DNA of 39,458 nt from the IMG/VR virus record IMGVR_UViG_2698536397_000026; one strand, 5' to 3'. Positions within the stretch are counted from its first letter, which is position 1; each line of letters opens with the position of its first letter. This document shows, in pieces, positions 1-39,458 of this stretch. This DNA comes from a virus (taxonomy: Duplodnaviria; Heunggongvirae; Uroviricota; Caudoviricetes). The translations under genes were made by a program, and so were the position numbers. The notes under the pieces are model-generated. The model saw only the letters and a program-made list of their open reading frames with translations, had not been told where the DNA came from and did not search any database.

Positions 1-108
1 ATGACGCTCGCGAAGTTTGCCATGATTTTCTGGCACGACCTGGCAGCACCGATCCTGGCGGGGATTATTACCGCAGCGATTGTCGGCTGGTGGCGTAACC
101 GGAAGTAA
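1..108 (+). CDS. ldr: Ldr-family type I toxin peptide (35 aa), flanking host copy 1
   Basis: 35-aa hydrophobic ORF MTLAKFAMIFWHDLAAPILAGIITAAIVGWWRNRK; matches my recollection of E. coli Ldr toxins (FWHDLAAP motif); near-identical copy at 39351..39458. Confidence 0.6.
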   Translation: MTLAKFAMIFWHDLAAPILAGIITAAIVGWWRNRK

Positions 109-157
109 GGTGAAAACGGGCGTCAGGCTGCCGTGATGGCAATATGCGCCCGAAACC

Positions 158-190
158 GGCCGCAGGGGTAACAGCCTGCGGCCATTTTTG
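158..190 (+). terminator. rho-independent terminator downstream of ldr copy 1
   Basis: 9-bp GC-rich stem GGCCGCAGG / CCTGCGGCC with 8-nt loop, followed by ATTTTTG. Confidence 0.6.
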
Positions 191-223
191 TCTTTATCTC
201 TTCCACAAGTAAATATTGGCAAC

Positions 224-396
224 TGTAACCAGGTGAATCATTTGATACCAACGAGGGTTTTAGTGAAAGGAGGTGAAATCACCTGTAAGATACTGAAATA
301 AAACAGGTGATGTCTGGATGAGCGCTTAAAGTCTATTTGATACCGATTGTGCAATAATTAATCGTTTATTCTAAAATCGGCAAAACTTTTGATACT
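224..396. repeat. attL: left end with three transposase-binding repeats (TTTGATACY at 241, 336, 388)
   Basis: Motif TTTGATAC(C/T) recurs three times, and three times in inverse orientation at the right end; spacing (95 bp, then 52 bp) resembles Mu L1/L2/L3. Confidence 0.5.
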
Positions 397-494
397 ACGG
401 ATTGACGCTAAAATGGCTTTAAAAAGGCTTAAAACGTTTTTCTCCAGATTGTCTTTAAAGGAGTGTACTACAGCACAAAAATTGCACCACTCCC

Positions 495-1079
495 TTACGC
501 ACCAGCCTTTTTCTGGGTTACATTTAAATGATTAACCTTAGCTTCACATTCTTCATAAATCTCTCTTACAGTATCATCGGGTAACTCTTGTAGACTCAAT
601 GCTAGTGCTCTTTTGACTCCGCTCAATGAGTGTAGTTTTTGAATATCTGTATCAAGCAAAACGGTTAGTAGTTCGGCCCCTTTTCTGATCAATAAGTTGG
701 ACAAAATCTCTTGTTCAGATGAAGTTAGCGAGTCCCACGCCCTCATGATGATGGAATCACTATCATCAATTCTTTGTTTTTTTGTTCTTTTTGTTTGTTC
801 AATTGGTTCTTTTTTCATGCTTGGCTCATCACCATAACCATTGACTAGCCACTCCATAGATACATGTTCTCTTTCTGCAATGTTCTGGAGATGGTGCTTT
901 CTTGGTTGTGGTGGCGGCTGATTGTTTCTCCTTTTGTAGTAGTTCTGCAATGTCTGAACGTTTATTCCCCATGCTCTAGCCGCCTCACTTCTCGATTTGT
1001 AACGCTCTGCAAGACGAAAAATCCGTTCGATCACTGGTTCTTTTCCTTCGTCGAGAAAAGAACTGTTTTTCATGTTCAT
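495..1079 (-). CDS. repressor (Mu c-like), leftward; start chosen at internal ATG with AGGAA RBS (ORF extends to 1208)
   Basis: Divergent to ner at the left end as in Mu; HTH-like segment SRSEAARAWGINVQTLQNYYKRR; AAGGAA 8 nt upstream of ATG at 1079. Confidence 0.55.
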   Translation of the reverse strand: MNMKNSSFLDEGKEPVIERIFRLAERYKSRSEAARAWGINVQTLQNYYKRRNNQPPPQPRKHHLQNIAEREHVSMEWLVNGYGDEPSMKKEPIEQTKRTKKQRIDDSDSIIMRAWDSLTSSEQEILSNLLIRKGAELLTVLLDTDIQKLHSLSGVKRALALSLQELPDDTVREIYEECEAKVNHLNVTQKKAGA

Positions 1080-1118
1080 GCTCTCAGGTTCCTTTGTATT
1101 TATCTTATTGATATTAAT

Positions 1119-1180
1119 AACAAAAACACCGCAAAGAATAAAAAGAACAAAACACCTTGATTTGGTTCTTTTGTTTGTTC
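1119..1180. promoter_or_regulatory. candidate repressor operator repeats between c and ner
   Basis: Direct repeats AACAAAAACACC (1119..1130) and GAACAAAACACC (1145..1156), with inverted partner TGTTTGTTC (1172..1180), in an AT-rich divergent control region. Confidence 0.35.
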
Positions 1181-1186
1181 TATTAT
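1157..1186 (+). promoter_or_regulatory. candidate early promoter (Pe-like) for ner-A-B
   Basis: TTGATT -18 bp- TATTAT about 60 bp upstream of ner ATG. Confidence 0.35.
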
Positions 1187-1197
1187 TTACCCGTACA

Positions 1198-1221
1198 GAT
1201 ATCCGCACGAATATCCGCGCG
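1198..1221. promoter_or_regulatory. candidate Ner operator: tandem 12-bp repeats
   Basis: GATATCCGCACG immediately followed by AATATCCGCGCG, between candidate Pe and ner start; Mu Ner is known to bind tandem repeats in this position. Confidence 0.4.
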
Positions 1222-1246
1222 GGTAACTTTTTAGAATAGAGGAAGT

Positions 1247-1495
1247 ATGAGTAGAAGAGAAGTTTCAGATCACGATTGGCCGCCTGAAATCATCAAGGCG
1301 CGCTTACACATGGCTGGCTTATCACTGCGCTCTTTATCTTTAAAGGCTGGTTACAGCAGGGATTCGCTGAAAAGCGTATTACGTACTCCTTGCCGACCGT
1401 ATCAGCAAATAATTGCTGATGCTCTTGGGGTATCGCCTGAAGAAATCTGGCCCAGTCGATACCAGGTTAAGAGCTATATGAGAAAGGCGTCATGA
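1247..1495 (+). CDS. ner: Ner-like DNA-binding transcriptional regulator
   Basis: 82 aa; C-terminal ...PEEIWPSRYQ matches Mu Ner/Nlp family signature as I recall it; position immediately upstream of transposase; RBS AGAGGAAG. Confidence 0.8.
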   Translation: MSRREVSDHDWPPEIIKARLHMAGLSLRSLSLKAGYSRDSLKSVLRTPCRPYQQIIADALGVSPEEIWPSRYQVKSYMRKAS

Positions 1496-1496
1496 T

Positions 1497-3587
1497 ATGT
1501 ATGTCATTGCAAAAGAACTGATTGGCGCGCCCGGAATGCCTGCTACAACAAAAGGTATTCGCCAGGCATTACAACGTTACGTACAAGGGAAAAGCTGTTG
1601 TTCCCGTCGTCGCTCAGGCTCTAAAGCAACTGAATACAGCATCGACTGTTTACCTGAAGTGACGCAGCAGGCATTACGTGAACGTTATGCCCTGCAACTG
1701 ATGACGCAAAAAGCCGATGAATCACCGGCTCCGGTGGTGACAAAGGCCAGACGCTCATCTGACGTGGTTGATGCGGTGGAGGCATATCGCGGATCACCAC
1801 AACTGATGGTCGAACGCCTCAATGCCCTGACTGAAAACCAGCGCCAGGTGGCTGATGCACGAATCGCGATCGTCAGCGAAGTGATGAAAGTCGCGCAACA
1901 ACCCGGTTTCAGCTGCGCGAAAGCTATCCGGTTTATCGTTGACAACCTGGCACGTTCGCAACTGGACGAGCGCATTGTGGCAATGGTTGAGACGGCGAAC
2001 GCCAAAAAGGGAAACAGCCGTGCGTTGAGTGAAATAACGCTGAAACGCTGGATTGCGGCCTTTAACAAGGCGCAGAACGCCGCTGAACGCCTGCTTTTAC
2101 TGGCACCGGGTAAGCGCCAGGAAATAAAAGCCGAAGATATTAACTGGCTGCCCGAATTTCTGGCGCAGTATCGCCAGTCAAACGGCCGACCAATGACCGA
2201 GGCTTACGAGGATTTTGTCGCTGAATGGCAGCACCGGCACGCTGATGAGCCTTATATGCTCGATATCATGCCGTCTTATGACACCATTCGCCGCGCAATG
2301 AAGAAACTGCCGGAAGTGGTGAAACAAAAAGGCCGGGTGACCGGCAGTGAATACCGCCAGCTTGAGGGATTCACGCGCCGCGACTGGTCAAAAATGCCGG
2401 TGAATTATGTCTGGATTGGTGACGGTCACGGCATGAAGCTGAAATGCGCACACCCGGTTCACGGTCGGCCATTTGCACCGGAAGTGACCTTTGTTATCGA
2501 CGGTGGCACGCGCTTTGTGGTGGGCTGGAGCCTTGACCTGGCTGAAAATGTTTTCGCCGTAGCCGGTGCCATACAGCACGGCATTCGCCATCACGGCAAA
2601 CCGTTTCTGTATTACTCGGATAACGGCTCCGGGGAAACCGCCGACATCCTGGATAAGGAGGTTGTGGGGATACTGCCGCGACTGGGGATTAATCACCCGA
2701 CCGGGATTGCCGGTAATCCGCAGGGACGAGGCATTATCGAACGGCTTAACCGCACATTACCGATGCGCATAGCCCGTAAATACCGCACCTATTTCGGGAA
2801 AGGTGCAGATCGCGAGACGTTACGCAAAACCAACCGCGATTTACGCTCGGCATTTACTGCCCTGCAACAGGGCAAACGGCTGAACGCCCGGCAGCAGTCA
2901 GCGATGCGTGATTTACCGTCCTGGTCTGAACTGATTGATGCCATTCGTGACGGTGTTGAGTGGTACAACAACCGGCCGCACGATGAATTACCGGTGAAGC
3001 CGAACGGCAAGCATTACAGCCCGGCGGAGTTCAGAAAAAAACGCCTGGCGGAAGAGGACACGGAAATTGAATGGCTGTCCGATGTTGAGCTGCGGGATAT
3101 GTTCCGGCCGATGGTGGAACGCCCTGTAAGACGCTGTGAAATACGCTGGCTGAATAATATTTACTACGCGCCCGAGCTGCGTGACGAGCATGGTCGTAAG
3201 GTGCTTATCAGCTATGACATTCATGATGCCGAACGAATTACCGTACGTCGCCTGGATGGCAGCGTGATTTGCGAGGCGGTATGGGACGGTAATAAACGCG
3301 AAGCCTTCCCGGTTAGCGCGGAATACTACAAACAGCAGCAACGCCTTAAAGGCATGCGTAAACGCGCAGAGGAAAAAATCCGTGATGCCGAGGATGAGGT
3401 TGTCAACGTGCTGGAGCACAAGCCGCAGGAGCCCTGGCTGGAAAACATATACCGCCCTGTGGGTAATACGGTGACCGTTCAGCAACCGGTCGCTGACGAT
3501 GAACCTGATGAAGAATACGAGCGTAATTTCCAGCGGGGATTGCAGTTGCTGGAAGCGAAATTAAAAGAAAATGACCCGCTGGCCTGA
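1497..3587 (+). CDS. A: Mu-type DDE transposase (MuA-like)
   Basis: 696 aa, second gene of early operon, start overlaps ner stop (TGATATG); size and position as MuA. Confidence 0.85.
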   Translation: MYVIAKELIGAPGMPATTKGIRQALQRYVQGKSCCSRRRSGSKATEYSIDCLPEVTQQALRERYALQLMTQKADESPAPVVTKARRSSDVVDAVEAYRGSPQLMVERLNALTENQRQVADARIAIVSEVMKVAQQPGFSCAKAIRFIVDNLARSQLDERIVAMVETANAKKGNSRALSEITLKRWIAAFNKAQNAAERLLLLAPGKRQEIKAEDINWLPEFLAQYRQSNGRPMTEAYEDFVAEWQHRHADEPYMLDIMPSYDTIRRAMKKLPEVVKQKGRVTGSEYRQLEGFTRRDWSKMPVNYVWIGDGHGMKLKCAHPVHGRPFAPEVTFVIDGGTRFVVGWSLDLAENVFAVAGAIQHGIRHHGKPFLYYSDNGSGETADILDKEVVGILPRLGINHPTGIAGNPQGRGIIERLNRTLPMRIARKYRTYFGKGADRETLRKTNRDLRSAFTALQQGKRLNARQQSAMRDLPSWSELIDAIRDGVEWYNNRPHDELPVKPNGKHYSPAEFRKKRLAEEDTEIEWLSDVELRDMFRPMVERPVRRCEIRWLNNIYYAPELRDEHGRKVLISYDIHDAERITVRRLDGSVICEAVWDGNKREAFPVSAEYYKQQQRLKGMRKRAEEKIRDAEDEVVNVLEHKPQEPWLENIYRPVGNTVTVQQPVADDEPDEEYERNFQRGLQLLEAKLKENDPLA

Positions 3588-3658
3588 AATAAAAAAATAA
3601 CCCGAGCGGCGACTCAGGTTATTTGATTAAACAAGGTATCAAATGAGAGGTTAATAAT

Positions 3659-4591
3659 ATGACTGATATTAACGATGTAATCAAGACCATTGATGAACTT
3701 ATTGATGGCGGCGTACTGACGCAGTATGCCATCGCCAGAGAGGCGGGAATTTCCGACGGCACATTATCGGCTTTCCGTAAGGGAAAATATAAAGGCGATA
3801 ACGCTGCTGTGGCTGCTTCCCTGCGTTCCTGGTATGAGAACTGGAATAAACAAAGCGCACTGCCGGAACCGCCGCAGTTTGTGGAAACGCAGACAGTCCA
3901 GGAGCTGCGCGCACTGTTTCAGGCGGTTCGTCTGATGGGCTGTATTAACGTTATTGTGGGCGTACCGGGTGTGGGTAAAACGGCCACTGCCCGTAATTAC
4001 TGCCAGGAGCAACCAAACACCTGGATGATCACCCTGTCACCCGCGCACTCCAGCGTCACGGAGTGTCTGCTGGAGCTGGCCGATGCGCTGGGGATTGATT
4101 ACACCCGCGCGAACAAAGGGGCATTATCCCGCGCCATCCGCCGTCGCCTGATGGGAACGCGTGGACTGGTGATTGTGGATGAGGCGGATCATCTTGGTAT
4201 TGACGGTCTGGAGCAACTCCGGGCAATTCAGGACGCCACGGGGATCGGGATGGTGCTTATTGGTAACCCGCGCGGATTGTTTAAAGGTGGACGCCGCGCC
4301 TTTGATGATTTATCGCGCCTGTTCAGCCGTCTTGCCCGTACAAAACAACTTCGCAAGGCCAAAAAGGCGGATGTGCTGGCCATTGCCAGGGCGTGGGGGA
4401 TCAGTGGTGAGGCCGAGCTGGCCGTCATGCAGGCTATCGCTGAAAAGCCGGGAGCGTTACGCGTTCTGACACATACGCTTAACCAGGCGTGGCTCACCGC
4501 CAGCGGTGAAGGCGCGGCGCTGACAGAAAAACATATTAATGCGGCCTTTAAAGAGGTTTATACCAACCCTGAATTACTCTCACAGGTGTGA
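3659..4591 (+). CDS. B: transposition ATPase / target DNA activator (MuB-like)
   Basis: 310 aa; Walker A GVPGVGKT and Walker B LVIVDEAD; directly after transposase. Confidence 0.85.
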   Translation: MTDINDVIKTIDELIDGGVLTQYAIAREAGISDGTLSAFRKGKYKGDNAAVAASLRSWYENWNKQSALPEPPQFVETQTVQELRALFQAVRLMGCINVIVGVPGVGKTATARNYCQEQPNTWMITLSPAHSSVTECLLELADALGIDYTRANKGALSRAIRRRLMGTRGLVIVDEADHLGIDGLEQLRAIQDATGIGMVLIGNPRGLFKGGRRAFDDLSRLFSRLARTKQLRKAKKADVLAIARAWGISGEAELAVMQAIAEKPGALRVLTHTLNQAWLTASGEGAALTEKHINAAFKEVYTNPELLSQV

Positions 4592-4593
4592 TT

Positions 4594-4815
4594 ATGGCGG
4601 TATTTAATATTCCTGATATTTACGGACGCTTTTACCTGGTTAATTTCGATAACGTGAAGGTGATTTCACTGGCCGAAAATAAAGAATGTGGCGATTTACT
4701 TTTTGAATTTAATGACCGCACACGAATGGTGATATCTGCCGGACTTGATCGCGAAGGTGCGACAGACGTTTACAGCGGAATATGCCGTTCTGTTGGTGCG
4801 AAACAAGTCAGCTAA
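4594..4815 (+). CDS. hypothetical early protein (74 aa)
   Basis: ORF overlapping B stop (GTGATTATG); start at ATG 4594. Confidence 0.5.
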   Translation: MAVFNIPDIYGRFYLVNFDNVKVISLAENKECGDLLFEFNDRTRMVISAGLDREGATDVYSGICRSVGAKQVS

Positions 4816-4827
4816 ATGAGGTGTTAT

Positions 4828-5082
4828 ATGAATATGCAATCCTGCGGTAACAAAATGAATTTATTCGACTCCCTGAACAGCGCGCGCCGTCTGACCGAAC
4901 TTGCCGGTGCGGTACTGGAACGCAGTAAGCGCTATCCGCAACGTTTTGCACTGAAAACCACGCCGCCGGTAGGCAACGTGCAGGGAACCGGTGAAATTGA
5001 AATCACCATACAGACCAACGGCCTGCGCCGCCGTGTGAAGGCCACCCGCATCAGCGGCTGCACGGTTTACTGGGAGGTGTGA
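4828..5082 (+). CDS. hypothetical early protein (about 84 aa)
   Basis: ORF with GAGGTG RBS before ATG 4828 (track start 4816). Confidence 0.5.
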   Translation: MNMQSCGNKMNLFDSLNSARRLTELAGAVLERSKRYPQRFALKTTPPVGNVQGTGEIEITIQTNGLRRRVKATRISGCTVYWEV

Positions 5083-5083
5083 G

Positions 5084-5365
5084 GTGAAAAAAAATCTCAT
5101 TGCATGGGCGTGGTCGAGTGGTCTTATTGAGTTTGGTTACGTCCTGCCGGAAGGTGCATTGCCGATAGTTGCCGGAAAGCCTGCCACGGTACGGCATGTG
5201 ATTGAGGTTATGGCGCGTCATGGACGTGATGAACAGGAGCAGTTACTGGTTCCGGGGATACCGGAAGCGGTGACGGAGGAAGAAGCCTTTAATGCCATGA
5301 TTCGGTTCTGCCGTGAGGTCAGACGCCGGGTCAGTTATCCAAACAGAACGAGGACCAGAGGATGA
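5084..5365 (+). CDS. hypothetical early protein (93 aa), GTG start
   Basis: GGGAGGTG RBS, GTG start, tight packing with neighbours. Confidence 0.5.
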   Translation: MKKNLIAWAWSSGLIEFGYVLPEGALPIVAGKPATVRHVIEVMARHGRDEQEQLLVPGIPEAVTEEEAFNAMIRFCREVRRRVSYPNRTRTRG

Positions 5366-5634
5366 GTAAAGTCGTACGCATTATTTTCGAATACAAGGAG
5401 CACGTTATCCATAAAAACGCTGATGGAACAGTGCGCATGGGGGTAAGTCTGGACATACGTTCAACCGGGATAAAGCAGAAAGGTGATGGACCCGCCATGA
5501 TTTTTGGGGTGGTTATGCTCGCGGAAAGCAGAGACTTTGCTGAACTTGTGGCAATGAAAGCCAGTGCGCTCATGAAAGATATGAGCATGCGTTCCGGGGT
5601 TATTAAAGGTAATGAATTTAATCAGCAGGGGTAA
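5362..5634 (+). CDS. hypothetical early protein, paralog 1 (90 aa)
   Basis: ATGA overlap with upstream gene; N-terminus MSKVVRIIFEYKEHVIH paralogous to next gene. Confidence 0.55.
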   Translation: MSKVVRIIFEYKEHVIHKNADGTVRMGVSLDIRSTGIKQKGDGPAMIFGVVMLAESRDFAELVAMKASALMKDMSMRSGVIKGNEFNQQG

Positions 5635-5638
5635 TTCC

Positions 5639-5932
5639 ATGAGCAAAGTACGCGTTATTTTTGAATTTAAGCATGTTTCGCATGACGAAAAACCGGCAGG
5701 CAATGACTGTGTTGAAGTGCATGAAAAGATTGGTGTGGATGTAAAAACAGAACGTGATACGAATAACAGGCCGACGTCACTCTGTGACGTTTATGCAAGT
5801 ATTCTCCAGTATCACAGTCCTGAAATTATTCAGTTTCTCTCAGCGGAATTTCAGGCATCTGTACAGGCTTTTGGGGCGGATGCCATCATTAAACGCCACC
5901 GCGTGCATAAAGCATCAGGCACACTGCAATAA
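5639..5932 (+). CDS. hypothetical early protein, paralog 2 (97 aa)
   Basis: N-terminus MSKVRVIFEFKHVSH; RBS AGGGG; start at ATG 5639 (track start 5612). Confidence 0.55.
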   Translation: MSKVRVIFEFKHVSHDEKPAGNDCVEVHEKIGVDVKTERDTNNRPTSLCDVYASILQYHSPEIIQFLSAEFQASVQAFGADAIIKRHRVHKASGTLQ

Positions 5933-5943
5933 GGAAAAACAAA

Positions 5944-6474
5944 ATGGCTAAACGTGTTACAAAATTAAAGGCCGCAGCCGAGGCTGCACCGCAGACCCGC
6001 GAAGAAGTCAGCCGCGATATCCGTACCCTGGGCGATATTCAGCGAGAGGCGCTGCGGCTGGAAACGGCGATGAATGATGAAGTGGCAGAAATCACCGCCC
6101 GTTATACGCCGCAGATTGAAAACCTTAAAAAAGAAATCAAAGTGCTTTTTAAGGGGATTCAGGACTGGTGCAAAACCAACCGCGATGAGCTGACGAACGG
6201 CGGCAAAACCAAAACAGCCAATCTGACCACCGGAACAGTGTCATGGCGGCTGGGAAATCCATCATGCAGCGTCAGCCGTGATGTGGAAGGTGTGATTGAA
6301 ATGCTGCGCCGTATGGGGCTTGAGCGATTCATCCGCACGAAAGAGGAAGTGAACAAGGAAGCGGTCCTGGCGGAGCCGGATGCAGTGAAAGGCATTGCCG
6401 GTATTAAGGTGAATAAAGGCGCTGAAAGTTTTTATGTCGAGCCTTTTGAACAGGACGCCGGACTGAATAAATAA
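5944..6474 (+). CDS. gam: Gam-like host-nuclease inhibitor (Mu Gam / Ku-like DNA end binding)
   Basis: 176 aa; MAKRVTKLKAAAEAAPQ... with TANLTTGTVSWR and FIRTKEEVNKEA segments resembling Mu Gam as I recall it; located in early region. Confidence 0.7.
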   Translation: MAKRVTKLKAAAEAAPQTREEVSRDIRTLGDIQREALRLETAMNDEVAEITARYTPQIENLKKEIKVLFKGIQDWCKTNRDELTNGGKTKTANLTTGTVSWRLGNPSCSVSRDVEGVIEMLRRMGLERFIRTKEEVNKEAVLAEPDAVKGIAGIKVNKGAESFYVEPFEQDAGLNK

Positions 6475-6571
6475 CACCGCATTAAATCTTTAAATATCAC
6501 ATCGTTTTAAGTATGGCGCTCGCGTCAGGGGACTGCCTGCGCCTGTAAACTGAAAATAAGGAACAGGATAT

Positions 6572-7114
6572 ATGGCATATTTTTATTTCAAATTAGACCG
6601 TGTGCAGACAAATAAATATTTCACCAAATATCAACAGACTGTTTTACCGCTACGCAACAGTATTCTTCGGGCATTACTGAAAAATACAGGCGCTGCCGGA
6701 TTGCGCTTAAAGCCGTTTGCCATGGACGTAATCAGTGAGTTTTATTTTTCTGGTGCTCTGCCTGCGGGCTGGCGTAAGCGCGATGATGTGGCTTTTATCG
6801 GGGACGGACCGTGCTTTATTGCCAGACCTGATGAGTCATGCCCTGAAGGACCGGCGATTGCCGCAATGATTGAAGCCGCTGAACGCGAGTTAAGAAAGCG
6901 TCCTGATTTCCTTGTCTGGCTCTGTGAAAAGCTGGGGGTAATGAGAATCCCCTCCATGTTTAACATGGACTCCTGGTGGACCCCGTCGCTCTCCCGTGAT
7001 GCCCTGTGCGTGGTGTTTAAAGTAGGCGCTTATGGCAGGGAAATAAAAGGGGGTATTCCTGAAGAATGCCAGGAGATTAAACATTCTGAATATGTGGCGC
7101 TGACGGAGGAATAA
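6572..7114 (+). CDS. hypothetical early protein (180 aa)
   Basis: ORF with AAGGAACAGG RBS; no recognisable motif. Confidence 0.55.
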   Translation: MAYFYFKLDRVQTNKYFTKYQQTVLPLRNSILRALLKNTGAAGLRLKPFAMDVISEFYFSGALPAGWRKRDDVAFIGDGPCFIARPDESCPEGPAIAAMIEAAERELRKRPDFLVWLCEKLGVMRIPSMFNMDSWWTPSLSRDALCVVFKVGAYGREIKGGIPEECQEIKHSEYVALTEE

Positions 7115-7117
7115 TTC

Positions 7118-7651
7118 ATGATTGATGCAAAAGTGCTTGAAGGGGTTAAAAACTGGCTGAGTATTTACGGGCGTCTGACCTGCGGCATTCTGGCTGAAAA
7201 AATGAATATGCCGCCATCCTCGATGGTTTATTTTCTGCGTGATGCGGTCGATGCCGGGGTGCTGACGGAATGTAACGGTTTTTATGATATTCCGCGTCCC
7301 CGCCCGGTGCAGCCGGTTCGTCGCAAATGCAGCCAGGAAGGTGCGGCTGATGATGTTCAGTGGTGCAGCTTCAGAAAATCCCTGCCGTGGATTGAGGGGC
7401 ATGATATTCCGTCAATGGCGTGGGAATTTGCTCAGGGCGTTCTGACCTGTGAAACCGTTTATGTGGTGGCTGAAGTTGATGAGCAGGCCATGAAAGAAGG
7501 CGTGCCCCAGTTTGTGATGGCGTATATCGACATACGCCTGGGTGTCATTATCTGCGGTTTAAGCGGCTGGAATATCACCTCGCGCGTTCTGCGTTACCTG
7601 ATTGTTGACCGGACGGCCGCGCCTGCCGGGATATCTGCGGAGGTGGCGTAA
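7118..7651 (+). CDS. hypothetical early protein (177 aa), possible winged-helix N-terminus
   Basis: ORF 3 bp after previous stop; N-terminal segment GILAEKMNMPPSSMVYFLRDAVDAGVLTE looks like a DNA-binding helix pair. Confidence 0.5.
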   Translation: MIDAKVLEGVKNWLSIYGRLTCGILAEKMNMPPSSMVYFLRDAVDAGVLTECNGFYDIPRPRPVQPVRRKCSQEGAADDVQWCSFRKSLPWIEGHDIPSMAWEFAQGVLTCETVYVVAEVDEQAMKEGVPQFVMAYIDIRLGVIICGLSGWNITSRVLRYLIVDRTAAPAGISAEVA

Positions 7652-8166
7652 TGTTCTTTAAAACATCAAACCCTTCCGCGCTGGCCGCGTGGCAAAAATA
7701 TCAGCAGGACTGCCAGAAAGTTAAGGATGAGGCAAAACGCCTTGAGGCCGTGCTGAATGTTGCGTGCCGGTCGGTATTTGTATCCGGTATCAGTGGCTTT
7801 TGTTTTAAAGGGCTGCGCTTTATGGATGACAAATATCCTTTTCATCGCGACTTATGGCGAAAACCGACTGCGTCGAATGGCTGGAGCTGCACACCGCGCA
7901 CATCACGTATTCCCAAAGCCCTGCGCGTTGCCTCTGACGAACTTAACAGTCTGTGGCGTGAATATTCGCCCGTCACGTATGCCAGAACCGATGCACTGTT
8001 GTTCTGGCTGGGTATTGATTTCTCGGCAATCATGTTTGGCCCTGTGAAGTGGTTCTGCGTTGACGATGTGATTTACCTTGAGTGCGGCGTAAAACCCGCA
8101 AATCAGAAAATGACCGAAATTCTGTCTGATGAGTTTTATGCTGCTGAAAAGCGAGTCAGGGGGTGA
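7651..8166 (+). CDS. hypothetical early protein (171 aa)
   Basis: ORF overlapping previous stop (TAATG). Confidence 0.5.
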   Translation: MFFKTSNPSALAAWQKYQQDCQKVKDEAKRLEAVLNVACRSVFVSGISGFCFKGLRFMDDKYPFHRDLWRKPTASNGWSCTPRTSRIPKALRVASDELNSLWREYSPVTYARTDALLFWLGIDFSAIMFGPVKWFCVDDVIYLECGVKPANQKMTEILSDEFYAAEKRVRG

Positions 8167-8169
8167 TGT

Positions 8170-8721
8170 ATGATGATTTTACAACCCATGGGGCGAAAAG
8201 GTCAGGCACCTGCTCATGTCCGTGCGTGGACACCTGAAGAAGATGCGCTGCTGATTGCGCTTTATCCATCCACCCCGGTTAAGGATATTGCTGTCAGGGT
8301 AAAAAGAAGTTTCTGGGGTGTACATAACCGGATTGTTTTATTACGCGGTACTTACCCGGAGTTGCTCAAATGCAAACGTCCAAGATTTAAACATGATGAA
8401 GATAAATTTATCCGAAAAAATGCCAGAACGATGACCGGTAAGCAAATAGGAGAATATCTGGGGCGAGACCGGGATTCTGTCCACAATCGGGCGCGATATA
8501 TTGGCGTAAGCATGAAAAAATACGGAGAATTGCTGCCCTTCACCCGTATACCTGACGATGATGTTCATCTTATTCGTGAATTACGGGATGCTGAATCACC
8601 ACGACGTCTTACCTTCCGGGAAATAGGCGAGAAATTTGAATTATCCGAGAGTACGGTGAATTTTATTTATCACCATCGCCGGACTGCCGAGGACGCTGTA
8701 TTACGGGAGTTAACGCCATGA
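8170..8721 (+). CDS. hypothetical early protein with three internal HTH-like repeats (183 aa)
   Basis: Three about 45-aa repeats each beginning with an acidic triplet (EED / DED / DDD) and containing a helix-turn-helix-like segment (two with SVHNR / GVHNR). Confidence 0.5.
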   Translation: MMILQPMGRKGQAPAHVRAWTPEEDALLIALYPSTPVKDIAVRVKRSFWGVHNRIVLLRGTYPELLKCKRPRFKHDEDKFIRKNARTMTGKQIGEYLGRDRDSVHNRARYIGVSMKKYGELLPFTRIPDDDVHLIRELRDAESPRRLTFREIGEKFELSESTVNFIYHHRRTAEDAVLRELTP

Positions 8722-8903
8722 TAAAGAGACTTGTATTTTTCGCAATTTTCGTTCCGGTGTTGGGGGTTGGTTTTATATTTGCGATTACAGGAAACCTGTC
8801 CATGATGCCAGATATTTGGTTCTTTATCAGGATGTCGCTCTTCCTGTTTATTATGAATCTTCTTATCGACATATATATCCGTATTACTGGAAAACATAAA
8901 TGA
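8718..8903 (+). CDS. small membrane peptide (61 aa, two predicted TM helices)
   Basis: ATGA overlaps on both sides; hydrophobic FFAIFVPVLGVGFIFAI and FFIRMSLFLFIMNLLI. Confidence 0.45.
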   Translation: MIKRLVFFAIFVPVLGVGFIFAITGNLSMMPDIWFFIRMSLFLFIMNLLIDIYIRITGKHK

Positions 8904-9274
8904 GAAAAATCACGTCCTTGTCAGAGTTACAGGAGATGAATATGAGTATTGAATTAAGATCGTCTTATGAGTATCGCAAATTTCTTATCGCCGGAGGCAT
9001 GAAACCGGAAGATGTGGAAAAAATCGTTTCTTTTATGGATAAGGAATGTGATAAGCGGGATGTGTCAGAAATTATTATGGATGACATGATTCTGGATTCA
9101 GTCGTGGCGTTAAGTCCGTTATGGATTGTGCATTCTCTTGCGGAAATTGCCAAAGGCACCGATAAACAGGCAGCTGTTGCTGCCCTTCAGACGCTTAATG
9201 AAATGCGTATATCTCCACGCCCGACATTAATACAGATGATTTTGTCCAGTATGGAGGATAAAGCAAATGAATAG
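8900..9274 (+). CDS. hypothetical early protein (124 aa)
   Basis: ORF translationally coupled to neighbours. Confidence 0.5.
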   Translation: MRKITSLSELQEMNMSIELRSSYEYRKFLIAGGMKPEDVEKIVSFMDKECDKRDVSEIIMDDMILDSVVALSPLWIVHSLAEIAKGTDKQAAVAALQTLNEMRISPRPTLIQMILSSMEDKANE

Positions 9275-9464
9275 TCTACCCGCTGGATGGGCGCGCCCTC
9301 TGATGGCTAAGAAGCATCATTTTTTTAAAACTGGCGATAATATCAGTATATGTAGGCGGTGGTTATATCTGGCTCATAATCGCGAGCCGGATACATTTGA
9401 AAGCCCTGATGACTGTGCCGAATGTCGCAGAAGACTGAATAAGGAGAAAGATAATGGACAATAG
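9267..9464 (+). CDS. small Cys-containing protein (65 aa)
   Basis: ORF overlapping neighbours; C-terminal CAEC pair. Confidence 0.4.
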   Translation: MNSLPAGWARPLMAKKHHFFKTGDNISICRRWLYLAHNREPDTFESPDDCAECRRRLNKEKDNGQ

Positions 9465-9750
9465 TTCTCTGTTGTTCTGGTGCTTATATATCACATCCTT
9501 TTTCGGCGCATTTGTTATTACCCGGTGGTTATGTCGAAAAATCATCTGCTTTTTTGATAAAAGACATCCGGTTGAACGGGCGGCTGATGCGCTCATTCAG
9601 CAGGCCATTGTGTTATATAGCGGTGAATTTTTCTGCCGGATAACAACCAGAGATGGCTGGCACATAATGATTATTCCACCAACACACCATGCCCGGTGGG
9701 ATGAGGCAGAAAAGGCTTTCCATGTCCGTAAAAAGGTAAATACGGTATGA
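9454..9750 (+). CDS. hypothetical membrane-anchored early protein (98 aa)
   Basis: N-terminal hydrophobic LLFWCLYITSFFGAFVI; ATGA overlap with gemA. Confidence 0.5.
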   Translation: MDNSSLLFWCLYITSFFGAFVITRWLCRKIICFFDKRHPVERAADALIQQAIVLYSGEFFCRITTRDGWHIMIIPPTHHARWDEAEKAFHVRKKVNTV

Positions 9751-10256
9751 GAGGAAAACTGATATCCGCCATTCATGTGGCAAAGCGCGAGCTTGCCCTG
9801 GATGATGAGACTTATACATCCGCGCTGCTGGCAGCCACCGGCAAAACCAGCTGCCGGGATATGTCACCGGATGAGTTATCCCGCGTGCTGGATGTTTTCA
9901 AAAAACGCGGTTTTAAAGTGCGTCAGAACCCGGTTAACCGGGCCTTAAAACCGGGTACGGTGACCGCCAAAATTCGCGCCATCTGGAAGGTGATGCACCG
10001 GCAGGGCTTTATCTCTGATGGTGCGGAAACCGCCCTTAACCGCTGGGTGAAATCGCAGACGGCCGCGCAAAACGGCGGCGAAGGTGTGGCAAACTGGCAG
10101 TGGCTGGAGCAACACCCCGCCCTGGCCTCAGATGTGCTGGAGCGTCTCAAGCGATGGCACCGCCGCAAAATGCTGGCCGCGATGGGAATGCCCGAACGCA
10201 CGCTGATGGGGTATGACGCCGTTTGCAGGCAGTATGAAAAATCACTTCCCCGTTAA
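9747..10256 (+). CDS. gemA: GemA / Mu gp16-like regulatory protein
   Basis: 169 aa, last gene of early operon; N-terminal IHVAKRELALDDETY...TGKTSCRDMSPDEL pattern typical of GemA family as I recall it. Confidence 0.65.
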   Translation: MRGKLISAIHVAKRELALDDETYTSALLAATGKTSCRDMSPDELSRVLDVFKKRGFKVRQNPVNRALKPGTVTAKIRAIWKVMHRQGFISDGAETALNRWVKSQTAAQNGGEGVANWQWLEQHPALASDVLERLKRWHRRKMLAAMGMPERTLMGYDAVCRQYEKSLPR

Positions 10257-10260
10257 CTCC

Positions 10261-10290
10261 AAATCCCGCCACAACGCGGGATTTTTATTT
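10261..10290 (+). terminator. rho-independent terminator ending the early operon
   Basis: AAATCCCGC-CACAAC-GCGGGATTT hairpin followed by TTTATTTT. Confidence 0.65.
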
Positions 10291-10325
10291 TAAACTTACC
10301 GGGAACGCGAGAACCGGAGGCTGAT

Positions 10326-10751
10326 ATGGCAGAAACTCAGATGAGCATGTTTGGTGGTGACAGTGAGCAACTGCACGCCCTTATCGACCGCCTTGATGAC
10401 ATCCCTGATGATGTTCTCAAAAAGAACTGGCCGCGGACCCTGTCAGAACTGGTTGAAGTCACCGGCGCAGAACTTCAGCGTCAGGGGATTGAGCCGGTAC
10501 TGGCCGGTAAACTGGCACGCAAGGTGGCTGCGGCTCAGGCAGCCTATATGGGCGGACGGGGTTATTACCTGCCGGTCGGGGAATCTCTCTTTGCCGAGCT
10601 GCGAAACAATGAGATATTTTCGCGCTGGGACCGGGGCGAGAAAATTGAATCCCTTCGCCGCCATTACCGGATGTCAGAAACCCAGATTTATACCGTCATA
10701 CGCGAACAGCGCCGTCTGCATCTGGCAAGAACGCAACCGCCACTTTTCTGA
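10326..10751 (+). CDS. Mor/C-family transcriptional activator (middle/late gene activator)
   Basis: 141 aa; C-terminal HTH region and ending ...QPPLF, similar to Mu Mor / C proteins as I recall them; own RBS GGAGG after terminator. Confidence 0.7.
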   Translation: MAETQMSMFGGDSEQLHALIDRLDDIPDDVLKKNWPRTLSELVEVTGAELQRQGIEPVLAGKLARKVAAAQAAYMGGRGYYLPVGESLFAELRNNEIFSRWDRGEKIESLRRHYRMSETQIYTVIREQRRLHLARTQPPLF

Positions 10752-10822
10752 TATTCCGCAAAGCCTGCCGCCTCTCCTTCACCGTTACGCTGACTCAGAG
10801 AACATCATGAGACAGCGTAACA

Positions 10823-11323
10823 ATGCCAAAACTCCCCGCACCACTGCGTAAAAAGCTGATTGCCCTTGTTCTGGCCGGTGCCGGGACGTTCACGATTGCC
10901 ACGCATTACACCGGTTACTGGGAAGGGAAAGAAAACTCCACGTATATCGATCCCACCGGTACACCCACCATCTGTTACGGCCATACCGGCCCGGATGTGA
11001 AACCGGGTATGACCCTGACAGATGAAGAATGCCTGGAACTACTGGAAAAGGACATGAAATGGGCCTTTGCGGCCATTGATCGGCGTGTTCAGGTGCCGCT
11101 TACCCGTGGTCAGACGGTGGCGCTGGCTTCGTGGATCTTCTGGGCCGGTGAAACGAACTTTCGCAACTCCACGCTTCTGCGCCTGATCAATGCCGGGCAG
11201 ATGCCCGCGTCCTGTAAGCAGTATATCCGCTGGATTTATTCAAAGGGGGTGAAACTCCCCGGCCTTGAGGCCCGCCGTTCGGCGGATGAATGGTTATGTC
11301 GCTACGACTTGCCGAAAGTCTGA
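10823..11323 (+). CDS. lys: endolysin, T4-lysozyme-like (GH24), probable signal-anchor-release (SAR) type
   Basis: 166 aa; hydrophobic N-terminus LIALVLAGAGTFTIA followed by YWEGKENSTYIDPTGTPTICYGHTG lysozyme catalytic region. Confidence 0.8.
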   Translation: MPKLPAPLRKKLIALVLAGAGTFTIATHYTGYWEGKENSTYIDPTGTPTICYGHTGPDVKPGMTLTDEECLELLEKDMKWAFAAIDRRVQVPLTRGQTVALASWIFWAGETNFRNSTLLRLINAGQMPASCKQYIRWIYSKGVKLPGLEARRSADEWLCRYDLPKV

Positions 11324-11396
11324 ACCGCTTCTGGCGACCGCTCATGATAGCGCTGCTGTGTGCGGTACTGCTGTTACGGGGTGTCCTGTGGCTGCG

Positions 11397-11786
11397 GTGA
11401 ATAATGCCTTACCGGCCCTGATTGCCGGGGCGTGCATGGCGGCGCTGGGGATTATCGCTGTACTGGTTGCCGCTATATGGGGAATGCACCAGAAGACGCA
11501 GCGCCTTGAAGACAATAATCAGGTGCTTGTGCGTGAGCGGGATGAGGCGCGTCAGGTGCTGGCAAATCAGCAGCACACCCTGCAACTCATTTCACAAATC
11601 AGTGAGGCGGCCACGAATGAAAAACAACAGAACATTCAGCACAGCGAGGGGCAGCAGAGCGTTGTCCGCCGGTCGCTGGCGGCAGTGCCTGCGGCCTCTG
11701 CCCCTGTTCCTGATGATGTGGCTGATCGGGTGCGCCGGGCCGTCTGTGAAATACGTGCCTGTGAAGCCGGTGCCGATCCCCGCTGA
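11397..11786 (+). CDS. i-spanin (Rz-like), GTG start proposed
   Basis: N-terminal TM segment LPALIAGACMAALGIIAVLVAAIWG then coiled-coil-like periplasmic region; directly after endolysin. Confidence 0.55.
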   Translation: MNNALPALIAGACMAALGIIAVLVAAIWGMHQKTQRLEDNNQVLVRERDEARQVLANQQHTLQLISQISEAATNEKQQNIQHSEGQQSVVRRSLAAVPAASAPVPDDVADRVRRAVCEIRACEAGADPR

Positions 11787-11988
11787 ATGGCTGGCTGACT
11801 GCCTGGTCCCTCCTGCGCCGGAGCCGTTCACGTTTGGGGCATCGGTCACTTACAACCTGCAACTGCTGGCGGTGATCAAGAACTGCAACGTGGACAAGGC
11901 CAGTATTCGTCGTCTGGAGGCGCGGCGACAACATGAATTTACTGATATGGCCGGAACGCCTGCTGTTCCGGCAGGAAAGACGAAGTAA
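11617..11988 (+). CDS. o-spanin (Rz1-like lipoprotein), nested in +1 frame within i-spanin
   Basis: MKNNRTF... signal with lipobox-like LIGC then Pro-rich mature region; starts inside the i-spanin gene in another frame. Confidence 0.6.
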   Translation: MKNNRTFSTARGSRALSAGRWRQCLRPLPLFLMMWLIGCAGPSVKYVPVKPVPIPAEWLADCLVPPAPEPFTFGASVTYNLQLLAVIKNCNVDKASIRRLEARRQHEFTDMAGTPAVPAGKTK

Positions 11989-11998
11989 GGAAAAAGGT

Positions 11999-12226
11999 AT
12001 GGATGATTCAGATCGTGCTCAGGCTGTGATGGAGCGGGGATCAGAACGCGCCCTTTGTAACCGGCTGACACGTAAGCGCCGGGCAATGGATGCTCCGGGC
12101 AGACGTGTCTGCGCGGACTGTGGCGGAGAGATCCCCGCCGCACGTCTTGTTGCTGTGCCGGATGCCATCCGTTGTGTGAACTGCCAGAACATCATGGAGG
12201 CCCGTCATGTGGGTCAGCATCGTTAA
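11999..12226 (+). CDS. TraR/DksA-type C4 zinc-finger protein (75 aa)
   Basis: CADCGGEIP...RCVNCQ four-Cys motif; RBS AAGGAAAAAGG; start at ATG 11999 (track ORF starts 11933). Confidence 0.6.
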   Translation: MDDSDRAQAVMERGSERALCNRLTRKRRAMDAPGRRVCADCGGEIPAARLVAVPDAIRCVNCQNIMEARHVGQHR

Positions 12227-12515
12227 AGATTATGTTGTGCCGATCCTTTCGGCGACGGCAACCGCTGGCGGGATATTCATGGCGCTGATGCGCAAAACGT
12301 TTGTCCCCCGCGAGGCCTTTGAAAAACTCTCCGACCGCGTTGAGAAGGTGGAAACCCGCCTGTCGTCACTGCCGACAGAAGCCGAGGTCAACCGTCTGAA
12401 TGTGGAAATCGTGACCCTGCGGGGTGAACTGAAAACCACGAACGCCACGCTCCGCTCTGTCTCCTATCAGAACGAACTGCTGCTGGAGCAGGCTGTAAGG
12501 AAAAAAACGCAATGA
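12207..12515 (+). CDS. membrane-anchored coiled-coil protein (102 aa), possibly lysis- or morphogenesis-associated
   Basis: N-terminal hydrophobic VVPILSATATAGGIFMALM followed by heptad-like region. Confidence 0.5.
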   Translation: MWVSIVKDYVVPILSATATAGGIFMALMRKTFVPREAFEKLSDRVEKVETRLSSLPTEAEVNRLNVEIVTLRGELKTTNATLRSVSYQNELLLEQAVRKKTQ

Positions 12516-12802
12516 GTGATTTCATTACTGAAGATCAGCGTCTGGTCATTCTGCGGTCGCTGGCAGATTACAACGGTGAACTGGGTGAATCCGTGCTCCA
12601 GGACTGTCTGGATGATTACGGCCACCGCGTGTCCCGCGACACCGTTCACACCCACATTGCCTGGCTTGCCGAGCAGGGACTGGTGCGTAAGCGCACGCTC
12701 GTTAACGGTTATTTCATCGCCGAACTGACCGGCCGGGGTCAGGATGTGGCGGAAGGTCGCGCCAGCGTTCCAGGTGTGAAGAAACCACGCGCAAGGGGGT
12801 AA
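12512..12802 (+). CDS. hypothetical protein (96 aa)
   Basis: ATGA-coupled ORF. Confidence 0.5.
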   Translation: MSDFITEDQRLVILRSLADYNGELGESVLQDCLDDYGHRVSRDTVHTHIAWLAEQGLVRKRTLVNGYFIAELTGRGQDVAEGRASVPGVKKPRARG

Positions 12803-12804
12803 CG

Positions 12805-13386
12805 ATGGACAAGCCGACGCGTGGACGCGTGCGCAAGGTGGATTTGCTCCCCGACAGCATCCGTAAGCCACTGCTGGAAATGCTGCGTGAAAAACGTCTG
12901 ACGCAGGTCCAGATACGCGAGGAAATCAACCGTCTGATCCGTGAGGCGGGCCTGCCGGAAGAGCAGCAGCTTTCACCGGCGGCCATCAGCCGGGAAGCCT
13001 CCCGTAATGAGCTGATTGCCCGTAACCTGCGTGATTTACGCGAGCAGACAAAAGCCATGATGGCCGAACTGGGAGACAAGCCAACCGGTGAAACCACAGC
13101 GCTGATTCTGGAGATGTCCCGCGCCCTGATGTACCGCCGTCTGCGTGCCGCGACCGAATCCCTGAACAGTGACAGCGACGTGGATATGCGTCTTATTAAG
13201 GACATCCTCCTGTCAGCACAGCGTGCGGAAAGTGCCGCCGAGCGCAGCATTAAGCGTGAAAAAGAAATCCGGGCCGCATTTGCTGAAGAGATGGCAAACG
13301 CCGTCACCGACGAGCTGCGCGGCGTGGACGGGATGAGTGAACAGCTTGAGTCCCGTATTAAGGGGATTCTGTTGGGTAAAGCCTGA
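12805..13386 (+). CDS. DNA-binding / small terminase-like protein (Mu gp27-like)
   Basis: 193 aa immediately upstream of large terminase; RBS AAGGGGG. Confidence 0.5.
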   Translation: MDKPTRGRVRKVDLLPDSIRKPLLEMLREKRLTQVQIREEINRLIREAGLPEEQQLSPAAISREASRNELIARNLRDLREQTKAMMAELGDKPTGETTALILEMSRALMYRRLRAATESLNSDSDVDMRLIKDILLSAQRAESAAERSIKREKEIRAAFAEEMANAVTDELRGVDGMSEQLESRIKGILLGKA

Positions 13387-15050
13387 TGAATAACGCCGAA
13401 GAACTCTCCCCCTTACTGACGAATACCGTCTCCACCCGCAAAATTGATCTGGCCGGTGAAAAAGCCCTGCTGGGCGTGGATGTGCCGGACAGCCTTGATT
13501 TGCCCGGTGATATGCCGGTATTTCTGGATTATCAGGCCCGCTGGTTTGAGGATGAAAGCGAGGTCTGCATCGCGGAAAAATCCCGCCGCACCGGGCTTAC
13601 CTGGGCGGAAGCCGGGCGTAACGTCATTACCGCCGCAAAGCCTAAGCGGCGTGGTGGCCGCAATGTGTTTTATGTGGGGTCAAAGCAGGAGATGGCGCTG
13701 GAATATATTTCTGCCTGCGCACTGTTCTCCCGTGCCTTTAACCAGCTGGCAGATGCTGATGTGTATGAGCAGACCTTCTGGGATCGGGATAAAAAAGAAG
13801 AAATTCTGACCTACATGATCCGCTTTCCGAACAGTGGATTCAAAATTCAGGCACTGTCTTCCCGTCCGTCAAACCTGCGCGGCCTTCAGGGGGATGTGGT
13901 GATTGATGAAGCCGCGTTCCACGAGTCACTGGATGAGCTTCTCAAGGCGGCAATGGCGCTCACCATGTGGGGCGCGCGCGTGCGTATTATCTCCACGCAT
14001 AACGGCGTCGATAATCTGTTTAATCAGTACATTCAGGAAGCCCGCGAAGGGCGCAAGGATTACAGCGTCCACCGCATTACCCTGGATGATGCCATTGCGG
14101 ACGGGCTGTACCGTCGTATCTGTTATGTCACCGGCCGCGAATGGTCACCGGAAAGCGAGCAGAAGTGGCGTGATGATCTCTACAAAAACGCCCCGACCCG
14201 TGAGGATGCCGACGAGGAATACGGCTGTATCCCGAAAAAATCCGGCGGTGCCTATATTCCTCACGCGCTTATTGAAATGGCGATGCTCCGCGACATCCCG
14301 ATTCTGACGTTTGAAGCCCCGGACGACTTCATCAGCCGTGCCGCATGGCTGCGTGAATCGGAGGTTTTAACCTGGTGTGAAGAACATTTAAAACCGCTTT
14401 TAGAGGCGTTAAATCCCCGTTCCCGCTTCAGCTTCGGGGAAGACTTTGCCCGCATCGGTGACCTCTCCTGCTTTGTGCTGCTGGAAATCACTGAATCCCT
14501 GGCAAAACGCGAGGTGTTTCGCGTGGAGCTGCGCAACCTGCCGTATGCCCAGCAGGAGCAGGTGATGATGTACATCCTGACCCGCGTTCCGGCGCTGGTC
14601 GGTGCGGCGTTCGACGCCACCGGTAACGGCGGCTATCTGGCCGAAGCCGCGCTGCTGGCCTTTGGCCCGGACATCATCGACTGCGTGATGTTATCGCCGA
14701 AGTGGTACGGCGAGTGGATGCCAAAACTGAAGGCCGAGTTTGAGGATCAGAATATCCTCGTCGCCCGCCATCAGACCACGCTTGATGATTTGCGCCATGT
14801 GAAGGTGGTGAACGGTATCCCGCAAATTGACAAGGGGCGTACGAAGGACCAGAACGCAACGGCTGTGAACGCCCGCCGCCATGGCGATTTTGCCGTGGCG
14901 CTCTGTATGGCAAACCGGGCGTCATACATGGAGGGCTTCATCCTGGATGAATCAGCCTGTCAGGCGCTGCCGGAGCGGTCGCGGGCCATGGAGGGCGGTT
15001 ATCGTGATGACGATGAGGCATATCATGAATTTGATCGGGGGTGCTGGTAG
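13386..15050 (+). CDS. terminase large subunit (Mu gp28-like)
   Basis: 554 aa; Walker-B-like GDVVIDEAAFHE; position before portal. Confidence 0.7.
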   Translation: MNNAEELSPLLTNTVSTRKIDLAGEKALLGVDVPDSLDLPGDMPVFLDYQARWFEDESEVCIAEKSRRTGLTWAEAGRNVITAAKPKRRGGRNVFYVGSKQEMALEYISACALFSRAFNQLADADVYEQTFWDRDKKEEILTYMIRFPNSGFKIQALSSRPSNLRGLQGDVVIDEAAFHESLDELLKAAMALTMWGARVRIISTHNGVDNLFNQYIQEAREGRKDYSVHRITLDDAIADGLYRRICYVTGREWSPESEQKWRDDLYKNAPTREDADEEYGCIPKKSGGAYIPHALIEMAMLRDIPILTFEAPDDFISRAAWLRESEVLTWCEEHLKPLLEALNPRSRFSFGEDFARIGDLSCFVLLEITESLAKREVFRVELRNLPYAQQEQVMMYILTRVPALVGAAFDATGNGGYLAEAALLAFGPDIIDCVMLSPKWYGEWMPKLKAEFEDQNILVARHQTTLDDLRHVKVVNGIPQIDKGRTKDQNATAVNARRHGDFAVALCMANRASYMEGFILDESACQALPERSRAMEGGYRDDDEAYHEFDRGCW

Positions 15051-16639
15051 TGGGACGTATAATTGATCTTGACGGAAAACCTTTCTCCTTTGACCCGGAG
15101 ATGCAGAGCGCCGCGCTGGATATTCCGCAGATTGCCAGCCGTTATATTGAACATCCGGCCTCGGGTATCACCCCGAACCGGGCGGCACAGTGCCTTCGCG
15201 GGGCTGAACGTGGCGATCTGATTGCCCAGTCCGATCTGGCCGCTGACATTGAAGAAAAGGATACCCACCTTTTTGCAGAGCTGGGCAAGCGACGCCTTGC
15301 CATTCAGGGGGTGCCCTGGAGTATTGAGCCGCCACCGAACGCCAGCGCGAATGAGAAAAAGGACGCGGAAATGCTCGACGAATACCTGCATTCCGCCGAC
15401 TGGTTTGATGCCATGCTGTTTGATGCCACCGATGCCATCCTGAAAGGCTATTCCTGCATGGAGATTGAGCACGGGATGCTCGGTAAAATGCACATCATCC
15501 GCGCCATCCGCTGGCGTGACAGCGGGCATTTCTGCCTTAACCCGGATGATTTGAGCGAACTGCGGCTGCGTGACGGCAGCCATGCCGGGGTGGCGTTTCA
15601 GCCCTTTGGCTGGATAGTGCATCAGTCACGTTCACGCACCGGTTACGGCGGCGCAACAGGGCTTGTCAGAACGCTTATCTGGCCGTTCATTTTCAAAAAC
15701 TATTCCGTGCGCGATCTGGCTGAATTTCTGGAGGTGTACGGCCTGCCGATGAAGATCGGTAAATACCCGTCCGGGGCAACGCCGGAGCAGAAAAGCGCCC
15801 TGATGCGGGCGGTGATGGATATCGGGCGACGTACAGGCGGGATCATCCCGGCCGGGATGTCTCTGGAGTTTCAGGCAGCCGCGAACGGTCAGGCCGATCC
15901 GTTTGAAACCATGATTTCGTGGGGGGAGCGTTCCATCTCCAAAGCAATACTCGGCGGCACGCTGACCACGGAAGCCGGAGACAAAGGCGCGCGCTCGCTG
16001 GGTGAAGTGCATAACGAGGTGCGCCGGGAAATCAGGGATTCTGATTTACGCCAGCTGGCCGCCACGCTGAACCGCGATCTGGTGTATCCGCTGTATGCCC
16101 TGAACACCGCCCACGCCATTGATATCCGTCGCCTGCCGCGTATCTGTTTCCAGACAAAAGAGCCGGGGGATATCACCAAAATCACCAGTGCGGTGATGCA
16201 GCTCAGTACGGGGATGGATATTTCTGATCCCTGGATAAGGGAGCAGACCGGTATTCCGCAGCCCACGCCCGGTGAAGCCATCTTCCGTGTCCGTCAGAGT
16301 GGCAATGAACCTGCTCAGACAGACAAAGAGATGCCACCGGAAAAACAGGAGAAGACAGAGCAGACAGCGCTGGCTGCCAGACTGCCGGAAGCGAAAAGCA
16401 GCCCCCGTGATGAACTGGACGACATGGGGGATGCGGTGCCTGCCCGCCGGTTACAGGAGGCCATCGACCCGGTACTGGAGCCGGTCATTGATGCCATCAG
16501 AACGCGGGGGCTGGCGGAGGCACTGGCAGACCTGCCCGCCCTTTACCGTGAAATGGATGATTCCCGCCTGATGACGCTGCTCAGTGATGCCATGTTTGCT
16601 GCGGAAATGAAGGGGATGCTGGATGGCACAGGGGATTGA
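15041..16639 (+). CDS. portal protein (Mu gp29-like); start uncertain (GTG 15041/15050 or ATG 15101)
   Basis: 532 aa, follows terminase; acidic C-terminal region. Confidence 0.65.
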   Translation: MLVVGRIIDLDGKPFSFDPEMQSAALDIPQIASRYIEHPASGITPNRAAQCLRGAERGDLIAQSDLAADIEEKDTHLFAELGKRRLAIQGVPWSIEPPPNASANEKKDAEMLDEYLHSADWFDAMLFDATDAILKGYSCMEIEHGMLGKMHIIRAIRWRDSGHFCLNPDDLSELRLRDGSHAGVAFQPFGWIVHQSRSRTGYGGATGLVRTLIWPFIFKNYSVRDLAEFLEVYGLPMKIGKYPSGATPEQKSALMRAVMDIGRRTGGIIPAGMSLEFQAAANGQADPFETMISWGERSISKAILGGTLTTEAGDKGARSLGEVHNEVRREIRDSDLRQLAATLNRDLVYPLYALNTAHAIDIRRLPRICFQTKEPGDITKITSAVMQLSTGMDISDPWIREQTGIPQPTPGEAIFRVRQSGNEPAQTDKEMPPEKQEKTEQTALAARLPEAKSSPRDELDDMGDAVPARRLQEAIDPVLEPVIDAIRTRGLAEALADLPALYREMDDSRLMTLLSDAMFAAEMKGMLDGTGD

Positions 16640-17954
16640 TTTAGGTTATGCCGCCACCCTTCCCTCAAAAGAGGCGGTGGCATACTTCCGCGCCAAAGGG
16701 GCGCATATCAGCTGGAACTGGTTCGAAACAGACGCGGATGTTCATGCCCGTTCATTCACGGCGGCAAGAGTGGCACGCCTGGACGTACTGACCACACTAC
16801 AGGCGGAAGTGCAGCGTGCTGTTGATGAGGGGATTTCACAGAAAGCATTTATCAGCACGCTGACACCCCGCCTGCAAAAGCTGGGATGGTGGGGAAAACA
16901 GATTGTGGTGGACAGCGCCGGTAACGCAGAAGAAGTGCAGCTGGGCAGTCCCCGCCGTCTGGCGCTGATTTACAACGTGAACACCCGTGTGGCTTACAAT
17001 GCCGGGCGTTACACGCAGATGATGAACAACACGGACACGCATCCGTTCTGGCAGTATGTGGCGGTGATGGACAGCCGCACCCGCCCGGCGCATTCCGCTC
17101 TTAACGGTCTGGTATTCCGCTATGACGATCCGTTCTGGAATACACACTACCCACCCAATGGCTGGAACTGTCGCTGCCGTGTCCGGCCATTGTCTCAGGC
17201 CCGTCTGGATGCAATGGGGTTATCCGTTTCATCCGGTCAGGATCATCTCTCCACCCGCAATGTTGAGGCTGGCGTGGATAAGCAGACCGGGGAAGTCAGA
17301 GAAATGCCGGTGACCACATATTCAGATGGCACCAGAACCATGACACCGGATGTGGGCTGGTCATATAACCCCGGTTCGGCGGCGTTCGGCACAGACCAGG
17401 CGCTGATCCGTAAACTGATCGAGGTGAAAAGCCCGGCGCTGCGGGAAATGGTGGTTCAGGAGATGAACAACAGCCCGGAGCGGCAACTGGCGTTCCGCAT
17501 CTGGGCAAAAAACATCATGAAAACCCGGCGAGGCGGTAACGATATCCGCACGCTGGGCTTTATGACCGAAAGCATTGCGCAGGCGGTGGAAAGCCGGACG
17601 GGAACGCCACCGGCCCGCCTGCTGGCGATGAGCGGTAAAAATGTGCTCCATGCGGACAGCATGAAACATCAGAATGACGGTATCGCCCTGACGCCGGAGG
17701 ATTTCGGGCGCTTACCGGCAATGCTGGCAAGGCCAAAAGCGGTACTGTGGGACAAACGGCACAACAATCTGATGTATATCGTGGAAAATCAGGATGGCAG
17801 TGTGCAGATTGCCGTTAATGCACCGTACAGCCTGAAGCGTCAGCCGGATAAACTGGATGTGATTGTTAATGCTTACCGGGTTATCAATATGGATAAGCTG
17901 AAATCGGATATCCGGGGCGGAATGCTTGAGGTACTGGAAGGAGATATTGATTAA
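16623..17954 (+). CDS. head morphogenesis protein (Mu F-like)
   Basis: 443 aa, follows portal as in Mu. Confidence 0.6.
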   Translation: MAQGIDLGYAATLPSKEAVAYFRAKGAHISWNWFETDADVHARSFTAARVARLDVLTTLQAEVQRAVDEGISQKAFISTLTPRLQKLGWWGKQIVVDSAGNAEEVQLGSPRRLALIYNVNTRVAYNAGRYTQMMNNTDTHPFWQYVAVMDSRTRPAHSALNGLVFRYDDPFWNTHYPPNGWNCRCRVRPLSQARLDAMGLSVSSGQDHLSTRNVEAGVDKQTGEVREMPVTTYSDGTRTMTPDVGWSYNPGSAAFGTDQALIRKLIEVKSPALREMVVQEMNNSPERQLAFRIWAKNIMKTRRGGNDIRTLGFMTESIAQAVESRTGTPPARLLAMSGKNVLHADSMKHQNDGIALTPEDFGRLPAMLARPKAVLWDKRHNNLMYIVENQDGSVQIAVNAPYSLKRQPDKLDVIVNAYRVINMDKLKSDIRGGMLEVLEGDID

Positions 17955-18075
17955 CGGTCAGTGGCGGGGGTCGAACCCGCATACATGATCCACCCGGAGG
18001 CAGGCACCGACTTTACCAGTTAAGCGTACACTGACCGCCTGTTTATTTTATATTCATCCTTTATGCGGAGGCAAT

Positions 18076-18549
18076 ATGTCATCCATTGATGCCGCTGTCG
18101 TTGTTGACGTTACGCGTCTCCAGCGGGTCTTTGCCCGGCTTCAGTTTGTGGGTGGTGGAAAAGACCTGACCCGCAGTGTGGCGTCCAGCCTTCTGTCATC
18201 GTCAGAAATGGCGTTTGAACAGGAAAAAGAGCCGGACGGCGAACGCTGGCATGACTGGTCAGATCCTTACCGCAAGTGGCGTACCCGTAAGGGATACATG
18301 CCCGGCAAAATCCTGACGCTGAACGGCGATCTGGCCCGACGCCTGACCACGGATTATGGCGATACCTGGGCGCTGATTGGATCAAATGAGCCTTATGCGG
18401 CCATTCATCAGTGGGGGGGGCTGCTAGGTATGCCGCCTGGACCGGCGGCCATTGGTGCACGTCCGTATATGGGCTTTGATCAGGTGGCAGAGCAGGAGAT
18501 CATGGACGAAATCAGAAAACGCTTTAAAAAGGCCACAGAAACGCCTTAA
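18076..18549 (+). CDS. virion morphogenesis protein (Mu G-like)
   Basis: 157 aa; RBS GGAGG; position between F-like and I-like genes. Confidence 0.55.
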   Translation: MSSIDAAVVVDVTRLQRVFARLQFVGGGKDLTRSVASSLLSSSEMAFEQEKEPDGERWHDWSDPYRKWRTRKGYMPGKILTLNGDLARRLTTDYGDTWALIGSNEPYAAIHQWGGLLGMPPGPAAIGARPYMGFDQVAEQEIMDEIRKRFKKATETP

Positions 18550-18725
18550 TTGTTTAAGGTATGCAAATGCATTACCTTACCCCCTTCAGGCGCGTGTCGT
18601 GATTTTCTAACCTGAATTTAACGGGCTTTAAAATCTGCGTGAAGCGCCTTTGTATTTTTCCCCTGAAAGCACTTCCTGAAATCCCGCAAAACCCGCCCTG
18701 AAAATTCCCGGCTTATGCTGCCGGA

Positions 18726-19850
18726 ATGAAGACGAAAAACACGCCCAAACTTGCTTATGCCATTCTGAATGCCATCAGCCTGTCCGCAGACGGGGACGGT
18801 GACTGGTGTCAGATCATGCCAGCCGGTCGGGTAAAGGCCCGTGACGGTCGCCCGGAAAAACCGGCCGAGGGCTGGCTGATCAACCATGCAGCCGTTGAGC
18901 GCATGGTCTCCCGGGTTGTGGCGCTCAATCAGCCAGTGAAAATTGACTACAACCACCAGACCCTGATTAAGGGGCATCAGGCACCGGCTGCCGGTTTTGT
19001 GATGGCCTCACCGGAGAATTTTCGCTTCAGTGAAGAGCGTGGCTTCGAGGTGCGCCCGAAGTGGAACCCTCCGGCCCTTGAACATCTGCGTAATAACGAA
19101 TTCCCCTGGTTTTCACCGGTGATTGGCTATGACGAGAACACCGGCGAACCTGTCGAACTTCGGATGCTGGCTATTACCGGTGACCCCGGTCTGACCGGCA
19201 TGAATCCTGTCGCCGCGCTGTCGGCGGATGACCTTTATAACGCCTTAAACCCTCCTTTAAAGGATACCTCCATGAATGAGCAATTACGCCAGTTGCTGAC
19301 GGCGCTCGGTCTGACCGTGGCTGACGGTGACGAATTTACGCCGGAGCTGGGCACGGCGGCGCTGTCTGCCCTCACCGGGATCAAAACCCGTGCGGATGCA
19401 CACGACAACCTGAAAACACAGGTCGCCAGTCTGTCGGCAGAGCTGGAAACCGCAAAAGGCACACCGGCTGGCGGCAGTATTGATCTGACGAAATACGTGC
19501 CCGTTGAAACGTATAACGCCCTGCGTACCGAATACGTTGCGCTGTCGGCGCAGCACGGCAGCACCACGCTGGAGCAGTTGCTGGACAAGGCTGAATCCGA
19601 AGGGCGCATCTTCAAAAGCGAACGCGGCTATCTGGAACAACTGGGCGGGCAGATTGGCGTTGCGGCACTTTCTGCACAGCTTGACGCCCGCCAGCCGGTT
19701 GCGGCCCTGACCTCTCTTCAGACCGACACCGTGACCGTGCCGGATAAAAAGACTGCCACCGCTGCGCTGTCGGCTGAAGATATCGCGGCCGCCAAACTGC
19801 TGGGTAAAACCGAAGCCGAGTTCCTGAAAATGAAAGAGGAAATGCAATAA
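18726..19850 (+). CDS. head protease / scaffold protein (Mu I-like)
   Basis: 374 aa directly upstream of major capsid gene, Ala-rich C-terminal half. Confidence 0.6.
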   Translation: MKTKNTPKLAYAILNAISLSADGDGDWCQIMPAGRVKARDGRPEKPAEGWLINHAAVERMVSRVVALNQPVKIDYNHQTLIKGHQAPAAGFVMASPENFRFSEERGFEVRPKWNPPALEHLRNNEFPWFSPVIGYDENTGEPVELRMLAITGDPGLTGMNPVAALSADDLYNALNPPLKDTSMNEQLRQLLTALGLTVADGDEFTPELGTAALSALTGIKTRADAHDNLKTQVASLSAELETAKGTPAGGSIDLTKYVPVETYNALRTEYVALSAQHGSTTLEQLLDKAESEGRIFKSERGYLEQLGGQIGVAALSAQLDARQPVAALTSLQTDTVTVPDKKTATAALSAEDIAAAKLLGKTEAEFLKMKEEMQ

Positions 19851-20797
19851 TGCCTACCCCGATTACACCGGCGATGATCACCGCCCTGATGACGGGCTAC
19901 CGTTCTGATTTTCAGGCCGGGATGTCCATGGCCCCGTCGCAGTATAAAAAAATTGCGATGACCGTGCCCTCCACATCGAAATCCAACACCTACGGCTGGC
20001 TGGGGCAGTTCCCGCAGTTCCGTGAGTGGATCGGCTCCCGCGTCATCGAGAAGATGAAAGCCTATGGCTATGCCATCGTGAACAAAACTTTTGAAGGCAC
20101 TGTTGCCATTAGCCGCGATGACTTCGAAGACGACAACCTCGGTATTTATTCCCCGTTGTTCCAGGAGATGGGGCGCGCTGCGGCGGTACAACCGGATGAG
20201 CTGGTCTTTGCTGCCCTGCGTGACGGGATCAGTGCGGCCTGCTATGACGGTCAGAACTTCTTTGATACCGAACATCCGGTTTACCCTAAAGTGGATGGCT
20301 CCGGGGATGCGCAGATGGTCAGCAATATGTTTGTGGCAAAAACCGGCTCTGTCGGCGCACAGGCTGATTACAGCGGTCCGGCCTGGTATCTGCTTGACTG
20401 CTCCCGCGCGGTAAAACCGCTGATTTATCAGGATCGCCGTAAGGCTGAACTGGTTGCCCAGACCAAAGTCGATGAAGGTCGCGCATTCACCGATAATGAA
20501 TTTGTGTTTGGTGCATCCGCCCGTCGCAATGTGGGCTACGGCTTCTGGCAGATGGCCTACATGATGCAGTCACCGCTGACGCTGGATGCACTGTGGCACG
20601 GCTGGTCAGCCATGCGCGAATTTACCGCTGACGGTGGCCGCAAACTCGGCATCAAACCCACCCATATTGTTGTCCCCACCTCGCTGGAAAAACAGGCGGT
20701 GCAGCTGCTGGAGCGTGAACTGTTCGCAGACGGAAACGCAACCGTCTCTAACGAGATGAAGGGCAAGCTGGAGCTGGTTGTCGCGGATTATCTGTAA
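19850..20797 (+). CDS. major head subunit (Mu T-like)
   Basis: 315 aa, TAATG-coupled to scaffold gene; followed by GC hairpin. Confidence 0.65.
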   Translation: MPTPITPAMITALMTGYRSDFQAGMSMAPSQYKKIAMTVPSTSKSNTYGWLGQFPQFREWIGSRVIEKMKAYGYAIVNKTFEGTVAISRDDFEDDNLGIYSPLFQEMGRAAAVQPDELVFAALRDGISAACYDGQNFFDTEHPVYPKVDGSGDAQMVSNMFVAKTGSVGAQADYSGPAWYLLDCSRAVKPLIYQDRRKAELVAQTKVDEGRAFTDNEFVFGASARRNVGYGFWQMAYMMQSPLTLDALWHGWSAMREFTADGGRKLGIKPTHIVVPTSLEKQAVQLLERELFADGNATVSNEMKGKLELVVADYL

Positions 20798-20840
20798 ACG
20801 GTGAGCCGGGCTTACGGCCCGGCCCCTGCGGAGGGCAAAT

Positions 20841-21254
20841 ATGAATGAACATCACACTGTGGCAGCAACAGATGATTCAGGTCTTCAGGTCAGTGGTGAC
20901 AATTCTGTCACGGTGCTGGCAGAAGTGCGTTGCAGTCGTTCGGCGTTTCGTCGTGCGGGGTTCCTGTTCACGCGTGGACGTCAGCAGGTTGAGGTCACCC
21001 CGGAGCAGCTTGCCCGACTGGAGGCGGAGCCATGCCTCACTGTGCGAATACTACAGACGTCTGCTGATGATGCGGGGAGCGTGGCGGGTGTGGTTCATGC
21101 AGTGGCCTGTACAGATTTAGCCGAAGCCGAAGCCGAAGCCGAAGCCGAAGCCGAAGCCGAAGCCGAAGCCGAAGCCGAAGCCGAAGCCGGACAGGATGCT
21201 CCCCGGAAAAAGACCGGTAACAAAGCGAAACAGGCGAAAAAGGCCCGCGCATGA
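20841..21254 (+). CDS. hypothetical head-region protein with (Ala-Glu)n repeat and Lys-rich C-terminus
   Basis: 137 aa; RBS GGAGGG; contains AEAEAEAE... encoded by GCCGAA tandem repeat. Confidence 0.55.
   Translation: MNEHHTVAATDDSGLQVSGDNSVTVLAEVRCSRSAFRRAGFLFTRGRQQVEVTPEQLARLEAEPCLTVRILQTSADDAGSVAGVVHAVACTDLAEAEAEAEAEAEAEAEAEAEAEAGQDAPRKKTGNKAKQAKKARA
21120..21191 (+). repeat. hexanucleotide tandem repeat (GCCGAA) x11 plus one imperfect unit
   Basis: Perfect tandem array seen directly in sequence, in frame within CDS 20841..21254. Confidence 0.95.
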
Positions 21255-21670
21255 ATTACGCCACTGAAACCGATATGCGGGCGCGTTACCGCGAGGATTT
21301 GCTCAGGCCGTTACTGGCTGTGCCCCGTTCGGATGAGCCGGACACGCGCAAGCTGAACCGGGCGCTGACAGATGCGTCAGCCCTTATCGACAGCTATCTG
21401 TCCGCCCGTTACACGTTGCCGCTGGAGGTTATTCCGGCCGTTCTTGTTCAGCACTGTTGCGCGATTGCCTTTTATTACCTGTGCGATCAGCGAGCCTCCG
21501 ATCAGGTGCGTGACCGTTACCGTGAAGCGCTGGCCTGGCTGAAAGATGTCATGAACGGCAATGTGCCGGTCGGTGTGGATACGAACGGTGCGGCCCCTGA
21601 ATCCGGGGATTTACCACTGGTTCAGTCTGATGCAGCGGTATTCGGGCGCAACCAGAAGGGCTTCATATGA
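21251..21670 (+). CDS. head-tail connector / hypothetical (Mu gp36-like position)
   Basis: 139 aa, ATGA-coupled. Confidence 0.5.
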   Translation: MNYATETDMRARYREDLLRPLLAVPRSDEPDTRKLNRALTDASALIDSYLSARYTLPLEVIPAVLVQHCCAIAFYYLCDQRASDQVRDRYREALAWLKDVMNGNVPVGVDTNGAAPESGDLPLVQSDAAVFGRNQKGFI

Positions 21671-22227
21671 TTACGGAAACCGAACAGGCATACATCGCCC
21701 GTATCCGTGAGTATTTCGGGAATGAACTTGTGTCTGTTGACACGCATCCCGGCGACTGGAGCGACGGCGTACTGCGCAGCATGCTGATTAACGCCCCGGC
21801 GATCTACGTTGCCTGGCTGGGTGCCGGTGAAGGCCGTACCCGTGGTCGCCTGGTCAGTCACTGGGTGTTCTACGTCATCGGCGACATGCTCAACGGGCGT
21901 GAGGCCAGCCGTCCCGGACTGTATCAGATTGTGGCCCGGCTGATTGCCGTGCTTAACGGCTTCAGAACAGAAAAAACCTCACCGCTTTACTTTGAAAAGG
22001 CTGTCAACGGTTACACCGAAACCCAGGCGGACAGTGGTGCGGTGATGTATGCGCTTTATTTCTCCTGCGAGGAAATGATCGCACCGCTGACCGATATCAG
22101 CTCGCTGGACGACTTCCTGCGTCATTACGAAACCTTTGTGGGGCCGCCCGGTACGCCGCCGTTTGAGGCACATATTGATTTGCCGGGGAACACGACAACG
22201 GCGGTCGAACCGCCGGAGGAACTGTAA
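21667..22227 (+). CDS. hypothetical head-tail region protein (Mu gp37-like position)
   Basis: 186 aa, ATGA-coupled. Confidence 0.5.
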   Translation: MITETEQAYIARIREYFGNELVSVDTHPGDWSDGVLRSMLINAPAIYVAWLGAGEGRTRGRLVSHWVFYVIGDMLNGREASRPGLYQIVARLIAVLNGFRTEKTSPLYFEKAVNGYTETQADSGAVMYALYFSCEEMIAPLTDISSLDDFLRHYETFVGPPGTPPFEAHIDLPGNTTTAVEPPEEL

Positions 22228-22473
22228 ATGAAAACCATCTTTATCAAACCCGCGCCGGGACGCCTGATTCGTGATCCCGACACAATGCGCCCGCTGGCAC
22301 AGGAGGGGGAGGAAAAGCCCTTTACGCCGTTCTGGTGTCGGCGTCTTGATGACGGCGATGTCATTCAGGCTGAAAAAGCCGCTGAAGAGGCTCCGGCTGT
22401 ATCTGCGGATGCAACGACTGCGACAGAAAAACCGGTCGCCCAACCGGCATCCGATAAGGAGAAACCGCAATGA
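22228..22473 (+). CDS. hypothetical protein (81 aa)
   Basis: ORF between gp37-like and sheath genes. Confidence 0.45.
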   Translation: MKTIFIKPAPGRLIRDPDTMRPLAQEGEEKPFTPFWCRRLDDGDVIQAEKAAEEAPAVSADATTATEKPVAQPASDKEKPQ

Positions 22474-23972
22474 TTAATTTTGACGGGATCGGTAATGACC
22501 GCCGTATACCGCTGATTGAGGTTGAGTTTAATAACTCCATGGCTGTCACCGGCACTCCGGCACAGCGTCAGTGTGTGCTGCTGTTTGGTCAGGCGAGAAT
22601 GAAAGAGAATGCCGTGGACGGTGCCGGTGTTCTGGATGTTCCGGTCAGGATCACCCGTGCGTCTCAGGCAACAGAACTCTGGGGGCGCGGCTCCATGATT
22701 GCCCTGATGGTGGCGGAATTTATCGCCATCAATCCTGATGCTGAACTGTATGCCATTGCTCAGGGGAACGGCACCGGACAGGCAACGGCTGCGGCCATGA
22801 ATCTGACCGGAACGGTCACCCGTGACGGGATTGTTTATGCCTGCGTGGGGGGGCGGCGTTATACACTCCCGGCACCAAAAGGTAAGAAAGGCAAAGAACT
22901 GACCGACGAGCTGGCCGCGCTGATCAATGCCGATCCTGACGCGCCCTTCACGGCCTCCTCTGGTGCAGGAAGTGGTGATAATGGCGCAGGTCTGAAAGGG
23001 TCTCTGGGGATCACCGCCCGCTTTACCGGTGAATGCTCCGTTCATGATGTGCGCCTGAACTATTACGACGGGGAAGCAACCCCGGAAGGAATACAGGTCG
23101 CTATAGCCTATCCGAAACAAAAAGCGGCTAACCCGGATATCACCCGAAGCGTGGCGGGTATGGGCGATCGCCAGTACAACTATGTCGTCATGCCCTATAA
23201 GGATGATGCAAACCTGAAAATCATCAGTGATGAGCTTCTGAAACGCTGGGGACCGGCCAAAATGTCTGACGGCGTGCTGTGGCTGGCACATACCGGCACG
23301 TTTGGTGAGGTGCAGGCATTCGGGGCAAAACGCAATGATTTTCTGGCGACCTGCACATCCATTCCCAAAGCCCCTGAACCGGATTACCTCTGGGCAGCGG
23401 CGGTCTGTGCCACCTGTGCACCCTCTCTGGGAGCAGATCCTGCGCGTCCGCTTCAGACGCTGGCGCTTCCGTCACGCATGGCCCCGGCTCCGGCCGATCG
23501 TCTGACGCGTGAAGAGCGTAACAGTCTGCTGTGGGGAGGGATTGCCACGGTCAGTGTGGCTGCCGGTGATGTGGTTCAGATCGAACGTCAGGTGACCATG
23601 TATCGCCAGAACGTGTACGGCGAAAGTGATCCCAGCTATCTGGATGTGGAAACCATCTACACCCTCTCCTGGCTGCGTTATTCCCTGCGTACTTTTATCA
23701 CACAACGTTTTCCGCGCCATAAACTGGCTGATGACGGGACGCCCGTTCGTGCCGGTCAGAATATCGTGACGCCGGAGATCATGAAGCTTCAGTTAATTTC
23801 GCTGGGTGAAGAGTGGGTGGAACTCGGGCTGGTCGAAAATCTGGACACCTTTAAAAAGAATCTGCTTGTGGAGCGTAATGCGTCAGATCGAAACCGTCTT
23901 GACGTGTTATGCACGCCGGATCTGGTTAACCAGTTCCGCTTCCTGGCAGCACAGATCCGTTTCATTTTGTGA
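22470..23972 (+). CDS. contractile tail sheath protein (Mu L-like)
   Basis: 500 aa; RBS AAGGAG; followed by tube gene. Confidence 0.7.
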   Translation: MINFDGIGNDRRIPLIEVEFNNSMAVTGTPAQRQCVLLFGQARMKENAVDGAGVLDVPVRITRASQATELWGRGSMIALMVAEFIAINPDAELYAIAQGNGTGQATAAAMNLTGTVTRDGIVYACVGGRRYTLPAPKGKKGKELTDELAALINADPDAPFTASSGAGSGDNGAGLKGSLGITARFTGECSVHDVRLNYYDGEATPEGIQVAIAYPKQKAANPDITRSVAGMGDRQYNYVVMPYKDDANLKIISDELLKRWGPAKMSDGVLWLAHTGTFGEVQAFGAKRNDFLATCTSIPKAPEPDYLWAAAVCATCAPSLGADPARPLQTLALPSRMAPAPADRLTREERNSLLWGGIATVSVAAGDVVQIERQVTMYRQNVYGESDPSYLDVETIYTLSWLRYSLRTFITQRFPRHKLADDGTPVRAGQNIVTPEIMKLQLISLGEEWVELGLVENLDTFKKNLLVERNASDRNRLDVLCTPDLVNQFRFLAAQIRFIL

Positions 23973-23980
23973 GGTAAGGC

Positions 23981-24346
23981 ATGAGCGGAAAACAGTATCA
24001 GGGTACGGCCACTATCCGTGTGAACGGTCAGGAATACGAGACGCTTGAGGGGGCTACATTTTCTCCGTCTGGTTTTGAACGTGAAGTGGTGAAAGGCGCG
24101 AAAGTCTATGGTTACCGCCAGAAACCACGTGAAGCGACGCTGGACTGCAAATTTCCGGCAGGCGGAGAAGGTTCACCAGCCGCCGATGAAATCAACAACT
24201 GGACTGCGGTCACTATCGAGTTTGTGGCGGATACCGGCGAAGTCCACATGATGACGAAGGCCTGGAGCAGTGAACCGGCCTCGCTTGACGGTGGCGGGGA
24301 GATCTCCGTGAAGTTCGCCAGCGCCTCCAGTACCCGTGTTCAGTGA
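23981..24346 (+). CDS. tail tube protein (Mu M-like)
   Basis: 121 aa directly after sheath; RBS GAGGTAAGG. Confidence 0.65.
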   Translation: MSGKQYQGTATIRVNGQEYETLEGATFSPSGFEREVVKGAKVYGYRQKPREATLDCKFPAGGEGSPAADEINNWTAVTIEFVADTGEVHMMTKAWSSEPASLDGGGEISVKFASASSTRVQ

Positions 24347-24360
24347 TCAGGAAAAATAAA

Positions 24361-24837
24361 ATGACCACACGTAAGAAAAAAACGGCAGTTTCCGAGGCAG
24401 CCGTGATGGAGGCAATCCGGGAAGCACTTGAGGGGGCTGATCCACGCACTGCCGGGCTGACAGAGCAACTGGCAAAGGGATATGTGGATCTGCTTGATGG
24501 TCTGCCGTTTGGTGAGACCCGTGAATATCGTGTCACGTTCCGGGAACTGACAGCGAAAGACAGTATTGACGCAGAAGCAGAAGCCGAGCGCGTGGTGGAG
24601 ACAAACAATGGCCCGATGCTGATAGCGTCTCCGTCGTTACGCGGTGTTGCACTGCTGCGCCGTCAGATTGCCGCAGTGGGAGACATTGAAGGTCCGTTGT
24701 CACCCCGTCAGATTGGACAGTTAAGCGAGCGCGATCTCTCCCGCCTGATGGCAGCGGTCAGCCTGCTGGATACCGCGCTTGCCGGAAAGCTGGCAGCTGA
24801 CCGGGGGCGATCAGGCGCAGTGTCGGGATCAGATTGA
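24361..24837 (+). CDS. tail assembly chaperone-like protein (Mu gp41-like position)
   Basis: ORF between tube and tape measure; start at ATG 24361 (track GTG 24343). Confidence 0.5.
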   Translation: MTTRKKKTAVSEAAVMEAIREALEGADPRTAGLTEQLAKGYVDLLDGLPFGETREYRVTFRELTAKDSIDAEAEAERVVETNNGPMLIASPSLRGVALLRRQIAAVGDIEGPLSPRQIGQLSERDLSRLMAAVSLLDTALAGKLAADRGRSGAVSGSD

Positions 24838-24963
24838 AGAAGCGGCAATTATCCTGGGGATGGTGACAAAAAGCGGTCCGGAATGGGCGCTTAACCTCCC
24901 CCTGTCGCAACTTTACCGGCACTGCCGACAGACAGAAAAAATCATCAGAACGAAGCAGTAAGT

Positions 24964-27039
24964 ATGGCCCGAAATCTCAGAGCATCTCTGATAGTTGATT
25001 TGCTCGGCAATATCTCAGCCAAATCCCGCCAGTGGTCACAGGAGCTGGGGGCATTCTCACGCTCCGGCCAGGCGGGGCTGGGTGGCCTGGGAAATGCTGC
25101 CCGCCGTGCCGGGCAGGAAACAGATGTACTCGGAAGCAGGATGCAGCGCACGCTGGCCGGGGTGCGGGGCAGTATCCGCCATGTCACTTCTGATTTTGAC
25201 CGTCTTCAGGGCAGTATTACCGGCACCATCGGGCGGATCAGCAATCTTTACGGAATGCTGGCCGGTGGTGCTGCTGTATATGGCTTTAACCGGGGATTTA
25301 TTCGCCCGGCAGCGGAGATGGAAACCTATATGATTCGCCTGAACTCCCTTTACAAAGGGGATCGGGCGAAAACTGATGATGTCCGCAGGTGGGCAATACA
25401 GAATGCGAAGGAAACCACCTGGGGGCTGGCTGGCGTCATGCAGGAATATACGTCCAGTCTGGGCTTTGGTATGAGTGACAGGGAGGCCCGAAATTTTGTC
25501 ACCATGCTTCAGGATCAGGGTGCCGTGGGCGGCTGGTCACTGTCCGATGCACAGGGGGCATCCCTGCAACTGAAACAGATGTATGCAAGAGGCAGTATTC
25601 AGGCGGCGGATGCAAATATTCTTGCCACCTACGGCATTAATGCCTACCGCGTGCTGGCTGATCGTCTGGGTGTGGACCAGAAAGTGGTCAGAAAACTTGG
25701 TGAAAAAGGGCTGCTTGGGCCGGACAGTATTCGCCTGTTATTTCAGACGCTGGCGGAACAGGCCAGGGGAGCACAAAAGGACGCAATGAATTCCTGGAGT
25801 GGCCTGACGGCCATGATGGGTGACGTCTGGGATCAGTTTGCCCGGGATGTGATGGACAGTGGGCCATTTGAAAAACTGAAGGGTAATCTCAGGGGATTTC
25901 TTTCATGGGTTGACAGTGCCAAATCTGATGGCAGTTACCATTCCCTGGCGGAAAGCACGGCATCAGCCATGAACCAGGGCTTTGAGTATGCCCGTGATGC
26001 AGTGACAGGGTTTTATCAGGCGATCAGAAAGGTACGCGACACGCTTCAGGCTCTGCGGGATGCGGGCTATGGTGATGCGCTGGATCGCATTGGTCAGGGG
26101 GCACAGACCGCCGCGAAATACCTGCTGTACATGTATCTCGCCACCCGTGCCCTGAAAATGGCGCGGGCTGTCGGAACGGGGATTATACGTCCGGGTGCTG
26201 CATTGCTGGGATACGGATTATCAGCGGCGGCCTTCCTGACTTCACCTTTCCGGCGCTCTCCTCCGGCCGGAACACCACCAGGCACATCTCAGGGACGAGG
26301 GCAACGTTTTATAAACTTTCTTACCGGGGTAAATCCGGCAGCCGTTCAGCCAGTACTTGTAACAAACTGGCCCACAGGAGGACTGTCCGGCACCGGCGCG
26401 ACCGATACTTCCTCAGGCGGACGTCAGGGGCGGGGCCGCAGGAAACGCGGACCGGGGCGCGGAAGACCGGTCACGCCTCCCCTGCCACCGTCCCCAGTGC
26501 CACCGTCTCCCTCTTCTGGTGGGGCAGGGTTCTGGGGGCGCATGATGGGGCGCGCCGGTGGGTTACTTTCGTCTGTCGGTAGCCGCATGGGGCTGGGGCG
26601 TTTCTCCGGCTTTTTCCGCAGTGCCGGTGGACTGGCCGGCCGGCTGGGTGGCGGTGCCCTGTGGGCTGGCGCGATGGCAGCCCCGGTTCTGCTGGATGGC
26701 AGCGCCAGTGCCACAGACAAGGGAGAAGCGGTCGGCTCTCTTGCAGGCAGTATTGCCGGTGGTGCGCTGGGGGCGGCAGCCGGACCTGTGGGGATTGCCA
26801 TTGGTTCTACGGTGGGCAGCTATCTCGGTAACTATCTGGGGGGATGGCTGACTGAAGCCTGGCAGAAATTACGGGGCAGTGATGATGAAAGCAGTGGACA
26901 GGCGGTACAAAAAGCCTCTGCCCGTGTGGAGCTGGTTGCCCCGGAAGGGTGGCAGGCTCGCAGTATTGATATTGATGACACGTCCGGTCACGGACTGGAT
27001 GTGAATGTCTGGAACGGAGGGAATTATGGCCTCTGGTGA
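24964..27039 (+). CDS. tail tape measure protein
   Basis: 691 aa, largest tail ORF, Gly/Ala-rich with Pro/Arg low-complexity segment. Confidence 0.7.
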   Translation: MARNLRASLIVDLLGNISAKSRQWSQELGAFSRSGQAGLGGLGNAARRAGQETDVLGSRMQRTLAGVRGSIRHVTSDFDRLQGSITGTIGRISNLYGMLAGGAAVYGFNRGFIRPAAEMETYMIRLNSLYKGDRAKTDDVRRWAIQNAKETTWGLAGVMQEYTSSLGFGMSDREARNFVTMLQDQGAVGGWSLSDAQGASLQLKQMYARGSIQAADANILATYGINAYRVLADRLGVDQKVVRKLGEKGLLGPDSIRLLFQTLAEQARGAQKDAMNSWSGLTAMMGDVWDQFARDVMDSGPFEKLKGNLRGFLSWVDSAKSDGSYHSLAESTASAMNQGFEYARDAVTGFYQAIRKVRDTLQALRDAGYGDALDRIGQGAQTAAKYLLYMYLATRALKMARAVGTGIIRPGAALLGYGLSAAAFLTSPFRRSPPAGTPPGTSQGRGQRFINFLTGVNPAAVQPVLVTNWPTGGLSGTGATDTSSGGRQGRGRRKRGPGRGRPVTPPLPPSPVPPSPSSGGAGFWGRMMGRAGGLLSSVGSRMGLGRFSGFFRSAGGLAGRLGGGALWAGAMAAPVLLDGSASATDKGEAVGSLAGSIAGGALGAAAGPVGIAIGSTVGSYLGNYLGGWLTEAWQKLRGSDDESSGQAVQKASARVELVAPEGWQARSIDIDDTSGHGLDVNVWNGGNYGLW

Positions 27040-28375
27040 CGGTCGTGGTGCGTTCCGTGGTGTGCCGTTCCTCGTCTGGCGTGAGCAGCGCGAACGTGGC
27101 GGGCGAAACATTGTCCGTCGGGAATATCCGTTACGGGAAACCGGTGGTGCAGACGATCTGGGACCTAAACTGGCTGAATTTACGTTCAGTGTACTTGTGA
27201 TGGGGGATGATGTTCAGACACAGCGAAATCGTCTGCGTGATGCCCTTCGTGCTCCTGGTGCCGGGGAGCTGCTTCACCCGGATTACGGCACGTTAAATGT
27301 GCTGATAAACAGCTTTGAAAGTCGTTATAACGCTGCTGAACAGGGCGTGGTTGAGTTCACCATTAATGTCACGCCGGTAAGTGATGATACCGCACCTGCT
27401 GTCACACAGGACACGGCCGCCATTCTGGAGCAGAAGAGTACCACCGCGCTCGGGAAGGTTTTTGAAACCCTGGAAGCGGGCTGGACGGTGATTTCTGACG
27501 GAATGCACGATGTCCAGGCAATGACCGAAACCATCAGCGATAAGGTGTCCGCCCTGGAAAATGCCGTTTCCGGCATGGGGATTGTACAGGATATCAGTGC
27601 CTTTACTGCCACGTTCACGGCGCTGAAAGGGAATGCCACGGCATTACTGACAGCACCTTCCCGCATGGCCTCATCTTTTGCGGGGCTTTTCAGTGCCCTG
27701 ATCACCCTGCCATCGCTGCCGTCACTGTCTTCAGGAGGCCTGAATACCCGGCCCGGTGGCAGTATCGGCCGGACGACATCCGCCGTCTCTCAGGGAATGC
27801 CGCAACTGTACAGGACATTATCTTCCCTGCGTTACGTGCTGGATGAGCAGGATAATCCGCAGACTCTCATCGGTCTGACACCGGCAGCACAAAAGAATAT
27901 TCGTCTGATACGGGCGGTAATGCAGAGTGCTGCCGTGGTGGCCCAGGCACAGACCGTGGGAAAACTGCTGGATCAGGTTCTCAGTCAGGAAACCCTGCCG
28001 GACAGTGACGCAGCCCACCGTACCTGGCCTGTCTGGCTGGAAAGTTCAGTTGATCTTCAGCGCATTAACCGTGACTTAAGCGAAGCGCTCGAACGGCAGG
28101 TGATGACACTGTCCGGGCAGGGGTATACCGCCACGGCGCTGACGCTTCGTGATGCCAGACTGGCACTGACAGAGGATCTGAATACACGGGGAGTTCAGCT
28201 ACCCGGTGCAACAGTAGTGACTGTACGTACCACCGAGCCTGCACTGGTGACCCTGTACCGTGCCACCGGGAACAGTACCGGCTGGCAACGTTTTGTGCGC
28301 CGTAACGGTATTGTTGATCCGCTGTTCATTCCCGGAGGCCATTCAGTGGAGGTGATTAGTGAGCAGCAGGGTTGA
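27026..28375 (+). CDS. DNA circularization protein (Mu N-like)
   Basis: about 449 aa after tape measure; RBS GGAGGG before ATG 27026. Confidence 0.55.
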   Translation: MASGDGRGAFRGVPFLVWREQRERGGRNIVRREYPLRETGGADDLGPKLAEFTFSVLVMGDDVQTQRNRLRDALRAPGAGELLHPDYGTLNVLINSFESRYNAAEQGVVEFTINVTPVSDDTAPAVTQDTAAILEQKSTTALGKVFETLEAGWTVISDGMHDVQAMTETISDKVSALENAVSGMGIVQDISAFTATFTALKGNATALLTAPSRMASSFAGLFSALITLPSLPSLSSGGLNTRPGGSIGRTTSAVSQGMPQLYRTLSSLRYVLDEQDNPQTLIGLTPAAQKNIRLIRAVMQSAAVVAQAQTVGKLLDQVLSQETLPDSDAAHRTWPVWLESSVDLQRINRDLSEALERQVMTLSGQGYTATALTLRDARLALTEDLNTRGVQLPGATVVTVRTTEPALVTLYRATGNSTGWQRFVRRNGIVDPLFIPGGHSVEVISEQQG

Positions 28376-29483
28376 ACTGTATCTGGGCGGTGAGATTTTT
28401 TCCGGCTGGCTGACGGTGAGTGTTCGTCGCTCTCTTGAACATCTGGCGGGCTCCTTTGAACTGGGGGTAATGATGCCCGGTGTACGCCTTCCGTCATCCG
28501 TCCGTGCCGGTCAGTCTCTGGAATTGCGCATTGACGGTCAGCCTGTGATCACTGGCTGGCTGGATCAGGTCCGGCAGCGCATCAGCGCCACGCGTTTTCA
28601 GATCACGCTCAGCGGACGGGATAAAACCGGTGACCTGGTGGACTGTTCAGCCATTCATCCGGGCAGCCAGTGGAGGAACCGCACGCTGGAGCACATTGCT
28701 TCAGATTTGTGTGCTCCGTTCGGGGTCACGGTGCGCTGGCAGGTAAATGATGCAACGGCAGCCCGGCCCTTTTCCACCTTCACACTGGAAAACTCAGAAA
28801 CCGTGGCAGATGCGCTGACAAGGGCCGCGAGACACAGAGGCGTCCTGGTAACCAGTAATGCCGCCGGTGAACTGGTTTTCACTCAGGCCGGCAGTCAGCG
28901 TGGCGACACGCTGACGCTGGGCGAAAATCTGCTGGATTTGGATCACAACGTGGATCACCGTCTGCGCTACAGTGAATACCGTGTACGGGGGCACGGGCGT
29001 GGTGGTGGTCATGCCGGGGATGCACTGACAGCCGGAACGCTGGCCGCACCCGTTGGTACGGTGACAGACAGTGCCATCCACCGTTACAGACCGAAAATTG
29101 TGCTGGCGGATCATGCTGTTGATGCAGACGGTGCACGCCAGAGGGCTGTCCGGGAAATGCGCCGGGCGGTTGCCCGCTCTGTGCGCCTGACAGCCACCGT
29201 GCGGCACTGGTTTAGGGAGAACGGCCAGTTGTGGGATATCAACCTGCTGACGGCTGTCACGGCTCCCCGCACCGGAGTGGAAGAGCGTGATCTTCTTGTC
29301 TGTCAGGTGGAGTTTTCGCTGGATGCAAATCACGGCGAAACCACCCGTCTGATTCTGGCACCCCGTGACGGCTTTATTGTTCCGGCAGAGCCGGGAAACA
29401 GCGGAAGCGGAAATGCGGGTGACGTGGACGCCTTCGTGCGGGCACAGATGAAAAAACAGGGGATTAAATTCAATGATGAATGA
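28359..29483 (+). CDS. baseplate hub / tail protein (Mu P-like), GTG start
   Basis: 374 aa; RBS GGAGG; synteny. Confidence 0.55.
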   Translation: MSSRVELYLGGEIFSGWLTVSVRRSLEHLAGSFELGVMMPGVRLPSSVRAGQSLELRIDGQPVITGWLDQVRQRISATRFQITLSGRDKTGDLVDCSAIHPGSQWRNRTLEHIASDLCAPFGVTVRWQVNDATAARPFSTFTLENSETVADALTRAARHRGVLVTSNAAGELVFTQAGSQRGDTLTLGENLLDLDHNVDHRLRYSEYRVRGHGRGGGHAGDALTAGTLAAPVGTVTDSAIHRYRPKIVLADHAVDADGARQRAVREMRRAVARSVRLTATVRHWFRENGQLWDINLLTAVTAPRTGVEERDLLVCQVEFSLDANHGETTRLILAPRDGFIVPAEPGNSGSGNAGDVDAFVRAQMKKQGIKFNDE

Positions 29484-30087
29484 CGAAGTCATCAGCCGCC
29501 TTCTGGCCCCCGTAATGCGGGGTGTTCGTCTGCTGTTCGGGCGTGGTGTACTGACCGGCACAACGGACACGCTGAAAATCCAGAATGTGCAAATAACCGG
29601 TATGGATGGTGAAACCTTTGATGACGTTGAACGCCCCCAGCAGTACGGGCAAATCAGCGTCCCCCTGCCTGGTGCGGAAGTTTTTCTGGCCTGTGCTGGC
29701 GGACAACGGGATCAGGCCGTGGTGCTTGTGGTGGAAGACCGCCGCAGTCGCCCGACCGGACTTACCGCCGGAGATACCGGCGTGTATCACCATGAGGGGC
29801 ACCGTATACGTCTGACAAAGAACGGCCGGATCATTGTGACCTGTAAGACGCTGGAGATTTACGCCGATGAAGGTGTTCAGGTGGATACACCGGAGGCTCA
29901 CTTTACCGGTAATGTCACAGTGGATAAGAACCTGCATGTCAAAGGCAATGTGTCCATTGACGGCACCGGAAGATCACAGGGGACGTTCACGATGTCCGAA
30001 GCGGTTATTGCCGGGATCACCTATTCAGGTCATGTGCATCACGATAACGGTGAAGGCAGCAAAACGGGAGGACCAGAGAATGGCTGA
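29473..30087 (+). CDS. baseplate spike / assembly protein (Mu gp45-like)
   Basis: 204 aa; synteny. Confidence 0.5.
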   Translation: MMNDEVISRLLAPVMRGVRLLFGRGVLTGTTDTLKIQNVQITGMDGETFDDVERPQQYGQISVPLPGAEVFLACAGGQRDQAVVLVVEDRRSRPTGLTAGDTGVYHHEGHRIRLTKNGRIIVTCKTLEIYADEGVQVDTPEAHFTGNVTVDKNLHVKGNVSIDGTGRSQGTFTMSEAVIAGITYSGHVHHDNGEGSKTGGPENG

Positions 30088-30517
30088 TATTGCTGTCGTC
30101 TGGGATCAGGGTTGCGGTTCCCTGCAACTGAACGGCGCAGATCTTCTGACGGATAACAGCCTGCTGACTGCGGTCATTATTTCACTGTTTACGGACAGGC
30201 GGGCGCTGGATTCCGATGAAATCCCTGACGGCACCCGTGACCGTCGGGGATGGTGGGGAGACAGTTTCCGGGAGCGCCCCGTTGGCTCCCGTCTCTGGCT
30301 GTTAAGCCGTGAAAAGACGCTGTCCTCCGTGGTCAGCCGTGCACAGGCCTATGCTGATGAAGCGCTGGCGTGGCTGCATAAAAGCGGTGCTGCCACATCC
30401 GTGGTATGTCATGCCATGCGTGTGGGGCATGCTCGCCTTTCGCTTTCCGTGAAAATTACCCTGCCGGACGGAAGCAGACATCCGATGATTTTTTATGCTG
30501 ATATGAAGGGGGAATGA
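30080..30517 (+). CDS. baseplate wedge protein (GPW/gp25-like, Mu gp46 position)
   Basis: 146 aa from ATG 30080 (track ORF starts 29867 in overlap with upstream gene). Confidence 0.5.
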   Translation: MADIAVVWDQGCGSLQLNGADLLTDNSLLTAVIISLFTDRRALDSDEIPDGTRDRRGWWGDSFRERPVGSRLWLLSREKTLSSVVSRAQAYADEALAWLHKSGAATSVVCHAMRVGHARLSLSVKITLPDGSRHPMIFYADMKGE

Positions 30518-31599
30518 TGCCTTATCAGCCCTTACCACTGGCGCAACTGATCACACAGACACAACAGGATATCAGCCAGCGCCTGCCCGGTTCGCAGCCG
30601 GGCGTGAATGAAACCACCCTGAATGCCATTGCGTATGCACTCGCGGGTCTGTCAGCACAGGAGCATGAACATCTGGCCTGGATCTCCCGGCAGATAATTC
30701 CGACAGAAGCTGATGAAGCCGAACTCCTGAAACACTGCGCATTCTGGGGTGTCATCCGTAAACCGGCTTCCCGCGCTGACGGACCGGTACAACTGATGCT
30801 GACCACGGATGCAGGGATCACGGAAGGCGTACTCCTTCAGCGAAGCGATGGTGTTGTGTACCGCATCACCGGCTCTGCGACCGGAAAAGCCGGAACACTG
30901 AATGTTAATGTGGAGGCGGAAAGTGCGGGGCGCGCCGGAAATACCCCGACCGGAACCCGCCTGTCCTTTATCACGCCACAGGCGGGCATCAACCAGACAG
31001 CCACGGTCACCGGCACGGGACTCACCGGTGGTGCGGATGTGGAAACGGTGCCGGAGTTGCTGTCCAGGCTGGTATTCCGGGTACAGAACCCGCCATCAGG
31101 GGGAACACAGTATGATTTTGAACGCTGGGCACGGGAAGTACCGGGCGTGACGCGGGCATGGTGTAAGCCTGAATGGCCTGAGGCGGGTAGTGTTGGTGTG
31201 ACTTTTGTTCAGGATAATAACCCTGACATTTTCCCCGGAGAAGGTGATGTGAAGCGGGTGGCGGATTATATCCGCAGTCATGATGATCCGGCGACGGGCC
31301 AGCCCGTTGGTCAGCCACTTGGGCCGACAATCAGCGTGTTTAAGCTGACCAATAAGCCGGTGGCGTTTGAGATCAGGATTGTACCCAAAACGCCGGAAAA
31401 TCAGGCTGCCGTAAAACAGGCATTAACGGACCTGCTTTATAACGAATCGCGGCCGGGTGGACTTGTATTGCCTTCATCATTCTGGCGGGCTGTTGCAGGG
31501 GTGAAAGGACTGGAGGATTTTGAAGTTCGCAGCCCGCTGAAGTCCGTGATGGCCGGAGATACAGAGTTGCTGACCGTGGGGGAAATCACATGGCTGTAA
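30514..31599 (+). CDS. baseplate J-like protein (Mu gp47-like)
   Basis: 361 aa; RBS GAAGGGGG; synteny. Confidence 0.6.
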   Translation: MMPYQPLPLAQLITQTQQDISQRLPGSQPGVNETTLNAIAYALAGLSAQEHEHLAWISRQIIPTEADEAELLKHCAFWGVIRKPASRADGPVQLMLTTDAGITEGVLLQRSDGVVYRITGSATGKAGTLNVNVEAESAGRAGNTPTGTRLSFITPQAGINQTATVTGTGLTGGADVETVPELLSRLVFRVQNPPSGGTQYDFERWAREVPGVTRAWCKPEWPEAGSVGVTFVQDNNPDIFPGEGDVKRVADYIRSHDDPATGQPVGQPLGPTISVFKLTNKPVAFEIRIVPKTPENQAAVKQALTDLLYNESRPGGLVLPSSFWRAVAGVKGLEDFEVRSPLKSVMAGDTELLTVGEITWL

Positions 31600-32150
31600 C
31601 CCTGACCCCGCATCAGCGTGCCCTGTTGCAGTTGCTGCCTGACGGGCTGGCATGGGATAAGCGGCCGTCATCCGTTCTTGCGGCTTTGTGCCTGGGCCTC
31701 AGTCATTCCACGGAGCGTGTTTCCTGGACCGGTAACCAGATGCTGGCAGAACGTTTTCCTGATTCATCCCGTCTGCTGCTGGAAGACTGGGAGCGTTATC
31801 TGGGGTTACCGGAATGTGATATGACCGGCGCAACCATTCAGGAGCGTCAGCGTTATGCCGGGAATAAATACCGGATGAAACCCTCTCTTAACCGTGAATT
31901 TTATATCCGGTTTGCGGCAGAGTTTGGTTATGAAATAGATATTCAGCCATCACCGGATTCACAGTGGGTCAGTATTGTCACGATTAACAGTGAAACCGGC
32001 TACCGGAATATGAATGTGCTGGATGATATTCTCACCCCGCTGCGTATTTATGAGGGTGGTGCGCTGGAATGTATTCTGAACCGTTATAAGCCTGCATGGC
32101 AGACGTTTATTTACGTGTATGCAAACAGCCATGAAGAGGAGACTATTTAA
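31590..32150 (+). CDS. tail protein (Mu gp48-like)
   Basis: 186 aa between J-like and tail fibre. Confidence 0.5.
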   Translation: MAVTLTPHQRALLQLLPDGLAWDKRPSSVLAALCLGLSHSTERVSWTGNQMLAERFPDSSRLLLEDWERYLGLPECDMTGATIQERQRYAGNKYRMKPSLNREFYIRFAAEFGYEIDIQPSPDSQWVSIVTINSETGYRNMNVLDDILTPLRIYEGGALECILNRYKPAWQTFIYVYANSHEEETI

Positions 32151-33061
32151 TGTTTCATGTTGATAATAATTCCGGCGTGGCGAATATGCCTGCGCTGGCA
32201 CCGGCGCAGAGTAATACCACCACCTGGTTTACCGAAGGTGACGGACAAAAAGGTATCAGCTGGATTGGTCAGGACTGGCTGAATATTCTCCAGGCCGAAC
32301 TGCTGAATATTCTGGCTGAAGCCAGTATTCAGCCGGATAAGGCGCAGTTAAACCAGCTTACGCTGTCCATTAAAGCCATTATCGCTGCGAATGCCTTTTC
32401 CCGGAAAAACAACCTGAAAGAAATTGCTGATGCCGGTGCGGAAGCCCAGCGTCTTGCCCGTGGTTATCTTGGTCTTGGGGCGCTTGCCACAAAAAACAGT
32501 CTTGGTCCCGGTGACGTTAATGCTCTGGCGAAGGATCAGAACCTTGCCGACCTGGAGAATGCGGGAACCGCCCGTAATAATCTGGATGTTTACAGCAAAA
32601 GCGAAGGTGATAACCGTTACCTGCGCAGGGAGCAGAACGGCGCAGACATTCCGGATAAAGGCGCTTTTATCGATAACGTCGGTTTACGGGAAACGGTAAA
32701 TAAGGCTGCTGATGCCCTGCCATCGGGTGGAACCGCCGTGGCAGCAAACAGACTCGCCACCCCAAGAAATATTAATGGCGTTCCTTTTGACGGAACGCAG
32801 GATATCAACATCACGTCAGGAATGACGCAGTCAACCGCAGATGGCCGGTATGTACAGAATGTTCAGCTTGGAGCACAGAGCTATCATTCACCCGGAGGCA
32901 ATGAAATATCATGGAATTACAGCGCACCTTCCGGTTGTATGCTTTCCGGTATTAACGTGCAGGAAACCGGCTCCCGGTCTGCGGACAATATCGGTGGGGT
33001 CTATTATCGCCCGGTTCAGATTTATATTAATAATGCCTGGAGAACGGTAAGTTCAGTGTAA
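32150..33061 (+). CDS. tail fibre protein (constant N-terminal part plus invertible C-terminal cassette Sv)
   Basis: 303 aa; C-terminal region homologous to an oppositely oriented cassette at 33739..34093; gix-like site inside the gene at about 32679. Confidence 0.7.
   Translation: MFHVDNNSGVANMPALAPAQSNTTTWFTEGDGQKGISWIGQDWLNILQAELLNILAEASIQPDKAQLNQLTLSIKAIIAANAFSRKNNLKEIADAGAEAQRLARGYLGLGALATKNSLGPGDVNALAKDQNLADLENAGTARNNLDVYSKSEGDNRYLRREQNGADIPDKGAFIDNVGLRETVNKAADALPSGGTAVAANRLATPRNINGVPFDGTQDINITSGMTQSTADGRYVQNVQLGAQSYHSPGGNEISWNYSAPSGCMLSGINVQETGSRSADNIGGVYYRPVQIYINNAWRTVSSV
32670..32697. other. left gix-like inversion site (within tail fibre gene)
   Basis: TCGGTTTACGGGA shared in inverted orientation with the right site; one half-site degenerate. 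Confidence 0.45.
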
Positions 33062-33095
33062 ACCACAGAAAAGGGTGCTGAATGCACCCTCTGAA

Positions 33096-33617
33096 TTATT
33101 CCGGTTTTTCCGGCCAGGGAATCGCCTGGTAATGCCCCTCACTGGCAATATCATTAAAGTGCATTTCTTTAAGCTGTCGGATATACGCCATCCAGCGCGT
33201 CAGCTGTAATTTATTTTCATCGCTAATCATGTCCAGTTTTAATTCTGTTTTCCAGTCATCCACGGTTTCGTTGGCTTCCTGGAGCAGCGATGAGCGACGC
33301 TTTTCAGCAACCGTCTTCCAGTTTACCGGCACCTTTGATATCAGGCCATCAGAAAACTGCCAGTTACCGTCAATATTCACACCTTCCGGCAGTTCGTCCA
33401 CTTCAACAACAGTAAAACCTGCCGGATATAAAGCAGAGACATCTTCAGCAACAGAGCAGATAATACCCGTTACAGGCGAAATACAGAGTTTGTATTTCTT
33501 TGTGAAAAGCGGGATAGATTCATAAAAATCCCTTCCGTCCTCACTCTGGAAATACTGAACATCCTCACCATAGGGTTTGTGTTTCGGGTAATATCGTTTG
33601 ACATTAATCAGTTGCAT
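33096..33617 (-). CDS. tail fibre assembly protein (Tfa / U'-like)
   Basis: N-terminal region MQLINVKRYYPKHKPYGEDVQYFQSEDGRDFYE typical of Tfa chaperones; start probably at an internal Met (track ORF extends to 33668). Confidence 0.7.
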   Translation of the reverse strand: MQLINVKRYYPKHKPYGEDVQYFQSEDGRDFYESIPLFTKKYKLCISPVTGIICSVAEDVSALYPAGFTVVEVDELPEGVNIDGNWQFSDGLISKVPVNWKTVAEKRRSSLLQEANETVDDWKTELKLDMISDENKLQLTRWMAYIRQLKEMHFNDIASEGHYQAIPWPEKPE

Positions 33618-33738
33618 AAACATCACCATGTAAATCAATGATAAAAACAGGAATAATACTATCGCCATATACAGGCAATGCTTGTCTGAAATAACGCATA
33701 TTTCAGATGCTGGCTGCTGTGTGCTATGCCCCCGTTAA

Positions 33739-34093
33739 TTAAATACTTGCAGCGGATACCCAATGCCCATTAATACAATATTGTATCTGTCTGTAATAAA
33801 CACGGTCATCACCACCACGCATTTCCCAGTCTCCGTTAGTCTTAAAACCGGTAATCACATTTCCTGATGACAGGGAGTAATTATATTCCAGTCCGCCGCT
33901 TAATGCCTGCGCTCCCAGTCTTACCCCTGTAACATAACGCTGATTGGCCGTTGATTCCGGCATTCCTGACGTAATGTTTATATCCTGCGTGCCGTCAAAG
34001 GCGACACCATTGATTCTGCGGGCATTTGCCAGCCTGCTTGCTGCAACAGCCGTACCGTTTGATGGCAGGGCATTCGCGGCCCTGTTTACAGTA
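33739..34093 (-). CDS. alternative tail fibre C-terminal cassette (S'v), no own start codon
   Basis: Minus-strand frame open from right gix site; encodes ...INGVAFDGTQDINITSGMPESTANQRYV... homologous to the end of the plus-strand fibre gene. Confidence 0.6.
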
Positions 34094-34117
34094 TCCCGTA
34101 AACCGAGGTTTCAGGGA
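34094..34117. other. right gix-like inversion site
   Basis: TCCCGTAAACCGAGGTTTCAGGGA, near-palindromic and close to the Mu gix / Salmonella hix consensus as I recall it; 55 bp upstream of gin. Confidence 0.6.
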
Positions 34118-34172
34118 TGCCGTATATCTGCTTTAAAAGGCCTTTCCATCTCTTTTTAAGGAAGGTAAATAC

Positions 34173-34733
34173 ATGCTGATTGGCTATATACGCGTATCAA
34201 CAAATGACCAGAACACAGGTTTACAAAGAAATGCGCTGGAATGTGCAGGATGTGAGCAGATTTTTGAAGATAAAATGAGCGGAAAAACAACGCAGCGGCC
34301 GGGACTGAAGCGGGCACTGAAGAAACTAAAACCCGGTGACACGCTGATGGTCTGGAAACTGGACAGGCTGGGGCGCAGTATGCGCCACCTTGTTGCGCTG
34401 ACAGATGAATTACAGCAACAGGGGATAAATTTTCGTAGTCTTACTGACAACATTGATACGTCAACCCCCATGGGGCGCTTCTTTTTTCACATAATGGGTG
34501 CGCTGGCAGAAATGGAGCGTGAATTAATTGTCGAACGGACACGGGCTGGTCTTGCAGCTGCCCGTGAAAGGGGACGAACCGGCGGCAGACCCCGTCGTCT
34601 CACGCAGGAACAATACGAGCAGGTCGGGCGTTTACTGGCCGGGGGTGTCAGTCGAAGACAGGTGGCACTTATTTTTGATATCGGCCTTTCAACCCTTTAT
34701 CGTTATTATCCTGCGAGCGTTTCGGAAAAATAA
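34173..34733 (+). CDS. gin: serine recombinase, DNA invertase (Gin/Hin/Cin family)
   Basis: 186 aa; MLIGYIRVSTNDQ... catalytic Ser motif and C-terminal HTH; RBS AAGGAAGG. Confidence 0.9.
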   Translation: MLIGYIRVSTNDQNTGLQRNALECAGCEQIFEDKMSGKTTQRPGLKRALKKLKPGDTLMVWKLDRLGRSMRHLVALTDELQQQGINFRSLTDNIDTSTPMGRFFFHIMGALAEMERELIVERTRAGLAAARERGRTGGRPRRLTQEQYEQVGRLLAGGVSRRQVALIFDIGLSTLYRYYPASVSEK

Positions 34734-34823
34734 GACGCTCCCTTTGTTGGGCCTTTACTGAATTAACGCAAAATGGCGTTTATCGGTCTGTGGATATGAT
34801 AATTCTGTTTATTCAGGAACAGG

Positions 34824-36881
34824 ATGAATATTATGACGTCCAAATGGGTTCAACTATCATCAATGCCCGGAAACTTTACCGTTAAAGTTTCCGGTGGTAC
34901 AGCGGCATTTCTTGAGGCTCCCTTTCCTCCTGCTGAAACGAAAGGAGGAATGACATTTGCTGACTGTCTCATCAGTTTTAATACACAGGATTGCCTGTGG
35001 GTAAGGCCAGTATCCGGTGATCCGAACGTGGAAATTACCGGAGCGGGTATTGGTGCTGTCATTCCGTTAAGTGCTGATGTTGCCGGTACTACTGAACCGT
35101 CAGACTGGGATAATGCAGAAACACATACCCGTCCGGCAGGAAATGAAACTGCTTCCAGCTCCCCTTCCTGGTATTACGTGATTGTTATAGCCGGCCAGTC
35201 CAATGCTTCATCTTATGGTGAAGGGTTGCCCCTTCCGGATTCTTATGATCGTCCTGATCCACGTATTATGCAGCTGGCACGCAGGAATACACAAACCCCC
35301 GGAGGTATTCCCTGCAAATACAATGAAATCATTCCAGCAGATCACTGCCTTCATGATGTTCAGAATATGAGTCTGCTGAACCATCCAAAAGCAGACCTGA
35401 AAAAAGGGCAGTATGGTTGTGTGGGGCAGGGACTTCATATTGCGAAAAAAGTATTACCGGTGATTCCTGCTGATGCCGGGATTTTACTGGTTCCCTGTGC
35501 CCGTGGCGGCTCTGCTTTTACAACCGGCGCAGTTGGCTCATTCGATCCGGCAAGTGGTGCAGCCGAGGCGTCACTACGCTGGGGAGTGGATACCCCACTG
35601 TATCAGGATCTTGTCAGTCGAACTAAAGCGGCACTTGAGGCGAATCCAAAGAATGTGCTGTTATCTGTCGTATGGATTCAGGGGGAAGGAGACCTTAAAG
35701 CGACCCCGGCCCAGCATGGTGCCCAGTTTACTGCGATGGTGAAAAAATTCCGTGCGGATCTTGGTGCTTTCTCCGGTCAGTGTATTGGTGGTTCATCAGA
35801 CAGTGTGCCGTGGTTATGTGGTGACACAACCTATGACTGGAAAGAGAAGAACCCGGCGGCATATGAAACCATTTATAGCGGATATAAAAACCGGGCTTCC
35901 GAGAACATTCACTTTGTTCCACTGATGCACGATGAGTTCGGTAATAAAACCGCGACCAACCTGCCGGAGCACGACCCGGATATCGCTTCTGCCGGGTATT
36001 ATGGTGCGGAATCACGGGGAGATGGCAACTGGACAACAGCATCCAGGGCAACCCATTTTAGCTCCTGGGCGCGCCGTTTTCTGGTCTCAGATCGTTTTGC
36101 ATCAGCAATTCTTAAATATGCAGGTCTGACCTCTGCATTTATTGCCGGTGTGGCCCCTGATGGTGAAGCCCTGCCTCAGCCCGCGCCGGGTGGGAAACCG
36201 GAAGCGCCGACAGGTAGTCAGCCAGGAGGCAGTGAGTCCCCCCATCCGACATCCCCGTCACTCCGTACGCTGCTTTCACTTAAAGCATCAGCAGGAGAAG
36301 CCCCGGCTCAGGGCTGGAAAATTACAGATGGTACAATCCAGCTGACGGACGAAGGTAAAGCGTTGACCGTATCCAAACAAAGCGGAAAAACCTGGACGCT
36401 TACCCATGGAACTGATGCAGCCGGTGAACTTCTGAAGCATGGTGGTCAGTTGACCTGTAAATTCCGTCTGTCAGGTGAAGTAAAAGAAGGCCAGTTTGCT
36501 CTGGGTATTTACCTCCACACCGATACGGTCCCGGAAGGTGTAACCATGAGTGGTACAGGCACACCGTTCCTGATGGCGTATTATCTCCAGACAACAGGCG
36601 GCCAGTTAAATCTGATGCACCATAAAACAGGGGGGAATACGAAACTGGGATCATTTGGAGCCTACAATAACCAGTGGCATACACTTGTCCTGAAGTTTAC
36701 GGCGGGAAGTGCCCAGGTAACGCCTGTGCTGGATGGCACTCCGGGCCAGGCATTCCAGATGGTGAAAGATGCACTTTCCCCTGCCAAAGATACGCTGACA
36801 CTGACAGATGTCACCAAAGGGGCAACTTATGGCGTGTCTTTTGAGAGCGTTGTCCTTGAGGTTAATACCCCTGCGGCATAA
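34824..36881 (+). CDS. SASA/SGNH-family carbohydrate esterase (sialate O-acetylesterase-like) with Pro-rich linker and C-terminal beta-sandwich/lectin-like domain; cargo gene
   Basis: 685 aa; block I IAGQSNASSYGEG, block WIQGEGD, no N-terminal signal peptide; Pro-rich linker PQPAPGGKPEAPTGSQPGGSESPHPTSPS; not part of the Mu gene set. Confidence 0.65.
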   Translation: MNIMTSKWVQLSSMPGNFTVKVSGGTAAFLEAPFPPAETKGGMTFADCLISFNTQDCLWVRPVSGDPNVEITGAGIGAVIPLSADVAGTTEPSDWDNAETHTRPAGNETASSSPSWYYVIVIAGQSNASSYGEGLPLPDSYDRPDPRIMQLARRNTQTPGGIPCKYNEIIPADHCLHDVQNMSLLNHPKADLKKGQYGCVGQGLHIAKKVLPVIPADAGILLVPCARGGSAFTTGAVGSFDPASGAAEASLRWGVDTPLYQDLVSRTKAALEANPKNVLLSVVWIQGEGDLKATPAQHGAQFTAMVKKFRADLGAFSGQCIGGSSDSVPWLCGDTTYDWKEKNPAAYETIYSGYKNRASENIHFVPLMHDEFGNKTATNLPEHDPDIASAGYYGAESRGDGNWTTASRATHFSSWARRFLVSDRFASAILKYAGLTSAFIAGVAPDGEALPQPAPGGKPEAPTGSQPGGSESPHPTSPSLRTLLSLKASAGEAPAQGWKITDGTIQLTDEGKALTVSKQSGKTWTLTHGTDAAGELLKHGGQLTCKFRLSGEVKEGQFALGIYLHTDTVPEGVTMSGTGTPFLMAYYLQTTGGQLNLMHHKTGGNTKLGSFGAYNNQWHTLVLKFTAGSAQVTPVLDGTPGQAFQMVKDALSPAKDTLTLTDVTKGATYGVSFESVVLEVNTPAA

Positions 36882-36938
36882 TCGTGACGGCCGGGAATTT
36901 ATCCGGCTGTAACATCAGTTAATAAGAGTGAGGCTTAT

Positions 36939-37118
36939 ATGACATATATAAACGTCTGCCTGCTGTATTTCTGCACGGTGGTTTGTTGTCTGTTGCTTGT
37001 CAGCGGTGGTTATAAAATTATTCGCAATTATTTTCGAAATAAAATTGATGCAGCTGCCGAGGAAAAGATAAAAAGCGGTGCTGTAATGCCGCAGCCGAAA
37101 GACTCCGGTCAGATTTAA
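36939..37118 (+). CDS. small membrane peptide (59 aa)
   Basis: RBS GAGTGAGG; hydrophobic N-terminus VCLLYFCTVVCCLLLVSGG; below 60-aa track cut-off. Confidence 0.4.
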   Translation: MTYINVCLLYFCTVVCCLLLVSGGYKIIRNYFRNKIDAAAEEKIKSGAVMPQPKDSGQI

Positions 37119-37153
37119 TTTTTTGTGAACCAGAAAAGGAAAGGAGAATATTC

Positions 37154-37399
37154 ATGCCAGAGATTAAAGGCACGGTTACTGAAGAGCTTGTCAAACAGGC
37201 ACTTTATTCTGAAGAAGTGAACCGCGTGCTGAAGGCGCAGGTTCGCAAGGATTTTGAGGCACAAATCGACGCATATGTTGATGAAGTGCTGGCCCGAATG
37301 GTTGGTCGTTCTCCGGCTGAAAACAGCACGGAAAATGAGCCTCAACCCGTAGAGCAACCAGAGCCGGTTCAACCCGGAACTGACGGTACTATGATGTAA
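37154..37399 (+). CDS. hypothetical acidic protein (81 aa)
   Basis: RBS AAGGAAAGGAG before ATG; followed by hairpin. Confidence 0.45.
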   Translation: MPEIKGTVTEELVKQALYSEEVNRVLKAQVRKDFEAQIDAYVDEVLARMVGRSPAENSTENEPQPVEQPEPVQPGTDGTMM

Positions 37400-37408
37400 C
37401 AATACCGA

Positions 37409-37428
37409 CCGGCAGGTTTCCCTGCCGG
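37409..37428. terminator. hairpin (CCGGCAGG-TTTC-CCTGCCGG) between convergent small genes
   Basis: Perfect 8-bp stem; short T-containing tail on + strand. Confidence 0.4.
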
Positions 37429-37437
37429 GTGAATTTG

Positions 37438-37608
37438 TTAATGCACGTTTTGTGTATTTTCCCTCCGGGGAGAACAGGCCGGACATATCAGCATCCTGAA
37501 ACAGGAAGCATTTTTTGGTTTGTATGTCTTGCCATTTTGAGATCGAGAACGGCGATAGATGAGCTGTAAGGGAGTCTTACAGGCAGGGCAAACAGGCTCT
37601 TTATCCAT
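37438..37608 (-). CDS. candidate small zinc-ribbon protein (56 aa)
   Basis: Minus-strand ORF with perfect AAGGAG 9 nt upstream of ATG; two CPAC motifs about 30 aa apart; basic. Confidence 0.35.
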   Translation of the reverse strand: MDKEPVCPACKTPLQLIYRRSRSQNGKTYKPKNASCFRMLICPACSPRRENTQNVH

Positions 37609-37716
37609 GATAAAGATCTCCTTTTTATGCATCTCTGCTTTACAGGAGACCGGGGAATATCATAGGATACGCCACGAGCTCGAAGTAAAGCATTGATGCA
37701 AGTTTTTACAGATTGA

Positions 37717-37752
37717 CCCAGCATAGTTCCAGCTATGCTGGGTTTCCCTTTT
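37717..37752 (+). terminator. strong rho-independent terminator upstream of com-mom control region
   Basis: Perfect 10-bp stem CCCAGCATAG / CTATGCTGGG, 6-nt loop, followed by TTTCCCTTTT. Confidence 0.6.
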
Positions 37753-37794
37753 ATGTAGTATCCTGTTGATTTGAAACATACTACATATACGCGC

Positions 37795-37844
37795 GATCCT
37801 ACCTTCACTGTATAAAAAGTCAATAAAATGATCATTTTATGATC
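37795..37844. promoter_or_regulatory. cluster of three GATC (Dam) sites upstream of com; candidate methylation-sensitive mom control region
   Basis: GATC at 37795, 37830, 37841 within 50 bp in an AT-rich region; Mu mom is known to be controlled by Dam methylation of three upstream GATC sites. Confidence 0.4.
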
Positions 37845-38014
37845 GTTTTCACCACCTAACTCTTCGTTTCTTTAAGTAAATAATCACCGCCCTGAATCAT
37901 TGTTGATGACTTTTAAATCTATTTGTTGTATCAATTAAACAAATCGAATCGATCGTTTTTGTCGATCGATTGCATGAGAAAGGCATCAACAACAAAGCAG
38001 GAGGTTATGCGGCC

Positions 38015-38215
38015 ATGTATCGAAACATACGGTGCCGACACTGCAATAAGCTACTGGCACGGGCCAGTTTCAGTTATCTGGAAGTAAAATGTCCGCGCTG
38101 TAAAACCCTCAATCAAATCACATCTCCGAGCGCCACAGAGCACCCCACATACACAAGGAAATCCTGTCGTGGGGAACAGAAAGCAAGTCACATCCCGTAT
38201 CATCAGCACGCCTGA
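38015..38215 (+). CDS. com: Com-like zinc-finger translational activator of mom
   Basis: [30 protein letters not shown] closely parallels Mu Com zinc finger as I recall it; RBS AGGAGG; overlaps downstream mom-like ORF. Confidence 0.8.
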
Positions 38216-38906
38216 ACTTATTCGCTATAACGACAATATCGTTGGTTATGGCTCCCGTGAGTTGCGGGTTGAGACAATAAGTTGCTGGCTGGCCAGACTG
38301 GTTATCGTCAATAAACATTACAGCCACCGTTTCGTAAATAATTCCTACCTTCATCTGGGTATATTTTCAGAACGGGAACTTGTTGGCGTAATGCAATGGG
38401 GTTACGCCCTTAACCCAAACAGTGGTGCACGCGTCGTAACGGGTACGCAGAACCGAGAATATATGGAGCTTAACCGGCTATGGATGCATGACTGTATGCC
38501 GAGAAACTCCGAATCAAGGGCAATCAGTTACGCGCTCAAGCTAATCAGGCAGCTTTATCCGCAGGTACAGTGGGTTCAGTCGTTTGCAGATGAGCGTTGT
38601 GGCTGTCTTGGTGTCGTGTATCAGGCAAGCAATTTTGATTATGTAGGCAGCCATGAATCAACATTCTATGAACTTGATGGCGAGTGGTATCACGAGATTT
38701 GCAGGAGTGCCATTAAACGAGGCGGACAACGAGGTGAACATCTGAGGGCTAATATCGACAGAGCCAGTGTGCATAAGTTCCGACAGTTTCGTTACATCCG
38801 GTTTCTGAACAAGAGGGCCAGAAAACGCCTCAACACAAAGCTATTCAAAGTCCAGCCTTACCCAAAACCACAAACAGTTAAAACTGGTTTGAAAGAGAGT
38901 GAATGA
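38169..38906 (+). CDS. mom: Mom-like DNA modification protein; start codon uncertain
   Basis: 245-aa ORF overlapping com 3' end, last gene before right end, exactly as Mu mom; track start is GTG. Confidence 0.65.
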
Positions 38907-38951
38907 GCGCTTAAAAACTCATTCTAAAACTCAAAAGAAAAGCGCCGATTT

Positions 38952-39036
38952 AGTATCAAATAAGTTGCGTATCGGCGTTTTTCAGCGGTATCAAATGAAA
39001 TGCAAATCGGTATCAAAAAAATCGCCGCGCTATACA
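38952..39036. repeat. attR: right end with three inverted transposase-binding repeats (rTTTGATACY at 38952, 38988, 39009), terminus ...GCGCTATACA
   Basis: GGTATCAAA / AGTATCAAA are reverse complements of left-end repeats; terminal CGCCGCGCTATACA resembles the Mu right end in my recollection. Confidence 0.5.
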
Positions 39037-39350
39037 ACCCGAGCTGGAAGCATCATCCAGAGCCCTCATGAAACGACTGTAACAGCTGTTGAAAAACCGG
39101 AATGCACTCTTCATTGCAAACATTTCAGGGATGAAGTGAAGATGAATTGAGACGTAGTATCCACATCAAGCCGGCGTTATCCGGTGAGGCGCAATGTTGC
39201 GGGGGCTTTATCCCTGGTGGCATTGGTTGCTGGAAAGAGAAAACCCCCGCACGTTGAGAGGTTTAACCTGACAACAGAACGGGGGCTAATCTTGAACCAG
39301 AACAATTCAAGAATAGCCGCAAAATGTTGTCATTACAACAAGGCGGCTAT

Positions 39351-39458
39351 ATGACGCTCGCGCAGTTTGCCATGATTTTCTGGCACGACCTGGCAGCACC
39401 GATCCTGGCGGGAATTATTACCGCAGCGATTGTCGGCTGGTGGCGTAACCGGAAGTAA
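39351..39458 (+). CDS. ldr: Ldr-family type I toxin peptide (35 aa), flanking host copy 2
   Basis: MTLAQFAMIFWHDLAAPILAGIITAAIVGWWRNRK; differs from copy 1 at 2 of 108 nt (K5Q plus one silent change). Confidence 0.6.
   Translation: MTLAQFAMIFWHDLAAPILAGIITAAIVGWWRNRK

Follow-up and report, generated by a model that had tools for sequence, protein, structure and literature searches.

An Sp18-type Mu-like prophage and its host junctions between neighbouring ldr/rdl units of an Escherichia coli LDR array

The stretch of DNA analysed here (the window, 39,458 bp) very probably represents an Sp18-type Mu-like prophage plus the host junction on either side, the phage having transposed between neighbouring ldr/rdl units that were already in place. 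The phage would have entered a non-coding stretch of about 240 bp, giving the order chaA - ldr/rdl - ldr/rdl - phage - ldrA/rdlA - kdsA, and transposition would have doubled four bases of the target, CAAC. The 108-bp open reading frames (ORFs) at the two edges of the window would be neighbouring paralogous type I toxin genes that predate the arrival of the phage, each ldr probably retaining its terminator, promoter region, leader frame and rdl. As both toxin genes and their antisense antitoxins are intact, we regard this as an ordinary prophage insertion.

Toxin ORFs, repeat units and the empty site

The left ldr ORF (1..108, plus strand) belongs to the middle LDR unit, and the right one (ldrA, 39351..39458, plus strand) to the kdsA-proximal unit. 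Both encode 35 amino acids, with the peptide MTLAKFAMIFWHDLAAPILAGIITAAIVGWWRNRK on the left and MTLAQF... on the right. The two are identical at 106/108 nt; the mismatch at position 13 (A/C) gives K5Q and that at position 63 (G/A) is silent, which agrees, as do the two 35-aa translations, with the original prediction of one 108-bp ORF present twice with two mismatches. The same prediction took the peptide for an Ldr toxin, and Pfam PF13940 (Ldr_toxin) matches both copies end to end, with 85.2 bits for the left and 87.7 bits for the right (cut-off 27), scores that are far above chance. The RefSeq label of the left ORF is Ldr family toxin (WP_000170926.1), and the right one is labelled ldrA (WP_000170954.1) in the annotation of the FHI_NMBU_11 genome. 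For LdrD and LdrA, toxicity and repression by the cognate Rdl are known from the literature. An in-frame ATG lies 27 nt 5' of the annotated ldr start (window 39324-39458) and would give an N-terminally extended Ldr of 44 aa (MLSLQQGGY-MTLAQ...); this upstream ATG falls inside the inferred rdl promoter region.

In the complete genome of FHI_NMBU_11 (locus L001), which is 99.8% identical to the window, the gene order is chaA - ldr - ldr - prophage - ldrA - kdsA. Strain 120899 has the identical three-ldr tandem with the prophage absent, and K-12 MG1655 reads kdsA - ldrA/rdlA - ldrB/rdlB - ldrC/rdlC - chaA with a period of 535 bp. These gene orders place the left window ORF at the ldrB position and the right one at that of ldrA. 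The chaA-kdsA locus holds three tandem LDR units with a period of 535/536 bp. Host DNA between the two window ORFs amounts to 115 bp on the left (109-223) and 312 bp on the right (39039-39350), that is 427 bp with one copy of the 4-bp duplication removed, and this corresponds to a 535-bp period, equal to that of ldrA/ldrB/ldrC in K-12; about 424 bp, or one unit of about 530 bp, had been anticipated. When the flanks were compared with LDR units, a check suggested with the original prediction, both aligned, in K-12 and in thousands of E. coli genomes. Right-flank-like sequence was found in 5426/5426 complete E. coli genomes (median 4 places per genome) and left-flank-like sequence in 5422 of the 5426 (median 2 places).

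The joined flanks (1-223 plus 39039-39458) are identical at 643/643 positions to strain 120899 (61325-61967), so that the proposed reconstruction of contiguous host DNA is exact. The empty site in that strain reads ...TTGGCAACCCGAG... with one CAAC, and in the window CAAC stands both at 220..223, as seen from the empty-site comparison, and at 39035..39038, as seen from the sequence and the same comparison. These 4 bp are the sole sequence doubled by the insertion, and the true junctions are 223|224 and 39034|39035. The flank boundaries first proposed, 223 and 39037, come within 2 bp of these, and the view that the 108-bp ORFs represent paralogous units of the repeat, as opposed to a target duplication, is upheld by the exact empty site; the duplication of 5 bp that had been assumed from Mu-type transposition has to be replaced by one of 4 bp.

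The position of the two nearly identical 108-bp repeats exactly at both window edges could also suggest that they are terminal repeats or an att duplication, and so part of the mobile element and not of the host. That reading is refuted by the exact empty site and is almost certainly wrong: ldr ORFs occur in tandem without the phage across the complete E. coli genomes (5426 searched), K-12 has the same array, and phage copies at other sites have no ldr at their ends. Tandem repeats of 535 bp are also difficult to assemble, and the junctions might in principle be artefacts of the repeated LDR units. We consider this scarcely credible, since identical junctions are present in four independent complete genomes (one from Norway, two from Japan and one from Canada) and the element is flanked by a clean 4-bp duplication typical of the Sp18-type phage. 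The same LDR insertion was found in 4 of the 5426 complete E. coli genomes, namely FHI_NMBU_11, JNEC-KY174, JNEC-KY202 and CFIAFB20190167.

Phage ends, target duplication and gene content

The prophage comprises 38,811 bp (224..39034, plus strand); dozens of independent insertions served to set its ends. The left terminus, 5'-TGTAACC, recurs at dozens of unrelated sites, the right terminus reads ...GCGCTATA-3' in all copies examined, and many copies cease matching at 39034. An exact 4-bp duplication abuts the termini in 9/9 independent simple insertions (window 220-224 and 39031-39038; loci L003-L006 and L013-L022). The duplicated bases are CAAC in the window, CTCC in AR-0430, CCAA in UTAK-8, ACTA in strain 107, TAAA for Sakai Sp18, CTGA in F8492, CGCA in SMN013SH2, CGAT in SRCC 1675 and CGAC in O111:H8 8B; the initial base is C in seven of the nine. 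That the ends do not vary, that the target duplication is short and that the empty site is exact together identify insertion by transposition.

Two other placements of the ends were considered and rejected. A right end at CA (39035-39036), by analogy with Mu, does not agree with the many independent copies that cease matching at 39034, and CAAC is host sequence in the empty site. A 5-bp duplication with T224 as the fifth base was discarded as well, as T224 recurs at dozens of unrelated sites and a T follows the right copy in 3/9 insertions, which is the chance level. The RefSeq feature for Sp18 in Sakai appears to assume 5 bp, as it begins at the G of GTAACC and takes in TAAAG on the right.

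Phage Mu makes a 5-bp target duplication and has termini of the form TG...CA. The Sp18-type element differs in its right end, which is ...TA-3' and not ...CA-3', and in its duplication of 4 bp and not 5 bp in all nine cases. This consistent combination implies a target-capture geometry unlike that of the MuA transpososome and may merit a specialist's glance. No report of a 4-bp duplication for the Sp18 lineage was found in the literature searched, which is no proof of novelty.

The count of duplications does not include the copies in strain 142 and on plasmid p8479-1, which have unrelated flanking genes and no duplication and were treated as rearranged. The copy in strain 142 (L007/L008) has an ISEc8 transposase on one side and a ketoacyl synthase on the other, and that on the 167-kb plasmid p8479-1 (L009/L010) lies between a thiosulfate reductase subunit and yeaW, neither with a matching duplication; this suggests phage-associated rearrangements.

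Gene content was taken from the annotation of the 99.8%-identical copy, Pfam and PHROGs. A c-like phage repressor (495..1079, minus strand; a CDS in L001) matches PHROG 3037, transcriptional repressor, with E = 3e-59, and is transcribed towards the left end and the 3' end of the host ldr. Also identified were an A-like transposase of 696 aa (1497..3587, plus strand; Pfam Mu-transpos_C and HTH_Tnp_Mu_1, PHROG 310 transposase) and a MuB-like AAA+ transposition ATPase (3659..4591, plus strand; Pfam Phage-MuB_C and AAA_22). The transposase and the MuB-type ATPase adjoin repressor and ner at one end, in a Mu-like gene order. Further genes are a ner-like HTH gene, those for Gam, Mor, lysis, a Mu gpT-type head and a contractile tail, and com, while a Gin-like serine invertase (34173..34733, plus strand) is recognised by Pfam Resolvase and HTH_7. 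The last phage gene, mom (38169..38906, plus strand; Pfam Mom, 257.8 bits), is directed towards ldrA. After it comes a hairpin with a U-run (38937..38984, plus strand), inside the phage right end, whose resemblance to a terminator suggests that it acts as one; the RNA fold z-score is -4.7 for 38900-39040. When the transposase was compared with PDB sequences by phmmer (E <= 1e-3), MuA was not matched, the weak matches being to retroviral integrase catalytic cores alone, with E about 1e-4. From its sequence the 696-aa protein is best described as a divergent relative of MuA.

Between gin and com (window 34824-37835), where Mu has no accessory genes, the prophage carries about 3 kb of them: a 685-aa DUF6645 protein (PHROG 143, unknown function), DUF1378, DUF826 and one minus-strand gene. 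The last is split here into two ORFs, 37115-37486 and 37488-37835; the near-identical genome has it annotated as frameshifted. A PADLOC search of the gin-com accessory genes gave no defence-system match. PGAP annotates a 'tRNA-OTHER' in the FHI_NMBU_11 prophage (L001 22836-22915, about window 17955-18034), which was dismissed, as both ARAGORN and Rfam were blank for it in the window.

Regulatory parts around the insertion

On the left side the 3' UTR and intrinsic terminator of ldr occupy 109..190 (plus strand), with a hairpin at 158-183 and a T-run to 190; they were called by the terminator scan, and K-12 LDR units share this conserved region. From the terminator to the start of the phage is 33 nt. 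On the right, the rdl antisense antitoxin RNA (rdlA position) was located at 39238..39303 on the minus strand by Rfam RF01813 (rdlD), with 87.6 bits against a gathering score of 50 and a full-length match (1-66), an intact copy of the RNA that the original prediction had not been able to find by eye. It folds to a stable hairpin (-26.7 kcal/mol, z = -4.5). The rdl of the left unit lies outside the window; in the 99.8%-identical genome it stands 49 nt before window position 1 (L001 4768-4833, minus strand), and all three ldr genes retain a cognate rdl.

A putative rdl promoter can be read from the sequence at 39310..39338 (minus strand), with -35 TTGTAA (39338-39333), a 17-nt spacer and -10 TATTCT (39315-39310), and its +1 agrees with the Rfam 5' end at 39303. 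The probable -10 of ldrA is TAGTAT (39155..39160, plus strand), conserved as TAGAAT in LDR-D at the point where the LDR-D homology starts, and it is by this conservation that the putative ldrA promoter is placed; a consensus promoter scan of 38900-39458 and 1-520 gave nothing at threshold and no strong sigma-70 match. Downstream of it the ORF list contains an open frame for a putative leader, the ldrX frame (39184..39354, plus strand), which ends in a TGA that shares bases with the ldr ATG (ATGA), and such an overlap would fit the proposed coupled leader. The concept of ldrX as a leader ORF coupled to ldr comes from reviews (PMC4147584, PMC8167048), which give ldr/rdl a presumed hok/sok-like logic: the 5' UTR is long, a leader ORF is coupled to the toxin gene, and translation of that leader is blocked by an antisense RNA. 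The isolated LDR-D unit is the one in which the LdrD toxin and the RdlD antitoxin have been tested experimentally.

When the reconstructed unit is compared with the chaA-proximal unit of K-12, similarity starts within some 5-30 bp past the insertion point, and when it is compared with LDR-D it starts at the -10-like TAGTAT/TAGAAT, about 120 nt downstream of the junction. The insertion thus appears to lie at about the boundary of two LDR units, some 120 nt upstream of the likely ldrA -10. The original prediction that the prophage splits a repeat unit therefore holds under one chosen repeat phase and not as a functional split, since the site is between transcription units. Its further suggestion that an ldr gene may be cut off from its regulatory context did not hold up, the site lying beyond the upstream terminator and some 120 nt short of the conserved downstream -10. 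As each ldr keeps its own regulatory parts, the toxin-antitoxin modules should function as they did without the phage, and expression of ldrA would be unchanged by the insertion. Direct repeats of about 535 bp that are 97-98% identical flank the prophage, and homologous recombination between them by RecA could therefore delete it along with one LDR unit.

One may ask whether the insertion nevertheless rewires the array, either by loss of the upstream context of ldrA or by phage transcription entering the flanking ldr genes, through read-through in the direction of mom into ldrA or in the direction of the repressor, antisense to the left ldr. The distances are small, with only 33 nt between the left ldr terminator and the phage and some 120 nt between the phage and the putative ldrA -10, and the terminator scan called no canonical minus-strand terminator from the repressor stop (495) to window position 1, so that antisense read-through into the left ldr is possible. 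Displaced upstream sequences could still contribute to ldrA regulation. However, every recognised element is intact, and both the first unit of the array and LDR-D are entirely without the displaced upstream sequence. The strong hairpin and U-run inside the phage, 3' of mom, argue against read-through into ldrA. Overall we judge such rewiring unlikely, and the suggested functional disruption of the toxin-antitoxin array is not borne out, its anatomy being against it.

A more elaborate proposal joins recombination with transcription. Precise excision is not possible for a Mu-type prophage. In the joint proposal, RecA-mediated unequal crossover between the flanking 535-bp repeats could cure the host of the phage cleanly at the cost of one unit, and phage transcription could couple the state of the phage to ldr toxin expression; from the geometry, a possible route is by transcripts in the direction of the repressor, antisense to the left ldr, and by late ones in the direction of mom that enter ldrA. 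We hold this combination to be very unlikely, and prefer the reading of a transposed prophage between pre-existing units that are expected to go on functioning.

Relatives and comparison with known systems

The LDR ldr/rdl array is well known, as is the Sp18-type Mu-like prophage, and the LDR insertion is already public in four complete genomes in which the phage and the ldr genes are annotated. The insertion matters little in itself, as a transposable prophage in non-coding DNA within a known repeat array. Its use is as a clean worked example: the exact empty site is available, both modules have stayed whole, and the repeats on either side are paralogues that the element did not generate.

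Between the window and FHI_NMBU_11 the host flanks are identical, and 80 alignment columns differ over window 2500-33999. The differing columns are bunched in a few prophage patches, e.g. 3000-3500 and 21000-21500. Such patchy divergence fits recombination between Mu-like copies that followed a shared insertion.

The prophage is closely related to Sakai Sp18 and to the 'Mu-like phage' inserts inside Stx phages. Sp18-type phages are described as apparently intact, packaged and not circularised, with a location that varies among STEC strains (PMC2669165, PMC7430833, PMC10132054). It shares with Sp18 of E. coli O157:H7 Sakai and with the STEC Mu-like phages the ends, the gene order and a high nucleotide identity, and also the variable chromosomal location, which is consistent with transposition. 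It differs from Sakai Sp18 in its site, which is sorM in Sakai and the LDR spacer here, in small divergent patches and in some accessory genes. With Mu itself it has in common the arrangement of repressor, ner, A and B on the left, gam, mor and the late genes, the gin invertible segment, com-mom on the right and a left end of 5'-TGTA, whereas nucleotide similarity of Mu to the window prophage is patchy, at about 72%.

On the host side, the K-12 LDR-A/B/C array is given as ldrA-rdlA, ldrB-rdlB and ldrC-rdlC between kdsA and chaA in the account of Kawano et al. 2002 contained in PMC4147584. The array examined here resembles it in locus, 535-bp period, number of units (three), near-identical ORFs, rdl RNAs and terminators, and differs in that a 38.8-kb prophage separates the middle from the kdsA-proximal unit. 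The window peptides are one or two residues apart from the K-12 Ldr peptides, the left copy having K5 and the right copy G29 for S29. With hok/sok the ldr/rdl units share the same presumed logic, with which the ATGA overlap of the putative leader frame agrees, although the sequences of the two systems are unrelated and the ldrX mechanism is a proposed one.

Follow-up and report, generated by a model that had tools for sequence, protein, structure and literature searches.

Transposable phages and prophage Sp18

To our knowledge, textbook accounts give all Mu-like (pro)phages TG…CA ends together with duplications of 5 or 6 bp. Reviews call TG…CA universal for Mu- and B3-like phages (PMC8705779, PMC4378225), and the D3112-like phages carry 5'-TGT at both ends (PMC4378225). 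For Leptospira prophages, ends of the TA-TA type were described in 2021 as a novelty (PMC8705779). Duplications of 6 bp are described for B3 (PMC8705779) and of 4 bp for gammaretroviral integrases (PMC2857682).

Sp18, a prophage of O157 Sakai, is intact, packaged and not circularised (PMC2669165). Insertion sites of the Sp18 type are strain-specific (PMC7430833, PMC10132054), and the paper presenting LC727895 names its Mu-like phages Sp18-like (PMC10132054). No statement on Sp18-type ends or on the length of their duplication was found in the searchable literature, outside which the likeliest sources (Morgan et al. 2002; Braid et al. 2004) lie. The 4-bp duplication itself is already on record as a GenBank feature (LC727895).

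The stretch of DNA analysed here in its whole length of 39,458 bp (the window) contains a complete Sp18-type Mu-like transposable prophage of 38,811 bp at positions 224-39034. Its ends read 5'-TGTAACCAGG…CGCGCTATA-3' on the plus strand. Both boundaries are set by comparison with an empty site, and the limits annotated by the depositors of LC727895 agree with them. The Sp18 family has been known since 2001 and gains one more member here, whose insertion is ordinary once the right end, placed at 39036 in a preliminary description, is moved by 2 bp.

Organization of the prophage

The window begins in a host LDR unit with an ldr type I toxin ORF (1-108, plus strand). This ORF is identical to the ldr CDS at positions 1501-1608 of the uninterrupted locus L001 (NZ_CP025916), which is annotated as 'type I toxin-antitoxin system toxin Ldr family protein'. 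It is followed by a terminator-like hairpin and a T run (158-183, plus strand; consensus scan) and by the left copy of a 4-bp target-site duplication, CAAC (220-223), recognized from its overlap in the empty site. The prophage starts with the terminal dinucleotide TG (224-225, plus strand), which is CA-3' on the bottom, transferred strand. A motif scan located three repeat cores on the plus strand of the left end, an L1-like TTTGATACC (241-249), an L2-like TTTGATACC (336-344) and an L3-like TTTGATACT (388-396), all putative sites of transposase binding. The right end carries their minus-strand counterparts, an R3-like TTTGATACT (38952-38960), an R2-like TTTGATACC (38987-38995) and, 22 bp from the latter, an R1-like TTTGATACC (39009-39017). 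If the termini are 224 and 39034, the L1-like and R1-like cores both occupy positions 18-26, counted from their respective ends. The two ends then have 19 of 30 bases in common, against 10 of 30 with a right end at 39036. The right terminal dinucleotide is TA-3' and not CA (39033-39034, plus strand), as judged from the empty site and from other copies. It abuts the right copy of CAAC (39035-39038). Host DNA continues with an intact rdl antitoxin RNA gene (39238-39303, minus strand; Rfam RF01813, 87.6 bits, E = 3e-19) and the ldr toxin ORF of the same downstream LDR unit (39352-39458, plus strand), the latter identical to L001 2036-2143.

The immunity region holds an ORF in the position of the repressor (495-1208, minus strand; ORF list), whose counterpart in FRIK804 is annotated 'phage repressor protein', and a protein in the position of Ner (1247-1495, plus strand; ORF list), annotated 'helix-turn-helix domain-containing protein' in relatives. 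A transposase of 696 aa (1497-3587, plus strand; Pfam) and a MuB-like AAA+ target-DNA activator (3659-4591, plus strand; 48% identical to Mu B, E = 4e-97) follow. A transposase gene followed by a gene for a MuB-type AAA+ ATPase near the left end, the broad mark of a Mu-like phage, is present. Behind the MuB-like gene come genes for lysis, head and tail and an invertible region of tail-fibre genes, and com/mom occupy the right end. The last prophage gene is a Mom-like DNA modification gene (38169-38906, plus strand; ORF list) annotated 'Mom family adenine methylcarbamoylation protein' in identical copies. This gene order of the window ORFs is the annotated order in the Sp18 relatives.

Several features differ between copies or between annotations. 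The invertible tail-fibre segment (32150-34733) adjoins a serine recombinase gene (34173-34733), comparable to the G segment of Mu, and the tail-fibre genes vary from copy to copy of the Sp18-type prophage. PGAP annotates a 'tRNA-OTHER' in relatives between the head-morphogenesis and virion-morphogenesis genes (L002 21997-22076 and L003 21567-21646, corresponding to about 17955-18075 of the window); ARAGORN found no tRNA in the whole window. Some prophage copies are interrupted by IS1203 or ISKpn26 (L006 9321-10534, NZ_CP021339.1; L060 8735-9715, NZ_CP145714.1). In NZ_CM129862.1 the modification gene at the right end (L005 732-1784) is annotated as a DNA cytosine methyltransferase and not as mom, with a Com-family gene upstream, and the right end itself bears one substitution (AAAAAAAACGCC).

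Insertion into the LDR spacer

The preliminary description had placed the ends by analogy with Mu at 224 and 39036. Its two joined flanks were searched against all complete E. coli genomes. LDR units were present in 5,426 of 5,426 genomes, and the best matches covered the entire 645-nt query in 643 bases. In strain 120899 the locus is uninterrupted; it is situated in the chaA-kdsA interval and comprises three ldr genes. The empty LDR sequence reads …TTGGCAACCCGAG… and, over a longer stretch, …AAATATTGGCAACCCGAGCTGG…. Aligned with the empty locus (NZ_CP025916, L001 1501-2143), window positions 1-223 match with zero mismatches and the match stops at 224, while positions 39035-39458 match equally without mismatch and stop at 39034. 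The two matches overlap in the empty sequence by CAAC (220-223 and 39035-39038). Because the flanks overlap by CAAC without a mismatch, they bear the mark of a simple insertion that duplicated 4 bp of target.

One transposition or integration event brought the prophage into the E. coli chaA-kdsA region, where it sits in the spacer that separates two tandem ldr/rdl (LDR) units; we hold this, jointly with the TG…TA ends and the 4-bp CAAC duplication, with high confidence. The terminator-like hairpin of the preceding ldr is 40 bp upstream of the insertion point and the rdl RNA of the following unit about 200 bp downstream of it, and the prophage leaves both ldr toxin ORFs and the rdl gene uninterrupted. 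The left ldr has an AAG codon and the right ldr a CAG codon, in the same order as in adjacent units of the empty locus. Four other complete genomes from different countries (NZ_CP045712.1, NZ_AP045170.1, NZ_AP045178.1 and NZ_CM143724.1) share the exact LDR insertion at 99.9-100% identity.

The preliminary description had noted that the 5-mers adjacent to its ends, GCAAC (219-223) and ACCCG (39037-39041), do not match. These letters, as well as TGTAACCAGG from 224 and …GCGCTATACA ending at 39036, are as it quoted them; the mismatch is real, and a 5-bp duplication is absent at every nearby placement. Its left terminus stands, as homology to other copies never begins later than 224 and 14 insertions start their constant part at TGTAACC. 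Its right terminus has to be moved 2 bp inward to 39034, where homology to other copies most often stops (query position 1235), and the terminal 'CA' on which it relied consists of the first two bases of the right CAAC copy. It had named termini off by a few bp, mutated flanks or recombination between two copies as possible reasons. The first of these was right. Mutated flanks are ruled out by the zero mismatches of both flanks to the uninterrupted LDR and their exact 4-bp overlap, and recombination between copies by the match of both flanks to one uninterrupted LDR unit with that same overlap. Alignment to an empty site had been proposed as the check that could correct the termini by a perfect 5-bp duplication at other coordinates. 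It did correct them; the perfect duplication that it revealed is of 4 bp and not of 5 bp.

An 8-bp direct match ACTGTAAC, likewise noted in the preliminary description, is present at 222-229 and 39076-39083. Considered as an alternative duplication, it was rejected as a chance occurrence (2 matches against 0.57 expected, with at least 2 in 11 of 100 shuffles). The right copy belongs to the normal LDR sequence of the host and occurs in the empty site too, and the left copy straddles the junction between host and phage.

Ends and target duplications of independent insertions

Searches with each prophage end found hundreds of copies elsewhere, and in dozens of genomes the identity over 1.3 kb at each end was 99-100%. 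For independent insertions both junctions were fetched and the host bases abutting the constant ends were compared. All 15 independent insertions, located at different loci, showed a perfect abutting direct repeat of exactly 4 bp. These repeats were CAAC in the window (LDR spacer), CAGA in tssM, AAAC in the terminase gene of another prophage, AGCA between uspE and ynaI, CGAC in CM129862 and again in a slipin gene, TAAG between prpD and prpE (FRIK804), CCAA between caiB and caiC, GTAC in an MFS transporter gene, TTAC in irp1, AGAA and AACA in the IMG/VR genomes 2529293218 and 2548876695, AGAG in a copy inside a Stx1 phage (LC727895), TAAA for Sp18 of O157 Sakai in sorM, and GACG for a sister lineage in bcsA. 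The left end was TGTAACC in 14 insertions and TATAACC in the sister lineage (bcsA), and the right end was GCGCTATA throughout the 15 insertions. The terminal sequences of the window, TGTAACCAGGTGAATCATTTGATACC… and …GGTATCAAAAAAATCGCCGCGCTATA, recur unchanged in Sakai Sp18 and in 13 other copies. In IMG/VR, 16 of 16 copies with the subterminal 22-mer end in TATA. The Mu-derived premises of the preliminary description, a right end in CA-3' and a 5-bp duplication, do not apply to the Sp18 type, which has TA-3' and 4 bp in 15 of 15 insertions.

The base preceding the left 4-mer was A in none of the 15 insertions and the base following the right 4-mer was T in 3 of 15, the chance rate, so that no shift of the boundaries yields 5-bp duplications. 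When this procedure was applied to Mu in E. coli W, the ends came out as TG…CA and the repeat as GCCGC, of 5 bp; this control consists of one junction pair, strain PSS-15 having yielded the left Mu junction only. The depositors of LC727895 annotated the 4-bp repeat_region features at 6089-6092 and 45430-45433 with 'duplication due to insertion of Mu_JNE122137', and the inserted region between these repeats begins with TGTAACC and ends with GCGCTATA.

In two IMG genomes, 2617270962 (L025/L031) and 2617271340 (L027/L041), the left and right junctions share no 4-bp repeat. These unpaired junctions probably stem from different copies, or from rearrangement between copies, in multi-copy genomes. 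The feature 'prophage Sp18' of the Sakai record (NC_002695.2, L051/L052) spans 5040971..5079729 where the true ends are 5040970..5079724, i.e. it starts 1 bp inside the left end and overshoots the right end by 5 bp. An imperfect 5-bp repeat, TAAAT/TAAAG, seems to underlie these limits. A search of the phage DNA collection with the left end retrieved no free phage genome of the Sp18 type (two Stx phages with an inserted copy and two weak matches were found), and no Mu record was among its matches.

A heteroimmune sister lineage has the left end TATAACC in place of TGTAACC (TATAACCAGG…GCGCTATA) and with it a perfect TATA/TATA terminal inverted repeat. It occurs on four IMG/VR contigs (L055-L058), and among the top matches in E. 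coli genomes the homology to it begins exactly at the T of the left end at several chromosomal loci. A complete example resides in bcsA (L060 269-38696, NZ_CP145714.1) between copies of the 4-bp repeat GACG. The left junction of a TA-TA variant was found in citD of strain TOE17, and NZ_CP069093.1 (L061) is among the sister-lineage loci. The 5'-TG…CA-3' termini of Mu-like phages were not found in the Sp18 type, in which the left end is TG and the right end is TA-3' in every copy. Since the right end is TA in every copy and the transferred left end is either CA or TA, the conserved feature is a 3'-terminal A after a pyrimidine.

Target preference and alternative placements of the ends

The sequence comparisons make it very probable that the prophage represents a simple Sp18-type insertion, with ends TG (224-225) and TA-3' (39033-39034) and a duplicated CAAC. 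The breach of the TG…CA rule by the Sp18 family means that a specialist might first suspect a misplaced boundary, and three other accounts were weighed.

The first retains a Mu-like cut of 5 bp and lets the element end at 39033 (…CTAT) or start at 225, with one of the duplicated bases systematically altered. It draws on the target sites: if the preceding base is counted in, the resulting 5-mer has Y at position 2 and R at position 4, loosely resembling the Mu target consensus N-Y-S-R-N. A hidden 5-bp stagger had been considered because the first ten sites showed S at -1, and it was dropped after 46 flanks proved symmetric about the 4-mer. These flanks (20 left and 26 right, taken from window 216-223 and 39035-39042 and from loci L002-L046) showed G at -2 in 14 of 20, G/C at -1 in 16 of 20, G/C at +1 in 20 of 26 and C at +2 in 14 of 26. 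The preference is G-S-NNNN-S-C, palindromic about the centre of the duplicated 4-mer and, with more sites, not symmetric about a central base as this account would have it. A palindromic preference of this kind is as expected from a two-fold symmetric complex that cuts 4 bp apart. Moreover, every copy has A39034 and T224, next to host bases that vary. Strand transfer joins the 3' end of an element directly to unmodified target DNA, and no known step would turn the first duplicated base into A every time. We regard a concealed 5-bp cut as highly improbable. A point against the preferred account of a simple insertion with a 4-bp duplication is that the inner part of the 4-mer lacks this symmetry, the third duplicated base showing an excess of A (12 of 20 left and 16 of 26 right flanks).

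The second account, recombination between prophage copies or between LDR repeats that joined the junctions of separate events, has in its favour that LDR units are tandem, that Sp18-type phages are often multi-copy (1-3 copies per genome) and that junction pairs are mismatched in the two IMG/VR genomes mentioned above. Against this, the flanks of the window adjoin each other in an uninterrupted unit, with an overlap of the 4 bp typical of the family, the AAG/CAG order of the ldr genes is that of adjacent units in the empty locus, and the junctions recur identically in four other genomes. On balance, an origin of this kind appears extremely improbable.

Lastly, Mu-type TG…CA termini at 224/39036 with GCAAC and ACCCG as copies of a 5-bp duplication since diverged by mutation can be given practically no credence: TG and CA do occur at these positions and Mu itself has such ends and a 5-bp duplication (PMC3562280), but the flanks are 100% identical to the empty LDR site and hence unmutated, the proposed ends would leave an overlap of no more than 2 bp and bring the L1 and R1 repeats out of register by 2 bp, and the letters that follow …GCTATA differ between copies (AA, AG, CG, TA, CC, GT, TT), which places CA outside the element.

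Transposase and proposed mechanism

The 696-aa transposase has Pfam matches to Mu-transpos_C and HTH_Tnp_Mu_1 and weak matches to rve; the DDE_2 core and HTH_Tnp_Mu_2, both present in MuA, gave no Pfam match in this protein. Its identity to MuA is 22%, and in comparison with solved structures its core (residues 363-426) matches the integrases of ASV/RSV rather than MuA. The nearest transposases of sequenced phages are those of Haemophilus phage SuMu (43% identity over 91% of the protein) and of D3112-like Pseudomonas phages (about 30%). Putative catalytic residues are D309 and D375, aligned to D269 and D336 of MuA, and E415 within the motif GRGIIERLNRTL.

For the simple Sp18-type insertion we propose the following course. 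A DDE transposase with an integrase-like (rve-type) core would bind the TTTGATACC repeats, which are equidistant from both termini, and would expose 3'-OH ends at the terminal Y-A-3'. Together with its MuB-like partner it may then join these 3' ends to target phosphates staggered by 4 bp, as opposed to 5 bp in Mu, and gap repair of the staggered joints would yield the 4-bp duplication. We infer the 4-bp stagger from the scars left in the genomes. By analogy with other systems, a different stagger for a different DDE lineage is plausible.

Implications

In its 4-bp stagger and TA ends the Sp18 family departs from the Mu rule, a fact that has received little publicity. Possibly, though we rate the chances as slightly below even, Sp18-type transposases form a natural class of Mu-like transposase that works with a 4-bp stagger and requires only a Y-A-3' end. 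If true, such a class would contradict the textbook rule, which couples TG…CA ends to duplications of 5 or 6 bp. For the window, the apparent anomaly is removed, and what is left is an intact, simply inserted prophage whose position, a spacer within the array of LDR toxin-antitoxin units, is neutral. Applied to this prophage family, a common one among Shiga-toxin-producing E. coli, rules derived from Mu give wrong boundaries; the Sakai reference record itself is affected. The true ends and the 4-bp scar allow such prophages to be delimited exactly and their empty sites to be recognized. The Sp18-type family furthermore offers a natural system in which to study what sets the stagger length and the requirement for a terminal dinucleotide in DDE transposases.

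Comparison with known systems

The closest relatives are Sp18 of Sakai and the 'Mu-like phages' of STEC (Mu_JNE122137 in LC727895 and Φ804-3 of FRIK804), which have the same termini and a 4-bp repeat. Members of this group share the gene order of the window (repressor, ner, A, B … com, mom) and have ends whose nucleotide identity to those of the window ranges from near-complete down to about 99%. They differ from the window in small accessory genes and in the insertion site, which is the LDR spacer here, sorM in Sakai and prpD-prpE in FRIK804.

With Mu the window has in common the layout of a transposable temperate phage, Com/Mom at the right end and near-random insertion with a short duplication. 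The arrangement of the ends is shared as well, with three repeats per end, L1 apart from L2/L3 and R1 22 bp from R2, and the MuB proteins are related at the 48% identity given above. In contrast to the window, with its TG…TA ends and 4-bp duplication, Mu possesses a MuA with a DDE_2 core, TG…CA ends and a 5-bp duplication (PMC3562280), and its terminal sequences (TGTATTGATTCACTTGAAG… and …GCGCCGCTTCA, AF083977) are unrelated to those of the window. SuMu and the Pseudomonas D3112/DMS3/JBD group possess the nearest transposases, but they have other hosts and unrelated ends. The SuMu record JF832915.1 (L053, L054), labelled 'complete sequence', includes host DNA at both ends, with a fragment of an IS1414 transposase at the right, and leaves the phage termini unmarked.

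The 'TA-TA' prophages of Leptospira carry the terminal dinucleotide TA (PMC8705779), as do both ends of the sister lineage (TATAACC…GCGCTATA), but they generate 6-bp duplications, encode a transposase of the B3/Tn552 type and are unrelated in host and sequence. Gammaretroviral (MLV/XMRV) integrases likewise combine an rve-fold DDE core with a 4-bp duplication and a palindromic target preference (PMC2857682). They differ in having CA-3' ends and no MuB-like partner and show no close homology, so that the likeness to the Sp18 type is a mechanistic analogy only.

Follow-up and report, generated by a model that had tools for sequence, protein, structure and literature searches.

The duality of operator and transposition enhancer in phage Mu stems from the homologous DNA-binding domains of the Mu repressor and of the I-alpha domain of MuA, which Pfam unites in a single family, PF02316. 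Mu and D108 are a heteroimmune pair whose immunity regions have been swapped as modules, and the swap runs through ner into the start of A. Operators that lie apart from one another are familiar from other switches too, as exemplified by OL and OR of lambda and by the flanking sites of phage 186. The Mu enhancer overlaps the operators O1-O3 at a distance of about 1 kb from the left end, and its two clusters of MuA sites flank an IHF site (PMC3145075). The protein domain that binds it is I-alpha of MuA (PMC3362531). Phage TP901-1 has three separated CI operators, OR, OL and OD (PMC7250872), and EnrR, a protein of the Ner family, binds short palindromic DNA as a closely packed pair of molecules (PMC9023278). 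Prophage Sp18 of Escherichia coli O157:H7 Sakai is Mu-like and predicted to be intact (PMC2669165). Our search of the literature found no description of the control region of the Sp18-type family, and no binding, transcription-start or reporter data for it.

The window, that is the whole stretch of 39,458 nucleotides that was analysed, is E. coli chromosome with a Mu-like prophage. We place the left end of the prophage at the TG at position 224, because matches in other genomes, which derive from many insertion sites, start at window positions 223-224. Direct comparison assigns the element to the family of Sp18. Matches are present in 233 of 5426 complete E. coli genomes, 90 of them at full length. 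For the comparative analysis, relatives were taken from phage records (Pseudomonas phage VW-6B, Yersinia phage Tongde and Mu-like inserts in Stx phages), from the E. coli genomes, from 34 viral contigs and from 80 genome contigs (via a Ner profile). The alignment was anchored on a near-invariant leader common to all close relatives, GTAACTTTTTAG(A/G)ATAG, around which the region is gapless. Open reading frames and Pfam and PHROG matches give the gene order ner, transposase A and ATPase B rightward, with the repressor gene leftward:

404-1181, no strand: immunity cassette, different from that of Sp18-type prophages (alignment of the window with L001; Sakai Sp18 is of the L001 type)
495-1079, minus strand: repressor gene, 194 aa (phrog_3037, 'transcriptional repressor', E 2e-59)
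1247-1495, plus strand: ner, 82 aa (PF13693, E 2.5e-19; Mu Ner structure 1NEQ, E 9e-9; EnrR structure 7F9H, E 2e-8)
1497-3587, plus strand: transposase A (PF02316, E 2e-6, and PF09299, Mu-transpos_C)
3659-4591, rightward: B, ATPase (open reading frame)

How does this locus compare with that of Mu? Gene order and orientation are the same, and the control region is again found at around 0.9-1.0 kb from the left end. Ner is homologous to its Mu counterpart, the N-terminal domain of the transposase is of the Mu type, and the predicted repressor sites overlap the early promoter Pe, with predicted Ner sites just downstream, as in Mu. In contrast, the repressor belongs to another family and is devoid of the Mu-type winged-helix domain. 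In the alignment it consists of an N-terminal HTH domain, a non-conserved linker and a conserved C-terminal domain; in Pfam it matches HTH_23 weakly and PF02316 is absent, and the homologous protein of phage VW-6B carries the annotation 'C repressor'. The operator also differs from that of Mu, being a simple dyad over the -35 accompanied by remote copies in the repressor gene, and no significant IHF site was found here.

Sp18 of Sakai and the window are essentially the same in the left end, the -10, the Ner array, ner, A and B. Identity between the window and the Sp18 type is ~100% at 224-403, falls to 55-65% at 404-1181 and returns to ~100% from 1182 on. The break at 1181/1182 is located within the -10 hexamer, which reads TATTAT in the window and CATTAT in the Sp18 type. 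The Sp18-type repressor is only ~43% identical to that of the window, whereas ner and A are the same, the first 100 residues of A being identical. The operators are of the CCAAAAATACC type in Sp18 and of the AACAAAACACC/AAAAGAAC type in the window. Given the position of the boundary, the A-tract repeats therefore go with the repressor and the 12-bp repeats with the ner/A side. Modular exchange of the immunity region is a feature shared with Mu and D108, and in E. coli prophages of the L007/L123 type the exchanged segment likewise takes in ner and the initial 40-58 codons of A. A second type of ner, that of L007, is also found with yet another repressor, by recombination at the equivalent point near the -10 (L123). 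Unlike in Mu and D108, the swap between the window and Sp18 ends at the -10 and leaves ner and the N-terminus of A unaffected. Because its immunity cassette is different, the element of the window should be heteroimmune to Sakai Sp18.

The spacer between the divergent genes extends from 1080 to 1246, bounded by the ATG of the repressor gene at 1079 (minus strand) and the ATG of ner at 1247, and is thus 857-1023 bp from the left end. A preliminary description had portrayed it as a 170-bp AT-rich spacer with A-rich direct repeats, an inverted partner, a rightward promoter-like element and two tandem 12-bp repeats. AT-rich it is, with a GC content of 34% against 53% for the window, but the length is 167 bp. 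The direct repeats are in place (AACAAAAACACC at 1119-1130 and AACAAAACACC at 1146-1156), and so are the inverted partner (GGTTCTTTTGTT at 1164-1175) and the promoter-like element. The tandem 12-mers are present as well (GATATCCGCACG and AATATCCGCGCG, identical at 10 of 12 positions), but the account was incomplete, as there are four units rather than two. The features of the spacer are as follows:

1098-1113, no strand: conserved block TAT-C-nn-ATTGAW, seen by eye in many relatives, beside the repressor ribosome-binding site; IHF-like
1119-1130, plus strand: upstream copy of the candidate operator half-site; relatives have analogous upstream direct copies
1133-1156, plus strand: left operator arm zone, AAAGAATAAAAAGAACAAAACACC, abutting the -35 (repeats and relatives)
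1157-1186, plus strand: predicted early promoter Pe, with -35 TTGATT at 1157-1162, an 18-nt spacer and -10 TATTAT at 1181-1186 (promoter scan and relatives)
1161-1182, minus strand: right operator arm, TTTGGTTCTTTTGTTTGTTCTA, which fills the promoter spacer and differs between the window and the Sp18 type
1186-1233, plus strand: four-unit array with WTAWCC-type cores in 12-bp phase, candidate Ner sites (gapless conservation in relatives)
1198-1215, no strand: central dyad, GATATCCG-CA-CGAATATC (complementarity in relatives)
1223-1239, plus strand: near-invariant leader (alignment columns 39-49 and 51-53 invariant in 27 distinct relatives)
1239-1245, plus strand: ner ribosome-binding site GAGGAAG (GAGGA, GATGA or GTGGA in relatives)

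Chance was estimated with dinucleotide-preserving shuffles of the spacer. Out of 1000 shuffles, 5 gave a tandem 12-mer pair as good as the observed one, 55 equalled the best inverted 12-mer pair and 107 equalled the best direct 11-mer pair; against an expectation of 0.8 promoter-like sites per 500 bp, one was seen. Neither the A-rich repeats nor the promoter reach significance in the single sequence. As this evidence is thin, the case rests on the relatives, through positional conservation and co-variation. Comparison of the spacer among related prophages, which the preliminary description had proposed as a check, was carried out on more than 40 relatives; the repeats proved to be conserved in position and the operator arms to co-vary. 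It upholds the reading of the spacer as the divergent repressor/ner control region of a Mu-like prophage, with a rightward early promoter (fixed register in relatives), repressor operators that overlap this promoter (co-variation of the arms and the cassette boundary at 1181/1182) and, just 5' of ner, sites of the Ner type, inherited with ner, that Ner would bind.

The two hexamers of Pe have 9 of 12 matches to the consensus and form the sole promoter-like site in 900-1400. In all relatives the pattern TTGAnn-17/18-TAnnnT is observed at a constant distance from ner, and, measured from the invariant leader, the two hexamers keep a constant position in more than 40 relatives, which include Escherichia, Yersinia, Serratia, Kluyvera, Pantoea, Sodalis and a Pseudomonas phage. 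The -35 appears as TTGATT, TTGAAT, TTGACA and similar hexamers, the -10 as TATTAT, TATTCT, TATGCT and similar ones, and the spacing is 17 nt in the relatives as against 18 nt in the window. Such constancy of position across genera supports 1157-1186 as the early promoter, whose transcript is predicted to start near 1193. For the repressor gene, no promoter-like site was detected on the minus strand in 900-1400 by the scan, and none was seen by eye.

An inverted repeat spans the -35 in every relative, and its sequence is specific to the repressor type. The left arm ends at the -35 hexamer and the right arm occupies the promoter spacer; within each arm, a specific block on the outer side is followed by an A-tract and then, on the inner side, by (G/T/C)A(A/C)C. 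The arms read ATCACGAAAAATACC-TTGAATT-GGTATTTTTCGTGAT in L024, AACATAAAAAGAAC-GTTTGACAG-GTTCTTTTTATGTT in L023 and CCAAAAATACC...GGTATTTTT in the Sp18 type, while those of the window are AACAAAACACC...GGTTCTTTTGTT, overlapped by AAAAGAAC...GTTCTTTT. In a gapless test of arm symmetry, cross-type permuted pairs scored well above shuffles, so that the symmetry between A-tract and T-tract is in part generic. This test was the weaker one because the A-tract lengths differ and A/T symmetry is generic, and it was replaced by a permutation test based on local alignment. With the latter, complementarity between an operator's own arms was higher than in permuted pairs (mean local score 9.44 versus 7.35 for 16 distinct types; none of 20000 permutations reached it). 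The symmetry of the window's own arms is middling, as 4 of 15 foreign arms score equally well.

Operator-like sequence is not confined to the spacer. Two elements are located inside the repressor gene:

780-815, no strand: distal operator-like element in the linker codons of the repressor, resembling the right operator arm
1035-1063, no strand: inverted repeat GTTCTTTTC-N9-GAAAAGAAC in repressor codons 6-15, 100% complementary

Within the distal element, TTGGTTCTTTT at 803-813 is identical to 1162-1172, and GTTCTTTTTGTTTGTTC at 784-800 is similar to 1165-1180. The motif TGGTTCTTTT occurs exactly three times, at 804, 1035 and 1163, a result obtained in none of 5000 local shuffles. The motif AAAAGAAC has eight copies in the window, seven of which lie between 784 and 1518; within 495-1246 there are six, against a mean of 0.14 in local shuffles, and none of 5000 shuffles reaches six. 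The relatives show the same relationship. Operators resemble their own repressor gene more than cross pairs do (0 of 20000 permutations), and in 17 of 23 types the best own match is situated within -447 to -375 of the anchor or just overlaps the edge of this interval. The distal element and the operator read CCAAAATTACCACAAATACC and CCAAAATACCAAAAATACC in the Sp18 type, TTCGCTCTTTTTGTTCT and TTCGTTCTTTTTGGTCT in L045, and GGTTTCTTTAGTT and GGTTTCTTTAGGTT in L048. We read 780-815 as a putative remote operator in the repressor gene that co-varies with the operator type. The arrangement is reminiscent of TP901-1 in that a main operator at the lytic promoter is accompanied by remote copies a few hundred base pairs off. 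Unlike in switches of the TP901-1 type, the remote copy here resides within the repressor's own coding sequence, in a variable linker.

The second element bears AAAGAAC and GTTCTTT repeats, the codons of which are invariant. Within the first 20 codons of 17 relatives, Ser-Phe at these repeats is always encoded by TCT TTT (10 of 10) and Lys-Glu always by AAA GAA (23 of 23), whereas the adjoining synonymous sites do vary. Judging from this codon usage, 1035-1063 is under constraint at the DNA level. An RNA hairpin at the 5' codons of the repressor gene was considered and discarded, its stability being not unusual (z-score -0.9).

Downstream of the -10, the array comprises the units TTTACCCGTACA (1186-1197), GATATCCGCACG (1198-1209), AATATCCGCGCG (1210-1221) and GGTAACTTTTTA (1222-1233). 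Among 37 distinct relatives the WTAWCC cores hold 1.55-1.77 bits per column, compared with 0.88-1.18 bits between the cores. The central dyad is complementary in 86% of cells over 27 relatives, with four pairs changed on both sides; its covariation is 0.177 versus 0.071 in shuffles (0 of 500 reach it), and the compensatory changes correspond to few independent events. In several close relatives the central units form a perfect 18-bp palindrome, GATAACCGCGCGGTTATC. The neighbouring dyad at 1210-1227 is without covariation, and in the distant relatives L068, L072 and L074 the GAT(T)AWCC repeats are clearly direct and recur every 12-13 bp. The direct and the dyad readings of the array thus coexist. 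The core itself is pseudo-palindromic, with GATATC in the window. A resemblance of TTATCCGCA to a DnaA box, noticed by eye, was dropped, as it amounts to 8 of 9 positions at best and is not a feature of the window's own cores.

What would recognize this array? Wherever it is conserved, the recognition helix of Ner, (K/R)DSLKSVLRTPC, is almost invariant, and in L007 both the helix and the spacers of the array differ; the leader is present with this other Ner type too (L007 and L123). EnrR is a homologous HTH protein, and its packing on DNA (PDB 7F9I) fits the pseudo-palindromic GATATC/GATAAC cores found here. However, EnrR prefers AT-rich AATAAATNATTTATT and acts genome-wide, whereas the array is richer in G+C than the EnrR sites and has four units at one promoter. 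With a start near 1193, the array would span ~+1 to +40 of Pe, which is the expected place for a Cro-like roadblock. Ner and the N-terminal domain of the transposase are conserved together in all relatives, and the 233 E. coli genomes contain only two linked types; for this reason comparison assigns the array to neither Ner nor the transposase alone.

Could the repeats of the spacer be nothing but chance similarities in AT-rich, low-complexity DNA around an ordinary promoter? The shuffle frequencies of the direct 11-mer and inverted 12-mer pairs (107 and 55 in 1000), the expectation of 0.8 promoter-like sites per 500 bp and the partial symmetry of cross-type permuted arm pairs would all allow it. 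However, chance does not account for gapless positional conservation across genera, for co-varying operator arms, for a cassette boundary exactly at the -10, for a motif over-represented with respect to local composition or for copies in the repressor gene that co-vary with the operator type, and we find this explanation barely credible. The dyad and array might alternatively act as RNA, folding into a 5' stem-loop of the early leader with an influence on transcript stability or on translation, instead of being DNA bound by Ner. The central dyad could indeed give a hairpin of 7-8 bp near the 5' end of the transcript; the proportion of pairing cells and the four doubly changed pairs fit such a stem, L067 keeps the pairing via G-U, and the leader 3' of the array is almost invariant. 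Nevertheless, symmetric protein sites produce the same co-variation, the second dyad at 1210-1227 displays none, and the direct repeats of L068, L072 and L074 cannot make this hairpin. Furthermore, no Rfam family is matched beyond far sub-threshold hits, and the 12-bp phasing of four cores is a feature of a DNA face. A role as RNA in place of Ner binding is therefore very unlikely in our judgement.

A further proposal comes from the analogy with Mu. The preliminary description had considered the spacer likely to be the transposition enhancer as well, in which case the operator clusters would be targets of the I-alpha domain of A, which would lose out to the repressor there. The position is suitable, since 857-1023 bp from the left end is near the ~1 kb of Mu (PMC3145075). 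Transposase A has also kept the Mu-type N-terminal domain, as seen in the alignment: residues 6-143 match PF02316, and 1TNS, the I-alpha domain of Mu transposase, is hit with E 0.01. The repressor, on the other hand, belongs to a family without PF02316, and a comparison with the N-terminus of A gave a BLASTP E of 0.89 and an hhalign probability of 0.2%; as a control, a Mu repressor sequence entered by hand reached 94.6% against the same A profile. The window and the Sp18 type share residues 1-100 of A exactly despite different operator arms, and the best IHF-like match, 8 of 9 positions of WATCAANNNNTTR in the conserved ATTGAW block, is attained by about one third of shuffles and so does not rise above chance. 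With a repressor that is devoid of the Mu-type domain, the basis for a duality of operator and enhancer is missing, and the argument drawn from Mu fails. The idea that the operators would serve as enhancer in this prophage finds no support in these comparisons, none of the observations indicates an enhancer in or near the spacer, and we regard a Mu-like enhancer in the spacer as unlikely. An enhancer might instead be formed by type-invariant DNA that co-segregates with the N-terminus of A, namely the WTAWCC array (1186-1233), the AAAGAAC/GTTCTTT repeats (1035-1063) or both, although we would give this suggestion only a slim chance. If it were true, Ner and not the repressor would compete with the transposase, which would amount to a rewired version of the competition in Mu.

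Based on these observations, we propose that the spacer is the lysis-lysogeny switch of a Mu-like prophage of the Sp18 type, equipped with Pe, repressor operators, remote copies of these and a Ner array, a combined reading that we hold to be probable. In the lysogen, the repressor would bind the inverted repeat of A-tract half-sites at ~1133-1182, an assignment that follows the co-variation of the arms with repressor type, and could find an extra operator copy upstream at 1119-1130. With the operators occupied, RNA polymerase would be kept out and the prophage would stay silent. Given the copies of the operator motif at 780-815 and perhaps at 1035-1063, oligomers of the repressor would be able to form bridges between sites that are 130-380 bp apart. 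Pe, conserved in its register, would act as the sigma-70 promoter from which ner, A and B are transcribed rightward. After induction, Ner would bind the array at 1186-1233, to which its gene is linked, and, since the array spans ~+1 to +40 relative to Pe, would act as a roadblock that damps early transcription.

What are the implications of this arrangement? As a switch, the control region is ordinary in kind, a heteroimmune representative of a known class, as might be expected. Besides heteroimmunity to Sakai Sp18, two predictions ensue from it: that immunity cassettes are exchanged with a breakpoint in the -10, and that the repressor gene would hold a copy of its own operator. The textbook link between operator and enhancer in Mu is not transferable by position alone. 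The family is present in ~4% of complete E. coli genomes, many Shiga-toxin-producing strains among them, and its elements insert into other genes or prophages and thereby inactivate them. For this prophage family, the analysis offers a concrete, testable map of the lysis-lysogeny switch.

The repressor gene carries, in its early codons, a short symmetrical element with uniform codon choice at its Ser-Phe and Lys-Glu pairs.

1035-1063: inverted repeat GTTCTTTTC-N9-GAAAAGAAC, repressor codons 6-15

In 17 diverged relatives the codons of this repeat are TCT TTT for every Ser-Phe and AAA GAA for every Lys-Glu, while neighbouring synonymous sites vary in the same 17. Because these codons are fixed where those around them differ, the alignment indicates that the repeat is under constraint at the DNA or RNA level. 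An operator-like element is also found further inside the repressor gene, at 780-815, where it occupies codons of a non-conserved linker. Within it, TTGGTTCTTTT is an exact match to 1162-1172, in the right arm of the candidate repressor operator, and at the same place in the relatives' repressor genes each holds its own operator type.

Two conserved blocks lie between the repressor and ner genes.

1098-1113: conserved block TAT-C-nn-ATTGAW, ~20 bp from the ATG of the repressor gene
1223-1239: leader GTAACTTTTTAG(A/G)ATAG

The first gives an 8/9 match to an IHF site, of a kind frequent by chance in AT-rich DNA. The leader hardly varies across the full set of relatives, even where the Ner type is a different one. 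One unit of the array of candidate Ner sites that it overlaps, ATATCCGCACG, has an additional exact copy at 17542-17552, deep within the prophage.

Repeats of another kind mark both prophage ends, with an additional exact copy between the A and B genes.

240-249 and 335-344 (plus strand), 38952-39018 (minus) and 3635-3644 (minus): candidate transposase end-binding repeat ATTTGATACC

Each terminus of the window (1-108 and 39352-39458) holds a 35-aa Ldr-type toxin ORF (MTLA(K/Q)FAMIFWHDLAAPILAGIITAAIVGWWRNRK), and the two are near-identical; the prophage is therefore located in a long-direct-repeat region.

In the second E. coli prophage type (L007 3734-3900 and L123, compared with window 1497-1670), the divergent module spans the repressor and ner and runs on through 40-58 codons at the start of the transposase. 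The type of A N-terminus is linked to that of ner in all E. coli genomes with a match (233/233). The reach of the module into the start of the transposase resembles the difference between Mu and D108.

Follow-up and report, generated by a model that had tools for sequence, protein, structure and literature searches.

What occupies the interval between the transposition gene B and gemA in this Mu-like phage, and do the small genes packed into it counter host defences? In Mu, the ORFs of the semi-essential (SE) region mostly have no assigned function, the region is dispensable for plaque formation and its deletion lowers host killing (PMC3325207), and host viability after infection is restored when it is deleted (PMC3325207; PMC3820752). 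We addressed these questions in a viral sequence of 39,458 nucleotides (IMGVR_UViG_2698536397_000026), referred to here in its entirety as the window, in which the interval spans positions 4594-9750. The original prediction described this interval as a Mu-type SE early region of about 14 small genes, among them gam, and as a plausible reservoir of anti-defence proteins.

Identity and gene content of the block

The window is 100% identical to sequenced E. coli prophages and 97.8% identical to the Sakai "prophage Sp18, Mu-like phage," and the Sp18-type prophage was found in 234 of 5,426 complete genomes. The block is flanked upstream by A and B, the latter encoding a MuB AAA+ transposition ATPase (3659-4591, + strand; Pfam Phage-MuB_C, 2.5e-25, and AAA_22), and downstream by GemA (9747-10256, + strand; Pfam GemA, 4.1e-30; 43% identity to Mu GemA) and by Mor/C, 3' of GemA (10326-10751, + strand). 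Like the Mu SE region, it runs from B to gemA/mor in the direction of the early operon (+ strand), and it holds homologs of Mu kil and gam (Pfam Phage_Mu_Gam, 1.5e-41; 57% identity to Mu Gam) together with homologs of gp11, gp12, and gp9. Because 9 of its 14 proteins have no detectable counterpart in Mu, its equation with the Mu region rests on position and these five anchor genes. We consider it very probable that positions 4594-9750 represent the SE early block of an Sp18-type Mu-like prophage, the accessory stretch of its early operon, in agreement with the predicted Mu-type region and its Gam. Such a block is an ordinary textbook trait of Mu-family phages that has already been catalogued, and in this respect the prediction restated a known property. 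What is new here is a hot spot of cassette swapping from the tenth gene to gemA, a probable pair of tandem paralogs, and a conserved covarying hairpin at 6515-6543.

Exactly 14 consecutive + strand ORFs (w1 to w14) lie between B and GemA, and the NCBI PGAP annotation of an identical prophage contains the same 14 coding sequences, which cover 4988 of the 5157 nt (96.7%). An SD-like motif precedes every ORF, each ORF has a PHROG family match (1e-5 to 1e-105), and per-ORF dN/dS values of 0.04-0.39 against divergent E. coli variants indicate purifying selection wherever substitutions sufficed. For these reasons we regard all 14 as real genes rather than chance ORFs. Several encode just 61-73 amino acids (aa) and belong to no Pfam or NCBIfam family, as would be expected if some were chance open frames or annotation noise, but dN/dS is far below 1 in divergent variants for all of them, and PHROG matches, SD motifs, and homologs in Salmonella or Shigella phages leave that explanation a negligible probability. 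By contrast, stop codons interrupt the sole long antisense ORF (6890-7402) in relatives, and an ORF of this length is within the range of a shuffled-codon null. For three genes, the PGAP starts (4828, 5639, and 8942) differ from the longest-ORF starts (4816, 5612, and 8900), and SD positions favor the PGAP starts.

The predicted tight array is confirmed, as 13 of the 15 junctions are spaced by no more than 12 nt, but the claim that almost all are joined by ATGA or TAATG overlaps holds for only four or five of them. Three junctions are ATGA overlaps (four with the alternative w12 start) and one is TAATG; of the others, two are overlaps of 8 and 11 nt, seven leave 1-12 nt between the genes, one leaves 38 nt (an ATGA overlap if the alternative start is used), and the last is the 97-nt gap that follows gam. 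From this geometry we infer co-transcription and translational coupling of the 14 genes. The block would be one polycistronic stretch of an early operon, ner-A-B-...-gemA, transcribed from Pe, the early promoter upstream of ner, with 14 small cistrons that each carry an SD and lie so close together that ribosomes probably move straight to the next. The transcript would end just past gemA, where an intrinsic-terminator-like hairpin with a 9-bp stem followed by TTATTTT (10261-10284, + strand) is the likely early-transcript end and the only strong + strand terminator in a consensus scan. A consensus promoter scan returned one weak + strand match, with total matches below those in shuffled sequences.

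The SE region of Mu (kil/gp5 to gp15) shares with the block its position from B to gemA, strand, early operon, and small, tightly packed genes, and both have a gap of about 97 nt with the same conserved hairpin 3' of gam. The prediction that gene content and order differ from Mu is correct for content, since only 5 of the 14 genes (the kil, gam, gp11, gp12, and gp9-like genes) have Mu homologs, but not for the position of gam. This gene was predicted to be the seventh after B here and adjacent to B in Mu; it is the sixth in both (Mu_10 in the Mu record). The block has 14 genes in contrast to 11 in Mu; w1, w3, w4, w5, w7, and w11-w14 have no detectable Mu homolog, and Mu gp6, gp7, gp8, gp13, gp14, and gp15 are absent from it. 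Moreover, kil is preceded by the extra gene w1, and the gp9-like gene, which has three repeats and is longer than in Mu, follows gp12, whereas in Mu it precedes gam. Most ORFs belong to uncharacterized families rather than to well-characterized Mu genes, and those lacking a Mu counterpart fall into existing uncharacterized phage families common to the Mu-like phages of Salmonella, Shigella, and Yersinia.

Relatives share different portions of this layout. Salmonella Mu-like prophages carry w1, Kil, w3, a w5-like gene, Gam, the hairpin, a DUF5420-like gene, gp11, and gp12 in the order of the block, but some of them differ from it in having DUF3164 instead of Gam, an extra gp8-like gene, or two DUF5420 paralogs, and some have different 3' cassettes (113, 231-303, and 84 aa). 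The Shigella phage SfMu and Yersinia Mu-like phages share with the block the DUF5420-like gene after gam and a relative of w12. The Pseudomonas Casadabanvirus phages D3112, DMS3, and JBD30 share the B ... Gam ... GemA-Mor layout, including numerous small ORFs, and have a Gam that is 54% identical; the w3 family is present (DMS3-12) but lies directly 3' of gam rather than after kil, and most other ORFs are unrelated.

From w1 to Gam

The block divides into three evolutionary modules. The left comprises w1-Kil-w3-w4/w5-Gam; the right, separated from it by the conserved RNA hairpin, holds the DUF5420-like gene, gp11, gp12, and w10; and the third is the low-GC 3' segment w11-w14, with cassette exchange between related prophages. 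The products would be accessory "host-takeover" proteins, dispensable for transposition itself. They would include a Kil-family protein that kills the host or inhibits its division, Gam, which would protect DNA ends from RecBCD by capping them, and a basic DNA-binding protein with several HTH units. The remainder are the homologs of Mu gp11 and gp12, two membrane proteins of small size, and six soluble proteins that are likewise small. We infer the functions of the individual proteins, all encoded on the + strand, from their sequences and families.

The first gene, w1 (4594-4815; 73 aa; phrog_3375, 8.1e-47; dN/dS 0.09-0.28), is 55% identical to an 80-aa Salmonella protein at the same position and is the conserved first gene 3' of B in enterobacterial Sp18-type and Salmonella Mu-like prophages; Mu lacks it. 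It is followed by the Kil-family gene w2 (4828-5082, alternative start 4816; 84 aa), which matches phrog_2679 "Kil" (7.8e-46), is named "Kil protein family" by PGAP, and is 71% identical to a Salmonella protein with PF26843 Kil_protein. Its identity to Mu Kil is 33% over 39 aa only, about half the length, and family membership is what makes it a predicted host-killing protein or cell division inhibitor.

The GTG-initiated gene w3 (5084-5365; 93 aa) encodes a widespread small phage domain whose family is mislabeled "host nuclease inhibitor." The label was rejected, as w3 aligns solely to residues 176-248 of a 266-aa "gam" ORF of D3112, outside the Gam domain, and this ORF owes its existence to the loss of 1 nt compared with DMS3, which has gam and the w3 homolog as two distinct genes. 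The name is an annotation artifact of this one-base frameshift in the D3112 record; w3 has no Pfam Gam match, and no experimental report of nuclease inhibition by the family was found in the literature. Having spread over hundreds of database entries, the misleading name can now be removed. A confident structure model of w3 has MbtH-like proteins as its best neighbors, without significance among solved or viral structures, and none among known inhibitors.

The next two genes, w4 (5362-5634; 90 aa; phrog_4107, 1.1e-61) and w5 (5639-5932, alternative start 5612; 97 aa; phrog_2230, 1.8e-40), align to each other in hhalign (E 3.9e-5, probability 70%) and are probable tandem paralogs. Both w3 and w4 are missing in E. 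coli strain M1 (variant L006). The w5 gene forms a fast-diverging allele series, with 59-62% identity in variant L003 versus 96-100% for the flanking genes, and is 35-37% identical to Salmonella proteins at the same position. The left module closes with w6 (5944-6474), whose residues 19-167 match positions 1-149 of the 149-position PF07352 profile (142 bits; cutoff, 28.3). This full-length match identifies w6 as Gam, by homology a Ku-like DNA-end-binding protein predicted to block RecBCD; Gam proteins of the Mu type are Ku-like, in contrast to the Gam of lambda, a DNA mimic (10.1101/2025.08.30.673261).

The intercistronic hairpin, the right module, and the 3' cassettes

A conserved intercistronic element (6500-6543, + strand) follows gam, with an A/U-rich stretch (6500-6514) ahead of a 29-nt two-tier hairpin (6515-6543). 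The hairpin is conserved in Mu, SfMu, and E. coli and Salmonella Mu-like prophages, and was found at 83 IMG/VR loci, always with Gam or DUF3164 on one side and gp11 or DUF5420 on the other; among the loci examined, no match was seen outside enterobacterial-type ones. It shows two covarying pairs plus G-U wobbles, matched by 0 of 500 shuffles, and has a minimum free energy of -14.3 kcal/mol. A search of the window against Rfam at the gathering threshold was negative, as was one of 6440-6600 at an E value of ≤1. We rejected an intrinsic (Rho-independent) terminator, which calls for a GC-rich hairpin and a T run: the letters that follow here are TGTAAACTGAAAA, and the terminator scan did not report the hairpin. 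The hairpin marks the border between two halves of the operon.

Immediately 3' of it lies w7 (6572-7114; 180 aa; phrog_2260, 1.1e-74), a divergent member of the DUF5420 superfamily with 40% identity to SfMu gp11 "DUF5420 family" and 31% to Salmonella PF17457 proteins; neither Mu nor the E. coli isolate AF39 (variant L005) carries it. The homolog of Mu gp11, w8 (7118-7651; 177 aa; 67% identity; Pfam Gp11_C, 7.9e-40), and that of Mu gp12, w9 (7651-8166; 171 aa; 54% identity), precede w10 (8170-8721; 183 aa; phrog_323 "transcriptional regulator," 6.3e-59), a basic protein (pI 9.9) with repeated HTH/Myb-like units. Sub-threshold Pfam HTH matches at residues 131-167, the PGAP names "DNA-binding" and "SANT/Myb-like," and the resemblance of its C-terminal two-thirds to Mu gp9 (31% identity) point to a putative DNA-binding protein.

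The w10/gp9 family, gp11, and gp12 are conserved across Mu, SfMu, and Sp18-type and Salmonella prophages, and it is conceivable, though we rate it rather doubtful, that they modulate the replication of Mu, the state of the nucleoid, or gene expression, with phenotypes of the classical "arm," "cim," or "gem" type, instead of countering host defences. The identities to Mu given above place gp11 and gp12 first in conservation when Gam is set aside, the two always occur side by side and 3' of the hairpin, and the basic multi-HTH character of w10 would fit such a helper role. However, no recognizable enzymatic or replication-protein domains were found, a structure model of gp12 has no significant fold match among solved or viral structures, and no mapping of the classical phenotypes to the gp11, gp12, or w10 ORFs was found in the literature consulted.

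The variable segment begins with w11 (8718-8903; 61 aa; phrog_19804, 1.3e-5), which is carried by some variants only and has two transmembrane helices predicted by hydropathy. It continues with the acidic w12 (8942-9274, alternative start 8900; 110 aa; pI 4.8; phrog_1988, 5e-44), related to SfMu gp14 (34-37% identity), and with w13 (9267-9464; 65 aa), which has three cysteines including a CxxC motif and matches phrog_2358 (2.6e-33) over the N-terminal half of the profile only. The last gene, w14 (9454-9750; 98 aa; phrog_17269, 2.2e-32), has an N-terminal transmembrane helix predicted by hydropathy. The GC content is 0.35-0.46 in w10-w14, whereas B and gemA have 0.55-0.57. From w10 to gemA, each of five variants has an arrangement of its own, and the interval is evidently a hot spot of cassette swapping between related prophages. 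The cassettes of relatives include opposite-strand genes, namely, DUF2513 in L005 and, in L006, a minus-strand gene for a 113-aa protein.

Such opposite-strand genes are typical of morons, and together with the predicted membrane helices of w11 and w14 they raise the prospect that part of the block, especially these two genes and the cassettes, is weakly expressed from the prophage and serves superinfection protection or host modification rather than lytic growth. This role fits a report that Mu lysogens transcribe the SE genes at a low level from the early promoter (PMC3820752). We nevertheless consider it unlikely, as all 14 genes lie on the early-operon strand with no promoter of their own in the scan, and neither a PADLOC match, among the 10 proteins scanned, nor exclusion-protein homology was found.

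The anti-defence question

Could at least one small protein beyond Gam inhibit host immunity, such as restriction-modification, RecBCD-linked defence, Gabija, or abortive infection? The best candidates would be w3, the w4/w5 pair, w7, and the variable w11-w14 cassettes. These are presumably early-expressed genes adjoining Gam, and the loss of w3/w4 and w7 in some variants, the divergent w5 allele, the probable paralogy of w4 and w5, and the cassette swapping in the low-GC w10-gemA interval count in favor of the idea because such patterns are typical of arms-race genes. For the Pseudomonas Mu-like phage JBD30, moreover, genetic interactions of both Gam and GemA with Gabija have been described (10.1101/2025.08.30.673261).

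Variability is equally expected of any non-essential phage gene, however, and positive selection was not detected, since dN/dS remains at 0.04-0.39. Comparison with known defence and anti-defence families gave no match: Pfam returned no ArdA or Ocr, NCBIfam no such family, PDB sequence searches no solved anti-defence structure, and a PADLOC scan of 10 proteins a single nonsignificant match, to w10 (E 0.0083, 13.8 bits). DNA-mimic anti-restriction proteins of the Ocr/ArdA type have about a quarter or more D+E residues and a very low pI. The maximum D+E fraction here is 0.17 (w12), and pI ranges from 4.8 to 10.4 across the proteins, so the composition is not that of an acidic DNA mimic. Neither of the two structure models supports the idea, w3 having no known inhibitor as a neighbor, and its nuclease inhibitor label is an artifact. 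The proposed reservoir was a reasonable prior that these searches leave plausible but unsupported, with no demonstrated anti-defence content beyond Gam, and we judge it possible at best. A further proposal, which we advance only tentatively, is that the hairpin, with the A/U-rich stretch ahead of it, is an undescribed cis-acting processing or stability signal that gives the two operon halves different expression levels and that at least one of w3, w4/w5, w7, and w11-w14 is a new defence inhibitor.

Small, dispensable early host-takeover blocks also occur in the lambda pL kil-gam region and among the T7 class I genes with Ocr. Like the SE block described here, they include a division inhibitor and a RecBCD antagonist, but there is no sequence relationship, and no Ocr-like acidic protein is present in the block.

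Scaffold genes and swappable cassettes of the SE block are now defined, which indicates where to look for counter-defence or exclusion functions, and the conserved structured RNA element of the Mu early operon is directly testable. About 4% of the complete genomes of E. coli carry this prophage, among them O157:H7 and further strains that produce Shiga toxin. In Mu-family phages, the SE region has long been a block without assigned functions, and any function found in it would extend to the relatives in Salmonella and Shigella.

Identity and gene content of the early block

The 39.5-kb window is an essentially complete Mu-like prophage. Pfam matches identify a helix-turn-helix protein on the repressor side (495-1208, minus strand), Ner (1247-1495), transposase A (1497-3587), and B (3659-4591) ahead of the early block at 4594-9750, with GemA (9747-10256) and a Mor/C-family activator (10326-10751) behind it. 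An rdlD antitoxin sRNA at the right end (39238-39303, minus strand; Rfam RF01813, 87.6 bits) indicates that the window extends into the nonphage E. coli chromosome at the ldr/rdl locus. Several complete E. coli genomes carry prophages that are 100% identical to 4594-9750, and the O157:H7 Sakai locus annotated as "prophage Sp18, Mu-like phage" is 97.8% identical to it. A published description treats Sp18 as a Mu-like prophage that appears intact (PMC2669165). We found the block in 234 of the 5,426 complete E. coli genomes, and it recurs, as an "inserted Mu-like phage," within the records of two Stx-converting phages. By both its position and its gene content, 4594-9750 is the Sp18-type form of the semi-essential (SE) early region of Mu.

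As originally predicted, 14 consecutive plus-strand ORFs (here w1 to w14) lie between B and gemA, and PGAP annotates the same 14 coding sequences in an identical prophage. Coding sequence makes up 96.7% of the 5,157-nt block, and a Shine-Dalgarno-like motif stands upstream of each ORF. Comparison with four divergent E. coli variants gives each ORF a dN/dS of 0.04 to 0.39, where substitutions suffice to judge, and all 14 match a PHROG family (E-values of 1e-5 to 1e-105). These 14 ORFs are real genes. The only long ORF on the opposite strand (6890-7402, 170 aa) was rejected, as it is interrupted by stop codons in E. coli strain M1, the Shigella Mu-like phage SfMu, and Mu itself, and 29% of codon shuffles produce an ORF of at least equal length.

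The genes are tightly spaced, but the expectation that almost all of them are joined by ATGA or TAATG overlaps does not hold, since most junctions are of other types. Three are ATGA overlaps (an alternative w12 start would add a fourth), one is TAATG, two are longer overlaps (8 and 11 nt), and eight are spacers, seven of 1 to 12 nt and one of 38 nt. A true gap, 97 nt long, occurs once, after gam. The gam gene had been counted as the seventh after B, and its position had been considered unlike that in Mu. We count it as the sixth, and gam is also the sixth gene after B in Mu, so the claimed difference does not exist. An early block of small, functionally uncharacterized genes is a textbook feature of Mu-like phages, and this particular block is already known: its exact sequence has been public for years, with every ORF annotated and every protein assigned to a PHROG family.

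Homologs of the 14 genes and the naming of w3

Mu counterparts were identified for 5 of the 14 genes. The w2 product (4828-5082) belongs to the Kil family (PHROG E-value of 7.8e-46, with a weak 33% identity to Mu Kil), w6 (5944-6474) encodes Gam (57% identity to Mu Gam), and w8 (7118-7651) and w9 (7651-8166) encode homologs of Mu gp11 (67% identity; Pfam Gp11_C) and gp12 (54% identity; family PF26885), respectively. The basic, 183-aa w10 protein (8170-8721) contains repeated HTH/Myb-like units, and its C-terminal two-thirds resembles Mu gp9 (31% identity). A Mu homolog is detectable for none of the remaining nine genes, which, judging from their matches elsewhere, are not orphans. Positional homologs of w1 (4594-4815), w3 (5084-5365), and w5 (5639-5932) are present in Salmonella Mu-like prophages. 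The product of w7 (6572-7114) is a divergent DUF5420-superfamily protein common to SfMu and to Yersinia and Salmonella Mu-like elements, and w12 (8942-9274) is related to SfMu gp14. Two transmembrane helices are predicted in the 61-aa w11 protein (8718-8903) and a single N-terminal one in w14 (9454-9750), while w13 (9267-9464) encodes 65 aa with a CxxC motif.

The adjacent genes w4 (5362-5634) and w5, together spanning 5362-5932, are probably tandem paralogs (hhalign E-value of 3.9e-5, probability of 70%), and the N-terminal motif MSKV(V)R(I)IFE(Y/F)K is common to both. We also considered w7 and w9, which look alike by eye, as distant paralogs and rejected this relationship at the sequence level (hhalign E-values of 0.054 and 0.22, probability of 1% or less). 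Sequence and profile searches of the PDB with w1, w3, w5, w7, w8, w9, w10, and w12 returned no significant match, and the searchable literature holds no functional data on Mu gp11/gp12, DUF5420, or DUF3164.

The single suggestive lead in the block is w3, which both PHROG and PGAP name a "host nuclease inhibitor." In Pseudomonas phage D3112, a 266-aa ORF is annotated as "gam," and the w3 protein aligns with its residues 176-248, a stretch lying past the Gam domain, an arrangement that could be taken for a "Rosetta stone" fusion of Gam and w3. DMS3, a close relative of D3112, carries gam and the w3 homolog as two distinct genes with 1 nt between them. Comparison of the two loci (3068-3868 in D3112 and 3078-3879 in DMS3) reveals a single base missing from D3112 some 50 nt upstream of the gam stop codon, indicating that the fusion is a frameshift, which is probably a sequencing error. 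We rejected the fusion on this basis, and a further point against it is that the Salmonella w3 homolog persists where DUF3164 replaces Gam. The w3-family proteins seem to owe the name "host nuclease inhibitor protein" to the D3112 frameshift, and the name has spread across a family of at least 619 proteins and 546 clusters at 50% identity. Longer homologs with a w3 domain have fusion partners without Pfam domains, and a structure model of w3 found no match in a viral structure library at an E-value of ≤0.001.

A common scaffold with exchangeable genes and a conserved hairpin

Genes within the block come and go among relatives. Strain M1 lacks both w3 and w4, isolate AF39 lacks w7, and another E. 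coli variant carries a w5 allele that is only 59 to 62% identical amid otherwise near-identical prophage DNA. The interval between w10 and gemA (8718-9750) shows five different cassette arrangements in five variants, oppositely oriented genes included, and this comparison marks it as a cassette-exchange hot spot. Its cassettes in relatives encode proteins of 75, 103 to 110, and 116 aa, and that of AF39 includes a minus-strand DUF2513 gene. The GC content of the interval (0.35 to 0.46) is markedly lower than that of its flanks (0.55 to 0.57). In strain M1, a minus-strand gene encoding 113 aa also follows gemA.

The enterobacterial scaffold, as seen in the Salmonella loci, begins with w1, (a gp8-like gene), Kil, w3, a w5-like gene, and Gam or DUF3164, and continues after a conserved gap with zero to two DUF5420-like genes, gp11, gp12, variable genes, GemA, and Mor. 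In one Salmonella prophage, two DUF5420-superfamily paralogs stand in tandem (7201-8330 of locus L012; 182 and 192 aa, about 25% identical), in contrast to one (w7) in the window and none in Mu. In two other Salmonella prophages, a 212-aa DUF3164 (PF11363) protein is encoded exactly at the Gam position (L011, 6577-7215; L013, 6572-7210; corresponding to 5944-6474 of the window), with the w5-like gene on one side and the conserved hairpin on the other. In such prophages, DUF3164 may take over the role of Gam.

The 97-nt gap after gam (6475-6571) has about 81% column identity between the window and Mu, compared to about 69% nucleotide identity in the flanking genes, and this conservation holds even though the gene downstream differs between the two. 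Its conserved core comprises an A/U-rich stretch (6500-6514) directly followed by a two-tier, 29-nt hairpin (6515-6543; −14.3 kcal/mol). Mu and SfMu carry this element, as do the E. coli variants and the Salmonella prophages, those with DUF3164 for Gam included. A pattern search in which the outer stem was left free detected it in 83 IMG/VR contigs, always at the same boundary, with Gam or DUF3164 upstream and gp11, a DUF5420-like gene, or another gene downstream. The hairpin core recurs at 10479 and 23586, but within genes and without the arms, and we rejected these copies as chance matches.

The element could be a conserved "linker" favoring recombination between modules, or a conserved protein-binding site. 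We prefer to read it as an intercistronic mRNA processing or stability signal, in which an RNase E-type A/U-rich site would be combined with a protective stem-loop. Among 20 distinct variants, which are related and were partly constrained in the inner stem and loop by the search pattern itself, pairing is maintained in 96.6% of cells, compared to 29 to 54% in slid controls. Compensatory double changes occur at two pairs (C-G to U-A and G-C to A-U), which may stem from no more than one or two evolutionary events, and one further pair shows G-C to G-U changes, tolerated on the plus (mRNA) strand only. The observed covariation score was reached by none of 500 column shuffles. The hairpin has no T-run, did not appear among the hits of the terminator scan, and has no Rfam match, and folding the full 111-nt gap as a single RNA gives no more stability than shuffles do (z of −0.53). 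Support for a structure is confined to the 29-nt hairpin and comes from comparing sequences. The searchable literature, in which coverage of older Mu papers is thin, contains no description of a post-gam stem-loop. Acting as a processing or stability signal, the element would uncouple the abundance of the operon's two halves.

Expression of the block and its relation to host immunity

A promoter and terminator scan found nothing convincing on the plus strand inside 4594-9750, and a strong terminator-like hairpin lies directly after gemA (10261-10284). This arrangement suggests that the 14 genes are most likely expressed within a long early transcript, and such a transcript has been described in Mu (PMC3820752). 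We infer that translation would pass between the closely spaced cistrons and that the products would be accessory, with individual roles outside the Gam and Kil families likewise putative. Deletion of the SE region in Mu restores host viability after infection (PMC3325207), which, by analogy, fits Kil-type host killing together with other host-directed activities. The Mor/C-family activator, which is 39% identical to Mu C and 27% identical to Mor, is the only one in the window, and the lysozyme gene lies directly downstream of it. Mu instead possesses mor, gp18-20, and C. Together with the terminator after gemA, this difference suggests that the transcription cascade of the window phage may be two-tier rather than three-tier.

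The block had also been proposed as a reservoir of anti-defense proteins. NCBIfam, PADLOC (ten proteins scanned), and permissive Pfam scans linked none of its proteins to a known defense family. Variable gene presence, a divergent allele, and cassette swapping are compatible with an arms-race role, though not specific to it. Gam is a known RecBCD antagonist. Mu-type Gam and GemA have each been reported to sensitize a Pseudomonas Mu-like phage to Gabija (2025 preprint, 10.1101/2025.08.30.673261). The block thus touches host immunity, but via already known members. What it still offers is a corrected annotation for the w3 family, a map separating conserved from swappable genes, and the conserved hairpin.

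Follow-up and report, generated by a model that had tools for sequence, protein, structure and literature searches.

Two small early genes between kil and gam in a Mu-like prophage of Escherichia coli as probable, deeply diverged members of one family

The early region of a Mu-like prophage of Escherichia coli carries two adjacent small genes, here called ORF1 and ORF2, whose products begin with nearly the same residues and have little in common afterwards. This raises the question of whether the two proteins are related along their whole length, and of how they came to lie side by side. The original prediction, made from the DNA letters, took them for a paralogous pair that arose by local duplication followed by divergence, a pattern it connected with specificity-determining inhibitors of different host factors.

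Genomic setting of the pair

The stretch of DNA that was analysed (39,458 nucleotides; hereafter the window) is a transposable, Mu-like E. coli prophage that encodes MuB, Kil and Gam near the pair. Its positions 5084-6474 match, at 98 % identity, a Mu-like insert that is annotated within the record of an Stx2c phage. The features of the region are as follows.

3659-4591: MuB (PF09077)
4816..5082, + strand: Kil-like gene (phrog_2679, E=8e-46), the left landmark of the slot that holds the pair
5084..5365, + strand: orf93 (phrog_1518), the context gene upstream of ORF1
5362..5634, + strand: ORF1, open reading frame with translation, 90 aa, pI 9.45 (phrog_4107, E=1.1e-61)
5362..5412, + strand: conserved 5' module, copy 1 (ORF1 codons 1-17)
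5639..5932, + strand: ORF2, 97 aa (phrog_2230, E=1.3e-40)
5639..5683, + strand: conserved 5' module, copy 2 (ORF2 codons 1-15)
5944..6474, + strand: Gam, host-nuclease inhibitor (PF07352, E=1.5e-41), the right landmark of the slot

ORF1 and ORF2 lie on the same strand with no gene between them. The ORF1 stop is separated from the ORF2 start by a gap of 4 nt, and the start-to-start spacing of 277 nt is fixed in 36 loci. The ATG of ORF1 overlaps the stop codon of orf93 as ATGA, and ORF1 is translationally coupled to orf93. A search of the + strand around the pair found no promoter or terminator motifs. This, together with the tight co-oriented packing, suggests that both genes are members of the early operon. 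The early operon of Mu extends from Pe through the semi-essential region, and the gene order around the pair agrees with that of Mu, where small proteins of about 90 aa are encoded between kil and gam.

The mechanical list of open reading frames gives ORF2 as a 106-aa product, because there is an in-frame ATG at 5612, 27 nt upstream, which overlaps the 3' end of ORF1. All ORF2 homologues and the RefSeq annotation, however, start at MSKV. This conservation and a GGGG ribosome-binding site favour the start at 5639 over that at 5612.

The gene upstream of the pair, orf93, is labelled ‘host nuclease inhibitor’ in PHROGs and RefSeq and is without a Pfam match. It is missing from about 10 of the 44 related loci; these retain a remnant upstream frame (MKLLHGSALSSGQTP...), which some gene callers fuse to ORF1. 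An orf93 homologue also lies upstream of the slot gene in another lineage (L089:2232-2504). Further to the left, between orf75 and Kil, a Mu gp8-like gene of about 139 aa is found in some close relatives (L003, L005:1095-1514, L006:1095-1514, L031 and L043). The window does not have this gene, which suggests that the early region to the left of the pair is also mosaic.

Sequence relationships of ORF1 and ORF2

BLASTP aligns residues 1-17 of ORF1 with residues 1-15 of ORF2 only (12/17 identical, E=9e-4 as a single comparison). The corresponding DNA (5362-5412 against 5639-5683) is identical at 36 of 45 aligned nucleotides, with two 3-nt indels of one codon each, and its 19-nt core, GTACGCRTTATTTTYGAAT, has exactly two copies in the 39.5 kb of the window, where 0.03 would be expected; two matches were not reached in any of 100 shuffles. 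This short imperfect repeat was caught by a pattern search and missed by a repeat finder. Past residue 17, a global alignment of the two proteins has 5 identities in 73 positions (about 7 %). The original observation of near-identical N-termini followed by divergence is thus literally correct, and the pairwise alignment, which had been proposed as a check, limits the similarity to the first residues.

The HMM match of ORF2 to phrog_2230 is full length, and ORF2 has homologues in other phage lineages with which it shares 26-30 % identity. An exhaustive profile search with the ORF2 family over 1.84 billion representatives returned 11 matches only, among them proteins of 93-98 aa starting with MSNKAQVIFTFE or a close variant; the close relatives of ORF2 with named sources come from Salmonella. 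A further type, gp7b (MAKVIFEFNN..., 89 aa), was uncovered in Mu-type phages via loci fetched through Gam. By hhalign, ORF2 matches the Salmonella type at 99.3 % and gp7b at 96.7 %, and the Salmonella type matches gp7b at 98.3 %. The family is colinear, with the signature VIFEF ... GP.DV.A.I....P.II ... E ... G, and its named members come from E. coli, Salmonella, Yersinia or Cronobacter only. Judged by these alignments, ORF2 can firmly be placed as a robust member of a small enterobacterial family.

An AF2 model of ORF2, built from the family alignment, is confident (pLDDT 84.8, pTM 0.70) and consists of a long beta-hairpin (residues 4-21 and 24-39) packed on two helices (48-58 and 60-77). 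A BFVD search with this model gave nothing at E<=0.001 and retrieved no Mu protein. Every match in a Foldseek search of the PDB had E>1, PDB sequence profiles gave nothing at E<0.02, and there was no match in Pfam or NCBIfam for either ORF1 or ORF2.

ORF1 also has a full-length HMM match, to phrog_4107. Its 41 homologues are all from E. coli and are at least 73 % identical, and this ‘extra’ cassette is found in E. coli Mu-like prophages only. When the ORF1 family is compared by hhalign with the ORF2 family alone, the match (82 %) covers the first 34 columns only. Against a 66-sequence ORF2/gp7-like family, where gp7 is the protein of this slot in Mu, it reaches 93 % probability (E=2.8e-7) over 76 colinear columns, and against the Salmonella type, gp7b and gp7, with ORF2 excluded, it reaches 85.5 % over 70 columns. 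With the N-terminal 17 residues removed, the score is 20.5 (P=0.0011) in the same register, and none of 200 column shuffles of this comparison (mean 10.0, maximum 19.8) reached that value. The helical part alone gives a weak result (P=0.021), which counts against paralogy. A further point against it is that ORF1 is basic (net charge +2.7), whereas ORF2, gp7, gp7b and the Salmonella type have a pI of 5.1-6.6. The basic charge could reflect a different partner or, as a speculation, pairing with ORF2.

Structure prediction, which had also been proposed as a check, was less successful for ORF1 than for ORF2. The ORF1 model, made from its own shallow alignment, is poor (pLDDT 54.7), with a hairpin (4-18/24-38) and a helix (57-73), but this low-confidence model and the confident ORF2 model have the same order of elements. 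Taken together, the profile comparisons support distant homology over the full length, so that the term ‘paralogous pair’ is probably right, even though the pairwise similarity ends at residue 17. We think it likely that ORF1 is a true full-length homologue of the ORF2 family, of which it would be a very distant member.

Copy number, cassette exchange and loss of ORF1

A search for the same pair, or for single-copy versions of it, in related prophages found the pair in 44 of 46 window-type loci. Of 5426 complete E. coli genomes, 228 carry ORF1, at 271 places, and 232 carry ORF2, at 274 places, suggesting that the pair is retained together at about 99 % of places. Every other lineage examined (Mu-type, Salmonella, L089 and L090) has a single copy, X, and the layout of the slot is Kil-X-DUF3164 in Salmonella, orf93-X-DUF3164 in L089 and Kil-X-Gam in L090. 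The tandem state is therefore, among the lineages examined, specific to the window-type E. coli lineage, and ORF2 is the counterpart in this lineage of the single slot gene in other Mu-like phages. Neither gene turned up when one genome per species was scanned with the two alignments, and a tblastn search of GenBank phages was positive for the pair in just two Mu-like inserts, both lying in Stx phages. The DUF3164 protein (212 aa) that follows the slot gene in L087-L089:2803-3441 lies at the place that Gam has in the window; the L087 and L088 Mu-like prophages are from Salmonella assemblies.

Median dN/dS in the related loci is 0.28 for ORF1 and 0.37 for ORF2, which shows that both are real genes under purifying selection. 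Within ORF2 there are two allele classes, a (VEVHEKIGVDVK...) and b (QEITEGVTATVK...; for example L015:2696-2989), with about 60 % protein identity; class b is found with at least 80 % query coverage in 32 of the 5426 complete E. coli genomes. The alleles of the two genes are found in every combination, the two ORF2 classes combining freely with the ORF1 alleles.

The beginning of each gene behaves differently from the rest. Of 45 loci, 44 have the same first 30 nt of ORF2, and third-position diversity in the first 10 codons of this gene is 0.00, against 0.17 for the whole gene (P=0.0005). For ORF1 the corresponding values are 0.03 and 0.12 (P=0.046), the locus filter having partly pre-selected these codons. 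When the window is compared with L015, an island at 5354-5384 is 100 % identical and the ORF1 body 77-90 %, and a second island at 5594-5654 is 97-100 % identical and the ORF2 body 50-83 %.

There are two independent single-copy derivatives without ORF1, STEC299 and L026, and their junctions differ but both lie inside the 5' module. In STEC299, ATGAGTAAAATC of the ORF1 type is joined at GTACGC to ORF2 sequence, a 274-nt deletion that gives a protein starting MSKIVRVIFEF. In L026, an upstream region of the ORF1 type is joined at ATGAG to an ORF2 b-allele. Folding of the RNA at both starts was considered and rejected, as the starts fold no better than shuffled sequences (z +0.5 and +1.2). The near-invariance of the module, the positions of the junctions and the lack of structured RNA at the starts suggest that the module is constrained at the nucleotide level, or is a crossover site, or both. 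From the junction positions we infer recombination at the 5' module; the island could equally reflect constraint at the level of the protein or of translation.

Two further rearrangements of the pair were seen. A database protein, P0036, is a fusion of the form ORF1(1-49)::ORF2(80-97), which fits a deletion between two TTTTGGGG microhomologies (window 5502-5509 and 5869-5876) and is a third, independent collapse of the pair. In E. coli 23CRST049 (L004:628-2963), ISEc22, of the IS66 family, is inserted at the 3' end of ORF1, where it replaces the last nine residues of the protein and leaves ORF2 intact.

The same slot shows exchange in Mu-type phages, which have either gp7 or gp7b, one of them, between gp6 and gp8. 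In an alignment of Mu with L072 the flanks are mostly 97-100 % identical, and the similarity is lost some 26 nt past the start of the gene and returns directly behind its stop codon. The near-identical flanks and swapped gene bodies suggest that gp7 and gp7b are alternative cassettes of one slot.

Mosaic temperate phages have conserved junction (‘linker’) sequences at module boundaries, as in the modular-exchange model for lambdoid phages. Like those linkers, the short near-invariant DNA islands described here flank divergent cassette bodies and coincide with the breakpoints of replacements and deletions. In contrast with the lambdoid linkers, which lie between genes, the island in the window is inside the coding sequence, in the first 10 or so codons.

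Origin of the pair and its relation to Mu gp7/E6

A likeness confined to the start of two proteins may be due to chance or to a shared initiation context, for example an MSK/AAA-rich start, and the original prediction had itself named this as the alternative to paralogy. Starts of the M-[AS]-K type are common (Gam begins MAK too), and neither initiation region is structured, as one would expect if initiation is efficient. However, identity at 12 of 17 residues and 36 of 45 nucleotides, the double occurrence of the 19-nt core and the profile match argue otherwise, the likeness reaches codon 17, well past the initiation context, and the VIFEF-type strand characterizes the family as a whole. On this sequence evidence the reading is hardly credible and effectively refuted. 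A recent local tandem duplication of ORF2, in which one copy diverged very fast while selection kept its N-terminus, would agree with the adjacency, common orientation, similar length and 277-nt period of the genes, and the ORF1 N-terminus is nearest to that of ORF2 among the subfamilies, including the lineage-specific S2, R and HV.H residues. Only these first 17 residues of ORF1, however, have ORF2 as their closest relative. The two copies are not each other's closest relatives, since ORF2 is nearer to the Salmonella and gp7b types (26-30 %) than to the body of ORF1 (about 7 %). Both genes are now under purifying selection, haplotypes that differ by dS values of up to 0.5-1.2 still carry the pair, and no intermediate or recently duplicated state was found in the 46 window-type loci or at about 270 genomic places. 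Local duplication then divergence is thus a poor description, and by these comparisons the pair is not a recent duplication, an origin that we consider decidedly unlikely.

The main rival to full-length homology of ORF1 is that ORF1 is a chimera, an unrelated small gene fused to the slot's 5' module of about 17 codons, so that the pair would share nothing but a recombination or initiation linker. The abrupt end of pairwise similarity at residue 17 would be explained in this way, as would the alignment of ORF1 with the ORF2 family alone over columns 1-34 only and a charge opposite to that of the family. Additionally, the 5' codons shared by Mu and L072 belong to the conserved flank while the rest of the gene is swapped, which suggests that 5' identity can pass separately from the gene body. 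Set against this are the colinear match of ORF1 to the family after removal of the N-terminus, which no shuffle equalled, the match that persists when ORF2 is excluded, and the agreement of the two proteins in length and in the order of predicted secondary structure. We regard such a chimera as possible, if rather doubtful.

The explanation that on balance we favour is that ORF1 and ORF2 belong, as deeply diverged members, to a single small family of proteins of about 87-98 aa, and that in the Mu-like transposable phages of enterobacteria this family occupies a hypervariable accessory slot of the early operon. This slot lies between kil or orf93 and gam or DUF3164, and in Mu it is that of E6/gp7. 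A second, already divergent cassette would have been added by recombination at the conserved 5' module, with no recent duplication of ORF2.

Mu gp7/E6 (NP_050611.1, Mup07) is orf63, which was named gnarl2 by Silas and co-workers (Nat Commun 2025; PMC12373910). Expression of Gnarl2 causes a downshift of the O-antigen ladder in ECOR1 and ECOR22 and increases T5 infection 10^5-6-fold; its effects on O-antigen are strain-specific, and the phenotype was described for Mup07 only (PMC12373910). Like the products of the pair, Mu gp7 is a small (87 aa) early-operon protein of a Mu-type transposable phage, encoded between kil and gam. It has a similar length and a similar N-terminal strand motif (MAKVIIEIK in Mu gp7, MSKVRVIFEFK in the window), and it is replaced at the same slot by gp7b, the robust ORF2 homologue. 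There are also differences. Mu carries a single copy, with gp8 and gp9 after it, and the window carries two copies and lacks gp8 and gp9; for ORF1 and ORF2 the equivalence of the slot is by synteny in a different phage backbone.

At the level of sequence, Mu gp7 matches phrog_2230 weakly (E=0.009 over 78 residues). A comparison by hhalign of ORF2, the Salmonella type and gp7b with the gp7 subfamily is also weak (32 % probability, E=4.8e-4, 71 colinear columns), and for its C-terminal part alone the observed score was equalled or exceeded by 7 of 200 shuffles. ORF1 compared directly with gp7 gives 0.1 %. ORF1 and ORF2 are already catalogued in phrog_4107 and phrog_2230, which carry the label ‘unknown function’, and in RefSeq as hypothetical proteins. 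PHROGs treat these two families as unrelated and tie neither to phrog_10252, the family of Mu gp7, or to gnarl2. We propose a relation between ORF1, ORF2 and gp7 on the basis of profile-profile comparison and synteny.

Since the Mu occupant of the slot is Gnarl2, it is plausible by analogy that ORF1 and ORF2 are specificity-determining inhibitors of host factors, as originally predicted; a Gnarl2-like function is something that we infer from this analogy only. The products would be small non-enzymatic binders, made of a beta-hairpin and two helices and produced during lytic development. By analogy with Gnarl2, each of the two proteins may, with a specificity of its own, perturb host envelope (O-antigen/LPS) biosynthesis or some other host factor. 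In a more detailed form of this model, which we consider unlikely as a whole, the pair would be a two-specificity module of Gnarl2-like inhibitors of O-antigen/LPS biosynthesis. The shared N-terminal beta-strand would dock or dimerize, basic ORF1 might pair with acidic ORF2, the divergent hairpin tip and helices would set the target, and the invariant 30-nt module would also be a recombination linker by which Mu-like phages swap, add or drop cassettes in one step. No link was visible between ORF2 allele class a or b and host O-serotype, as read from the strain names of the carrier genomes, since both classes are present in O157:H7 hosts. This is a point against a simple serotype-matched model.

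The proteins themselves are already catalogued in PHROGs; the analysis adds a link between ORF1 and ORF2, their connection with the slot of Mu E6/Gnarl2 and the description of a conserved 5' module. New mechanisms of host manipulation are currently coming to light among phage accessory genes that are small and evolve fast; Gnarl2 (Mu E6) belongs to these and has a clear phenotype. Should ORF1, ORF2, gp7b and the Salmonella type share one exchangeable slot family, they would constitute a natural allelic series, in which one lineage retains both copies at about 99 % of places. Such a series could serve to find what Gnarl2-type proteins act on and which of their parts determine specificity. With a different function, the pair would still be an ordinary example of a hypervariable accessory slot. 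The 5' module provides a concrete case of cassette exchange, gain or loss inside a coding sequence.

Follow-up and report, generated by a model that had tools for sequence, protein, structure and literature searches.

The closest characterised relative of the gene described here is gene D5 of phage T5, whose product (gpD5) reportedly binds duplex DNA in a cooperative manner and with no marked sequence preference. The RefSeq note in the T5 genome record (NC_005859) calls this early protein DNA-binding, states that replication and late transcription need D5, and assigns it a role in the shutoff of expression; by its title, McCorquodale 1979 (J Virol 29:322, PMC353123) also deals with this protein. 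D5 is an essential gene of a virulent phage and lies among replication genes. According to a recent preprint (bioRxiv 10.64898/2026.07.11.737809), mass photometry shows a monomer of 26 kDa, expression of the protein on its own is toxic, and it triggers the type IX retron-Kva2; it has a helix-turn-helix (HTH) at which AlphaFold3 predicts binding of the retron msdDNA, and an escaper phage carried D5 W74*. Literature on DRT4/ORF55 and on retron Eco2 does not concern D5.

The stretch of DNA analysed here (the window, 39,458 nucleotides; IMG/VR record IMGVR_UViG_2698536397_000026) is a 39.5-kb Mu-like prophage of Shiga-toxigenic E. coli. Bases 7000–10500 are 96–97% identical to regions in two Stx-converting phage records, where the matched regions are annotated as ‘inserted Bacteriophage Mu-like phage’. 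The 552-bp target ORF is present in 232 out of 5426 complete E. coli genomes (~4%). In E. coli O157:H7 PA20 the gene order is HTH protein, Mu transposase, AAA ATPase (MuB), small ORFs and Gam, followed by three hypothetical ORFs, the target, five small ORFs, gp16 (GemA), Mor, lysozyme and head genes. This gene order places the target in the early operon, in the interval from gam to gemA/mor. A preliminary description, made from the sequence alone, had proposed an early gene at 8170–8721 with a 183-aa product; the ORF (on the + strand) and its early character, given its place in a Mu-like early operon, were borne out. The gene is already annotated as coding for a DNA-binding protein (‘DNA-binding protein’ is the RefSeq name of the PA20 copy, WP_000973021.1), and its family is catalogued as PHROG 323. 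The features of the locus are listed below; alignment A1 comprises 28 homologues and A2 is a more diverse set of 31 sequences.

7118–8166 (+): two upstream early ORFs of 177 aa (phrog_1949) and 171 aa (phrog_2314), of unknown function, from a PHROG scan
8157–8162 (+): Shine-Dalgarno-like, purine-rich AGGGGG, 7 nt 5′ of the ATG, read in the sequence
8170–8721 (+): coding sequence of the 183-aa early protein, a probable D5-like triple-HTH protein, identical to WP_000973021.1 and matching phrog_323 (E 6.3e-59)
8170–8226 (+): N-terminal tail, aa 1–19, consensus M-x-L-K-P-M-G-x-P-G-K-C-P-A-H-x-R-x-W, from alignments A1 and A2
8227–8349 (+): unit 1, aa 20–60, basic Myb/SANT-GcrA-like three-helix HTH (W20-T-P-EED ... 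GVHNR), from hhalign, AlphaFold2 and profile matches
8386–8508 (+): unit 2, aa 73–113, basic Myb/SANT-GcrA-like three-helix HTH (F73-K-H-DED ... SVHNR), from hhalign against unit 1 and the match to c-Myb R3
8509–8547 (+): linker 2, aa 114–126, conserved (S-x-x-K-x-G-D/E ... T), with K117 and G119 invariant
8548–8682 (+): unit 3, aa 127–171, acidic, diverged HTH (DDDVHLIRELRD ... LTFREIGEKF ...), aligning to the third T5 D5 unit
8683–8718 (+): C-terminal helix, aa 172–183 (T-A-E-D-A-V-L-R-E-L-T-P), conserved, from the AlphaFold2 models and conservation

The target lies within a train of abutting early genes on the same strand: the preceding stop codon occupies 8164–8166, just ahead of the ATG at 8170, and the target stop overlaps the start codon of the next ORF in an ATGA at 8718. 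A promoter and terminator consensus scan of bases 5900–10900 found no site above shuffled expectation in the gam–gemA train. A strong terminator-like hairpin, with a 9-bp stem (AAATCCCGC/GCGGGATTT) followed by a T-run, is present between gemA and mor at 10261–10284 (+) and is the sole such signal of the early gene train. In PHROG scans, the early ORFs next to the target fell only into families of unknown function. The ORF that overlaps the target stop (8718–8903, +; 61 aa) is very hydrophobic, probably forms two membrane helices, and has a weak match to phrog_19804.

The protein had been described as three consecutive repeats of about 45 residues, each opening with an acidic triplet and two of them sharing an SVHNR/GVHNR motif. 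The triplets (EED 23–25, DED 76–78 and DDD 129–131) and the motifs (GVHNR 50–54 and SVHNR 103–107) were found where expected, and so were three successive HTH units; the length was not, as the period is exactly 53 residues with a helical core of ~40. In Smith-Waterman comparisons of the single sequence against 2000 shuffles, similarity was marginal for units 1 and 2 (p ~0.05) and for units 2 and 3 (p ~0.04) and was not significant for units 1 and 3. The internal repeats became clear when alignment A1 was cut into three column blocks and the resulting profiles were compared by hhalign. The strongest relation is that between units 1 and 2 (probability 98.3%, P 2.6e-14, 42 in-register columns), followed by units 2 and 3 (61%, P 8e-5) and units 1 and 3 (8%, P 4e-3). 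A DNA-level search of bases 8100–8800 revealed just short chance matches and no 159-nt periodicity, indicating that the duplication is ancient rather than recent. The architecture is thus a pair of clear repeats followed, in the same register, by a third HTH that has diverged further. The three modules are not equivalent: units 1 and 2 are basic repeats (pI 10.0 and 10.3; whole protein 9.9), whereas unit 3, which shows the best conservation, is acidic (pI 5.5).

Predicted structures agree with this anatomy. AlphaFold2 gave a mean pLDDT of 84.7 and a pTM of 0.50 with alignment A1, and 90.5 and 0.69, respectively, with the more diverse A2. Both models contain three three-helix bundles, with helices 22–31/37–44/48–59(61) in the first, 75–84/90–97/101–110 in the second and 129–140/149–156/160–169 in the third, and an additional C-terminal helix at 173–181. 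The rise of the pTM in the second model may mean that the modules have a defined arrangement relative to one another. The N-terminal tail is modelled with low confidence (pLDDT 51–77), although it is conserved.

We then compared the protein with T5 D5. The target matches phrog_323, ‘transcriptional regulator, D5-like’, at E 6.3e-59 (201 bits; aa 2–182 to profile positions 80–256 of 319), and T5 D5 itself (T5.118, YP_006946.1; NC_005859 67310–68077) matches the same family at E 1.2e-71. Direct hhalign comparison of A2 with T5 D5 gave probabilities of 97.2–97.4% and P-values of 1.5e-11 to 3e-11 over 144–164 columns (query 17–171 of 183 to D5 71–232 of 252), while eight shuffled D5 sequences and the reversed one all gave P >= 0.1. 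The two are collinear across all three HTH units and both linkers. D5 W74, the residue changed in the escaper phage, corresponds to the invariant W20 of the target family. When the same profile was aligned with a c-Myb R1R2R3 sequence, it matched with a probability of 93.8% (P 1.8e-7) over units 1–2 only; thus, D5 is the better and more complete match. We consider it very probable that the target is a DNA-binding triple-HTH protein and a D5 homologue.

The differences between the two proteins are nevertheless considerable. Identity is just ~24%. T5 D5 has 255 aa and an extra 70-residue N-terminus with no counterpart in the target (the alignment starts at D5 71), while the target family has its own conserved 19-residue N-terminal tail, which is unrelated to and absent from T5 D5. 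In view of these differences, function may have diverged from that of T5 D5. Both are early phage genes; however, D5 belongs to the replication genes of a virulent phage, whereas the target is an accessory gene in the early operons of temperate prophages (Mu-like and P2-like) and is missing from Mu itself. The target is unlikely to be essential for replication, unlike D5 in T5. On a separate point, the first 70 residues of T5 D5 (locus L069, 22311–23075) read HTH-like (…QEQVAAIAAELAAETGKDVTARSVGSKLRKEGF…), so that D5 may have four units.

Other HTH families resemble parts of the protein. The family profile searched against the PDB matched c-Myb R2R3 (1h88_C, E 2.9e-6; residues 18–106 to 60–150), with units 1–2 in register with R2–R3, and Sulfolobus Cbp1 (2lvs, E 2.6e-4); single-sequence phmmer against the PDB gave nothing meaningful. 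Cbp1 (2LVS) is an archaeal, cellular CRISPR-repeat binder with three imperfect HTH repeats, and its likeness to the target is generic only. Units 1–2 have the tri-helical HTH of the Myb/SANT fold and a tandem spacing like that of R2R3. In Pfam the Myb models stay below threshold and cover only aa 19–32 (PF00249, 14.7 versus 24.4 bits; PF13921, 15.0 versus 22.9 bits; E 0.03 over aa 19–31), while several homologues, e.g. P0008, P0019 and P0028, carry precomputed PF00249/PF13921 matches. c-Myb R2R3 (1H88/1MSE) has three tryptophans per repeat, of which the target keeps just the first (W20; F73 or W in unit 2), with I40/A41 and L58 at the second and third positions. Myb R2R3 is, in addition, eukaryotic, whereas the target is a phage protein with a third, non-Myb-like HTH. 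The protein has a Myb/SANT-like fold without the tryptophan signature, and its most fitting place is among the D5-like (PHROG 323) early DNA-binding proteins.

The fold of the N-terminal DNA-binding domain of GcrA (PDB 5YIU) is likewise recognisable. We reject membership of the GcrA family, since PF07750 does not match the target at E <= 10 and the protein ends after unit 3: Caulobacter GcrA, which prefers methylated DNA, combines one DNA-binding domain with a C-terminal sigma-70-binding domain, and the latter is missing here. Sigma-70 models also matched below threshold (Sigma70_r4, 19.4 versus 24.1 bits, E 7.8e-4; Sigma70_r4_2, 16.5 versus 25.7 bits; TIGR02937, 14 versus 42.9 bits); membership was rejected, the similarity being limited to region 4 at aa 145–167, with no region 2 or 3. 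Many homologues (P0001, P0002, P0009–P0017 and others) are called ‘AsnC family protein’ by NCBI. The name rests on an HTH_AsnC-type match that is confined to unit 3 (aa 131–163, E 1.1e-4) and scores 22.4 bits against a threshold of 27, and the ligand-binding RAM domain (AsnC_trans_reg) has no match in the target; therefore AsnC/Lrp membership was rejected and the name is a misnomer. Kinship with Mor/C was rejected as well, since hhalign of unit 3 against the phage's own Mor gave a probability of 0.4%. A zinc site at C13/H16/C118 was considered and discarded, as both cysteines are replaced independently in homologues, and the residues here are A13 and Y118. An NCBIfam search of the target produced nothing useful, and literature searches on Myb-like proteins in Mu-like or other prophages, or on phages with GcrA, found nothing relevant.

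A scan of IMG/VR yielded 65 loci, which were sorted by tblastn with marker proteins into two types. The gene occupies an early-operon position in more than 40 Mu-like and ~20 P2-like loci, and lies on the early-operon strand in both. The Mu-like order is MuA-MuB-(gam)-o7118-o7651-target-...-gemA-mor, where o7118 and o7651 are the two upstream ORFs listed above; the P2-like order is int-C | cox ... target ... repA, with Citrobacter phage Shae_phiSM and a Vibrio phage as annotated examples. No neighbour gene common to the two types was detected among these loci by tblastn, and a tblastn search of the phage collection found no target match in Mu itself. In diverged Mu-like examples, MuA is 58–76% and the target 47–53% identical. 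A profile search of genome contigs added two weak, partial loci only. The o7118/o7651 pair is co-conserved with the target in Mu-like prophages down to ~50–65% identity; it is missing from two Mu-like loci whose MuA is 44% identical (L064 and L067) and absent from the P2-like loci. The two ORFs may form a functional module with the target.

Conservation was mapped on A2 as majority fractions. The third helix, which in an HTH of this kind would face the DNA, is the most variable helix of every unit (0.46, 0.36 and 0.37 for units 1, 2 and 3). The most conserved elements are helices 1 and 2 of unit 3 (0.75 and 0.76) and the C-terminal helix (0.65), followed by the N-terminal tail and helix 1 of unit 1 (both 0.63) and linker 2 (0.56). 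W20, K117, G119 and D129 are invariant and R46, R54, R139, R170 and T172 nearly so; R99 is nearly invariant in the narrower A1 set only. The variable helix 3 fits low specificity and phage-specific operators equally well.

A similar pattern separates two E. coli alleles carried by Mu-like prophages, the target (8170–8721) and a homologue in locus L028 (8001–8549), which share 71% protein identity between flanking early genes that are 92–99% identical. Differences concentrate in helix 3 (6 of 15, 6 of 13 and 10 of 13 positions in units 1, 2 and 3) and otherwise fall mostly in unit 2 helix 2 and linker 2, while unit 1 helix 1, unit 3 helix 2 and the C-terminus are identical. Nucleotide identity drops to 54% around gene nt 306–366. 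The divergence also reaches into downstream genes, for which reason ordinary phage mosaic exchange is a sufficient explanation; a change of specificity or an arms race as the source of the helix 3 divergence is conceivable.

Taken together, the target is most likely a multi-HTH duplex-DNA binder that is active early after induction, in transcription or replication. An early promoter would drive its expression once the prophage is induced. The third helices of both basic Myb-like modules would then sit in adjacent major grooves, in the fashion of R2R3, while the acidic module 3 and the C-terminal helix, possibly with the N-terminal tail, would provide a third DNA contact or bind a conserved partner. 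By comparison with T5 D5 genetics, such DNA occupancy would shift the early programme, shutting off or switching transcription and/or supporting phage replication. The protein is probably not very strict about DNA sequence and somewhat toxic to the host. The acidity of unit 3 is unusual for a DNA-contacting module and counts against this reading. As a whole explanation, a protein of the T5 gpD5 type, expressed early and binding duplex DNA through three modules of one chain, seems to us about evenly poised. That it acts, by analogy with D5, as a modulator of transcription or replication through broad DNA occupancy is a possibility that we hold at slightly less than even. The earlier suggestion of a DNA-binding transcription modulator thus stands in so far as T5 gpD5, the closest characterised relative, binds DNA and affects the timing of transcription, but not in its reference to RNA polymerase or to a host target: a role specifically in host transcription is pure conjecture, and the link of T5 D5 to phage DNA replication is just as strong.

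The main competitor of a D5-like, broadly DNA-occupying protein is a sequence-specific transcription factor, in which the three HTHs would read a phage-specific operator of ~15–25 bp, on the phage's own DNA or on that of the host, and the protein would control a small number of promoters, by repression or activation, instead of coating DNA. Myb R2R3, GcrA, Cbp1 and Tc3-type tandem HTHs, all site-specific binders, are among the matches; helix 3 varies between phages, the concentration of substitutions in helix 3 between the 71%-identity alleles of otherwise 92–99% identical prophages is typical of a change of specificity, and the pTM of 0.69 suggests a fixed inter-module geometry. We nonetheless regard this possibility as rather unlikely, since no candidate operator is apparent (the search of bases 8100–8800 found no above-chance repeats in or around the gene), D5 is said to bind duplex DNA non-specifically, and a single family serves Mu-like and P2-like phages, which share no regulatory regions. 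The preliminary description had alternatively suggested that the module binds RNA polymerase. Here the acidic unit 3 would dock on the polymerase or compete with sigma region 4, redirecting host transcription; the weak Sigma70_r4 and Sigma70_r4_2 matches lie on this unit, conservation of the protein surface is highest on its helices 1–2 and on the C-terminal helix, and many sigma-factor chains appear in the whole-chain Foldseek list. Those chains were matched only at E >= 0.2 and TM ~0.2, however, the unit-3-only profile found just generic or designed HTHs in the PDB, and neither sigma region 2 or 3 nor a sigma-interaction domain of the GcrA type is present. Because every sigma-4 similarity is below its Pfam gathering score, RNA polymerase binding is without positive support, and we think it highly improbable.

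Two further explanations were considered. The target sits in the accessory part of early operons, and such regions often hold anti-defence genes; its main role might lie in phage–host conflict, where it would bind nucleic acids of host or competitor systems, for instance in counter-defence or exclusion, and where rapid change in helix 3 would be part of an arms race against sensors of D5-like proteins, retrons among them. The diversification of helix 3 between near-identical prophages would agree with this, as would the sensing of T5 D5 by the type IX retron-Kva2 with an AlphaFold3 contact at the DNA-binding HTH surface (10.64898/2026.07.11.737809). Being sensed by a retron is, however, not a function in itself, and the mosaicism that extends into downstream genes explains the allelic divergence. 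PADLOC defence models gave just a weak homing-endonuclease HTH match for the target (E 0.008) and none for five neighbour genes; a role in phage–host conflict therefore appears very unlikely. The least credible reading, which we would accept only with great reluctance, is that a homing endonuclease left its DNA-binding tail behind as a separate protein, which plays no part in the phage programme. Mycobacteriophage genes with an HNH endonuclease or methylase annotation do contain regions that match units 1–2, the endonuclease families phrog_1891 and phrog_6156 and the PADLOC ‘HEase’ model are weakly similar, and endonucleases occur among the BFVD fold matches; BFVD matches to uncharacterised phage multi-HTH proteins reach E 1.6e-5. 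Yet a nuclease domain is found neither in the protein nor nearby, and full length and fixed synteny are kept in prophages whose transposase is just 44–76% identical. Conservation of family-specific regions, among them the N-terminal tail, linker 2 and the C-terminal helix, likewise speaks for selection on an autonomous function.

The comparison ties an uncharacterised early gene, which Mu-like prophages of Shiga-toxigenic strains carry in ~4% of complete E. coli genomes, to D5 of T5, a classical protein of undescribed structure. To the existing annotation it adds the three-unit anatomy, an explicit link to T5 D5, the dual Mu-like/P2-like distribution and a conservation map, and it corrects the misleading database name ‘AsnC family protein’. 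Two Myb/GcrA-type repeats with a third HTH amount to a concrete model, in which DNA-binding helices can be told from conserved surfaces. Since T5 D5 has recently been reported to trigger a type IX retron, D5-like proteins of prophages could matter during prophage induction in retron-bearing hosts. A wider generalisation would make D5-like triple-HTH proteins of T5-like, Mu-like and P2-like phages one class of early, DNA-occupying, host-toxic switches, whose helix 3 diversifies under sensors such as type IX retrons that recognise that surface; we consider it improbable, but if it were true, the prophage copy would serve in host takeover and might at the same time set off retrons. Current understanding is not overturned, and the protein is a fairly ordinary member of its family.

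A profile search of 1.84 billion representatives recovered 14,184 proteins at E <= 0.001. Many of these have 300–1100 aa and 3–11 matched stretches, at profile positions ~16–113, with an array repeat that reads ‘WTxEEDxxLxxxYxxxxxxEIAxxLGRSxxSVxxRAxxLGL’. These matches place units 1–2 in a large prokaryotic and phage class of Myb/GcrA-like repeats. Full-length three-unit relatives (~170–196 aa) are fewer and come from E. coli, Salmonella, Citrobacter and Hafniaceae; a unit-3-only profile, run against a set of 5.8 billion proteins, found 8 proteins and no new architectures. The arrays of metagenomic and phage multi-HTH proteins (e.g. from Goslar) are homogeneous, some being fused to helicases or nucleases, whereas the layout of the target family is fixed as 2+1, and its N-terminal tail, linker 2, unit 3 and C-terminal helix are peculiar to it. 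Metagenomic proteins P0035, P0036 and P0039 carry up to 11 matched repeats of the unit 1/2 type, and proteins of this kind appear to form a large, essentially unnamed repeat-protein class. In P0036, an SF2 helicase (ResIII + Helicase_C) is fused to an array of about nine repeats, as counted by eye, which Pfam Myb_DNA-binding matches at E 2e-41.

Follow-up and report, generated by a model that had tools for sequence, protein, structure and literature searches.

A single C-type Mor/C-family activator gene behind the early-operon hairpin of a Mu-like prophage of E. coli

Between its early and lysis genes, a Mu-like prophage of E. coli encodes what is, as far as sequence methods can see, its only Mor/C-family transcription activator, which by similarity and position is an orthologue of Mu C rather than of Mor. 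We consider it fairly probable that this single C-type activator replaces the three-tier, Mor-then-C cascade of Mu, in a circuit that would combine a terminator after gemA, a weak promoter of the activator's own and/or read-through, and conserved boxes at late promoters; a cascade without Mor is the simplest reading of the evidence assembled below.

The stretch of DNA analysed (39.5 kb; hereafter, the window) is a Mu-like prophage sitting in comEC of E. coli, in which the repressor gene is followed by ner, A, B, small early genes, gam, gp11-like and gp12-like genes, gemA, the activator gene and genes for lysozyme, spanins, terminase, head, tail, invertase, com and mom (Table 1). The segment from 9700 to 11400, which contains the activator gene, was covered to at least 80% in 231 of 5,426 complete E. 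coli genomes (~4%); 155 of the 232 records matching it were at least 99% identical, O157:H7 strains among them, and an annotated copy (NZ_CP027459) was 100% identical across the segment.

Table 1 Features of the window discussed in the text, with coordinates, strand and supporting details.
Feature	Coordinates	Strand	Details
gemA, last gene of the early operon	9747..10256	+	PF06252 GemA, 4.1e-30; 43% identity to Mu GemA; 'gp16 family protein' in NZ_CP027459
Intrinsic-terminator-like hairpin	10261..10291	+	Terminator scan; AAATCCCGC-CACAAC-GCGGGATTT at 10261-10284, then TTATTTT (T-rich tail); perfect 9-bp stem AAATCCCGC/GCGGGATTT with 5 G-C pairs; 6-nt loop CACAAC
Candidate −10 hexamer TAAACT (P_act)	10291..10296	+	−35 position GCCACA inside hairpin, 3/6 matches; putative function
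Ribosome-binding site GGAGG	10316..10320	+	Read off the sequence; 5 nt before ATG at 10326
Single Mor/C-family transcription activator, Mu C orthologue by similarity and position	10326..10751	+	141 aa, 16.2 kDa; PF08765
Candidate Plys-like late promoter	10748..10791	+	22-bp box CTGATATTCCGCAAAGCCTGCC (10748-10769) overlapping activator stop codon; −10 TACGCT 10786-10791; no −35
Lysozyme gene (lys equivalent), first late gene	10823..11323	+	PF00959, 6.3e-37; 39% identity to Mu Lys
TraR/DksA-type C4 zinc-finger gene	11999..12226		PF01258, 5e-12; phrog_54
RefSeq 'tRNA-OTHER'	17955..18034	−	Annotated in a near-identical copy; between head morphogenesis genes
Candidate PI-like late promoter	18676..18719	+	Box CTGAAATCCCGCAAAACCCGCC (18676-18697); −10 TATGCT 18714-18719; no −35; upstream of head protease gene at 18726
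Gene for 685-aa protein, after invertase gene	34824..36881		Sialate-O-acetylesterase-like domain (PF03629) and DUF6645
com and mom	38015..38906		com, PF10122; mom, PF25680, 8.5e-77
rdlD	39238..39303	−	Full-length Rfam match, 87.6 bits against a gathering score of 50, E 2e-17

Membership of the activator in the Mor/C family was evident from a match to the Pfam Mor profile spanning positions 2-107 of 107 (2.8e-32, 111.3 bits; cut-off 24.9) and from its size and charge. Proteins of this family are small, at about 100-150 aa, and are acidic in the N-terminal half but basic in the C-terminal half (PMC2582627); the window's protein has 141 aa, with its two halves at pI 4.75 (N-terminal) and 9.97 (C-terminal). 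It also retains the β-strand linker GG..Y.P.G as G76, G77, Y81, P83 and G85 (G70, G71, Y75, P77 and G79 in Mu C); G76, Y81 and P83 were invariant and G77 at least 90% conserved in a 51-sequence alignment, and G85 was invariant in a 12-sequence alignment. Within the family, BLASTP identity to Mu C was 39% over the full length (4e-35) versus 27% for Mu Mor (3e-14), the match to C in the PDB (1.1e-26) was far stronger than that to Mor (2.1e-9), and the best PHROG was phrog_532, 'late transcriptional activator' (3e-45). The gene does not occupy the position of a Mor gene (before the early terminator and overlapping gemA), lying instead downstream of the hairpin and 69 nt past the gemA stop; its position is that of a C gene, directly upstream of lys, with a candidate C-type promoter in the 71-nt gap that separates its stop codon from the lysozyme gene. 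Because of these identities, the PDB scores, the PHROG family and the position upstream of lys, we read the lone activator as a C orthologue and not as Mor.

That no second paralogue is present follows from searches with several methods. An HMM of 148 diverse Mor/C family members, drawn from a search of 1.8 billion proteins, was run against the six-frame stop-to-stop segments of the window, down to a length of 25 aa, and had the segment 10257-10748 as its sole match (1.6e-50; next best, E 1.2), whereas the same HMM recovered both C (1.6e-49) and Mor (4.3e-35) in Mu. Pfam searches of ten ORFs of the early and lysis regions returned no further Mor/C gene, and hhalign comparisons of 20 small ORFs with a 51-sequence Mor/C profile reached a probability of at most 3.6%, a top score that fell on a generic helix-turn-helix (HTH) stretch of the ORF at 8170-8721. 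The first-pass annotation had described the activator as the only Mor/C gene visible in the window, had proposed a profile-profile check of the early ORFs (the hhalign comparisons above), and had named 8900-9274 and 9267-9464 as small early ORFs that might turn out to encode a Mor homologue; these two have no Pfam match and belong to unrelated PHROG families of unknown function, and the single-activator claim stands. A hidden second Mor/C gene in the window is thus ruled out by Pfam, the six-frame HMM, hhalign and PHROGs, and neither the window nor the related loci described below contain a Mor gene on which a middle promoter could depend.

The same searches bear on the idea that a three-tier cascade is kept with a different protein in the place of Mor, that is, that a non-Mor early protein activates the activator's promoter. 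The main candidate is the product of 8170-8721, an early-operon gene without a counterpart in Mu, which has a C-terminal HTH (weak Pfam HTH matches) and falls in phrog_323, 'transcriptional regulator' (6e-59). The gene is, however, missing from relatives that have the hairpin, the −10 hexamer and the activator as a module (L003/L038, L034, L035 and L040), and its likeness to the Mor/C profile is the 3.6% generic HTH match just mentioned. A non-homologous middle regulator would lie beyond the reach of sequence searches; as an account of this phage, we regard a hidden middle regulator as very improbable.

To place the single-activator layout in a broader context, we compared 40 related loci (39 from a viral-contig collection and one from an Edwardsiella genome), in which identity to the window's activator ranged from 100% down to 44%. 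All 40 had exactly one Mor/C match within ±6-10 kb. The order gemA, activator, lys, spanins and TraR/DksA-like gene is kept among them, with the hairpin between gemA and the activator gene, and across lineages this hairpin is conserved either directly after gemA or directly before the activator gene. The TraR/DksA-type gene, which lies amid the lysis and late genes, was present in all relatives examined and has no counterpart in Mu; its product may be an RNA-polymerase-binding modulator of late transcription.

The hairpin lies within the 69 nt that separate gemA, which stops at 10256, from the activator start codon at 10326. Its predicted RNA fold (−13.5 kcal/mol) is considerably more stable than those of shuffled sequences (−4.5 ± 2.0; z −4.4), and it was the only strong, and the longest-stemmed, terminator-like site found on the + strand from the start of the early region to 12119. 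The terminator scan itself is poorly selective (33 sites found versus 22.6 expected), so the weight given to the hairpin comes from its stem length, its intergenic position and its conservation in relatives. Stem sequence was kept while loops varied in relatives whose activators are only 44-57% identical, and in at least eight further lineages the activator gene is immediately preceded by the same stem with different loops. Across 13 lineages the stem pairs were essentially invariant, with no compensatory changes or covariation, so the case for selection on RNA structure is one made from thermodynamics and conservation. Both the rho-independent terminator that had been read after gemA and the ribosome-binding site that had been assigned to the activator gene were confirmed as sequence features, the former by its stem, T run, fold and position and the latter by GGAGG at the expected distance from the ATG. 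Most early transcription would end at the hairpin.

Conservation of the stem at the sequence level could also mean that it is a protein-binding dyad, and as a control for this we scanned viral contigs for the pattern AATCCCGC-N6-GCGGGATTTT. It occurred in at least 117 viral-contig loci, including at least 79 distinct contexts with no Mor/C gene nearby. Given this wide distribution, the hairpin sequence is a common terminator design and no signature of this system, which weakens the idea of the hairpin as a specific operator of the activator. The hairpin is also an insertion hotspot: in relative L024 an IS4-family transposase gene (4595-5932) lies inside it, with the left arm replaced, and in two other relatives cargo genes are found between two hairpin copies (L018, where these genes are on the opposite strand, with copies at 2570-2600 and 3290-3320; L040, 5371-5400 and 5925-5955).

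With a terminator upstream, the activator gene needs either read-through or a promoter of its own. The candidate −10 hexamer at the end of the hairpin, TAAACT, is a 4/6 match to the −10 consensus in the window's lineage, weaker than its equivalents in relatives, and it was not flagged by a promoter scan of the window. At the homologous position, 7-9 nt past the stem, relatives carry TATAAT, TATACT, TATATT or TATAGT. Matches of at least 5/6 to TATAAT followed the stem in 10 of 15 distinct Mor/C contexts versus 9 of the 79 other contexts of the same hairpin, and the five exceptions among the Mor/C contexts all belong to the window's own lineage, with TAAACT at the homologous place. Moreover, hairpin and hexamer stay with the activator gene where other DNA separates it from gemA, as with opposite-strand cargo genes (L018), an IS4-family element (L024) or further insertions (L025 and L040). 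Because a −10 hexamer is enriched in Mor/C contexts and the module stays attached to the activator gene despite insertions, a promoter of the gene's own that overlaps the terminator is probable, with the G+C-rich stem occupying the −35 position. An alternative geometry, modelled on Mu Pm with the hairpin centre at −43.5, was rejected: the transcription start would fall inside the ribosome-binding site and the −10 on AACGCG.

The same observations bear on a leaner alternative, in which the activator and lysis genes are served only by early transcripts that pass a leaky terminator, the −10-like hexamer arose by chance in the A+T-rich tail and expression rises as the prophage replicates. An ordinary terminator design, a weak TAAACT with 3/6 matches at −35, the silence of the promoter scan and the lack of any terminator between the activator gene and lys (terminator scan) are all compatible with this alternative. 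On the other side, perfect or 5/6 TATAAT hexamers stand at a fixed distance past the stem in at least five separate relative lineages, far more commonly than after the same hairpin elsewhere, and hairpin and −10 remain with the activator despite opposite-strand genes or an IS element after gemA. We find pure read-through doubtful as a full explanation.

Several relatives have LexA-box-like sequences in the leader that runs from the −10 to the start of the activator gene; the window's lineage lacks them. Those of L050 (about 6400-6470; CTGTACAAACGATCAG), L070 (about 5345-5410; CTGTATAAAAGATCAG) and L071 (about 2130-2195, − strand; CTGTATGTTTGATCAG) fit CTG-N10-CAG, and a further LexA-like sequence was seen in L038 (about 5950-6000; CTGTATAAACGATCAT). 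The LexA-like leader sequence of relatives also contains GATC. Such boxes could place the late activator of those relatives' phages under SOS control.

Two candidate late promoters were recognized in the window, one upstream of lys and one upstream of the head protease gene, the latter in the place of Mu PI, between G-like and I-like genes. In both, a 22-bp box starts exactly 38 nt before a TAYGCT hexamer (start to start). The box consensus, CTGAWATYCCGCAAARCCYGCC, was derived from the two sites themselves; allowing three mismatches brought up no further match in the window (0 expected by chance). Aligned with relatives, the canonical core is AAARCC (AAAGCC in the Plys-like promoter), 23 nt from the −10; the corresponding elements are AATCC at 24 nt in relatives and CATAA(C/T)CC, 24 nt upstream of the −10 and without a −35, in Mu's four late promoters. 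In −35-less late promoters, the site bound by Mu C is a dyad with its centre at −43.5 (PMC2582627), whereas the window's box looks like a tandem 9-bp direct repeat and not a clear dyad. The activator protein is predicted to bind and activate at the two candidate boxes, and the lone activator most likely turns on the late promoters directly.

Searches of the window with strict and loose patterns yielded no convincing counterparts of Mu PP and Pmom, though the window has both com and mom; one weak box, ATAATCACC at 37880, was set aside, as it lies 30 nt from TAAATC, the wrong spacing. The 9-mer AWATYCCGC has 13 matches on both strands of the window, compared with 1.8 ± 1.4 expected from shuffles (largest, 6), for example at 3092, 4775, 5843, 7287, 12268, 13578, 15120, 22713 and 25021. 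Most of these copies fall within coding regions, on one strand or the other, and have no suitably spaced −10, so they were not counted as sites. A second hairpin was observed in relatives L034, L035, L038, L040, L041, L050 and L078, where it lies within the 60-100 nt that follow the activator stop and before the Plys-like box, with conserved flanks AACCGGCTG...CGGGTTG. Its inner stems covary (GCGCT/AGCGC, GGCCT/AGGCC, GCCTT/AAGGC and others) beneath a tetraloop C(C/G/A)AG, and it resembles the Mu terminator after C (AACCGGC...GCCGGTT), except that it has no clear T run. The window lacks this post-activator hairpin; its box overlaps the activator stop codon instead.

The likeness between hairpin arm and late box raises the alternative of a self-activating switch, in which the hairpin DNA would be an operator for the activator, a Pm-like promoter would be driven by its own product, and a trickle of read-through would flip a positive feedback that replaces the Mor step. 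The arm AAATCCCGC (at 10261-10269, 10276-10284 on the − strand, and 18679-18687) also forms, unchanged, the upstream portion of the PI-like box; the distance from the left arm AAATCCC of relatives to TATAAT or TATACT is 25-26 nt, only slightly more than the 24 nt between the AATCC core and the −10 in their own Plys-like promoters; and in L041 both the activator and the Plys-like promoters carry CTGACATA...AATCCC(C)GCCA. Mu itself offers a parallel, in that as annotated, the terminator after mor (9179-9200) sits inside Pm (9163-9233) and the Mor dyad, which spans −51 to −36 (PMC4287176), falls by our own placement on the left arm of that hairpin. Because the window's candidate promoter has no −35, it would depend on an activator, and the prophage has no second Mor/C protein to play that part. 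Against self-activation, the hairpin sequence is a common terminator design and no specific operator, as at least 79 distinct phage contexts have it with no Mor/C gene nearby; the geometry misfits in the window, where AAATCCCGC is 27 nt from TAAACT, the 9-mer is 32 nt from the −10 in the prophage's own late promoters and the canonical core is 23 nt from it; and hairpin arms and late boxes showed no lineage-specific co-variation beyond the AATCC core. We consider a self-activating switch possible but unlikely. More speculative still is a dual-purpose hairpin, whose RNA would end the early operon while its DNA arm AAATCCCGC serves as the operator of a self-activated promoter that in some relatives is also held off by LexA through a CTGTAT-N6-ATCAG leader box; this combination seems to us a rather dubious one.

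Returning to the single-activator circuit that we favour, we start from the observed sequence features, the family and orthology of the activator, the absence of a second paralogue and the conservation of the layout. Early transcription would run from the left end through gemA, and most of it would stop at the hairpin and T run. The next gene, which encodes the phage's only Mor/C protein, would then be expressed by residual read-through and/or from the weak −35-less promoter overlapping the terminator, a mode of expression that we infer from sequence; such a promoter would be the positional counterpart of the hairpin-after-mor/Pm module of Mu. The activator would bind the conserved boxes just upstream of the −35 position at the lys and head protease promoters and recruit host RNA polymerase there, as Mu C does. 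Because no terminator separates the activator gene from lys, the transcription unit for lysis and head genes would in effect have the activator gene as its promoter-proximal member. The first-pass annotation had suggested a simplified one-step cascade from the presence of a single activator; the simplification is upheld by the absence of Mor and the lone C-type activator, but 'one-step' overstates the case, given that the gene lies behind a terminator and probably has its own promoter. With the activator gene insulated from early transcription in this way, an intermediate stage may persist by other means.

Other features of the window lie outside the activator region, in which an Rfam scan found no match. 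Nothing in Mu corresponds to the 685-aa protein encoded after the invertase gene; this protein may be a tail-associated enzyme or the product of a cargo gene. The DNA-modification module at the right end has been exchanged between two otherwise near-identical prophages: NZ_CP027459 (L002, 38061-39267) has Com and a DNA cytosine methyltransferase in place of mom, and tblastn found nothing in the window that matches the methyltransferase. The far right end, downstream of mom, contains a match to rdlD, which is the RNA antitoxin in an Ldr/Rdl type I toxin-antitoxin pair. The 'tRNA-OTHER' annotated by RefSeq between head morphogenesis genes is probably a degenerate tRNA-like remnant; neither ARAGORN nor Rfam detected a tRNA in the window.

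Together, these results suggest that the textbook Mor-then-C cascade of Mu is the exception, and that the widespread relatives sampled here manage with one C-type activator, with the consequence for annotation that such genes are better read as late activators than as 'Mor'. They bear on how late and lysis genes are switched in Mu-like prophages of Shiga-toxin-producing E. coli, and the conserved terminator with its overlapping promoter offers a testable place for how one activator times the switch from early to late expression.

Among described elements, the window is the same kind of E. coli Mu-like prophage as Sp18 of E. coli O157:H7 Sakai; many Shiga-toxin-producing and O157:H7 genomes carry copies of the window's activator region with at least 99% identity, and the window's likeness to the Sakai copy is one of kind. 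Sp18 was described as intact and as not induced by mitomycin C, and its regulatory cascade is not discussed in the paper that describes it (PMC2669165).

Relative to Mu, where the order is gemA, mor, a terminator hairpin overlapping Pm, genes 18-20, C, a terminator, Plys and lys, the window (gemA, hairpin, C-like gene, Plys-like promoter, lys) corresponds to Mu minus mor and genes 18-20. The two C-type proteins share a Pfam family, 39% identity, the GG..Y.P.G linker and a C-terminal HTH region, and both genes lie directly upstream of lys. The targets of Mu C, like the window's candidate promoters, lack a −35 and combine a −10 with an A-rich/CC box that precedes it by about 23-24 nt, although Mu has four late promoters and only two counterparts were found in the window. 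Mu C comes at the end of a middle operon under the Mor-dependent Pm, behind genes 18-20 and ahead of a terminator; the window's gene, by contrast, directly follows the early terminator, with no Mor, no hairpin before lys and a tandem 9-bp repeat as its box. Mu mor lies upstream of the terminator and overlaps gemA, whereas the window has no Mor and its activator is only 27% identical to that protein. In Mu Pm, a terminator hairpin at the end of the early operon overlaps a −35-less promoter that drives C, and the window's hairpin and TAAACT stand in the same position.

The closest published parallels in layout are the Mannheimia phages 3927AP2 and phiMhaMu2 and the Haemophilus parasuis phage SuMu, in which lys directly follows a single mor-like gene and a separate middle gene C was described as lacking (PMC4553209). 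As in the window, these phages have one Mor/C gene after gemA and the early genes, lys next and no separate middle operon. They differ in having other hosts and low sequence similarity, and their gene is labelled mor, whereas similarity favours C here; no promoter or terminator analysis was reported for them (PMC4553209). The single-activator layout is thus real but common in Mu-like phages and already in print (PMC4553209), and what the window and its relatives add is the activator gene's probable promoter, overlapping the terminator that closes the early operon.

Follow-up and report, generated by a model that had tools for sequence, protein, structure and literature searches.

The lysis region of this prophage raises the question of how the phage controls its endolysin, and whether the gene of a TraR-like zinc-finger protein, which lies among the lysis genes, has a part in this control. 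The window, meaning the whole stretch of 39,458 nucleotides that was analyzed, is a complete Mu-like (transposable) prophage; genes for MuA, MuB, GemA, a Gin-like invertase, Mom and Mor establish the transposable-phage context. About 195 E. coli genomes contain an identical lysis region. The prophage is carried by 231 of 5426 complete E. coli genomes (~4%), many of which are O157:H7 or other Shiga-toxin-producing strains. We propose, with a probability of roughly three in four, that the region is the promoter-proximal portion of a late 'lys' operon and that it works like the lysis system of phage Mu.

Gene order and late transcription

The region contains the following features.

10326-10751, + strand: Mor/C-family late transcription activator (Pfam Mor PF08765, 111 bits; phrog_532 'late transcriptional activator', E 3e-45)
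10752-10822, + strand: intergenic region with a putative activator-dependent late promoter like Mu Plys (from an alignment)
10823-11323, + strand: GH24 muramidase (lysozyme) with a SAR-type N-terminal signal-anchor (PF00959, 127 bits; phrog_7 endolysin)
11290-11400, + strand: unannotated small ORF for a predicted membrane peptide (36 codons; 34 from the conserved ATG 11296)
11397-11786, + strand: i-spanin, Rz/LysB-like (phrog_214 'Rz-like spanin', E 1e-32)
11617-11988, + strand: o-spanin, Rz1/LysC-like outer-membrane lipoprotein (Pfam LysC PF23793, 59.9 bits, cutoff 27, from the lipobox; phrog_456, phrog_3001)
11999-12226, + strand: TraR-family C4 zinc-finger protein, 75 aa (TIGR02419, 77.8 bits, cutoff 59.7; PF01258, 45.9 bits, cutoff 24.9; phrog_54)
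12207-12515, + strand: DUF2730 protein, homolog of the Mu releasin gp25 (PF10805, 71.4 bits, cutoff 24.9, residues 6-97, nearly full length; phrog_736)

This arrangement matches the gene order C-22-23-23.1-24-25-26-27-28 of phage Mu, with the cassette located 3' of the Mor/C-family activator. The identity to the Mu counterparts is 39% for C (E 4e-35), 39% for 22, 27% for 23 (E 1e-7), 42% for 23.1, 34% for 25 (E 5e-18), 63% for 26 and 57% for 27. The prophage differs from Mu in the interval between gemA and the lysozyme gene, where genes 18-20 and a second Mor/C paralog were not seen. The genes of the cassette overlap or abut one another. Scores for the lysozyme, LysC, TraR, DUF2730, Mor and Gp27 families exceed the curated cutoffs, and the family matches of the i-spanin, o-spanin and TraR-family ORFs are far beyond chance. 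An earlier note on this DNA had placed a lysis cassette with an endolysin, two spanins and a TraR-like gene at 11397-12226. These genes do exist, albeit not within these borders: the endolysin gene sits outside, at 10823-11323, and the DUF2730 gene runs beyond 12226. The releasin gene and the small ORF at 11290-11400 had been overlooked.

The Mor/C-family protein, which is only 27% identical to Mu Mor, is presumed to be the activator of the lysis and late operon. An intrinsic-terminator-like hairpin is located at 10261-10284, after gemA and upstream of the activator gene. The alignment of 10752-10822 with Mu Plys and three related loci revealed a common ACC(G/A)nAATCC-like block and a TA...T -10-like element; from this sequence comparison we infer that a late promoter equivalent to Mu Plys may be present in the interval. 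A search of 10200-13500 found no sigma-70 consensus promoter, and between 10823 and the terminase genes neither an intrinsic terminator nor a sigma-70 consensus promoter was found.

The lysozyme as a probable SAR endolysin

The N-terminus of the lysozyme reads MPKLPAPLRKK-LIALVLAGAGTFTIA. It comprises a basic cytoplasmic tail (K3, R9, K10, K11) and a weakly hydrophobic segment, which extends approximately over residues 12-27. Residues 12-26 have a mean Kyte-Doolittle hydropathy of 2.16 and a Gly/Ala/Ser/Thr content of 53%; the corresponding values for Mu gp22, with which the lysozyme aligns from residue 1, are 1.71 and 53%. The nearest relatives with solved structures are R from phage 21 (3HDE/3HDF) and RrrD from DLP12 (4ZPU). 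The matches to PDB entries 3HDE and 4ZPU (E ~1e-24) extend over query residues 5-161 with the SAR segment included, and the alignment covers the 'P-x-LRK' tail, the SAR segment and the E-x8-D-x5-T core. The catalytic residues E34-x8-D43-x5-T49 are invariant and align with E37/D46/T52 of Mu. The protein combines a muralytic domain, a weakly hydrophobic anchor with a basic tail and a homology that continues through the SAR segment, which are the features of a SAR endolysin. A scan of genome contigs with the lysozyme as single query returned one relative, from Citrobacter braakii; an alignment-based scan of viral contigs was far more productive.

The view that the N-terminus is a signal-anchor and not a cleavable signal had been expressed in the earlier note, and it agrees with the composition of the segment and with the homology to gp22 of Mu and R of phage 21. 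The anchor was judged by Kyte-Doolittle hydropathy and the -3/-1 rule, neither of which can tell a SAR domain and a cleavable signal peptide apart. The lysozyme does contain sites that satisfy the -3/-1 rule, e.g. between TIA and THY after residue 26, so that the sequence leaves cleavage possible. The lysozyme could then be a soluble secreted enzyme with an ordinary cleavable Sec signal peptide, its activity being restrained by other means. The n-h-c layout, with a basic n-region, an h-region of ~12-16 residues and small residues at -3/-1, as in TIA before T, is compatible with this idea. However, the same layout and the same kind of candidate sites occur in Mu gp22, which is an experimentally shown SAR endolysin. 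Furthermore, the alignments pair the segment with the SAR domains of both Mu gp22 and phage 21 R, the catalytic Glu is positioned only 7 residues past it, and the operon encodes a releasin homolog. A cleavable signal peptide is, in our judgment, extremely unlikely.

The cassette encodes a releasin homolog

Phage Mu has gp22 as a SAR endolysin, gp23/gp23.1 as spanins and gp25, which is required for release; it uses no holin (Chamblee et al. 2022, PMC9239132). Releasins of the Mu gp25 kind (type I DUF2730) have an N-terminal transmembrane domain in N-out, C-in orientation, and the junction of membrane and cytoplasm is marked by RR or RK (PMC9239132). In the prophage the DUF2730 domain occupies nearly the whole length of the protein encoded at 12207-12515. 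This protein has an N-terminal transmembrane segment, VVPILSATATAGGIFMALM, followed by the junction motif R29-K30, and both the N-terminal transmembrane domain and the R-K motif are common to it and Mu gp25. The gene is preceded by GGAGG, and its first 20 nt lie within the TraR gene. If the small ORF is counted, four genes separate it from the lysozyme gene; it thus occupies the fifth place and is within the five-gene distance by which releasins are recognized in transposable phages. One difference concerns the cytoplasmic part, a coiled-coil domain of 74 residues. With 11 acidic and 14 basic residues it is net basic here, whereas a predominantly anionic domain has been described for Mu gp25; the anionic charge is a descriptive trait and not a proven requirement.

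Because a DUF2730 homolog of Mu gp25 is encoded in the operon, a holin-independent, releasin-type control is likely. The earlier note had already suggested this kind of control from the anchor of the endolysin, albeit without listing the DUF2730 gene. The prophage differs in this respect from phage 21, which uses the pinholin S21: upstream of the lysozyme gene there is no S21-like pinholin gene, and a DUF2730 releasin homolog is found downstream instead. The lysozyme is not identical to Mu gp22 in the features that are relevant for release. Its SAR segment contains only 2 Gly, compared with 6 Gly within 7 positions in Mu, and its release might therefore be spontaneous. In an ungapped alignment its basic residues also fall off the positions of Mu K6/K7, which confer releasin dependence.

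A conserved small membrane ORF and the question of a holin

None of the ORFs in or near the cassette matched a holin family in Pfam or PHROGs; a late operon without a recognizable holin is also found in Mu. In Mu the lysozyme and i-spanin genes overlap directly, whereas the prophage has an extra ORF of 34-36 codons between them. The predicted product of this ORF is the small membrane peptide M(VM)SLRLAESLNRFWRPLMIALLCAVLLLRGVLWLR. The start of the ORF falls in the final 34 nt of the lysozyme gene, and the TGA at its end shares nucleotides with GTG 11397; the peptide is probably translated together with the lysozyme and the i-spanin. It contains one short hydrophobic stretch, which is broken by a conserved Arg, and the best 19-residue hydropathy window has a value of 2.31.

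The small ORF is conserved under purifying selection in relatives from Escherichia, Citrobacter and Salmonella. The 16 distinct sequences, which come from 28 loci, all have it intact and at equal length; its own frame has a pN/pS of 0.45, whereas the two alternative frames have values of 1.11 and 1.69. Citrobacter (L011) and Salmonella (L094, L095) have the ORF, and a weaker match occurs in two loci (L033/L034) with a lysozyme that is only 49% identical. The ORF is absent from L037 and L096, which are close relatives that share the same endolysin-releasin pair. In strain STEC299 the stop is retained as a change from TGA to TAA, and in three lineages the start of the i-spanin abuts the stop of the small ORF. 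The ORF belongs to no Pfam or PHROG family, and PGAP leaves it unannotated. An exact look-up of six variants in a collection of 15 billion proteins found none of them. A phmmer search against 1.84 billion cluster representatives gave one true homolog of 34 aa (P0125) together with two repetitive false matches.

We also considered a -1 frameshift, by which ribosomes would pass from the lysozyme gene into the small ORF and give the enzyme a C-terminal membrane anchor. This reading was rejected: in the frame of the small ORF a stop at 11287-11289 is located directly before the ATG, no slippery heptamer was seen in 11290-11320, and the conserved ATG 11296 is present. In one viral contig (L026) the frames of the lysozyme and the small ORF are fused, probably by a 1-nt indel.

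In an alternative explanation, lysis is controlled by a holin. A pinholin or holin would depolarize the membrane and in this way free the SAR endolysin, while the DUF2730 protein would be an accessory. Two proteins can be named as candidates, the peptide of 34-36 aa from 11290-11400 and a protein of 61 aa with two transmembrane domains, which is encoded at 8718-8903. Pinholins are indeed the normal partners of SAR endolysins like that of phage 21; the small ORF belongs to the cassette, shows purifying selection and is not found in Mu, and the two hydrophobic segments of the 61-aa protein are reminiscent of class II holins. However, neither candidate matches a Pfam or PHROG holin family. The small peptide has only its single short hydrophobic stretch with the Arg in it; to our knowledge, 34-36 aa is also shorter than any known holin. 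In addition, L037 and L096 have the endolysin-releasin pair without the small ORF. The 61-aa ORF, on the other hand, belongs to the early region, upstream of gemA and of the terminator at 10261-10284, and thus lies outside the late transcript. The middle-gene membrane proteins gp19 and gp20 of Mu were also shown not to be holins (PMC9239132). Holin control is distinctly unlikely on these grounds, and we favor release of the endolysin by the DUF2730 protein.

The spanin genes overlap but are not nested

The i-spanin is encoded in frame 0. Its start is uncertain and could be GTG 11397, GTG 11358, which is used by PGAP, or ATG 11436. Starting from 11397 the protein has 129 aa, and Mu gp23 has 128 aa. 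In strain STEC299 the codon GTG 11397 reads GTA, and PGAP uses an ATG there. Upstream of 11397 the i-spanin frame shows no purifying selection. A start far upstream, at TTG 11265 or GTG 11358, to which the frame is open, was rejected; this stretch has a pN/pS of 1.69 and contains radical substitutions. The protein has an N-terminal transmembrane domain, IAGACMAALGIIAVLVAAI, with a hydropathy of 2.64; the periplasmic domain behind it is helical and contains Cys117 and Cys122.

The o-spanin is read in the +1 frame from ATG 11617, which has a GAGG 9 nt before it; TTG 11662 is an alternative start. It contains the lipobox LIGC, judged here from the sequence motif, with Cys39 at nt 11731-11733, Ala at +2 and no Asp. 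The mature protein has 85 aa, 11 of which are Pro. An M-K-rich start is found at the same place in Citrobacter, L033, L037 and Mu. The start at 11746 in the PGAP/RefSeq annotation drops the lipobox and is probably wrong.

The transmembrane and helical domains of the i-spanin and the Pro-rich lipoprotein identify the pair as a two-component spanin, in which the o-spanin gene is not embedded. The two genes overlap by 170 nt; the i-spanin gene stops at 11786, and the o-spanin gene continues for another 202 nt, to 11988. The earlier description of this gene was correct with respect to the +1 frame and the lipobox, but not in stating that it is nested within the i-spanin gene. Overlapped spanin genes of this kind are also present in Mu (gp23/23.1) and P2 (LysB/LysC), whereas Rz1 of lambda is embedded in Rz.

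The TraR-family protein and its pairing with the releasin gene

The ATG at 11999 is preceded by a strong Shine-Dalgarno sequence (AAGGA). Residues 2-67 of the 75-aa product align with model positions 1-64 of 64 in TIGR02419 ('TraR family'), and the protein matches the TraR sequences of PDB entries 5W1S/6N57 over nearly the full length (E 2e-5). It contains the DxxDxA motif (D2, D5, A7), the zinc ligands C38/C41/C59/C62, R49 as the equivalent of R48 in TraR, and a C-terminal helix. The four Cys, D2/D5/A7 and R49 are invariant or nearly so across 62 homologs. At the equivalent of TraR R49 the clade of the prophage has a Leu, as in DksA. An AlphaFold2 model (pLDDT 77.8) predicts a helix at 3-28, a zinc ribbon and a helix at 60-73. 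The best Foldseek match in the PDB was TraR (6N57_M; probability 1.00, TM 0.50-0.52, 73 columns), followed by DksA and DksA2; the E-values of these matches are modest (2e-3) and the rmsd is high (8.5 Å), so that they provide support rather than proof. Together, the family models, the PDB sequence match, the motifs and the TraR/DksA-like fold confirm that the gene encodes a TraR-like four-Cys protein, as the earlier note had proposed. [quoted passage not shown]

The DxxDxA motif, R48 and the C-terminal helix are the hallmarks of TraR (PMC9239242). All three are found in the 75-aa protein, which has them in common with F-plasmid TraR, lambda Orf73, P2 Orf82, VHML Orf8 and VP882 Orf61 (Gopalkrishnan et al. 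2022, PMC9239242). F-plasmid TraR, with 73 aa, has a C4 zinc ribbon in which the spacing is likewise 17 residues. Each of the five TraR homologs that were tested binds RNA polymerase, inhibits the promoters for rRNA and ribosomal proteins and complements the loss of dksA in a null mutant; the characterized phage homologs raise the phage yield via the host rRNA and ribosomal-protein promoters and are located in early operons (PMC9239242). The gene of the prophage differs in its location. It is flanked by the spanin and releasin genes of a late operon, while TraR and the phage homologs are encoded in a transfer operon or in early operons.

The same position in Mu is occupied by gene 24. While the prophage has a full TraR-family protein, Mu gp24 is a truncated four-Cys protein, which has the same CxxC-x17-CxxC spacing but remains below all TraR thresholds, with no TraR match in Pfam or NCBIfam. 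We examined gp24 as a TraR candidate: the zinc ribbon alone aligns (hhalign probability 60%, 29 columns), and gp24 has neither DxxDxA nor the C-terminal helix. Homology of gp24 to TraR is plausible; membership in the family is not established. It appears that the ancestral occupant of the 'Mu gene 24' position was a complete TraR-family regulator, always adjoining the releasin gene, and that Mu holds a degenerate version of it.

According to the earlier note the TraR-like protein might couple the timing of lysis to host transcription. We found no evidence in favor of such a coupling itself, and in Mu the expression of gp22 and gp25 from two plasmids suffices for lysis without the protein from the gene-24 position (PMC9239132). 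In such a timing part the protein would make the moment of endolysin release depend on how the host is transcribing, and it might, for example, act jointly with the DUF2730 protein from the next gene downstream. What can be said for this view is the association between the two genes. They are adjacent and overlapping in every examined Mu-like relative of the clade. Both genes co-occur in all 26 of the 26 loci that have them, and the other 55 of the 81 endolysin-related viral loci have neither. The pairing is also found in phages of Vibrio, Shewanella and Klebsiella and in prophages of Salmonella, Serratia and Marinomonas, including phages with a different type of endolysin that lacks a SAR domain; even Mu has its four-Cys protein at this position. 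No paper that names both DUF2730 and TraR was found in the literature searched. However, gp26, gp27 and the terminase follow in all of the loci. The gene order is conserved throughout the late operons of Mu-like phages, and the adjacency of the TraR and DUF2730 genes alone is therefore weak evidence. The lack of DxxDxA and of the C-terminal helix in Mu gp24 also speaks against a timing function, and so does the Pseudomonas phage JBD25, which has a DUF2730 gene and no TraR gene. Finally, the characterized TraR homologs act on host promoters and are encoded in early operons, not in lysis cassettes. We consider it very unlikely that the protein is a part of the lysis timing; takeover of host transcription is the better reading of the TraR gene. 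A functional link behind the conserved adjacency of TraR and DUF2730 is possible.

A working model and its implications

In a lysis system that works like that of Mu, the Mor/C-family activator from 10326-10751 would switch on a late promoter that depends on it and lies upstream of 10823. The GH24 muramidase would be exported by Sec and stay tethered to the inner membrane in an inactive form, by means of its SAR domain and the basic tail with K3, R9, K10 and K11; this part of the model is drawn from the homology to gp22 of Mu and R of phage 21. By analogy with Mu gp25, the membrane-tethered DUF2730 protein would then promote the release of the SAR domain, and in this way it would set the onset of murein degradation instead of a holin. 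The overlapped i-spanin/o-spanin pair, judging from the families to which the proteins belong, would subsequently fuse the inner and outer membranes.

The TraR-family protein, which would be made from the same transcript and with a translational overlap with the releasin gene, is most likely no lysis protein. [quoted passage not shown] This shutdown would free polymerase and resources during the expression of the late genes. The conserved gene for a membrane peptide of 34-36 residues, between the lysozyme and i-spanin genes, would probably be co-translated with its neighbors. One may go further and assume that the Mu type of holin-less lysis has extra parts, namely a coupled membrane peptide, which would modulate endolysin release or its timing much as an antiholin or a minimal holin does, and a functional module of TraR and DUF2730. 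This extension is rather unlikely. If the module were true, it would explain why DUF2730 persists in phages with endolysins that have no SAR domain.

The cassette is an ordinary, uncharacterized relative of the lysis cassette of Mu, and its value is comparative. It indicates that the releasin-type arrangement without a holin is widespread among the Mu-like prophages of enterobacteria. The start of the o-spanin in RefSeq, with which the lipobox is lost, is a probable annotation error that is worth correcting. What is new is the conserved small membrane ORF, which annotation had missed in the cassette. If the small peptide or the TraR-family protein did affect the timing, they would be new components of the only holin-independent lysis system that has been described for tailed phages.

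Prophage identity, distribution and gene content

A complete Mu-like transposable prophage makes up the 39.5-kb window. In addition to the genes listed here, it encodes Gp27 (small terminase).

Prophage genes in the window.
1497-3587: Mu transposase
3659-4591: MuB
9747-10256: GemA
10326-10751: Mor/C-family activator
34173-34733: Gin-type invertase
38169-38906: Mom

A total of 195 E. coli RefSeq records contain the lysis region (10800-12520) with an identity of at least 99%, and 231 of 5426 complete genomes contain it with at least 80%. O157:H7 and other Shiga-toxin producers are numerous among the carriers. Two Stx-phage records label the same DNA merely 'inserted Bacteriophage Mu-like phage'. 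In the literature, a Mu-like prophage of O157 Sakai is named Sp18 and predicted to be intact (PMC2669165).

The ends of the window (1-108 and 39351-39458) are 98%-identical copies of a 35-codon ORF, MTLA(K/Q)FAMIFWHDLAAPILAGIITAAIVGWWRNRK, which we take to resemble the Ldr type I toxins. The Rfam rdlD antitoxin RNA (39238-39303, minus strand; 87.6 bits) adjoins the right-hand copy, and the prophage therefore appears to sit within a long-direct-repeat ldr/rdl toxin-antitoxin locus. Between the Gin-type invertase and Mom lies a gene (34824-36881, plus strand) whose 685-aa product combines a SASA sialate O-acetylesterase domain with DUF6645; it looks like a cargo gene.

The interval between gemA and the lysozyme gene (within 9747-10822) contains a single Mor/C-family gene, the product of which resembles Mu C (39%) more closely than Mu Mor (27%). 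This interval has no counterparts of Mu genes 18-20, and a strong terminator-like hairpin (10261-10284) lies between gemA and the activator gene. Because of these features the wiring of the early-to-late cascade may differ from that of Mu.

A likely SAR endolysin and an overlapped spanin pair

Genes of the lysis region.
10823-11323, plus strand: GH24 muramidase, the endolysin (PF00959, 127 bits)
11290-11400, plus strand: small ORF of 36 codons, third frame, spanning the interval from the lysozyme stop (11323) to the i-spanin start; hydrophobic product MVMSLRLAESLNRFWRPLMIALLCAVLLLRGVLWLR
ending at 11786, plus strand: i-spanin, frame 0 (phrog_214 'Rz-like spanin', E 1e-32; 27% identity to Mu gp23)
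11617 (ATG) or 11662 (TTG) to 11988, plus strand: o-spanin, +1 frame (Pfam LysC above threshold; 42% identity to Mu gp23.1)
11999-12226: four-Cys TraR-family protein, 75 aa
12207-12515, plus strand: DUF2730 protein, 102 aa (PF10805, 71.4 bits; cutoff 24.9)

The earlier note had located a lysis cassette with a SAR-type endolysin at 11397-12226. Three genes are present in this range, and family matches identify them as i-spanin, o-spanin and TraR-family genes; the endolysin gene is located upstream, outside the range. Its product starts with MPKLPAPLRKK followed by LIALVLAGAGTFTIA, a segment with a mean hydropathy of 2.16 and 53% Gly/Ala/Ser/Thr. The corresponding segment of Mu gp22, an experimentally proven SAR endolysin, has a hydropathy of 1.71 and the same 53%. 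The alignment with gp22 begins at residue 1 (39% identity), while the phage 21 endolysin (3HDE) and RrrD (4ZPU) are aligned from residue 5 across their SAR segments (E ~1e-24). The alignment with Mu (E37/D46/T52) shows an unchanged catalytic spacing, E34-x8-D43-x5-T49. The -3/-1 rule gives candidate signal-peptidase sites in this endolysin and likewise in gp22. Since sequence alone leaves cleavage undecided, it is homology and composition that make a SAR-type endolysin likely.

The i-spanin has a strong transmembrane segment at its N-terminus. The o-spanin carries the lipobox LIGC in the +1 frame, as had been noticed before (Cys codon 11731-11733, Ala at +2), and its mature part of 85 residues contains 11 prolines. 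The gene had been described as nested in the i-spanin gene; it begins there but ends 202 nt beyond the i-spanin stop. The pair has the overlapped architecture of Mu and P2 and not the embedded one of lambda.

The start codons of both genes vary among annotations. RefSeq (PGAP) starts 'LysC' at 11746, downstream of the lipobox Cys codon; such a protein loses its signal peptide and lipobox, and this start is very probably wrong. Other records start the gene still later or name the product hypothetical. The i-spanin start at GTG 11397, proposed earlier, agrees with the comparison of lineages and with the length of Mu gp23. Wherever this GTG is lost, translation must start at ATG 11436. The PGAP start, GTG 11358, lies in sequence without coding selection.

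A predicted small membrane peptide

The small ORF, which PGAP leaves unannotated, has a conserved ATG at 11296, giving a product of 34 residues. Sixteen distinct sequences from 28 loci have it unbroken and at constant length. Changes in its own frame are conservative (pN/pS 0.45), those in the other two are not (1.11 and 1.69). The stop is kept even in strain STEC299, where the change from TGA to TAA is the same one that removes the GTG at 11397. The ORF recurs in Mu-like prophages of Escherichia, Citrobacter and Salmonella, and more weakly in a lineage with a lysozyme of only 49% identity. Three lineages have an i-spanin start codon that either overlaps the stop of the small ORF or comes right after it. 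Mu lacks the ORF, as does the L037 and Serratia lineage; in these the i-spanin gene overlaps the lysozyme gene. Searches of Pfam and PHROG gave no match, and the family has just one gene call, of 34 aa, among 1.84 billion cluster representatives. This pattern suggests that the ORF probably encodes a real small membrane peptide.

In one viral contig (L026, 2501-3079) the lysozyme frame reads on into the small ORF, probably because of a 1-nt indel. In Citrobacter-type and Salmonella relatives an additional ORF of 98-124 aa, for which no family match is recorded, separates the o-spanin gene from the TraR gene (L029 3593-3958; Salmonella loci L094 2134-2508 and L095 2212-2508).

A DUF2730 releasin homolog extends the cassette

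The cassette does not end at 12226 but continues with the DUF2730 gene. This gene is preceded by GGAGG, follows the TraR gene directly and overlaps its last 20 nt. The protein shares 34% identity with Mu gp25 (E 5e-18); a transmembrane segment lies at its N-terminus, and it carries the R-K junction motif known from releasins. Mu has no holin; gp25 is needed for timely release of the SAR endolysin, and gp22 and gp25 expressed from two plasmids are enough for lysis (PMC9239132). The gene order here is that of Mu, C-22-23-23.1-24-25-26-27-28. Neither a terminator nor a sigma-70 consensus promoter was found between 10823 and the terminase genes, and upstream of the lysozyme gene there are short conserved blocks common to Mu Plys and other relatives. 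Together, these data suggest by analogy that lysis would most likely follow the Mu mechanism, with a SAR endolysin freed by the DUF2730 releasin homolog. Some differences from Mu could matter: the basic residues K3, R9, K10 and K11 of the endolysin do not align with Mu K6/K7, its SAR segment has 2 Gly where Mu has a Gly run, and the cytoplasmic domain of the DUF2730 protein is net basic.

The early region contains two small membrane ORFs on the plus strand, both in PHROG families of unknown function. One (8718-8903; phrog_19804) encodes 61 aa with two hydrophobic segments, the other (9454-9750; phrog_17269) 98 aa with one N-terminal hydrophobic segment. From sequence, a holin-like role is conceivable for either.

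A complete TraR-family protein

There is good support for assigning the four-Cys protein to the TraR family. Its match to TIGR02419 exceeds the cutoff and covers the full model, and phmmer aligned the solved TraR chains 5W1S and 6N57 over nearly their full length (E 2e-5), with DksA next. The functional hallmarks of TraR homologs are an N-terminal DxxDxA, the C4 ribbon, R48 and the C-terminal helix (Gopalkrishnan et al., PMC9239242). All of them are present (D2, D5 and A7; R49 as the R48 equivalent) and are conserved across 62 homologs. A DksA-like fold, as the earlier note's reading requires, is supported by an AlphaFold2 model (pLDDT 77.8) in which a long helix at the N-terminus, a zinc ribbon and a helix at the C-terminus can be recognised; the top PDB match of the model is RNA polymerase-bound TraR (6N57_M, probability 1.00, TM ~0.5), followed by DksA and DksA2, with modest E-values. 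Mu gp24 (locus L002, 3025-3219; annotated hypothetical) shares its slot and its CxxC-x17-CxxC spacing with the TraR genes of other Mu-like phages. Neither DxxDxA nor the C-terminal helix is present in gp24, which matches the TraR profile over the ribbon only; by these features it may be a degenerate TraR.

The earlier note had suggested that the TraR-like protein couples lysis timing to host transcription. The TraR gene lies directly 5' of the DUF2730 gene, and overlaps it, in every relative of this clade that was examined. The endolysin profile recovered 81 viral loci, of which 26 have both genes and 55 have neither. The pair also occurs in Vibrio phages Martha 12B12, 1.028.O and ZX4290, Shewanella MuM16-2, Klebsiella Kp4866-3, and prophages of Salmonella, Serratia and Marinomonas. 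Some phages with the pair encode endolysins of other types, which lack SAR domains, and in Pseudomonas phage JBD25 the DUF2730 gene occurs with no TraR gene. No paper naming DUF2730 together with TraR was found in the literature searched. The adjacency does not show a role in lysis, because the order of the entire late operon is conserved in these phages and lysis in Mu requires only gp22 and gp25. Tested phage TraR homologs repress host promoters of rRNA and ribosomal-protein genes, and lambda Orf73 increased phage yield (PMC9239242). A link to lysis timing is improbable and finds no support here; action on these host promoters is, by analogy, the better-supported reading.

Overall, the observation of the earlier note was borne out in part, with the nested architecture being wrong, and so was its interpretation. 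The components that it listed all fall into described families, and except for the SAR nature of the endolysin they were already named in RefSeq. By analogy with Mu, we regard the system as a putative new member of the Mu-type releasin lysis cassette; unlike Mu, it has a full TraR gene in the gene-24 position and contains an additional small membrane ORF. The control of holin-less lysis could conceivably involve the small peptide, the TraR-DUF2730 pair or both.
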